DNA of 25,487 nt from a virus (Duplodnaviria; Caudoviricetes), in IMG/VR virus record IMGVR_UViG_3300002091_000110, positions 1 through 25,487 of that record. One strand, written 5' to 3'. Numbering within the stretch: the first letter of the stretch is position 1; each line of letters starts with the position of its first letter. The notes below the pieces were generated by a model. It saw only the letters and a program-made list of their open reading frames with translations. It searched no databases and was not told the DNA's origin. The translations under genes and the position numbers were made by a program. Below, one piece after another: positions 1-25,487 of the stretch.

Positions 1-409
1 CCATGTCGCTGCCGCTATTCAGCCGGTCGAACCAGAAGGTAGTTACGAACCCCTGCTGGTTCTTGTTCGGGTAGCTCGCATACTCTGTCCTGCTGACAGG
101 CATGATCGTGCGATCAATGGGGTAGCCATTGCCGTTGTCGATGGTCACATAGGCGTCGAGGATGACGACCGTCGAGGGATCCACGGCATAGACCGATTGC
201 CCAGCGACAAGCGGGACGATCTCCAGATCCACTTTCCACAGGTTCACGCCTTGGTTCGACCACCGCGAAAGCATCATGTTTGTTGCCATGCGGGCGGCGG
301 TCATATGCTCTTGCAGTAGAGACGTGTTCCGTACGCCTATGATGTTGTAGGCGTATAGAACAAGCTCACCAAGAGAAGGGTTGAAGCCGTAGGAGCCGCT
401 GGTCGTCAT
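1..409 (-). CDS. Probable head-tail adaptor/neck protein (truncated at window edge)
   Basis: Read manually: ATG at 409 after AAGGAG; MTTSGSYGFNPSLGELVLYAYNIIG...WSNQGVNLW...DRTIMPVSRTEYASYPNKNQQG...WFDR. Resembles adaptor proteins found downstream of capsid genes; frame open to the window end. Confidence 0.65.
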   Translation of the reverse strand, partial: MTTSGSYGFNPSLGELVLYAYNIIGVRNTSLLQEHMTAARMATNMMLSRWSNQGVNLWKVDLEIVPLVAGQSVYAVDPSTVVILDAYVTIDNGNGYPIDRTIMPVSRTEYASYPNKNQQGFVTTFWFDRLNSGSDM

Positions 410-421
410 TGTGGCTCCTTG

Positions 422-763
422 TTACCAACTGCCGTTGCCGCCTGCCTGCAGGACTGTCGTGAGCGTGGATCCGTTCCCGGAGTTCTGGACGGTGCGGACG
501 GCGGTAACAGGCTGCGTGATGAAACCTTCCGTCGTCGCGATCTTGGCGGTCAGGGCTGCCAGCGGGAACCATGTGGCGGTGGCCACACTGAACGTGGGAG
601 CGGAGATGTCATCGTAGGTGTACTGGGTCGTAAAATTGACCGTGCCGGTCACGACAACCGCAACGGCGACATTGACGGGGTCCGTCCAAGTATCGATTGC
701 CACGATGGGCGAACTTGTCGCGCCACCGGATGCATCAGTCGTGGCCACTACAATCGGCCGCAT
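422..763 (-). CDS. Small beta-rich virion structural protein (hypothetical)
   Basis: 113 aa, T/V/A-rich, co-oriented within the structural operon. Confidence 0.6.
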   Translation of the reverse strand: MRPIVVATTDASGGATSSPIVAIDTWTDPVNVAVAVVVTGTVNFTTQYTYDDISAPTFSVATATWFPLAALTAKIATTEGFITQPVTAVRTVQNSGNGSTLTTVLQAGGNGSW

Positions 764-797
764 GTGCGTGACCTCACTCTTTCATGAATCGAGCAGC

Positions 798-824
798 GAA
801 AGAGAGGCGGGGCCGAAGCCCCGC
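798..824 (-). terminator. Weak intrinsic terminator / stable hairpin
   Basis: Minus strand GCGGGGC-UUCG-GCCCCGC followed by CUCUCUUUC. Confidence 0.5.
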
Positions 825-830
825 GCCCAA

Positions 831-1118
831 TCAATCGTAGCGGTTCTTGCTGCTACGGCCCTTGGCGGGCGTACCGGCATGGGCAGACGACAGCGGGTTC
901 AGGTTGGACCCCGTGCGGCCACCGGACTTGCGAGCAGCGCGACCGCCGTTCTTGCGAGCAGCCACGCCACCAGCCTTGCGCTCAAGGGCTTCCGTGATCG
1001 GCTCGCCCTTGTTCGTCTTGGTGGACGTGTCCTTGAGATCCTTCTGGAAAGCCTTGTCGCCCTGACCGCCAATCTCGCTGCCGGGCATGGACTTCTTGTT
1101 ACCTTTGCGACCCTTCAT
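831..1118 (-). CDS. Small basic protein with three tandem RKxGG motifs (possible internal virion/DNA-binding protein)
   Basis: 95 aa, K/R-rich, RKAGG-RKNGG-RKSGG; GGAGGA RBS. Confidence 0.7.
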   Translation of the reverse strand: MKGRKGNKKSMPGSEIGGQGDKAFQKDLKDTSTKTNKGEPITEALERKAGGVAARKNGGRAARKSGGRTGSNLNPLSSAHAGTPAKGRSSKNRYD

Positions 1119-1133
1119 TTGATCCTCCTAGGA

Positions 1134-1586
1134 TTACGGGGCGTTGATGGCTTGGATGTACGTCACCACAAGCTGGCTGACACCGGAACCGGTGGAGGCT
1201 GGCTTGTAGAAGATCTGCACATCCGTCGCGCCGACGTTCGCCCAGAGGAGAGCGTTGGCCTGTGTGGTGGGCGGGAACGCCACGTTGCCGACAGCGGTGA
1301 TCGTGCCACCAGTGCCGACGAGTTCAGTAGCGGTCGCAGTCGTGCCGACAGTAAACGTACCGGTCCACGCCGTGGAGACGATAACGTTGATGCCGACAAT
1401 CGTGCTGTAGGCCGGGATGACGATGCTCGTTGTCACCGCGGTCGTGACGGAACCAGACTGAACCTGAGCGGACGACTGCGCCATGACGCAATAGCCGACA
1501 TCAGCCAAGTTCTGCCCCGGCGTGGTGCCCGACGACTGCAAGATGGGACCGGCGATGAGCGGTCCAGTAAAATGAGATGCACCCAT
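1134..1586 (-). CDS. Capsid-associated structural protein
   Basis: 150 aa starting MGASHFTGP, immediately after the capsid gene; AAGGAG RBS. Confidence 0.65.
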   Translation of the reverse strand: MGASHFTGPLIAGPILQSSGTTPGQNLADVGYCVMAQSSAQVQSGSVTTAVTTSIVIPAYSTIVGINVIVSTAWTGTFTVGTTATATELVGTGGTITAVGNVAFPPTTQANALLWANVGATDVQIFYKPASTGSGVSQLVVTYIQAINAP

Positions 1587-1605
1587 CTGGGTACTCCTTT
1601 TTTAA

Positions 1606-1629
1606 GGCCCCCTCATCTCTGAGGGGGCC
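1606..1629 (-). other. Perfect 10-bp hairpin just downstream of the capsid gene
   Basis: GGCCCCCTCA-N4-TGAGGGGGCC; no U-tract follows on the coding strand, so more likely an mRNA-stabilising or pause element than a terminator. Confidence 0.55.
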
Positions 1630-1639
1630 GGGACCATCA

Positions 1640-2551
1640 TTAAGCCGGGAACGAGCCCCAGAGGGCGCGCCAGTTGTAGTAGCCGAAGCTGTAGCGTTCG
1701 TAGCCCTTGACCAGAAGGTTGTCGGTTACGAAATCCACCTGCATGTCGGTTTCGAACTTGATGCGCTCCATGTAGGCGAGGCCGTCGATGTTGGTGAGCA
1801 GCATCCAGTTGCGCGGAGACGTGAGGAAGTCGTTCGTCATGAACGATTCCGGCAGGCCGCCGGCCGTGGTTAGGATTGCATTCACATCGTTGTCCGCGGT
1901 GCCGGGGCGCAGTTCCGTCTTGAGCAGGCGGATGGCCACGGGTTCGATCTGCGGGGGAACGATGAGCTTGCGGGCGCGGGCGAAGACCTTCAGACCGGCC
2001 TGATCCTTGAAGTTCGTGCGGACTGAGATCATCGCATTCAGCAGCGTGGCTTCGTTCAGATCAACGTCGATAGCCGGGCGGTTGGCAACCACGCCGCCGT
2101 CGATGGGATGGGCGGTGGAGCAGAGCGCCACGCCGTCAGCACCGACAGATGCGTTGTAGGTAGTTGCCGTGTTCAGGATCGAAGCCGCGTAGATCTCCTT
2201 CGTCTGCTGGAAGCTTTCGATGAGACCAAGGTTCGACGGGTGGAACTGGGTCTTGTACAGGTTGTCGTCAATCGCCTTGCGGGTGATGCCGTAACCCAGA
2301 CCGATTTCCACATGCTCCTGATTGTAGACGTAGCGTTCGCCAGCGCCGTTGTCGAAAGCGGTCTGACCGCCTTCGGTCTTCAACTGCGCGAGGCCGAGAT
2401 ACCGCATTTCAGCGGTACGTTCCAAGGCCATCTTGGAATCGTGCTTCGTGAAGATCTTGTCGTACTGAGACGGAATCATCTCGTACTTGCCTTCAACTCC
2501 GCGGAGACCGGGGAGCAGGAGGTCTTTGATGGCAGAAAGGTTAACAGCCAT
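1640..2551 (-). CDS. Major capsid protein (Mu gpT-like, HK97 fold)
   Basis: 303 aa; LLLPGL N-terminus, KTEGG, GADGVALCSTAHP, KLIVPP, ERYSFGYYNWRALWGS C-terminus typical of this capsid family; position in the head module. Confidence 0.88.
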   Translation of the reverse strand: MAVNLSAIKDLLLPGLRGVEGKYEMIPSQYDKIFTKHDSKMALERTAEMRYLGLAQLKTEGGQTAFDNGAGERYVYNQEHVEIGLGYGITRKAIDDNLYKTQFHPSNLGLIESFQQTKEIYAASILNTATTYNASVGADGVALCSTAHPIDGGVVANRPAIDVDLNEATLLNAMISVRTNFKDQAGLKVFARARKLIVPPQIEPVAIRLLKTELRPGTADNDVNAILTTAGGLPESFMTNDFLTSPRNWMLLTNIDGLAYMERIKFETDMQVDFVTDNLLVKGYERYSFGYYNWRALWGSFPA

Positions 2552-2565
2552 TGTCCATGCTCCTC

Positions 2566-3534
2566 TTAGATGCCAGCCGTGTTACGCGGCATTGCATTGT
2601 TGAAGCCAACAATGATTGCGTTGTAGCCCGAAGTTGAGTCGTTCCCGTTGATGCTGACCAGCGGGCTGGTCTGACCGGGGATGTAGTTTGCCAGACCGAC
2701 GATGCGGAAAGGCAGGAAGGCGTTCGCCGCAGGACCGGCTGCCGAGTTGGCGATCAGCGAGAACTGGTCCGCGAAGAAGGTGGACTGACCACTCAGCGTA
2801 TTGCCGTTGGTTTCGCCCGTCGCCGTGGAATCGTTGAAGTTGAAGCTGATATTCTGGCCGACCGATGCGAGACCCACAGCCGTGGCCGTGGTGTTCGAAT
2901 TGCCGGTCTGGACGATGAATCGAGCGTTCGGGTCGGTGATGACCTTGCACTGGATGTCGCCCGTGGCACCGGAGCCGGGCCAGTAGGAGAACCACTCCTG
3001 CCGCTTGGTAGCAGCGGAGAGGAACTGGCAGCCGTTGAAGATGCCCGCGATGGGCACGATCACCGTCACAGTGCCGGAAGCAGTGGACGTAGCGCTGATC
3101 GTCGCGCCGCTGTTGGCGACGACGGCCGTGGTCGTGCTGGACGACGTGATGGTATAGACGCCGTTCAGGTTGGCGGATGTTGCCGTCGAACCGTTGATGA
3201 TCAGCGTGGAACCAATCGGAGGTGCCCAAGCATTGGGCGTTGCGGGCGGGGCCGCGCCGCTGGTGGTGGTCGCGCCGGTAAAGGTCACCGTCAGAACACC
3301 GGAGGCGCTGGTGGTGATTGCCGTAGCGCCGACCGTCAGGGTGACGGGGCCGTAGGCCTGAGTGACGTAACCGGTGCCGACACCAGTGGCGCTGGCAGCC
3401 TGCACGACCGGGTCGTTGTTGAAGATCGGGTTGGTATTGCCGTTGGCAATGGCCATCGTGATGATCTCATACGTCGGAGACGATCCGGCACCACTGTACT
3501 GGGAGAACCCGTTCGGCGCGAAAGTGTTCGCCAT
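2566..3534 (-). CDS. Probable capsid cement/decoration protein with a Thr-rich insertion
   Basis: 322 aa; MANTFAPNGF start, IFNNDPV, GIFNGC, VITDPNARFIVQ motifs; directly upstream of the capsid gene. Confidence 0.6.
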   Translation of the reverse strand: MANTFAPNGFSQYSGAGSSPTYEIITMAIANGNTNPIFNNDPVVQAASATGVGTGYVTQAYGPVTLTVGATAITTSASGVLTVTFTGATTTSGAAPPATPNAWAPPIGSTLIINGSTATSANLNGVYTITSSSTTTAVVANSGATISATSTASGTVTVIVPIAGIFNGCQFLSAATKRQEWFSYWPGSGATGDIQCKVITDPNARFIVQTGNSNTTATAVGLASVGQNISFNFNDSTATGETNGNTLSGQSTFFADQFSLIANSAAGPAANAFLPFRIVGLANYIPGQTSPLVSINGNDSTSGYNAIIVGFNNAMPRNTAGI

Positions 3535-3632
3535 AGGTCTATCCTTATTTCAGGGAGGTCTCTAAGGTCGCGCACCGGGGCGACGGAGAACCGGGGATAT
3601 TGTTTTACTTCCCACGCCGGGGGGAAGATTGC

Positions 3633-3664
3633 AGCAATAAGCACCAAAACTGTCGGCAAGTCAA
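3633..3664 (-). promoter_or_regulatory. Putative sigma70-type promoter of the capsid operon
   Basis: TTGACT at 3659-3664 (minus), followed about 17-19 nt later by a weak GCTTATTGC -10; lies just after a terminator. Confidence 0.45.
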
Positions 3665-3684
3665 TATATCGGGATTTTGCATAG

Positions 3685-3714
3685 AAAAAACCCGTGTTTC
3701 ATGTGAAACACGGG
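3685..3714 (-). terminator. Intrinsic terminator whose stem is a parS-like palindrome
   Basis: CCCGTGTTTCA-N2-TGAAACACGGG followed by TTTTTT on the minus strand. Confidence 0.75.
3695..3710. promoter_or_regulatory. parS-like site
   Basis: TGTTTCATGTGAAACA matches 15/16 of the widespread chromosomal parS consensus TGTTTCACGTGAAACA. Confidence 0.5.
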
Positions 3715-3739
3715 CTTCGATTACTTGCTGTCCGGTGGC

Positions 3740-4258
3740 TTATTCTTCGGGAATCGGCACAGCCTCGTAGGACTTCTTCACCTTGGCGAGCGATGTGTCC
3801 TTGTTCTTGCGGTCAAACTGCCCCGGAGGGGCATCATTCAACTGCTGTTCCTTGACACGCACCTGATCCCGCGCCCGTTTCTTGTCGATGGAGCGGACTT
3901 CGTCCGAGATCTCCTGCGGGCGCTCCATCAGGATCATGCCCTTGCGCATGACAACTTCGTCCTTGCTGTCGGCAGGCATCATCTCCGGGTGGCGGCTGGC
4001 AGGCACCGGGGTCCAGCCCACGCGGCGAAGCTGGACCTGATAGGCAGGGTCTTCCTGACCCAGCACCGTGAACCGCTTCCATTCGTAGGACCAGCCGTCC
4101 GGGATCTTGTTCGGGTCCACATAGAAATCGTCGGTGCCCTCATCAAGGTCACCGATGTGCTTCCTGATCTCCTCCGCGCGCTGTTTCGCGGACTTGAGCG
4201 AAGATGTCTTCTTCTTGCTTTCGGCAATCGGGGTTTCGTCTTCCATATTTCTCTCCAT
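3740..4258 (-). CDS. Conserved phage head-module protein (W-K-R...GWxPV type)
   Basis: 172 aa, IPDGWSYEWKR...GWTPVPASRHPE...GMILMERP; TGATG coupling to the upstream gene (alternative start 4246). Confidence 0.7.
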   Translation of the reverse strand: MERNMEDETPIAESKKKTSSLKSAKQRAEEIRKHIGDLDEGTDDFYVDPNKIPDGWSYEWKRFTVLGQEDPAYQVQLRRVGWTPVPASRHPEMMPADSKDEVVMRKGMILMERPQEISDEVRSIDKKRARDQVRVKEQQLNDAPPGQFDRKNKDTSLAKVKKSYEAVPIPEE

Positions 4259-5169
4259 CAGTTGTCTCCGTTGATGCGGCCTTCGCGGATGAGCGCAAGC
4301 CGGTTCTTCGCATACTCTTCGGGCGTCTGGCCCAAGTTCTTGGCGATCTCGCGCATCTCAGGGGTGAGCGTGACCACGTTGCTCTTGGTGCCGCTGCTGT
4401 TCATGTTGCGACTCACCGGGGCCGCCGCGGGAGACGACCGGCGCTGTGCAGGCTTCGATGCCCCCGACATGGGATCATCGCCGCTGTCGCGATGCGGCTG
4501 GTTCTTCACCTGCAGCATGTCTTCGACGTAGCCGAAATACTCATCCGTATCGGCCTCCATGCCATCAGCCAGAGCCATCTGGTGAGCGGCAATCATCTTC
4601 TGGTTCAGGCGCGGGTTCCTGACGTACTCCGGGTGCGCCCGGACCCACGAAGCAGACCGCGGCGTAAGCTGCGAGGCAAAGGCCTCGACAACATCGCTGT
4701 GCTGCGGCTGCTGGGGCGGCTGCGCGGGCTGGCGTGCCTGCGCTTCCATGGCGGCCTTGCCGTTCTCCAGATCCTGCATCTTGGCGGCAATGTCAGCGAT
4801 GCGGTCATTGATCTCCGCGGCTGCATCGAAATCACCGGCCGCCAGCGCCTGACTGTAGGCCGATTTCAGGTTCGCCCGTTCCTGCTTCACGAAATCCAGC
4901 GTGTTGCCGATAAGCTGGTACTGGTTGTTAGCGACCTCGTTGTGCATCTGGTGGGCTTGGTTCGCCGCGTTCTGCGCGCGGTTTTCCGCCTCGACGCGGG
5001 CCTGCCGTTCAAGGTTCAGGCGCTCCTTGAGTTCCTGAATGCCCTCGCGCGGGCTGATCTCGCGCTTCTTCGGCTTGTCGTCGGAAGCATCCTGAATGAC
5101 GACATCGTCACCCTTGGGCGCGGCATCATCCTTCACTTCGATTTCGATTGTCTCGTTGTCTTCGGCCAT
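4258..5169 (-). CDS. Probable capsid scaffolding protein
   Basis: Start re-assigned to ATG 5169 (AAGGAG RBS); acidic N-terminus, long coiled coil, C-terminal LTPEMREIAKNLGQTPEEYAK helix pair. Confidence 0.6.
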   Translation of the reverse strand: MAEDNETIEIEVKDDAAPKGDDVVIQDASDDKPKKREISPREGIQELKERLNLERQARVEAENRAQNAANQAHQMHNEVANNQYQLIGNTLDFVKQERANLKSAYSQALAAGDFDAAAEINDRIADIAAKMQDLENGKAAMEAQARQPAQPPQQPQHSDVVEAFASQLTPRSASWVRAHPEYVRNPRLNQKMIAAHQMALADGMEADTDEYFGYVEDMLQVKNQPHRDSGDDPMSGASKPAQRRSSPAAAPVSRNMNSSGTKSNVVTLTPEMREIAKNLGQTPEEYAKNRLALIREGRINGDN

Positions 5170-5179
5170 TGGTATCTCC

Positions 5180-5566
5180 TTACCAGATGAGATCGGGGTG
5201 AGAAGCGATGCACTGAACCCGGACATCTTCAAGGATCCGGCAGTTTACACCGTTCACGATGAGCGAGTAGCCATCAGATGCACGGAACCCGGCCCATGCG
5301 CCGACTTCCAGCTTGGTGTCGCCAAACCATTCGCGATCCGCGCCCACGTTGACGCCGGTCTTCACGATGAGGCCGATCTTCCCCTGATAGATGTCCTCAT
5401 CGCGGGTCTTGTTCGTGATGATGATGCCACCCTTGGTCTTTTCCGGTCGCAGGTAGATTGCGCACAAAACCTTCGGGCCGATCAGGTTGAATCCTGAAAT
5501 GTCTCCGATCTTGTTGCGCAGATCCTCTGCCGGATCCACTTCATGCATCATAGGCATAATCGACAT
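5180..5566 (-). CDS. groES: GroES/Cpn10-like co-chaperonin
   Basis: Mobile loop EKTKGGIII, GLIVKTG, LEVG, VNGVNCRILED. Confidence 0.8.
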   Translation of the reverse strand: MSIMPMMHEVDPAEDLRNKIGDISGFNLIGPKVLCAIYLRPEKTKGGIIITNKTRDEDIYQGKIGLIVKTGVNVGADREWFGDTKLEVGAWAGFRASDGYSLIVNGVNCRILEDVRVQCIASHPDLIW

Positions 5567-5578
5567 TCTGCTCTCCAG

Positions 5579-5764
5579 TTATCCTTTGTTGATGTTCGAA
5601 ATCGCCTGATCCATAAGATCCAGCGCAGCCCGAAGGCCATCTATCTGTCCCGTCTGCCTCTTGTACTCTGCCATGTCGTTCAAAAGGCCAGCAGCGACAT
5701 CATCGCGAAGCTGTTCGATGCGCGCATCGATAAGCTTGCGCAGTTCTCGTTCAAGTCTCTCCAT
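5579..5764 (-). CDS. Small helical head-module protein
   Basis: 61 aa from ATG 5764 (GGAGAG RBS): MERLERELRKL...YKRQTGQIDGLRAALD. Confidence 0.7.
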   Translation of the reverse strand: MERLERELRKLIDARIEQLRDDVAAGLLNDMAEYKRQTGQIDGLRAALDLMDQAISNINKG

Positions 5765-5766
5765 TT

Positions 5767-5856
5767 TCTCTCCAAGCTCTCCAGCTTTATATGGGGGTGG
5801 AACGCTGGAGAGACATCCCACCCCCACCAACAGGTCAGCGCATGACTACTGACCTG
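5767..5856 (-). promoter_or_regulatory. Structured intergenic RNA: hairpin plus H-type pseudoknot next to the RBS
   Basis: 5831-5838 pairs with 5849-5856; 5818-5826 with 5792-5800; 5804-5812 with 5777-5785. Confidence 0.55.
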
Positions 5857-7830
5857 CTATTCCTCTCTTTTGCGCTTCTGGATCTCCATCTTCGCAAGGC
5901 GACCCATACCGCCGCCACCGCCCCAATGTATGTTTTTATCAATGGCGTTGGGGCCAGAGCGAACCCGGCCACCGGCCTTGCGCCCCATCATGGCAGCCAG
6001 ACCGGGAGGAGGTCCATCCATGGGAGGACCACCAGCGCCCGGCGGCGGGCCACCAGCGCCCATGGGAGGCATCCCCGGCGGCGGTGCGCCCATGGGAGGG
6101 CCACCAGCATCCATGCCCGGCGGCGGGCCGCCTGCCCCCATGGGAGGCATTATAGGCATGGGCGGGATCATGGGCGGCTTGGGTGCCGTGTTGATGTTGA
6201 TGTTGATGTTGGTCTTGCCTTTGCCCTTGGCCTTGGTCTTGCCGCCAGTGGCGCGAGCAACCCGCCCGCCGGTCTTGCGACCCCCGGACATGCCGCCAAT
6301 GTTACGGTCGGCCATGTTCGGTACGCCCATGAGGCCCATCAGGCCTCCCGTGGCACCGTTGTCCTTCATCCCCTGCTTGATGGCCCCCAAGTCGAGAACA
6401 TCGCTCAGGGGGCCGCCGACAGTCTTCTTCGCGCGGCCGCCACGCTTGAGCGGGATGGCATTCGATGTATCGAAGGTCGGGGGCTGATTGTCGCCAAGGG
6501 CTATCATTGCCGGGGGGTTGCTGGCCGCATCCCCCATGCCGGGCAAGCTGCCAGCGTTGAACGTCGGACCGGGGCCACCGGTCACGGGCGGGGGATTGAA
6601 GGCAGGTCCGGGACCGCCGGTCTGCGGAGGTTGGCCACGGCCAAAACCGCCGCGAGGCATAGGCAAGGGCATGGGCGCTTGACCGCGGCCCATGCCGCCC
6701 ATGGCGGGGTTTGAACCGACAGGCGGGTTTCCGCCCATGGTCTGAGGCATGCCGTTGCCGCGCCCCATGCCACCGGCAGGCATCCCCATGCCGCCCATAC
6801 CGCCGCCCTTCCCGCCACCCATGCCCATGCCACCGAGACTGCCGCCGCCAAACTTGGCAACGCGGCCGCCGGTCGGACGGGTGCCGTTGTTGACGTTTTC
6901 CTCGACCTTGCCACCGGCCTTGCGCCCGGTGCGGCCCTTGAGCAGCGAGTGGATCATCGCCGCTTCCTTCTTGCCGATCTTCCGGCCAGAACGGTTCGAA
7001 GAGGCGATGGACTTGTTGACGGCTTCTTCGCTGTAGCGCGGGTTCAGCGCATCCGGCACATCCTCGACATCGCCACCGGAAGCCTTGGCAGGACGACCCT
7101 TGTTATTGCGGAAGCTACGTTCTTGGCGGCTCTGTTCCTGATAATATGAATCCATCGCCTTCGCGTTGCGTGACTTTTGTTTTTTTGCGGCGGAATCATC
7201 CCTTGCCCCCATTGGCAAGGATTCCATGTAATCCTTCAGCTTTTCCTTGCTCCATGAAGAATACTTATCAGCCTCGCCGCCGTCAGCGCGCTTCTTGACG
7301 GCACCGCCGCCGCAGCAGGCCTTGCAGGTGCAGCCTTTTTCGTGGACGGACCCGCCGCGCTTCTTGTTGACGAATTCGTTGGCCGTGCCCATTGCATCGT
7401 CCAGATCGTCGGTGTGCGCGTCGGCCTTCGACAAGTGCTTGCCGTTCTCATAGTGCTTGACCTGATATTCGTTCCAATCAGGGTTCTTGTAGACCTTGGC
7501 CTGCTTGTTCGGGTTCGAACCGGTGACGGTCTTCTTCAGGCGCAGCGGAGTCGAGACGCCGTAGGTGCTGTCATTCTTGGCGCGGCCACCGGAGGCGCGC
7601 GGCTTCTGGCTGGCGTTCTTCTTGCTCGCCACGCCTTCGGCCTTCAGGTTCACCTTGCCGCCGCGCTTGAACGCACGCTTGGAGATCGGGCGAGCGCCAG
7701 TCTTCTGATTGGTCAGCATGACCGGCTCGCGCCAACCGGATGCGTCGATGTCATCCTTGTTGAGGTTCCCGGCACGCCGCTGGGCGCGCTCTTTCATCGC
7801 TCCGCGGGCCTTCTTCGACATCTCGCTCAT
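5857..7830 (-). CDS. Basic, G/P/M-rich low-complexity protein with ~14 xxxGG motifs (probable internal virion polyprotein)
   Basis: 657 aa; AGGAG RBS; FKRGG, RASGG, KKRGG, RADGG, KASGG, RKAGG, RPTGG, LKRGG, RKTGG, RATGG, RKAGG and others. Confidence 0.75.
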   Translation of the reverse strand: MSEMSKKARGAMKERAQRRAGNLNKDDIDASGWREPVMLTNQKTGARPISKRAFKRGGKVNLKAEGVASKKNASQKPRASGGRAKNDSTYGVSTPLRLKKTVTGSNPNKQAKVYKNPDWNEYQVKHYENGKHLSKADAHTDDLDDAMGTANEFVNKKRGGSVHEKGCTCKACCGGGAVKKRADGGEADKYSSWSKEKLKDYMESLPMGARDDSAAKKQKSRNAKAMDSYYQEQSRQERSFRNNKGRPAKASGGDVEDVPDALNPRYSEEAVNKSIASSNRSGRKIGKKEAAMIHSLLKGRTGRKAGGKVEENVNNGTRPTGGRVAKFGGGSLGGMGMGGGKGGGMGGMGMPAGGMGRGNGMPQTMGGNPPVGSNPAMGGMGRGQAPMPLPMPRGGFGRGQPPQTGGPGPAFNPPPVTGGPGPTFNAGSLPGMGDAASNPPAMIALGDNQPPTFDTSNAIPLKRGGRAKKTVGGPLSDVLDLGAIKQGMKDNGATGGLMGLMGVPNMADRNIGGMSGGRKTGGRVARATGGKTKAKGKGKTNINININTAPKPPMIPPMPIMPPMGAGGPPPGMDAGGPPMGAPPPGMPPMGAGGPPPGAGGPPMDGPPPGLAAMMGRKAGGRVRSGPNAIDKNIHWGGGGGMGRLAKMEIQKRKREE

Positions 7831-7851
7831 TGCCGTCTCCTAGCTAGGTGG

Positions 7852-8112
7852 TTACGGGCGTCCCCGTTTGTGCTGCCTTGCAAGATCCACGGCCTTCTGG
7901 ACAGCGTCAGCGCCGAATCGGTGAGTTGGGATGTGATGCTTCGGATGCGCCTTGGCGTGATCCTTCCTGAAATGAACGGCCGGGCCAACCTGCCCGACTT
8001 CTCCATTCCTTGGATACGGCTCGCGATTGTCCGCATGTTCCGTGCTGACAGCATGGAAATTGTGGAACTGGTGGTAGAAGTCTTCCTTGTTCAGTCGCTT
8101 GTCATGCTTCAT
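7852..8112 (-). CDS. His-rich hypothetical protein
   Basis: Start probably ATG 8112 after GGAGAG (ORF extends to 8127); C-terminal DAVQKAVDLARQ. Confidence 0.6.
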   Translation of the reverse strand: MKHDKRLNKEDFYHQFHNFHAVSTEHADNREPYPRNGEVGQVGPAVHFRKDHAKAHPKHHIPTHRFGADAVQKAVDLARQHKRGRP

Positions 8113-8123
8113 CGCTCTCTCCA

Positions 8124-9476
8124 TCACTTCTGCTTGCCGATCATGACCGTGCGATTCGTCGCAACGGTTGGACCCAGCATTACCTTGCCCGTCGTAGGCG
8201 AGATCTTGTCAGACGCATCGCGCTGCCATGTGCCCTTCGGAGTCTTGATCCGGCCCGGATCATACTTGACGAAGAAGCCTTTCGAGTCCTTGTGAGACTC
8301 TTCGATCTTGCCGGTCGCCTTCTTGTTCTTCAAACCAACGATCACGCCATCAGCGCCTTCCGGCTGAATGTCAAGCGGCCTGAAATCATGCGTGTCGCCG
8401 TTGATGACCTTGTAGGTCTTGCCTGTCTCCGTGTCCTTCACGGTGCTGGGCAGATGCTCCTTGTCGGTGAAGGCCATGGCAACATTGTAACCGCCATCCA
8501 GACGACGGCGCATCGATGTCCAGTTGCTGTTCGAGTTGTGGACATCGTCGCCGTTCTCAGCCTTGTGATGCGAAATGCCGGACGACGAATAGGTGTAGTG
8601 GTGATTGGGTGCGATGGGGTCGGTGTTGTTCTTGGTGTAATCGTAGAAAGCCACGTCCGGGTGGTTCTCAATGATCGACTTGTGGACCCGCGGGTTGATG
8701 TCCGACAGCACGTTCAGGCGCACCCCCAGCATGTTGCCGTTTCCGGCGGCCTGATTCTTCGCTTCGGTGATCTCGTCATGCAGCTTGACCGCGAAGCTCT
8801 CTGGATCCCGCAGGAAGGCCAGCGTCTTGCGCAGGCTGTTGAGGCGCGGACCCTTGAATTCGGAAAGATCCTGTCCGCCACCCAGTTTGAAGTAGTTGCC
8901 GGATGTCTTGCCCAGACATTCGTCCTTGCAGGGCGCGGAATTCGGGCAGGTGGTGAACTTTCCTTCTTGGAAAGCAGGCGCGAGAGCCAAACCGGCGGCC
9001 TCAATGCCGCGGCCGTCGTGATATTGCACCGGCTTTTCGCCCTTGTAGCCGTCTTCCGTCTTCATGAGCTTGGCATTCTTGCCCAGCAGCGAAATTGGCT
9101 TGCGATTCTGGTCGCGCCCGACATATTCGGCAACTGCGTTGGCCGCTTTCTGCGAATTTGCAGCCCTTTCGGCCGGGGGGAGCGACAAATGGTGGGTAAT
9201 TGCCCGGTCGAAGGCGTCCGCGAGCATTTTCGTGGTGACTGTGCCCGGCTCCGTCTTCTTGCCGGTCGGAATCGGGATGCTGGACCCCATGCCCATTTGC
9301 GGCGGGGCCACGTTGAACGGCATTCTGGGCCTTAGCGGGGGCTGTGGGCGGTCCAAACCGCCGCCAATGATGGTCCGGGAGGACACATCAGGCATGCCGC
9401 CATCCGCGTATCCACCCCTCTTGCCGGGTTGCCGGGCAAGACGCATCGCTTTTGCAATGGGATCTGCATAATTCAT
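8124..9476 (-). CDS. GP88-family protein with N-terminal extension
   Basis: CPNSAPCKDECL, VRLNVLSD, FYDYTK, NVAMAF, GDTHDFRPLD, IVGLKNK motifs. Confidence 0.75.
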   Translation of the reverse strand: MNYADPIAKAMRLARQPGKRGGYADGGMPDVSSRTIIGGGLDRPQPPLRPRMPFNVAPPQMGMGSSIPIPTGKKTEPGTVTTKMLADAFDRAITHHLSLPPAERAANSQKAANAVAEYVGRDQNRKPISLLGKNAKLMKTEDGYKGEKPVQYHDGRGIEAAGLALAPAFQEGKFTTCPNSAPCKDECLGKTSGNYFKLGGGQDLSEFKGPRLNSLRKTLAFLRDPESFAVKLHDEITEAKNQAAGNGNMLGVRLNVLSDINPRVHKSIIENHPDVAFYDYTKNNTDPIAPNHHYTYSSSGISHHKAENGDDVHNSNSNWTSMRRRLDGGYNVAMAFTDKEHLPSTVKDTETGKTYKVINGDTHDFRPLDIQPEGADGVIVGLKNKKATGKIEESHKDSKGFFVKYDPGRIKTPKGTWQRDASDKISPTTGKVMLGPTVATNRTVMIGKQK

Positions 9477-12226
9477 GACCGGGAACCCGTGTTTCGCGCC
9501 GTCATCATAGCTTTTCTGACCAATTTGTCCACGCCCTCAAGTAAAAGACCAGTAGATCCGCCTTTTGCGTACCCAACTCCACGCCCTTTACCAAAGGGAG
9601 ACCGCAATTGATCCGGGTGAAGAGCAATATAACTGTCCCGCGCCTCCGGGAATTCTGCCTTGAATTCTTCGTCGGACAGCTTGTTCAGCTTGTGGCGCGG
9701 CAAATGATGATTTTCCAGCCGCTTGCTCGCGGCGTGTGGCAGTTCATGCCGGTTCAGGTACACGACACTGTCGCAGCCGTGCTTCCTGATCATGTCGTGG
9801 ATGATCCCGATGGCTTCGTCCTGCCGCTGCTTGGTCAGACGATCATTTCCGCTCCAGACTCCGTCGTCATTTGCGCCCTGCTCCATGTTGGTCAACTGCT
9901 CTTCCAGTGCGGGGTCATGCTTCTCCAACCCCTTCGTAACAAGCTGGCGATAGACGACACTGGGTTCCCACGTTCCGTTGGTGTCTTCCAGCCGAAGCGA
10001 CTTCTTGAATTGCGCATCGACCGGGATGACGCGCGGCGACCGAGTCTTGTTGGCCCGTGGATCGTAATCCATGCGCTTGGCAAATTGATTTGCAGTGTCC
10101 TCGTCGCCCAGATGAACGCCAAGCTGGTCGTGCGAGATGAACGGATCTAGCTCTCCAATCCTGTCCGGGTGATCGGTGCCGTGGAACAGGCGCGGTGGTT
10201 CGAAGTGGACCTCGCCGCCTTCGGCATACTTGCGCGGCGCATCCAGAGTGTCGTGGTGGAAGATCACATAGTTCCGGGTGCCTGCGCCACGCACGCGCGA
10301 GGCTGCATCCAGATACCTGATGCCGGGCACGCCCATCTTGTGCAGATACCTGCTCAGGCGCTCTGCCGAGCCGCCGGAAACCTGTGGTTCAATCCCAGCC
10401 TTGTCTATCACATGGCCATGCATGACGCCGCTGGAGCGATGCAGGATCCGGTGATAGAGATCCCCGCCCCTGAACGGAATGCCGCGGTCATCCTTCTCAG
10501 GAATGCCTTCAGGGAAGAATGGCGCAATGGCCCGCTTCACCTTCTCATGCTGTTCTGCGACGGGCTTGTCCCAATCAAAGAACTCTTCAGGCTTCGCCTT
10601 CACCCGGACATGGTACATGTATCCCTTGGTGGGAAGCTCAAGGTTCTTGCCGCGGATCTCCTTGTCGGCCCACTCCTTCAATTCCTTGCTTGGGAACATC
10701 TGGCCCAGCGCGGAATTGTCCAGCGTGTCATTCGTCAGTTTGGGCGTCCACTTGTCATTGGGATTGTCCGACTGAAACTCAAGGCGCGCCTTCCACAGGC
10801 GATGCAGCACGTCTTCCTTGCTGCTGGGCTGGATTCCGCCCCTGATGATCTTGTGAACAACATCACCAACGGCGAGCTTGGGATCTGCTTTGGCCGCGAG
10901 ATTATTCCTATAGTTCCTTGCCACGTCTTCGCTATCGGCAAAGTAAAGCCCGTGGCCAAACATCTGGTTGCCTTCGCCGGATCCTATCCGGTTGACATCG
11001 AAGCTATCGAAATCATGTGGGCTGCCATGGTACACGTCGAAGCCACCATCATCGTCCACGCCGCCGCCTTCGGCCTTCGTGATGTCGGGATTTTCCGGGG
11101 TAAAGTGTCCACTATTATCGGTGGCATGTTTGATGGCACTTGGATCCAGAACAAAGATTTCTCCCGGTTCACCAATCTCTGAAGTGTCAAGTGCGCGAAT
11201 GCCATTTGCCTTCGCGTAGTGCAATATCTCTTGCTCTGAAATGTCGGGCAGTTCGCGCCCATAGTGCCCTTCTACATCATTGTAGAAGCCCATGATGCTG
11301 GGAAGATTGTCGGATTGAATATAGGCCGGAATTACTGTTGGATTTGGCGCACCACCATCACCGCGGTCATAACGGTTGTGAGCGTAGTTTTCCGCAACAT
11401 CACGATGCCGAGAGAAAGCAATTCCGGGCAATGCCGTTTCGTCGTGTTGGGATGTCCTGAAAACCTTAAAATCACCGTTGGGCGTGCCGTGGTACACAAC
11501 AAGAGGCTTGCCATTCCTGTCTACTACCCGGCTTTTCTTGAACCAATTTTTGAATTCGGGCGTTTCCGTGTGGTCATCCACCTTGCCACCATCCGCATGC
11601 ACCTGCCGCGGCACGCCGGGCATGTACTTCGACGGGTGGATCTGCCCCGGCGCGCGCTTGCGGGCTTCGGCCGCGTGCTTCAGGTCGAGACGGCCGCCGG
11701 TCGATCTCTCCTCGCGCCCTGCAGGCTTCGTGGTGTCCTCATGCTTCAGCCAATCCTTGAACTGGTCGATGCTCATGGGCTTGATCGACTGAATCCGCTG
11801 CGCGCCCTTGCCGTCCGAAAAGCCGCGGATGTAGGTCGCGCGCGCCTGAGCCTCTGATGCAAAGCCCAGCATCACCTTGTGTTCATCGAACTTGCCGGTC
11901 TCCGCGTCCTTCTGATCGACCACATAGACGTGCGACGATGCCGGATCAGGGCCGACGTAGACATCGACGTGGTCGCCGTCCGCGCCTTCGGTGCGCTTGA
12001 TGTAGCCGTAGTGCGCAGGCATGGTCACGGTCCAACGCCTGCCGTTGTGGCCGACGCCAGACCGCTTCCCGCCCTTCACGTTTTCGAGCGCGATGTCGAG
12101 ACCATGAATGCGGACGTGATGCTTCCGGTAATTACCGGCGGCCTTCTGCGCCTCAGTGGGTGCCGCCTGCTTGGCGATAGCCCCGGAGATCTTCAGCGCC
12201 TGCGAGATCTTGTCCGCACCATTCAT
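9473..12226 (-). CDS. Polyvalent protein: inorganic pyrophosphatase-like domain plus three ADP-ribosyltransferase-like (ART-PolyVal-type) domains
   Basis: PTEAQKAAGNY...HYGYI...GADGDHVDV...FDEHKVMLGF (PPase-like); FKNWF...VVDRNGKPLVVYHGT; VYHGSPHDFDSF...GEG...GHGLYF; LFHGT...GVHLG...DSYIAL. Confidence 0.8.
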   Translation of the reverse strand: MNGADKISQALKISGAIAKQAAPTEAQKAAGNYRKHHVRIHGLDIALENVKGGKRSGVGHNGRRWTVTMPAHYGYIKRTEGADGDHVDVYVGPDPASSHVYVVDQKDAETGKFDEHKVMLGFASEAQARATYIRGFSDGKGAQRIQSIKPMSIDQFKDWLKHEDTTKPAGREERSTGGRLDLKHAAEARKRAPGQIHPSKYMPGVPRQVHADGGKVDDHTETPEFKNWFKKSRVVDRNGKPLVVYHGTPNGDFKVFRTSQHDETALPGIAFSRHRDVAENYAHNRYDRGDGGAPNPTVIPAYIQSDNLPSIMGFYNDVEGHYGRELPDISEQEILHYAKANGIRALDTSEIGEPGEIFVLDPSAIKHATDNSGHFTPENPDITKAEGGGVDDDGGFDVYHGSPHDFDSFDVNRIGSGEGNQMFGHGLYFADSEDVARNYRNNLAAKADPKLAVGDVVHKIIRGGIQPSSKEDVLHRLWKARLEFQSDNPNDKWTPKLTNDTLDNSALGQMFPSKELKEWADKEIRGKNLELPTKGYMYHVRVKAKPEEFFDWDKPVAEQHEKVKRAIAPFFPEGIPEKDDRGIPFRGGDLYHRILHRSSGVMHGHVIDKAGIEPQVSGGSAERLSRYLHKMGVPGIRYLDAASRVRGAGTRNYVIFHHDTLDAPRKYAEGGEVHFEPPRLFHGTDHPDRIGELDPFISHDQLGVHLGDEDTANQFAKRMDYDPRANKTRSPRVIPVDAQFKKSLRLEDTNGTWEPSVVYRQLVTKGLEKHDPALEEQLTNMEQGANDDGVWSGNDRLTKQRQDEAIGIIHDMIRKHGCDSVVYLNRHELPHAASKRLENHHLPRHKLNKLSDEEFKAEFPEARDSYIALHPDQLRSPFGKGRGVGYAKGGSTGLLLEGVDKLVRKAMMTARNTGSRS

Positions 12227-12232
12227 GTGGCG

Positions 12233-13006
12233 TCACGAACCCCAAGTGATCTTCAGCGTGCCATGACGCACCTGTCCGTTCGACATCACCTGCACGACCG
12301 GGCCAGACTTGAGCGGGCCGGTCGAGTGGATATGGCCCTTGGCGTCCAGCACGATGGCATCCGACTTCTTGGTCAGGCCCTGCACCGTGAGCAGCGCGGA
12401 ACGGACAGCGCCACCGGCTTTGTAGGGGTGACCGCCGTTGCTACCCTTGTCTCCAGCGTTGCTGTTGTTCTGGCCCGTGTTCCCAAATTCGGACGGACCC
12501 TTCTGCGAGCGGGTCACACCGGCCGGGTTCTCATTATCTCCCCGCGGGTTCCATGCGGGGTCATCTTTGTAAAATCCATTGTCCGCGTTGTAGGGCTTCG
12601 CAGTCGGGTTGCCCTCCATGGATTGGTTGGGCGACGGTGGGTATGTAACCGTGGGCTGCGTGAAGGGGTTGGCCGATGCTGGATACCAGAAATGGGGAAT
12701 CACGGGCTTCGGCGGGGGCGGCGGAACAACTGTCGGCGGAACAACTGTCGGCGGCCGATAGGCGGGAACCGCACGGACGACGGGCGCAGGCGGTGTGTAA
12801 TTGCGCGCCGTGGTGCCGGTCTGGGTGCCGGTGTTGACGCCAAAATTCGCGCCATAGCCGCCGTTGACAGCAGCGCCGCCACCCGGACGACCGCCACCCT
12901 GTCCACCGCCCAGCCCACCATTGGCCGTGCCTCCACCACCATTGTTGATGGATCCACCGCCGCCGCGCCAATCGCTTGAGCCTGATGCGCTGTCCCGTGC
13001 CGACAT
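12233..13006 (-). CDS. Gly/Pro-rich protein with YKAGG motif and small C-terminal domain
   Basis: 257 aa, GAGGAG RBS, starts right after the portal stop codon. Confidence 0.7.
   Translation of the reverse strand: MSARDSASGSSDWRGGGGSINNGGGGTANGGLGGGQGGGRPGGGAAVNGGYGANFGVNTGTQTGTTARNYTPPAPVVRAVPAYRPPTVVPPTVVPPPPPKPVIPHFWYPASANPFTQPTVTYPPSPNQSMEGNPTAKPYNADNGFYKDDPAWNPRGDNENPAGVTRSQKGPSEFGNTGQNNSNAGDKGSNGGHPYKAGGAVRSALLTVQGLTKKSDAIVLDAKGHIHSTGPLKSGPVVQVMSNGQVRHGTLKITWGS
12720..12754. repeat. 15-bp tandem repeat (2.3 copies) encoding PPTVV
   Basis: GGCGGAACAACTGTC x2 plus GGCGG. Confidence 0.85.
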
Positions 13007-13007
13007 G

Positions 13008-15386
13008 TTACTTCTCCTCGCCTTCCGAGTTGGTTTTTGCCATCAATTCGTGAGCGTGCTTGATATGCTCACTCAGGTGATCACGTCCCTGCATCGCCAT
13101 GTCATGCTCGCGTTCTGCCGAAGCCTTGATGCTGTCGCTCTCCAGATCCATCTTCTTCATCGTCACGTCCGACTGCCGGTCGAGATCCCGGTTCTGATCG
13201 TCGGCCGCGGCGCGCTCCTGCTTGAACTGCAGATCCTGTGCCTTGAGATGCAGGCCAATGATCTTTGTCGGATCTTCCTGCGGCGGGGCCAAGCCACCGG
13301 CCGGGGGCTGCTGGGCTTTCAGCAGGTCGGCCTGCGCCTTCACCTGATTGGAACTGGCATTCATCTGGTCTACCGCGGCCTTGGCCTGCGCAGCCTGCGC
13401 CTTGGTGTCGGCCTCCTGATGCTGGATCTTCAGTTCCTCCATGCCCTTCAGGATTTCCGGCGGCGTTTCGTCCTGCTTGTCGGGCGGGGCCATGAACTGT
13501 TCGGGATTGCTCCAGCCAATTGCCGACAGTGCGGCCTTGTCTACTGCGACGGCATCATACAGGTTCGGGTTGGAACTCTGAAGCTGCTTCAGGGCCATGA
13601 TCTTCATCAGGCGCTGGGCGTGGCTGGCGGTGTTCGGATCCGCCTGCGGGACCAGATCAACCTGCTCCAGCGCCGTCAGGAACATCTGCTCATCCCACGG
13701 CATCGTCGGCTTGCGGTTGCGCTGCCAGAAGCTTTCCGGGTTTTCCTTGAAGCAGCGGACGATCAGCGTGAACTCCGCAGCCTGCGCCGCATGCATGCGC
13801 TTGTGGACCGCGTTCAGCACCTTGGCGGCCTGTTCGATCATGGCCAGCGTGGTGCCCACAGGGGCGTCAGGGCGGCCTTCGCCCACCTGAAGCTCCGACG
13901 TACCGCCGACGCGCTGGCCGGTCTGTGCGATGTTCTCCACCAACTGCATGAGGGCGGGGCTGGGTTCCTTGTAAGGCAGCGCCATGATGGCCTGACTGAT
14001 CGGCATGCCGCCGGTCTTCACCAGTGCACCGCCGCCGGGCGGAACCCGGAAGATGTTGGTGTTCTGGCGCGCGCCCGTATCGGCCATGAGGAAGCCGGGG
14101 AAATTCGAGAACATGCCCGCATCCAGAAGCTCGCGCCACGCCGCGGTGATGGCGTTGGTGGTGTTGCCCAGAATGTGGAGCAGGCCAATGTCGTAGAAGC
14201 CCAGACCCGGCACGAAGGTGTACTTGACGAAATTGGCGCGGGCTTCCGGCAGATCCTTGGTGTCTTCGTCGTAGTTGCGGACGATGGACAGAACCTTGCG
14301 GCTCGACACGTCGATGGTCACGCGATACGGAATTTCAAGGCCGGTGACCTTGCCCTTGCGCTTGTGCTGGAAGCCCTTGATGTCCAGTTCGCAGTAGATC
14401 TCATAGATCTCGCGGTCGCGCTCTTCGGGGTTCATGGTCGAGACGGAGACGCCCTGAATCTCGTTCTTCTCCTGCTGGACGCCGTCGAGTGTCGCGGCCA
14501 GCGGCGTGGCCAGATCTTCGTCCTTGTAGATGCCCAAGATCTGCATGCGCTTCACGGTGGACGGCCGCATCATGATGCGATGGGTAATGCGCTTGGCATT
14601 GTCCAAGTCGGTGGCAGATTGATTGACGATCAAGTCACCGGCATCCACGCTTTCGCTCACCGGCCGGTTTCTGATCGGGCAGAAATAGATCTTCTTGAAG
14701 GCCGTGCCACCAAAGCCAAGCATCAGCAGCATGCGGTCGGTGTCGGGGTAGTATTCCGTGGCCGTGCTGGTGAGATAGTGGTTCAGGTCGCGCTCCAGAG
14801 CATTGGCGATCTGGTCGGACTGTTGATTGGCGTTGTTGTTGTCCTCGCGGATCTTGACCGGGCCGTCTGTCGGCAGAAGCTCGCTGCGCGCATTGGCCTG
14901 AAAGCGCAACACGGCCTCCAGCAAAAGCGGGTGCCTCACGTTGCTCATGCCCTCGACCGGCGCGCCTTCCGCGGTGCCCTTCTGAACGGGAACCTCAAGC
15001 TTCAACCCCAGCAGCTTGAGCCCGGTCGCCCGGTTCTCAATCCAATCGTTGCGGCTGGTGATGTCGTCGCGCACGCCGCGGAGCAGTTCTTCGGAGATCC
15101 GCATCAGTTCCATGGCGTCAATATCATCTACTAAATTATCGAACCAATCGCGGTTGCGCGAATTGCTGCCAATGCCGGTGTGGCCCAGCGGCTGGCCGTC
15201 GATGCTGATGGTGAGGGAGCCGTCCGGGTGTTCGATGGACAGGATGTTGCCGGAATCGTCTGTTTCCGGCTGATCTTCGCCTTCGGCCGCATCCTGAATG
15301 GTGATGTCCGTATCGCCAGCCGTCAGCTTTTCCGGCTCAGGATAAACCTGACGAATCGACGGCGACAAGCCCGGCATCATTGGCAT
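13008..15386 (-). CDS. Portal protein
   Basis: 792 aa after terL; HPLLLEAVLRFQA...LLPTDGPVK, GTAFKKIY, PGLGFY, LLDAG, PVGTTLA motifs; coiled-coil C-terminal barrel. Confidence 0.9.
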   Translation of the reverse strand: MPMMPGLSPSIRQVYPEPEKLTAGDTDITIQDAAEGEDQPETDDSGNILSIEHPDGSLTISIDGQPLGHTGIGSNSRNRDWFDNLVDDIDAMELMRISEELLRGVRDDITSRNDWIENRATGLKLLGLKLEVPVQKGTAEGAPVEGMSNVRHPLLLEAVLRFQANARSELLPTDGPVKIREDNNNANQQSDQIANALERDLNHYLTSTATEYYPDTDRMLLMLGFGGTAFKKIYFCPIRNRPVSESVDAGDLIVNQSATDLDNAKRITHRIMMRPSTVKRMQILGIYKDEDLATPLAATLDGVQQEKNEIQGVSVSTMNPEERDREIYEIYCELDIKGFQHKRKGKVTGLEIPYRVTIDVSSRKVLSIVRNYDEDTKDLPEARANFVKYTFVPGLGFYDIGLLHILGNTTNAITAAWRELLDAGMFSNFPGFLMADTGARQNTNIFRVPPGGGALVKTGGMPISQAIMALPYKEPSPALMQLVENIAQTGQRVGGTSELQVGEGRPDAPVGTTLAMIEQAAKVLNAVHKRMHAAQAAEFTLIVRCFKENPESFWQRNRKPTMPWDEQMFLTALEQVDLVPQADPNTASHAQRLMKIMALKQLQSSNPNLYDAVAVDKAALSAIGWSNPEQFMAPPDKQDETPPEILKGMEELKIQHQEADTKAQAAQAKAAVDQMNASSNQVKAQADLLKAQQPPAGGLAPPQEDPTKIIGLHLKAQDLQFKQERAAADDQNRDLDRQSDVTMKKMDLESDSIKASAEREHDMAMQGRDHLSEHIKHAHELMAKTNSEGEEK

Positions 15387-15416
15387 GGTTGGTTCCCCAA
15401 AGGAATTTGGGACCGG

Positions 15417-15445
15417 ATAGTATCATCAATGCCTTGATGCCGCAA
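15417..15445 (-). promoter_or_regulatory. Putative portal-operon promoter with palindromic spacer
   Basis: TTGCGG-N17-TACTAT; the spacer contains CATCAA-N4-TTGATG. Confidence 0.6.
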
Positions 15446-15451
15446 TTCGGG

Positions 15452-15488
15452 AAAAAGGCACCGACCGGGTGGACCCAAGGCCGGTGCC
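15452..15488 (-). terminator. Intrinsic terminator after terL
   Basis: GGCACCGGCC...GGTCGGTGCC followed by TTTTT. Confidence 0.75.
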
Positions 15489-15535
15489 AAGTAAAGCAGG
15501 GAGGAAGTCCAAACCCGTCCCTTCTACCCTGTTTC

Positions 15536-17194
15536 CTACACTTCGTAAAGCGGAGCCGTCTTCACCGGGGATTTCTTCATCTGGTCGATACTCTCCAGAT
15601 GTTCCTGCGCGCGGGTCAGCATCCCGGCCGTCCGCATGTGGCGCAGCGCCATGCTCACCGTGTCCACCAGATCATCGTGCTTGGCGCGCGGGAACTGCGC
15701 ACACTGGGTGATCACCTGATCTGCCCACGTCCTGTCGGGCGCGAAGATCAGCCCTTCCGCGAACAGGTGCTGCACCGAATAAAGGCGCGACATCTTGTCC
15801 TGAGATCCGGGGTTGATGATCTGCACGCCCCACGGTTCACTGCCATAAAGCCTGCGGATTTCCTGCGCTACGCTCAGGCCCGACGCCTTGCCTTCGATCA
15901 ACAGCAAATCCACCTTCAGGCGCGAGCAGCTTTCGGCAACCTTGGTCACAAGCTCATGCAGTGGCAGGTGAGCATGCCATGCATGCATCAGCATCGCCTT
16001 GGGGTGCTGCTCCGCATATTCGCGGCTGACCTGCATCGAATAATCGTGCAGCGTCCCGTTCTTCGCCACCACCTTGGTGGCTTGCGCCACGGTGTCTTGA
16101 GAGTAAATTCCCCATATCGTCATGGCTGACGGGTCGTTTTCCGTTTTCTCCGTGTACGCCGTATCCACGCTGGCCACGACGAAATCCATCATGGGATAGG
16201 CGTCGGCGTCCCATAGCTGCCACCAATCGCGCTTGATGATGCCACCGCCCCGCGGCTCAGGCGTCTGCTGGAACTGACCGGCCGTGGCGTATGGACCCAT
16301 CGCCTTTTCGTCACGGTCAACAACCTCTATAGGAAATCTTTCCGGGAACAGAAGCTCGCCGTCTTCTTCGCGCGGGTCGCTGTAGTCCAGCTTGGTCGGC
16401 ATCGCCCGCGTCGGATCATAGCGCATGGGAAGCATGATGTGATCGTAACCAAGCTCCTTCTCAAGGATGATGCCGCTCACGTCTTCTTCATGCAGCCTCT
16501 GCATAACGACGACGATGGCCGACGATTTCGGGTTGTTCAGTCGTGTCGGGACGGATTCAAGAAACCATGTGTTGGTGCTGGCCCGGATGGCATCCGAATT
16601 TGCTCCGTCCACGGACAATGGGTCATCGATGATAACCCTGTCGCCGCGGGCACCCGTGATCGAACCCGAAGCCGTCGCCTGCCGGAAACCCGTCGCCAGA
16701 TTTTCGAACTTGGTCTTCTGGTTCTGGTCGCCGGTCAGGATCACACGGTCGCCCCAGTTCGACTGATACCACTCCGACATGATCAGGCGGCGCATGCGCA
16801 GCCCGTCGCGGATGGCGAGATCCTGACTGTGCGAGGCGCAGACATACCGCATGTGCGGCATGTTCATTGGCCCCCATTCCCATGCAGGCCAGAACACGCC
16901 GACCGTCAGGCTCTTCATGGTGCCGGGCGGCACGTTGATCAGCAGCCGGTTGTAGATCGTATTATCAACCTCCAGCCCGGCCGTGATGGCCTCAAGGTGG
17001 GAACACAGGAAATCGATGTGCCAGCCGTGAACGTAGGGCTGGCCCGGCTCAATGATGCTCCACGCCTTCCTGATGAAGTAGGCCAGCGATTGCTCGCACT
17101 TGCGCTTCTGTATCGCCCGCAGGGTCTCGCCCGAATCAATCGGTGCGGCGTTGCCGGTCAGGCGCGCAATCTGCGGAAGCTGGACGATGGCCAT
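15536..17194 (-). CDS. terL: Terminase large subunit
   Basis: LLINVPPGTMKS (Walker A), GARGDRVIIDDP (Walker B), VVMQRLHEED, RNase H-like SVDTA...HDDLVD. Confidence 0.95.
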   Translation of the reverse strand: MAIVQLPQIARLTGNAAPIDSGETLRAIQKRKCEQSLAYFIRKAWSIIEPGQPYVHGWHIDFLCSHLEAITAGLEVDNTIYNRLLINVPPGTMKSLTVGVFWPAWEWGPMNMPHMRYVCASHSQDLAIRDGLRMRRLIMSEWYQSNWGDRVILTGDQNQKTKFENLATGFRQATASGSITGARGDRVIIDDPLSVDGANSDAIRASTNTWFLESVPTRLNNPKSSAIVVVMQRLHEEDVSGIILEKELGYDHIMLPMRYDPTRAMPTKLDYSDPREEDGELLFPERFPIEVVDRDEKAMGPYATAGQFQQTPEPRGGGIIKRDWWQLWDADAYPMMDFVVASVDTAYTEKTENDPSAMTIWGIYSQDTVAQATKVVAKNGTLHDYSMQVSREYAEQHPKAMLMHAWHAHLPLHELVTKVAESCSRLKVDLLLIEGKASGLSVAQEIRRLYGSEPWGVQIINPGSQDKMSRLYSVQHLFAEGLIFAPDRTWADQVITQCAQFPRAKHDDLVDTVSMALRHMRTAGMLTRAQEHLESIDQMKKSPVKTAPLYEV

Positions 17195-17433
17195 CAGCTA
17201 TTCCTGTGCGCCTCGACATCCATTGCGAGCTTCAGGTCGCTCATTGCCTCGCACAGTTCCATGTAGGCGCGGCCAATCTGGTCGGCAAAGAATTCGACCG
17301 CGCGCGGTGTCACCACTTCCTTGCAGGCCTTGGCGTGGTCGCGCATCAAGACCTCCAGAAGACCAAGGCATTCCGTGATCTCCGTGAAGCTGTTCAGCAC
17401 TTCGTCAGTTGATTGTACTGGGTTTCCCGACAT
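17194..17433 (-). CDS. Hypothetical protein
   Basis: Helical 79-aa ORF with TGATG coupling to terL; start uncertain. Confidence 0.55.
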   Translation of the reverse strand: MSGNPVQSTDEVLNSFTEITECLGLLEVLMRDHAKACKEVVTPRAVEFFADQIGRAYMELCEAMSDLKLAMDVEAHRNS

Positions 17434-17692
17434 TGAATATGTCCTGTATTTCTTCATGGGTTGCGCCGTGAAAGACAATCGGCGTGCCCGGTCCAAACCA
17501 CGCCTCTTCGATCTTTTCCGCCATCTCTATGGCGTCATTCAGGGTGGCCTTGTGCATCTTCATGAGGATCTTCACCACCTTCAGGAAGTCGTAGATCAGG
17601 ATCACCTGCCCCGCCCGTATCGCGTAGCCCGTGATGGCCTCCCGCATGTTGGCTATCTCCAGTGTGTCGGGATTGGTCAGCGGTCTGTCCAT
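17405..17692 (-). CDS. Hypothetical protein
   Basis: 95 aa, AAGGAAGAG upstream, packed in the gene array. Confidence 0.6.
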   Translation of the reverse strand: MDRPLTNPDTLEIANMREAITGYAIRAGQVILIYDFLKVVKILMKMHKATLNDAIEMAEKIEEAWFGPGTPIVFHGATHEEIQDIFNVGKPSTIN

Positions 17693-18245
17693 GCTCTTCC
17701 TTGGGCTTCGGCAGCGGCATGAAGGCAGGGCCGTCGAATCCCCATGCGTACCAGCTTACATCCATAGTCGGATTTCCCTGCCCTGTCACGTCGATGCGAA
17801 ATGTCAGCGGCAGGACTCGGCTGGGCGGTGCATCCGCAAACAGGTCCAGCCTGCTGGCCGCATTCCAGTAATTCACCTTGAGCAGCAGCACGACCTGCGG
17901 TGTCAGGGACAGCGCCCGGCGGATGAAAGCTTCCGCCAGACTGAACGGCGGGTTGGTCACGATGGCAAAGCCGCCGGTCGATTTCACCGTGAAGCTCTGG
18001 TTGGGCTTCACGAAGTCGATCTTGGCGGCCCCCTCCATGCGCGGTTCGATGTCGGAGCAGGTCACGGTGTGCCCGTGCTGCTCCAAAACACGCGCCAGAG
18101 CGCCGTCACCGCAGGCAGGCTCCCAGATGCGCTTCGGAAGGTCCAAGGCCCGCCGCATCGCCTCCGTAGCCGCCCACGGCGTCGGGTAGAAATCACCGGC
18201 ACGGCGCTTGCCGTTGCCACCGGCCATGGCCGCGCCGACGTTCAT
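17535..18245 (-). CDS. Phage DNA amino (N6-adenine-type) methyltransferase
   Basis: DFYPTP, WEPACGDG (motif I), SDI, IVTNPPF (motif IV); start re-assigned to ATGA overlap at 18245. Confidence 0.85.
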   Translation of the reverse strand: MNVGAAMAGGNGKRRAGDFYPTPWAATEAMRRALDLPKRIWEPACGDGALARVLEQHGHTVTCSDIEPRMEGAAKIDFVKPNQSFTVKSTGGFAIVTNPPFSLAEAFIRRALSLTPQVVLLLKVNYWNAASRLDLFADAPPSRVLPLTFRIDVTGQGNPTMDVSWYAWGFDGPAFMPLPKPKEEHGQTADQSRHTGDSQHAGGHHGLRDTGGAGDPDLRLPEGGEDPHEDAQGHPE

Positions 18246-18469
18246 GCGCCGCCCTTTGGCATAGGCAGCATCAGGACCGGACCCTGCGCGAAGTATGCCT
18301 TGTTCGCGTCGGGCCATGCATTGAGGACAGCGGCAAGTGCCACCGCAGCGTCTTCCTCCATCGTCTTGCCCGTCGCGCCGTTGAAGGCGTCAACGAACAG
18401 GCTCATGAGGCCGGGCATCTTCAACAGATCCGCGGCGGTCGCCATGGGTGCCGGTGGTGAGATTGTCAT
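18242..18469 (-). CDS. Hypothetical protein (AWP...LP family paralogue)
   Basis: 75 aa, ATGA overlaps on both sides. Confidence 0.65.
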   Translation of the reverse strand: MTISPPAPMATAADLLKMPGLMSLFVDAFNGATGKTMEEDAAVALAAVLNAWPDANKAYFAQGPVLMLPMPKGGA

Positions 18470-18846
18470 GCTTCCTCCTTCTTGACGCTCACTGGCGTCG
18501 GTAGTCCCAGAATCTTCGCAATCTGGATCAGCTTGGGCAGGTCGCGCAAATGTTCAACCTGCCGGGTGATGCTGTAGCGATGCTCCGACAGAAACTTTTC
18601 CATCTCGCCGCAGGCGCTGCGGCCTGAACTGTAGCCATTCTCGCCGCGACCACCGCCGCCATCGCGGCGGAATTCAAAGCCGTCCACATATTCATAATCT
18701 GTCGTCGTCGTGAAATAGACGCGGGCAATCTTGGTGACGGTCTGCAGCGTCCATGTCTTGTTATTACGATGCCTATCCGTCATCACCCACACCCTGTCGC
18801 CCACCTTGATGTCGGCAACGTAGTCCACTGTCGCGTGATCAGTCAT
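18466..18846 (-). CDS. Hypothetical protein, SH3/KOW-like beta-barrel N-terminus
   Basis: IKVGDRVWV...TVTKIARVYF; GAGG RBS before ATG 18846. Confidence 0.6.
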   Translation of the reverse strand: MTDHATVDYVADIKVGDRVWVMTDRHRNNKTWTLQTVTKIARVYFTTTTDYEYVDGFEFRRDGGGGRGENGYSSGRSACGEMEKFLSEHRYSITRQVEHLRDLPKLIQIAKILGLPTPVSVKKEEA

Positions 18847-18985
18847 CGTCATACCTCGTCGTTTCAATGAACCCGGCAATTGTCCACAGCGCCAGATAGA
18901 CGCCGAATCCGACCCATGCGTTGGTGCCTTGGCCAATAAGCATCGCAGATCCCGTCCACATGACCAGCGTAATACCCTTTTTCAC
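18839..18985 (-). CDS. Small membrane protein (48 aa, not in ORF track)
   Basis: GTGA overlap; MKKGITLVMWTGSAMLIGQGTNAWVGFGVYLALWTIAGFIETTRYDDD. Confidence 0.55.
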   Translation of the reverse strand: MKKGITLVMWTGSAMLIGQGTNAWVGFGVYLALWTIAGFIETTRYDDD

Positions 18986-19197
18986 GGCCTTACTCCCAAA
19001 AGGATCAGCACAAGCGGCGTCACCCCGACCAGCAGGCAGATCGCTGCGCCAATGGCGGGAATCTTCGCCAGCGAACGGTGATGCTCCCGCTCGCGCTCTC
19101 GCCGCTTCATGTCGCGTTCCATCATGTCGCGGAAGAACTTGTATTCCATCTCCGCGCGCGACAGCGGGCGTGGCTTGAACTGGATGATGTTGCTCAT
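18982..19197 (-). CDS. Small protein with C-terminal TM helix
   Basis: MSNIIQFKP start; hydrophobic C-terminus. Confidence 0.65.
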   Translation of the reverse strand: MSNIIQFKPRPLSRAEMEYKFFRDMMERDMKRREREREHHRSLAKIPAIGAAICLLVGVTPLVLILLGVRP

Positions 19198-19511
19198 GGC
19201 GTCACCTTCTTGACGCTGGCGCGCAGCGCACTGTGCATCGCTTCCTGTTCCTGCGGCGTCAGGTGCTTCTCTCCCAGCGCGCGGATGGCGGCGGCCTTGT
19301 CTAAGAGCAATTGTTGCTCCCGCGCTGTAAGGCTATCAACGCTGCATTCCGTCAGCCTCGCCGCTTCCTCCAGCGTCTCACGGCGGATCAGCGCAATGGC
19401 GTCGTCTGCCCTGCGAAGGTACAAGCTCTGTAAGTGGGCCGACATATTCCCAAACTCAAAGAAATCATCATGGGCAATAGCCCTCGCCACCCTCTCTCTC
19501 AGTTCGCTCAT
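19194..19511 (-). CDS. Hypothetical protein
   Basis: MSELRERVARAI...; ATGA overlaps. Confidence 0.65.
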   Translation of the reverse strand: MSELRERVARAIAHDDFFEFGNMSAHLQSLYLRRADDAIALIRRETLEEAARLTECSVDSLTAREQQLLLDKAAAIRALGEKHLTPQEQEAMHSALRASVKKVTP

Positions 19512-19711
19512 GTGCGGTCCTCTAGTGCGGCGCGGGCCATATCGGACGCTACAATGACTTGCAGCGAGGCAATCTCCCGCAGCACGGCCTCAAGCTTGGC
19601 GATGCGGTCGGCTTGCTTGGCAATCGTCTTGCGGTATTCTTCGCGGGCGCTGTTGTATCCAGCGTTATGCGCGGCCATTATATCAACCATCTGGTCGCCT
19701 AAATTACTCAT
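19508..19711 (-). CDS. Hypothetical coiled-coil protein
   Basis: 67 aa from ATG 19711 after CAGGAG. Confidence 0.6.
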   Translation of the reverse strand: MSNLGDQMVDIMAAHNAGYNSAREEYRKTIAKQADRIAKLEAVLREIASLQVIVASDMARAALEDRT

Positions 19712-19958
19712 CGCTCGGCTCTCCTGATGTGTAGTTTTGATGATCGAAGGATGCGTGGCAGTACGCGCAAATCTTCCATTCCCAGCCCAACCCGTTGTCC
19801 CATATACGCCCCATGACATGGCCGACCTTTCCGCAGTCCTCTTTCAGTTTGGCGTATTCGGCGGCGAATTTGTCTTGGTGGTCTTTCAATAGCAGCGCCC
19901 GTTCCTCGCGTTCACGCCGATCTATGTCGTAGCGCCGCCCGGCAATGTCATTCCCCAT
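19704..19958 (-). CDS. Hypothetical protein with putative Zn-binding C/H/CxxC
   Basis: CGKVGH...ICAYC; CAGGAG RBS. Confidence 0.65.
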   Translation of the reverse strand: MGNDIAGRRYDIDRREREERALLLKDHQDKFAAEYAKLKEDCGKVGHVMGRIWDNGLGWEWKICAYCHASFDHQNYTSGEPSDE

Positions 19959-20241
19959 CTCTCGGCTCTCCTGCTGGGGGTGGTGGAAGGGGCATGAAGT
20001 GGGTGGGTTCTGCCTCTCGGTTTATCACGAAATGGCCCAGCCATCCCGCGCCAACCCAATGACCAGACCCTGCCCCATACGGGGGAATGAATAGCAAAAC
20101 CCGCCCGTTATCCTTCGGCGCTTCCTCTATCGGACTCCACTGCACCGCAGCCCCACGGCGGGCGAGGGCGACAAGGCGGTCTTGGCCGGGGAACAATGCG
20201 GCCATCCGCTCCACGAACTGTTCGTCTGTCTCACTGGTCAT
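19948..20241 (-). CDS. DUF551-like protein
   Basis: WSPIEEAPKD...PTHFMPLPPPP. Confidence 0.7.
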   Translation of the reverse strand: MTSETDEQFVERMAALFPGQDRLVALARRGAAVQWSPIEEAPKDNGRVLLFIPPYGAGSGHWVGAGWLGHFVINREAEPTHFMPLPPPPAGEPRDGE

Positions 20242-20833
20242 CTCTCGGCTCTCCTGATGGGGGTGGGGGAAGGAGCATCCAGTGGGTTACGTTGTCGATG
20301 CGTTCACCACCAACCCAATACCATCGGTCTTCTGACAGCCAGCCCACCCCAATGCGACTGTCACCACAAACAAGAATATCCTGCATTTCAGGCACACCCA
20401 TTTCGCCTTGGGGCGCTATCGGACTCCACTGCACAGCAGCCCCACGGCGGGCGTCATAGTCCGCCCATGCCTTGCAGCAAAGGCACCCCTCGGCAAAGTC
20501 CGGACAGCGCTCTCCCCAGACCTCGACAATCGCTGCATAGACCGGGCCATGCTTCTCGCTGACCTCAAAGAAATCTGGCTTCGGTTCAAGCCTGTCCTCG
20601 TCGCTGGCCTCCTGCGGAAGGGGGAGATAGATGCAATCAACAGCATCAGGCGCACCGCTAGTCATGTGATCCATCCCCGGCCACGCTGCCAGCATGGCGA
20701 GGCAGGCGGCGCGGGCGCACTCAAGAGCCTCTTCGGCCGCCCCCAAGTCTTCCCACGATGTAAATCCATATCGGGCATGGATAGCCCTCGCGCCCGCCTC
20801 AATCGCAGCGGAAGGGATTGTGATGTCATTCAT
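20231..20833 (-). CDS. Composite protein: AWPG domain, Cys domain and DUF551-like C-terminus
   Basis: Start 20833 (AGGAGG RBS); AWPGM...LPL, CLCCKAW, WSPI...VTHWMLLPPPP. Confidence 0.65.
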   Translation of the reverse strand: MNDITIPSAAIEAGARAIHARYGFTSWEDLGAAEEALECARAACLAMLAAWPGMDHMTSGAPDAVDCIYLPLPQEASDEDRLEPKPDFFEVSEKHGPVYAAIVEVWGERCPDFAEGCLCCKAWADYDARRGAAVQWSPIAPQGEMGVPEMQDILVCGDSRIGVGWLSEDRWYWVGGERIDNVTHWMLLPPPPSGEPRDDQ

Positions 20834-21071
20834 GGGGTTCCTCCTTCGTAAGGGGGAGGTGAACGCTGTCGTCATCCTCGGCAAGACTAAGGATACGCAT
20901 CCCCGGCCACGCATCGATGCCTGCCTGCATGGCCTTCACCATCGCGGCAATATGCTCATCGCGCCAGCTTTGCGGTATCTCTGCCCACGGCCGATTGATG
21001 GAGCCGCTGATGGCCACCCATCCATCATAGTAGCTCTTGGCCGCGGCTTCAGCGGCTGCGCGCGGGATCAT
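20826..21071 (-). CDS. Hypothetical protein (AWPG family paralogue)
   Basis: 81 aa, AWPGM...HLPL. Confidence 0.65.
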   Translation of the reverse strand: MIPRAAAEAAAKSYYDGWVAISGSINRPWAEIPQSWRDEHIAAMVKAMQAGIDAWPGMRILSLAEDDDSVHLPLTKEEPHE

Positions 21072-21205
21072 CGCAGCACCGCCGTGAAGCAGAACGCCCA
21101 GCCGTCACGGCATTCCGGCCATGACGACATCCGGACGTATCCAGCCACGATCATGATGGCCAGCGTGGATCCAAGGCACAGGACGACGAATGCCCAATCC
21201 TTCAT
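21068..21205 (-). CDS. Small membrane protein (45 aa, not in ORF track)
   Basis: ATGA overlaps at both ends; MKDWAFVVLCLGSTLAIMIVAGYV... Confidence 0.55.
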   Translation of the reverse strand: MKDWAFVVLCLGSTLAIMIVAGYVRMSSWPECRDGWAFCFTAVLR

Positions 21206-21375
21206 GGCTTCTTCTGCTCTGTCGTCAGCATCACGATGAACTCATCATTCACCTGCTTGACGCCGACCACGCGCGCGGCAGGCACATGCACCGTGTTCTT
21301 GTCCAGCCAATGCTGCAGCGCCAGCATCATGGTGGCTTGGTTCAGGTGTAGCTCGTTGGTGCCCACGAACATCAT
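21202..21375 (-). CDS. Hypothetical protein (57 aa, not in ORF track)
   Basis: ATGA overlaps at both ends; MMFVGTNELHLNQATMMLALQHWL... Confidence 0.6.
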   Translation of the reverse strand: MMFVGTNELHLNQATMMLALQHWLDKNTVHVPAARVVGVKQVNDEFIVMLTTEQKKP

Positions 21376-21581
21376 AGTTCACCGCCGTACATCACGCGGC
21401 AGCGCCGCTCTGTCTCGCGCAAGCTCTGGTGCGGCTGGTACTTGCTGCGCTCGCCGCCATGCTTGCGGGGCGTGACCATCTTCGGCCTGCCATTCCACAT
21501 GATCATGAACGGGCCTCCGGGCTTCGTCACGGCGGGGATCCGCGGCCGGTCGGGGTGCGCGTACTGCATTCGGGTTTTCAT
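21372..21581 (-). CDS. Basic hypothetical protein
   Basis: 69 aa, AAGGAG RBS. Confidence 0.6.
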   Translation of the reverse strand: MKTRMQYAHPDRPRIPAVTKPGGPFMIMWNGRPKMVTPRKHGGERSKYQPHQSLRETERRCRVMYGGEL

Positions 21582-21696
21582 GATGATTCTCCTTCCTCAA
21601 TAGCCATATCATTATTCCTATGAATAACCAACCACCAAGTGTGCCGACCATGAAGAAAACCAGCCAGCACCACTGGGCAAAGCCGGTCGGCATCAC
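21379..21696 (-). CDS. Membrane peptide whose frame runs through the next gene
   Basis: N-terminal TM segment WCWLVFFMVGTLGGWLFIGIMIWLL; the remainder overlaps 21372-21581. Confidence 0.4.
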   Translation of the reverse strand: MMPTGFAQWCWLVFFMVGTLGGWLFIGIMIWLLRKENHHENPNAVRAPRPAADPRRDEARRPVHDHVEWQAEDGHAPQAWRRAQQVPAAPELARDRAALPRDVRR

Positions 21697-22016
21697 GACA
21701 CCTGCGGCTGCGCGATGCTGCGCTGCGATGGCGAATCCACCGACGACACCATCTCGCCGTGGTTGATCTGGTTGACGATGGCCAGCGTCACGCCACCGCT
21801 GGATGTCATCGCGCTGTTGAAGGCGTCATGCGCCGCGCGCTCCAGCCCATCAGCCTGCTCGCGGATGGCGCGCACCTGCTGAAGGGCGTTGTTGTATACC
21901 GTCAGCGCCACGTTGCGGGCGTCGAAGTCAGCGTTCAATTCCCGCACGATGCCTTCGCTCTGGTCACGCGCTGCCTTGCGCACGGTTTCGATGGCAGTAT
22001 CAATTGCGTTAATCAT
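21693..22016 (-). CDS. Hypothetical coiled-coil protein
   Basis: 107 aa, packed in the array. Confidence 0.65.
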   Translation of the reverse strand: MINAIDTAIETVRKAARDQSEGIVRELNADFDARNVALTVYNNALQQVRAIREQADGLERAAHDAFNSAMTSSGGVTLAIVNQINHGEMVSSVDSPSQRSIAQPQVS

Positions 22017-22200
22017 GGTGGAATTCCCTTACATAGGTTGAGTTGATTTTCGTCAGGTGGATGTCGTTCTGGGCTTCCGGGTCCGGCGCAAAGTCATTGC
22101 GCGAGAACCGCATCAATGGAGCCATGGCCAAGCCCACGGCCGCGGAGCCTGCCAGCAGGCCCAGCGCGCCGGTCGCGAAGCCCAGCCAGAATTCGGTCAT
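22009..22200 (-). CDS. Small membrane protein
   Basis: N-terminal hydrophobic helix FWLGFATGALGLLAG. Confidence 0.6.
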   Translation of the reverse strand: MTEFWLGFATGALGLLAGSAAVGLAMAPLMRFSRNDFAPDPEAQNDIHLTKINSTYVREFHHD

Positions 22201-22445
22201 TGCTTTGTCCTCCCCTCATCAGTGATGTTGTAAAGCTCGCGCAGGTACTTCAGCGATGCCTCGACGTTGTCGAGCGCGATGATCTTCATCTCAGGCGTTG
22301 CATCATCGATCATGATGGAGATCACCAGCATGCAGGTGGAGATGATCGTGCCCTTGTTGTGGCCGCTGGCCGCCAGCAGGAAGATGTCGCGCAGCGCGTT
22401 CATCTCGCTCTGTGTCTGGGCAAGATTCTGATCGTCGTCGGTCAT
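22197..22445 (-). CDS. Hypothetical protein
   Basis: 82 aa from ATGA overlap at 22445, GAGGAG upstream. Confidence 0.6.
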   Translation of the reverse strand: MTDDDQNLAQTQSEMNALRDIFLLAASGHNKGTIISTCMLVISIMIDDATPEMKIIALDNVEASLKYLRELYNITDEGRTKQ

Positions 22446-22675
22446 GGCTGTGTCGGCTCCTCTTCCAATCCCATGCAGAACCGCGCCTGAAAGTAGCAGG
22501 CTGCGGCCTGCCGCATCATGTAGTTCCACTCGTTCGCGAGAAGATACCGGTTCCACTGGTGACGCCGCATCATGATGTCGTAAATCGTCATGGCATCAAG
22601 ATGGTATCTTGCTGCGAGGTTCTGCCAACCGACAGCATGGCCGATCAGGTCGTCGTCGTCGGTGTCGTCGGTCAT
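22442..22675 (-). CDS. Hypothetical protein
   Basis: 77 aa, ATGA overlaps. Confidence 0.55.
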   Translation of the reverse strand: MTDDTDDDDLIGHAVGWQNLAARYHLDAMTIYDIMMRRHQWNRYLLANEWNYMMRQAAACYFQARFCMGLEEEPTQP

Positions 22676-22866
22676 GGCTTGCCTGCCAATCCGCAGTAGC
22701 CTTCGGTGTCACTGCGAGCGTGATCGGACGGCATCATGATCGGATCTCCCTTCCTGATGTCCGCGCCATGGCGCCAGCGCCACGCCATGCAGTGTGATCC
22801 GGTGCAGATCAGCCCCGGATCTGCACAGCACTGGTATGCGCTTGAGTCTCTGTCCTTGACGATCAT
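22672..22866 (-). CDS. Small Cys-rich phage protein (CxxSxCMAWRW...GYCGLAG)
   Basis: 64 aa from ATG 22866 after GAGGAGG. Confidence 0.7.
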   Translation of the reverse strand: MIVKDRDSSAYQCCADPGLICTGSHCMAWRWRHGADIRKGDPIMMPSDHARSDTEGYCGLAGKP

Positions 22867-22887
22867 GGTTTCCTCCTCAGTTGAATG

Positions 22888-23021
22888 GTTGCCGGTCGCG
22901 GCGGCATGGAGACCGCCCACCGGCTGACGGGGTTGTAGCCCACTGGCCGTCTGACGGCCCTGCCGCATAAACCAGCGAGACGCGAAGCTCGGCGTCCACT
23001 GGCCCATGAACCGCCCGGCAG
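22888..23021 (-). ncRNA. Candidate structured RNA / leader
   Basis: Intergenic stretch almost entirely made of consecutive hairpins. Confidence 0.3.
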
Positions 23022-23031
23022 GTGGCAGCCC

Positions 23032-23589
23032 TCATTTCCTGTGTTCCCTGAATCGCGCGCGAAGCTTCTGGAACACCGCGCGCTGCTTGTCGGAGATCGA
23101 ATAGTGGTCGGGCCGGTCTTCGAAGCTAACGAGAAAATCCATCTCCCAATCGGTCAGGATCTCCGGGCATTCGGTGAGCATGCGCAGGCATTCATGCTTG
23201 CAGGCGATGTCGTCGTTGGTCGGGTCGCTGCGCTGCTGGGCGGCCTTCTGGCGCGCTTCCTCTGCGCGCTGACGGGCGCGCTCTTCCTCCTCGCGTTTGC
23301 GCTTGCGCCGCTCGAACTCTTCGGCCGCACGCCGGATCTCGTCCTGATGCTGCTTGTTGGTGCCATTCCAGCCGCCGTTCCACTGCTGCTGCTGCTGCTG
23401 GGCGGGATCCTCCCACCATTGGCGCTGGCGCTGCTGCTTCGGCTGCGCCGCAGGCGCGCCGATCAGGTCTTTCCACGTCTTGCCTTCGGCCGCCATGAGG
23501 CGCTGCGCCATGCGCAAAGCGACCAGCGCCTCGCCATCGTGCGAGGAGCCGGTCATGCCCAAGATCTTGAGAAGCTTTTCCATGTCCAT
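23032..23589 (-). CDS. Protein with DUF2786-like N-terminus, Q/W-rich linker and LTDWE...SDKQ C-terminal domain
   Basis: KLLKILGMTGSSHDGEALVALRMAQRLM. Confidence 0.65.
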   Translation of the reverse strand: MDMEKLLKILGMTGSSHDGEALVALRMAQRLMAAEGKTWKDLIGAPAAQPKQQRQRQWWEDPAQQQQQQWNGGWNGTNKQHQDEIRRAAEEFERRKRKREEEERARQRAEEARQKAAQQRSDPTNDDIACKHECLRMLTECPEILTDWEMDFLVSFEDRPDHYSISDKQRAVFQKLRARFREHRK

Positions 23590-23643
23590 GTCGTGGCGGG
23601 GGCCGGTGCCTGCGCGGGGGCGTTAAGCCACCGGCCCCTCCCC

Positions 23644-23961
23644 TCACGCCGCCTTGGCGGCGGCAGAGTTGATGGCCTTGATGGTCATGACCACCGACGC
23701 GGCCCCGACCTTGCTGTTGGCCGCAACCCAATCGGCACCCAGCGCCTTCTCGACGGCGGCCTTGTCGAGGGTGACGCTGCCGTTGCGCAGGCCGAAGGAG
23801 ATGGCGAACTGGTCGCCGCAGATGGTGTCGGCGTCGAGGTTGCGGGCCTCCAGCGCGGCGCGGAGCGCCTTCTTCTCGGCCTCAAGGGCCTTCGTCTGCG
23901 CATCGACGTTGCCGATCAGGTCGGCGATCTGGGCGGGGGAAAGGTTGTCAAAGCGGTCCAT
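23644..23961 (-). CDS. Hypothetical phage protein
   Basis: 105 aa from ATG 23961 with GGAG RBS; followed by a GC hairpin (about 23599-23638). Confidence 0.7.
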   Translation of the reverse strand: MDRFDNLSPAQIADLIGNVDAQTKALEAEKKALRAALEARNLDADTICGDQFAISFGLRNGSVTLDKAAVEKALGADWVAANSKVGAASVVMTIKAINSAAAKAA

Positions 23962-24020
23962 GGTGATCTCCAAAGGTTGGGCGCTTGATTGCGCCGGTGA
24001 TTTGGTCTACACCGAATCGC

Positions 24021-24233
24021 ATGGCAACGCAAACAAAAAACGTAGACAAAAAGAAGAAACGTGGCCGCCCGGTCACCGGCCGCGGGCATCAGGTCAACGT
24101 CATGGTGACGACCGACGTGATGACCGCCCTGAAGGCCTATGTGGCCGACCGCGGCGGCGGATTCAAAACCACGGAGGCTATCCGGCGGCTCTTGTTGGAG
24201 AGCTTGGGCCGACACGGATACTTTCGGGACTGA
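24021..24233 (+). CDS. Ribbon-helix-helix-type transcriptional regulator
   Basis: KKRGRPVTGRGHQVNVMV...LKAY...TTEAIRRLLLESL; followed by its own terminator. Confidence 0.75.
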   Translation: MATQTKNVDKKKKRGRPVTGRGHQVNVMVTTDVMTALKAYVADRGGGFKTTEAIRRLLLESLGRHGYFRD

Positions 24234-24236
24234 AGA

Positions 24237-24262
24237 GGGGCGGGAGAGATCCCGCCCTTTTT
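24237..24262 (+). terminator. Intrinsic terminator of the RHH gene
   Basis: GGGCGGGA-GAGA-TCCCGCCC-TTTTT. Confidence 0.8.
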
Positions 24263-24387
24263 CATTTGCCCTGTCGGCGCTCCCTGCGCCAGATGTCCAC
24301 CGCCATCCACGCGACCACGGCCCCACCGGCCACCGCGATGACTGCAGCGCACACCGGGCAATAGCTGCCACCGTTCAGCAGCATCAT
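24262..24387 (-). CDS. Small membrane peptide (41 aa) coupled to terS
   Basis: ATGA overlap with the terS stop, GGAGG RBS, CPVC plus hydrophobic helix and basic tail. Confidence 0.5.
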   Translation of the reverse strand: MMLLNGGSYCPVCAAVIAVAGGAVVAWMAVDIWRRERRQGK

Positions 24388-24905
24388 TCCTCCTCCGTCG
24401 CCTCGCCGTCGATCACTTCGGCCTCTTCGCCGTTCTCCATGATCTCCAGCGCCCGTTCCAGCATGTCGAGGGCCTGCGACGGCAGGTTGTTCACGTCGAT
24501 GCGCTGCACGTTCACCTGCACCGGGCCGCCGTCCGGGCCGACGATCTTGGTTTCCTTGTTCTCGCGCCAATCCGCCGGGAACCGGGCCGCCATCGACCGA
24601 TTCCAGATGGCCGCGTTGAAGCCCGGAGCCTGCATGCCATTCTGGCCAGCATCTTCCCACCAAAGTTGTGAAAGTTCCCCAGCAATTTCCAAGGCTTTCA
24701 GAAAATCCGGGTGCTGATCGGCCCATCCAAACATGGTGTTGCGGCTGACGCCCAGCGAGGCGGCAAGCCAAGCCTTTGATTTTCCTTGCCTTCCCCATTC
24801 GATGATCTGATCACAGTATTCGGGCTTGTACTCGGCTGGTGGCCTTCCGACAGGCCGTGGTGGGTCTTCGGGTTTCTTGGTTTTGGGCTTGGGTTTCTTG
24901 GCCAT
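24384..24905 (-). CDS. terS: Terminase small subunit (HTH type)
   Basis: GRP...YKPEYCDQIIEWGRQGKS...LGVSRNTMFGWADQHPDF; GPDGGPVQ C-terminal motif; AGGAG RBS. Confidence 0.8.
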   Translation of the reverse strand: MAKKPKPKTKKPEDPPRPVGRPPAEYKPEYCDQIIEWGRQGKSKAWLAASLGVSRNTMFGWADQHPDFLKALEIAGELSQLWWEDAGQNGMQAPGFNAAIWNRSMAARFPADWRENKETKIVGPDGGPVQVNVQRIDVNNLPSQALDMLERALEIMENGEEAEVIDGEATEEE

Positions 24906-25081
24906 GCATTGGTTCTCCTATTCCGTCTACTTTAGCATGCCCCGCCACGACCTGCCACAGCCCCGTACAGGCTGGTTGACATGCAGGTGGGCACAGGCAT
25001 AGCCTTTTCGGTGAAGGGGCTCTGTGGCCCTTCCAGCGGTGCTGGAACCACAGGTTCAAAACGGCGAAAGCCACCGGGTCG

Positions 25082-25314
25082 AATTCTTAGTTGAAAACGA
25101 CAAGAACACTAACAGAACTTCCCCGGAAAAGCCTTTCACATCAATCCTGAAAATCGAGTGTTAGTAAACCACCGGGGGGGAGGGGGGAGGGCCTTATACT
25201 GTTGATTTACCCCTCCCCCCCCCTCTACTTACTAACACTCGATTTTTAAGATTGAAATCATTAAACAAAAAGCCAATGTTCTGTTAGTGTTCTCATCATT
25301 TTCAACTAAGAATT
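25082..25314. repeat. Nested long inverted repeat
   Basis: Arms 25082-25118/25278-25314 (34/37), 25141-25167/25229-25255 (25/27), inner G-tract/C-tract. Confidence 0.9.
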
Positions 25315-25341
25315 GGGGGTGGTTTTCGGGGGTGATCTACG

Positions 25342-25374
25342 AAAAAAGAAACGGCCGCCTTGGTGGGCGACCGT
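25342..25374 (-). terminator. Intrinsic terminator
   Basis: Minus strand ACGGTCGCC-N6-GGCGGCCGT followed by TTCTTTTTT. Confidence 0.65.
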
Positions 25375-25487
25375 CGATCTTGGGGATCCAGAGTTGCGGT
25401 GGATTTTACCCCACCAAAATTGACAAAAAAATTGACCTCCATTGATAAAGCGAATCACCCCCACCTATGCGATGCGCCAGATGTGAA

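Follow-up and report, generated by a model that had tools for sequence, protein, structure and literature searches.

What does a short peptide with two glycines do in the head-region genes of a tailed phage, where about 20 copies are spread over five proteins? The question is raised by the window analyzed here, i.e., the whole stretch of DNA, which is a linear virus record of 25,487 bases that is 42% complete. Judged by sequence, the phage is related to HTVC023P. Its major capsid protein, which finds matches in about 1500 viral stretches, is 85% identical to that of MW202675 and 38% identical to the capsid of Pelagibacter phage HTVC023P, and identities of 36-38% are seen across HTVC023P, HTVC027P, CRP-901 and Pag-Yong1. 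The minus strand carries, in order, terS, small genes, terL, the portal gene, four cargo-slot ORFs with a 91-aa ORF, an 83-aa ORF, GroES, a likely scaffold gene, two unknown genes, the major capsid gene and ORFs of 150, 95 and 113 aa, and the sequence stops short of the tail genes. We infer a short tail from SU10-type portal and adaptor matches and from a transglycosylase-bearing gene behind the tail genes in the complete relative G004. The features are listed below, with arrows marking the bond at which a cut is considered.

13008..15386, minus strand: portal protein, SU10-type; upstream edge of the cargo slot
12233..13006, minus strand: 257-aa Gly/Pro-rich ORF directly after the portal gene; one motif, then a short amphipathic segment
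12410-12424, minus strand: motif Y↓KAGGAV of the 257-aa ORF, at the equivalent place in relatives L007 and L019
9473..12226, minus strand: 917-aa polyvalent protein; five motifs at residues 174, 210, 384, 667 and 886
11693..11707, minus strand: motif R↓STGG of the 917-aa protein, after InPase
11585..11599, minus strand: motif H↓ADGG of the 917-aa protein, before ART-PolyVal
11063..11077, minus strand: motif K↓AEGG of the 917-aa protein, after ART-PolyVal
10214..10228, minus strand: motif Y↓AEGG of the 917-aa protein, opening a module that is missing in L007 and lies elsewhere in L002
9557..9571, minus strand: motif Y↓AKGG of the 917-aa protein, 32 residues from the C-terminus and followed by a basic amphipathic end segment
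8124..9476, minus strand: 450-aa GP88 protein (PF17338 at residues 131-390); N-terminal amphipathic segment, then a motif
9396-9410, minus strand: motif Y↓ADGG of GP88, behind the N-terminal amphipathic segment
12226-12170, 9476-9420 and 9530-9473: basic amphipathic end segments, also present in many relatives' cargo-slot proteins
7852..8127, minus strand: 91-aa ORF, motif-free; C-terminus resembles that of large cargo proteins in L001, L002 and L019
5857..7830, minus strand: 657-aa basic Gly/Pro/Met-rich protein; 10-12 motifs
5180..5566, minus strand: GroES-like co-chaperonin; downstream edge of the cargo slot
4258..5232, minus strand: 324-aa likely scaffold, a call based on its place and composition; motif-free, as are 77 homologues
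1640..2551, minus strand: major capsid protein
831..1118, minus strand: 95-aa basic protein encoded behind the capsid gene; carries three motifs at a spacing of 8 residues
966-980, 942-956 and 918-932, minus strand: motifs of the 95-aa protein

Several neighboring genes are of separate interest. Between terS and terL, the window holds a methyltransferase-like gene (17535-18317) and a ProQ-C-like gene (18466-18936). The terminase large subunit is 895 aa long in L007 (L007:490-3177) and 552 aa long in the window; the extra length suggests an inserted element, for instance an intein. G004 encodes an Acb2/Tad1-type hairpin protein between terL and portal (L167:12392-12655) as well as a TerB-family gene (L165:7915-8367).

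Conservation and Distribution of the Motif

The motif reads [R/K/Y/F/H]-[A/K/S]-x-G-G-x-[V/A/T/I/L], where the glycine pair is the most invariant part and the residue preceding A/K is highly mixed (R, K, Y, F, H, M). A first-pass annotation of the window had reported about 25 copies in five proteins, at coordinates which all match the sequence; the array is real, and the number was slightly high since the annotation's own pattern yields 20 matches. About 2.1 are expected from 5000 composition-preserving shuffles of each ORF, and a variant pattern finds 22 matches compared with 4.6 in shuffles. The 20 matches comprise two in the 257-aa ORF (one of them Gly-rich noise), four in the 917-aa protein, none in GP88, 12 in the 657-aa protein and two in the 95-aa protein. 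Individually, the 657-aa (0 of 5000 shuffles), 917-aa (p 0.002) and 95-aa (p 0.004) proteins are enriched. Enrichment is unclear for GP88 and the 257-aa protein alone (p 0.03-1, depending on the pattern), and their copies recur at the equivalent place in relatives. As the annotation had stated, terL, portal and capsid carry no arrays: terL, the scaffold and a 322-aa protein of the window have zero matches, and portal, capsid and GroES have a single isolated match each.

The same enrichment is found in syntenic phages. The sample consists of 142 fetched loci, 53 of which span the region from portal to GroES or scaffold and encode 108 proteins of at least 150 aa, corresponding to 87 distinct sequences. 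These 87 proteins contain 321 motifs compared with 20.4 +/- 4.6 in shuffles, and 71 of them have at least one, with the reservations that related genomes are not independent samples and that the pattern was refined after inspection of the data; an unfiltered count of GG pairs agrees. Three residues upstream of 853 isolated GG pairs, Arg (186), Tyr (58) and Phe (56) occur at about three times background. Homologues of the 95-aa protein have the motif in 30 of 30 cases, with 91 copies compared with 2.3 expected.

Outside these genes, no motif is found in 77 scaffold homologues, and terminases have two in 42 (3.2 expected). Capsid proteins of the relatives show 58 in 75, apparently a single inherited site, GroES proteins 14 in 70, which stem from the GroES loop, and portals 24 in 75 (9.2 expected), so that the signal is not wholly missing from the shell genes. 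The portals of the two closest relatives (L001:10001-12376 and L002:10001-12376) carry a good copy toward the C-terminus, at residue 696, and the window portal has no counterpart of it. In five near-complete relatives, the motif clusters in the cargo slot, in the 95-aa-type gene, in one gene behind the tail genes and in large ejection-type genes behind that. Across 160 further loci, the post-tail gene and the genes downstream of it show an excess (125 compared with 43 and 122 compared with 42 expected), whereas upstream of it no excess is seen (43 compared with 37; 13 compared with 29).

The excess over shuffles rules out chance arising from Gly-richness. Furthermore, the glycines of the 321 copies are encoded by 14 different codon pairs; since both Gly codons vary, selection acts on the peptide and not on the DNA, and a DNA repeat or recombination site is ruled out as the nature of the motif. 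The motif is a real, enriched element lying between domains and at swap points and confined to cargo-slot, 95-aa-type and ejection-type genes. Full-text literature searches, whose coverage leaves out most subscription papers, found no paper describing the motif or the module introduced below.

Motifs at the Borders of Exchangeable Modules

The 917-aa protein illustrates how the motifs relate to domains. Pfam assigns an InPase domain to residues 25-161 (PF18823, E 3e-53) and an ART-PolyVal domain to residues 236-375 (PF18760, E 1e-24; a second Pfam stretch of the latter extends beyond these residues), and further modules lie at about 385-667 and 668-886. All five motifs fall outside the InPase and ART-PolyVal stretches, which bears out the earlier description of the copies as linkers. 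Residues 662-890 are missing from L007 and are found at 43-272 of an L002 protein, and two motifs flank the segment each time.

This arrangement is general among the relatives. In 13 Pfam-matched cargo proteins, which are mutually related, none of 37 motifs lies inside a Pfam stretch (8.2 expected). The internal BLAST borders of 36 folded cargo proteins comprise 91 starts and 91 ends; 36 of the starts and 41 of the ends fall within 15 residues of a motif, where about 10 each are expected; this excess is somewhat overstated because the conservation of the motif itself draws BLAST ends toward it. Both results agree with the first-pass annotation's placing of the motifs at domain boundaries.

Motifs also have a preferred place near chain ends. 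In 44 of 63 proteins (17.1 expected), a stretch of 15-45 residues separates the last one from the C-terminus. A second shared element, the basic amphipathic segment, occupies 16 of 93 N-termini (0.4 expected) and seven C-termini (0.7 expected). The segment is possibly the real loading signal. The helical domain at the N-terminus of the module protein described below is similar to it. In GP88 the motif follows such a leader, as previously noted, and in the relative G001 a similar GP88 module stands behind two motifs inside a fused protein of 1780 aa. The neighboring 91-aa ORF looks like a detached tail left behind when GP88 entered the slot, and an ORF of the same size and start is present in L007.

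In the 657-aa protein, whose counterparts in relatives have 6-16 motif copies, every piece between motifs is net positive (+1 to +9). Its residues 100-175 (window about 7530-7300) comprise a small PHROG 7884 domain (100-157) between two motifs, followed by a Cys-rich stretch, and relatives of the protein keep a K-A-C-G-G variant near this domain.

Position of a Possible Cut

The tail ruler of phage T5 provides the sole published cut at this motif. Tape measure protein pb2 reads R1127-A-E-G-G, and work that combined proteomics with LC-ESI-TOF put its maturation cut behind R1127 (Linares et al., 2023, PMC10038345), which leaves a C-terminal piece of 92 residues from A1128. The site is disputed, as R1127 is also a trypsin site and an earlier study gave V1148 (PMC11937520). 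The cut precedes A-x-G-G, which puts the glycines on the far side of the scissile bond. Because the motif matches this reported site, the motif-bearing proteins are likely polyproteins cut before Ala/Lys. A G-E-x-G-x-E-V-V stretch lies behind the R1127 motif.

A similar arrangement is found in phage lambda, where gpH reads F733-A-T-G-G followed by a GEFV stretch, with a second motif copy at 778. A piece of about 14 kDa is removed from gpH to give gpH* of about 78 kDa, and site and catalyst are stated to be unknown (PMC12617516, 2025). A predicted cut at 733 would yield products of 79.8 and 12.5 kDa, which are near the reported masses and at the upper end of the modelled range. The lambda stretch has matches in 992 phage records, and among the 40 matches listed, the annotated ones are tape measures. 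For phage JBD30, a cut is predicted only (PMC11445458).

In crAss001, cargo protein gp45 contains about eight motifs, and its crAss-like homologues have 3-12 copies of a loose pattern in 32 of 32 examined. A portal-bound domain of gp45 was resolved at residues 425-552, docked on the portal wing (Bayfield et al., 2023, PMC10172136). Residue 425 is the Ala of N424-A-F-G-G and the next motif runs from 559, so the domain fills the interval between two motifs. The authors take gp45 as a continuous intact chain, and the main text describes no cleavage and lacks the words protease and proteolytic (PMC10172136). The four gp45 peptide regions named in that paper span no motif and are not decisive either way (PMC10172136). 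A motif within a fold would likewise begin the ordered density, which counts against reading residue 425 as a cut end. In each of two crAss-like cargo genes (L380 and L381:4001-4360), a conserved domain is interrupted by two in-frame stops, which suggests that a stop codon is recoded.

The GE[FY]V Module

The post-tail gene of the relatives encodes an unnamed module which consists of the motif, followed by G-x-G-x-x-x-x-D-x-x-P and then by G-E-[FY]-V and helices. The gene is located right upstream of the ejection genes and after the tail genes; it is absent from the window record, which is 42% complete. One relative's copy of the gene lies at L146:1300-1857. The module is found in ten relatives, namely all five close relatives (two copies each), MW202675 and four isolate genomes with one copy each (Pag-Yong1, HTVC023P, HTVC027P and DSL-LC04). 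The two-copy and one-copy types are homologous (95%). Alignments A1 and A2 show no variation in the Asp and the Glu; of the tandem pair, copy 1 retains the Asp and copy 2 the Glu, the first copy having Ser in place of Glu. A module profile matched 13,706 protein clusters. In the tape measure of mycobacteriophage Douge (L256:2163-7262), two copies of motif plus module (at about 964 and 1412) occur in one protein.

The motif excess is strong in the module-bearing genomes G001-G005, MW202675, HTVC027P and DSL-LC04 and slight in HTVC023P and Pag-Yong1. The module was not found in CRP-901 (no motif, 2.7 expected) or MW202796 (one motif, 1.2 expected), which show no motif excess, nor in QDWS535, which has four motifs where 1.3 are expected and Gly/Met-rich ejection-type genes. 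These three absences carry little weight, since lambda too escaped the A2 profile. G006-G009, the closest relatives, are represented by fragments of 33-71% completeness, and the missing module match there has no bearing on its presence.

No Pfam family covers the module, NCBIfam gives only a single chance-level match, and sequence searches of solved structures found none. Alignment of A2 with the lambda gpH stretch by hhalign gives a weak match (36.5%, E 3.7e-4) and further weak matches link the module to tape measures, while the comparison with T5 is not significant (1.5%). A lead from the ESM Atlas (0.77) points to crAss_CARG1/PF25725, for which there is no Pfam match and no significant hhalign result. 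The two-copy protein is modelled with a pLDDT of 80 and the single-copy form with a pLDDT of 60 (best Z 2.5), a difference that gives a hint of a dimeric unit. Within the model, the region holding the module's own motif (residues 44-54) is of low confidence. Fold searches with the two-copy model gave no PDB match at E <= 0.001, the VIA rows covering the N-terminal helices only, and returned uncharacterised phage proteins only from BFVD. These searches found no protease fold for the module and equally show no new fold.

By its distribution and invariant residues, the GE[FY]V module is the best candidate for an enzyme or a receptor acting on the motif. That it is the catalyst can be proposed tentatively.

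Another enzyme was considered and rejected. A SprT-like zincin is the only peptidase in a Pfam scan of the 97 ORFs of G004, which also contains no prohead protease family. The zincin is present in G003, G004, G005 and MW202675 and absent from G001, G002, G006 and all five isolate genomes, four of which bear the module. Being patchy among motif-bearing relatives, it does not track the motif. Its gene lies upstream of the terminase genes in G004 (L167:15605-16285) and likewise in G003 and G005, with a further occurrence at L142:1-421. In the cleavage of a T5 tail protein, the host factor involved is reportedly groE. The title of a work in the reference list of PMC12617516 refers to host involvement in this cleavage.

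A Model of Cargo Processing and Its Alternatives

The cargo-slot proteins are likely packed in the head and injected, as suggested by gene position and by the description of polyvalent proteins (PMC5512222). On balance, the joints between their modules are probably cut just before A/K/S and not after the two glycines. The basic amphipathic end segments may first carry the proteins into the prohead, where a protease that recognizes A/K-x-G-G on the primed side (P1'-P4') would cut the joints and trim the end segments. Such cutting would divide the 917-aa protein into pieces of 174, 36, 174, 283, 219 and 31 residues and release net-positive peptides from the 657-aa and 95-aa proteins. The InPase, ADP-ribosyltransferase-like and GP88 modules would then enter the host as small units, while the Lys/Arg-rich pieces of the 657-aa and 95-aa proteins would remain with the DNA. 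The GE[FY]V module, which itself begins with a motif, would be the most likely enzyme.

Alternatively, as the first-pass annotation had also suggested with its docking signal, the motif may be an uncut docking or hinge peptide. Its partner would be the GE[FY]V module, the portal or a neighboring cargo protein, the binding would serve to load the proteins and set the order of ejection, and the chains would leave whole. This is the foremost alternative, though a less probable one. The motif-initial domain of crAss001 gp45 is docked on the portal wing and its authors assume an intact chain (PMC10172136), the tandem copies of the 95-aa protein, 8 residues apart, suit avid binding, the position before A/K is variable and a C-terminus follows some copies within 10 residues. 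Yet the T5 maturation cut maps to this very register, and the copies sit at nearly every internal joint, beyond what a tag needs. The packaged crAss001 proteins gp46, gp49 and the examined part of gp50 are without a motif and gp47 has one weak match, so that the motif is not a general address; the separate conserved end segments could act as one.

A preferred flexible linker, or a trace of recombination seams with no partner protein, would account for module swaps that do stop at motifs in proteins with 10-19% Gly. It is improbable in view of an excess of about 16-fold over composition-matched shuffles, the fixed preferences three positions before and two after GG, the variation of both Gly codons and the identical string in crassvirus cargo and tape measures.

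The first-pass annotation had read the motifs as sites cut after both glycines by a cysteine protease of the Ulp1/adenain/pS273R type. Clan CE proteases have this GG↓X specificity, and no part of the motif is more fixed than GG. The conserved protein-level signal at module borders and the polyprotein reading find support, whereas this bond and this enzyme are very unlikely. What is seen in T5 and crAss001 favors the bond located two residues ahead of GG. The search for a clan CE peptidase that the annotation had called for was negative for Peptidase_C48 (PF02902) in five related genomes, four of them at least 90% complete, and for any clan CE family by Pfam among the 97 ORFs of G004 and 26 window proteins, the adenain family being covered by these two Pfam scans only.

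Mimicry of the GroES mobile loop that recruits host GroEL to keep the cargo unfolded, to which the adjoining phage GroES gene and the fit of the window GroES (K-T-K-G-G-I-I) to the pattern would lend themselves, can practically be discarded, as the cargo copies have R/K directly after GG (49%) and not the hydrophobic triplet that matters for GroES loop function, and motif excess is slight or missing in the GroES-bearing phages CRP-901, QDWS535 and MW202796.

Relation to Known Systems and Significance

The proposed cleavage before A/K/S has its closest parallel in T5 pb2, which is processed to pb2* and the 92-residue pb2C, a region assigned muralytic activity (PMC10038345). R1127↓A-E-G-G corresponds in string and register to K↓AEGG and Y↓AEGG of the window, but it is one site in a siphophage tail protein compared with about 20 in five head-region proteins here. 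Lambda gpH shares the X-A-x-G-G string (F733-ATGG) and the GEFV stretch, its match to the cut being a prediction. In the relatives of this phage group, the module is a separate gene. The C1 protein of crAss001 (gp45, PF25725) has a comparable motif array in a virion-internal protein.

By domain content, the 917-aa protein is a member of the phage polyvalent class, with InPase and ART-PolyVal in one chain among late genes. Its gene lies between portal and GroES/scaffold, and domain sets differ in L001, L002, L009, L107 and L142. For polyvalent proteins, processing into single units by an MPTase zincin has been proposed (Iyer et al., 2017, PMC5512222); the available text of that study mentions no junction motif and lacks the word glycine. 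The MPTase domain, which is frequent but not universal in the class, was not detected by Pfam in the 917-aa protein or in 28 related proteins.

Prohead-protease processing in T4, phiKZ and SPN3US (gp21, gp175 and gp245) is similar in that short recurring motifs occur in head-internal and ejection proteins and leaders are removed. These proteases cleave behind Glu, and shell or scaffold proteins are among their substrates. Here, in contrast, the 77 scaffolds are motif-free and G004 has no prohead protease family. The clan CE enzymes adenain, ASFV pS273R and Ulp1 share the two glycines and the polyprotein logic, but no such enzyme was found in the relatives or the window by the searches above, and the evidence favors another bond.

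As a broader, speculative proposal, tailed phages in general may use GE[FY]V as a single small undescribed peptidase module that cuts before A-x-G-G. In siphophage tape measures it would work in cis (lambda gpH* F733↓A734, T5 pb2* R1127↓A1128). In HTVC023P-related phages and crassviruses it would work in trans, from the portal, and the motif there would serve as a plug-in junction at which any effector domain can be added to a cargo polyprotein and released singly. If true, one processing rule would apply to the injected proteins of very abundant aquatic phages and of crassviruses, and lambda gpH cleavage would gain an exact site and a candidate catalyst. It would also show how polyvalent proteins without MPTase split and why their modules exchange freely, and it would provide a sequence marker to find and delimit injected phage effectors.
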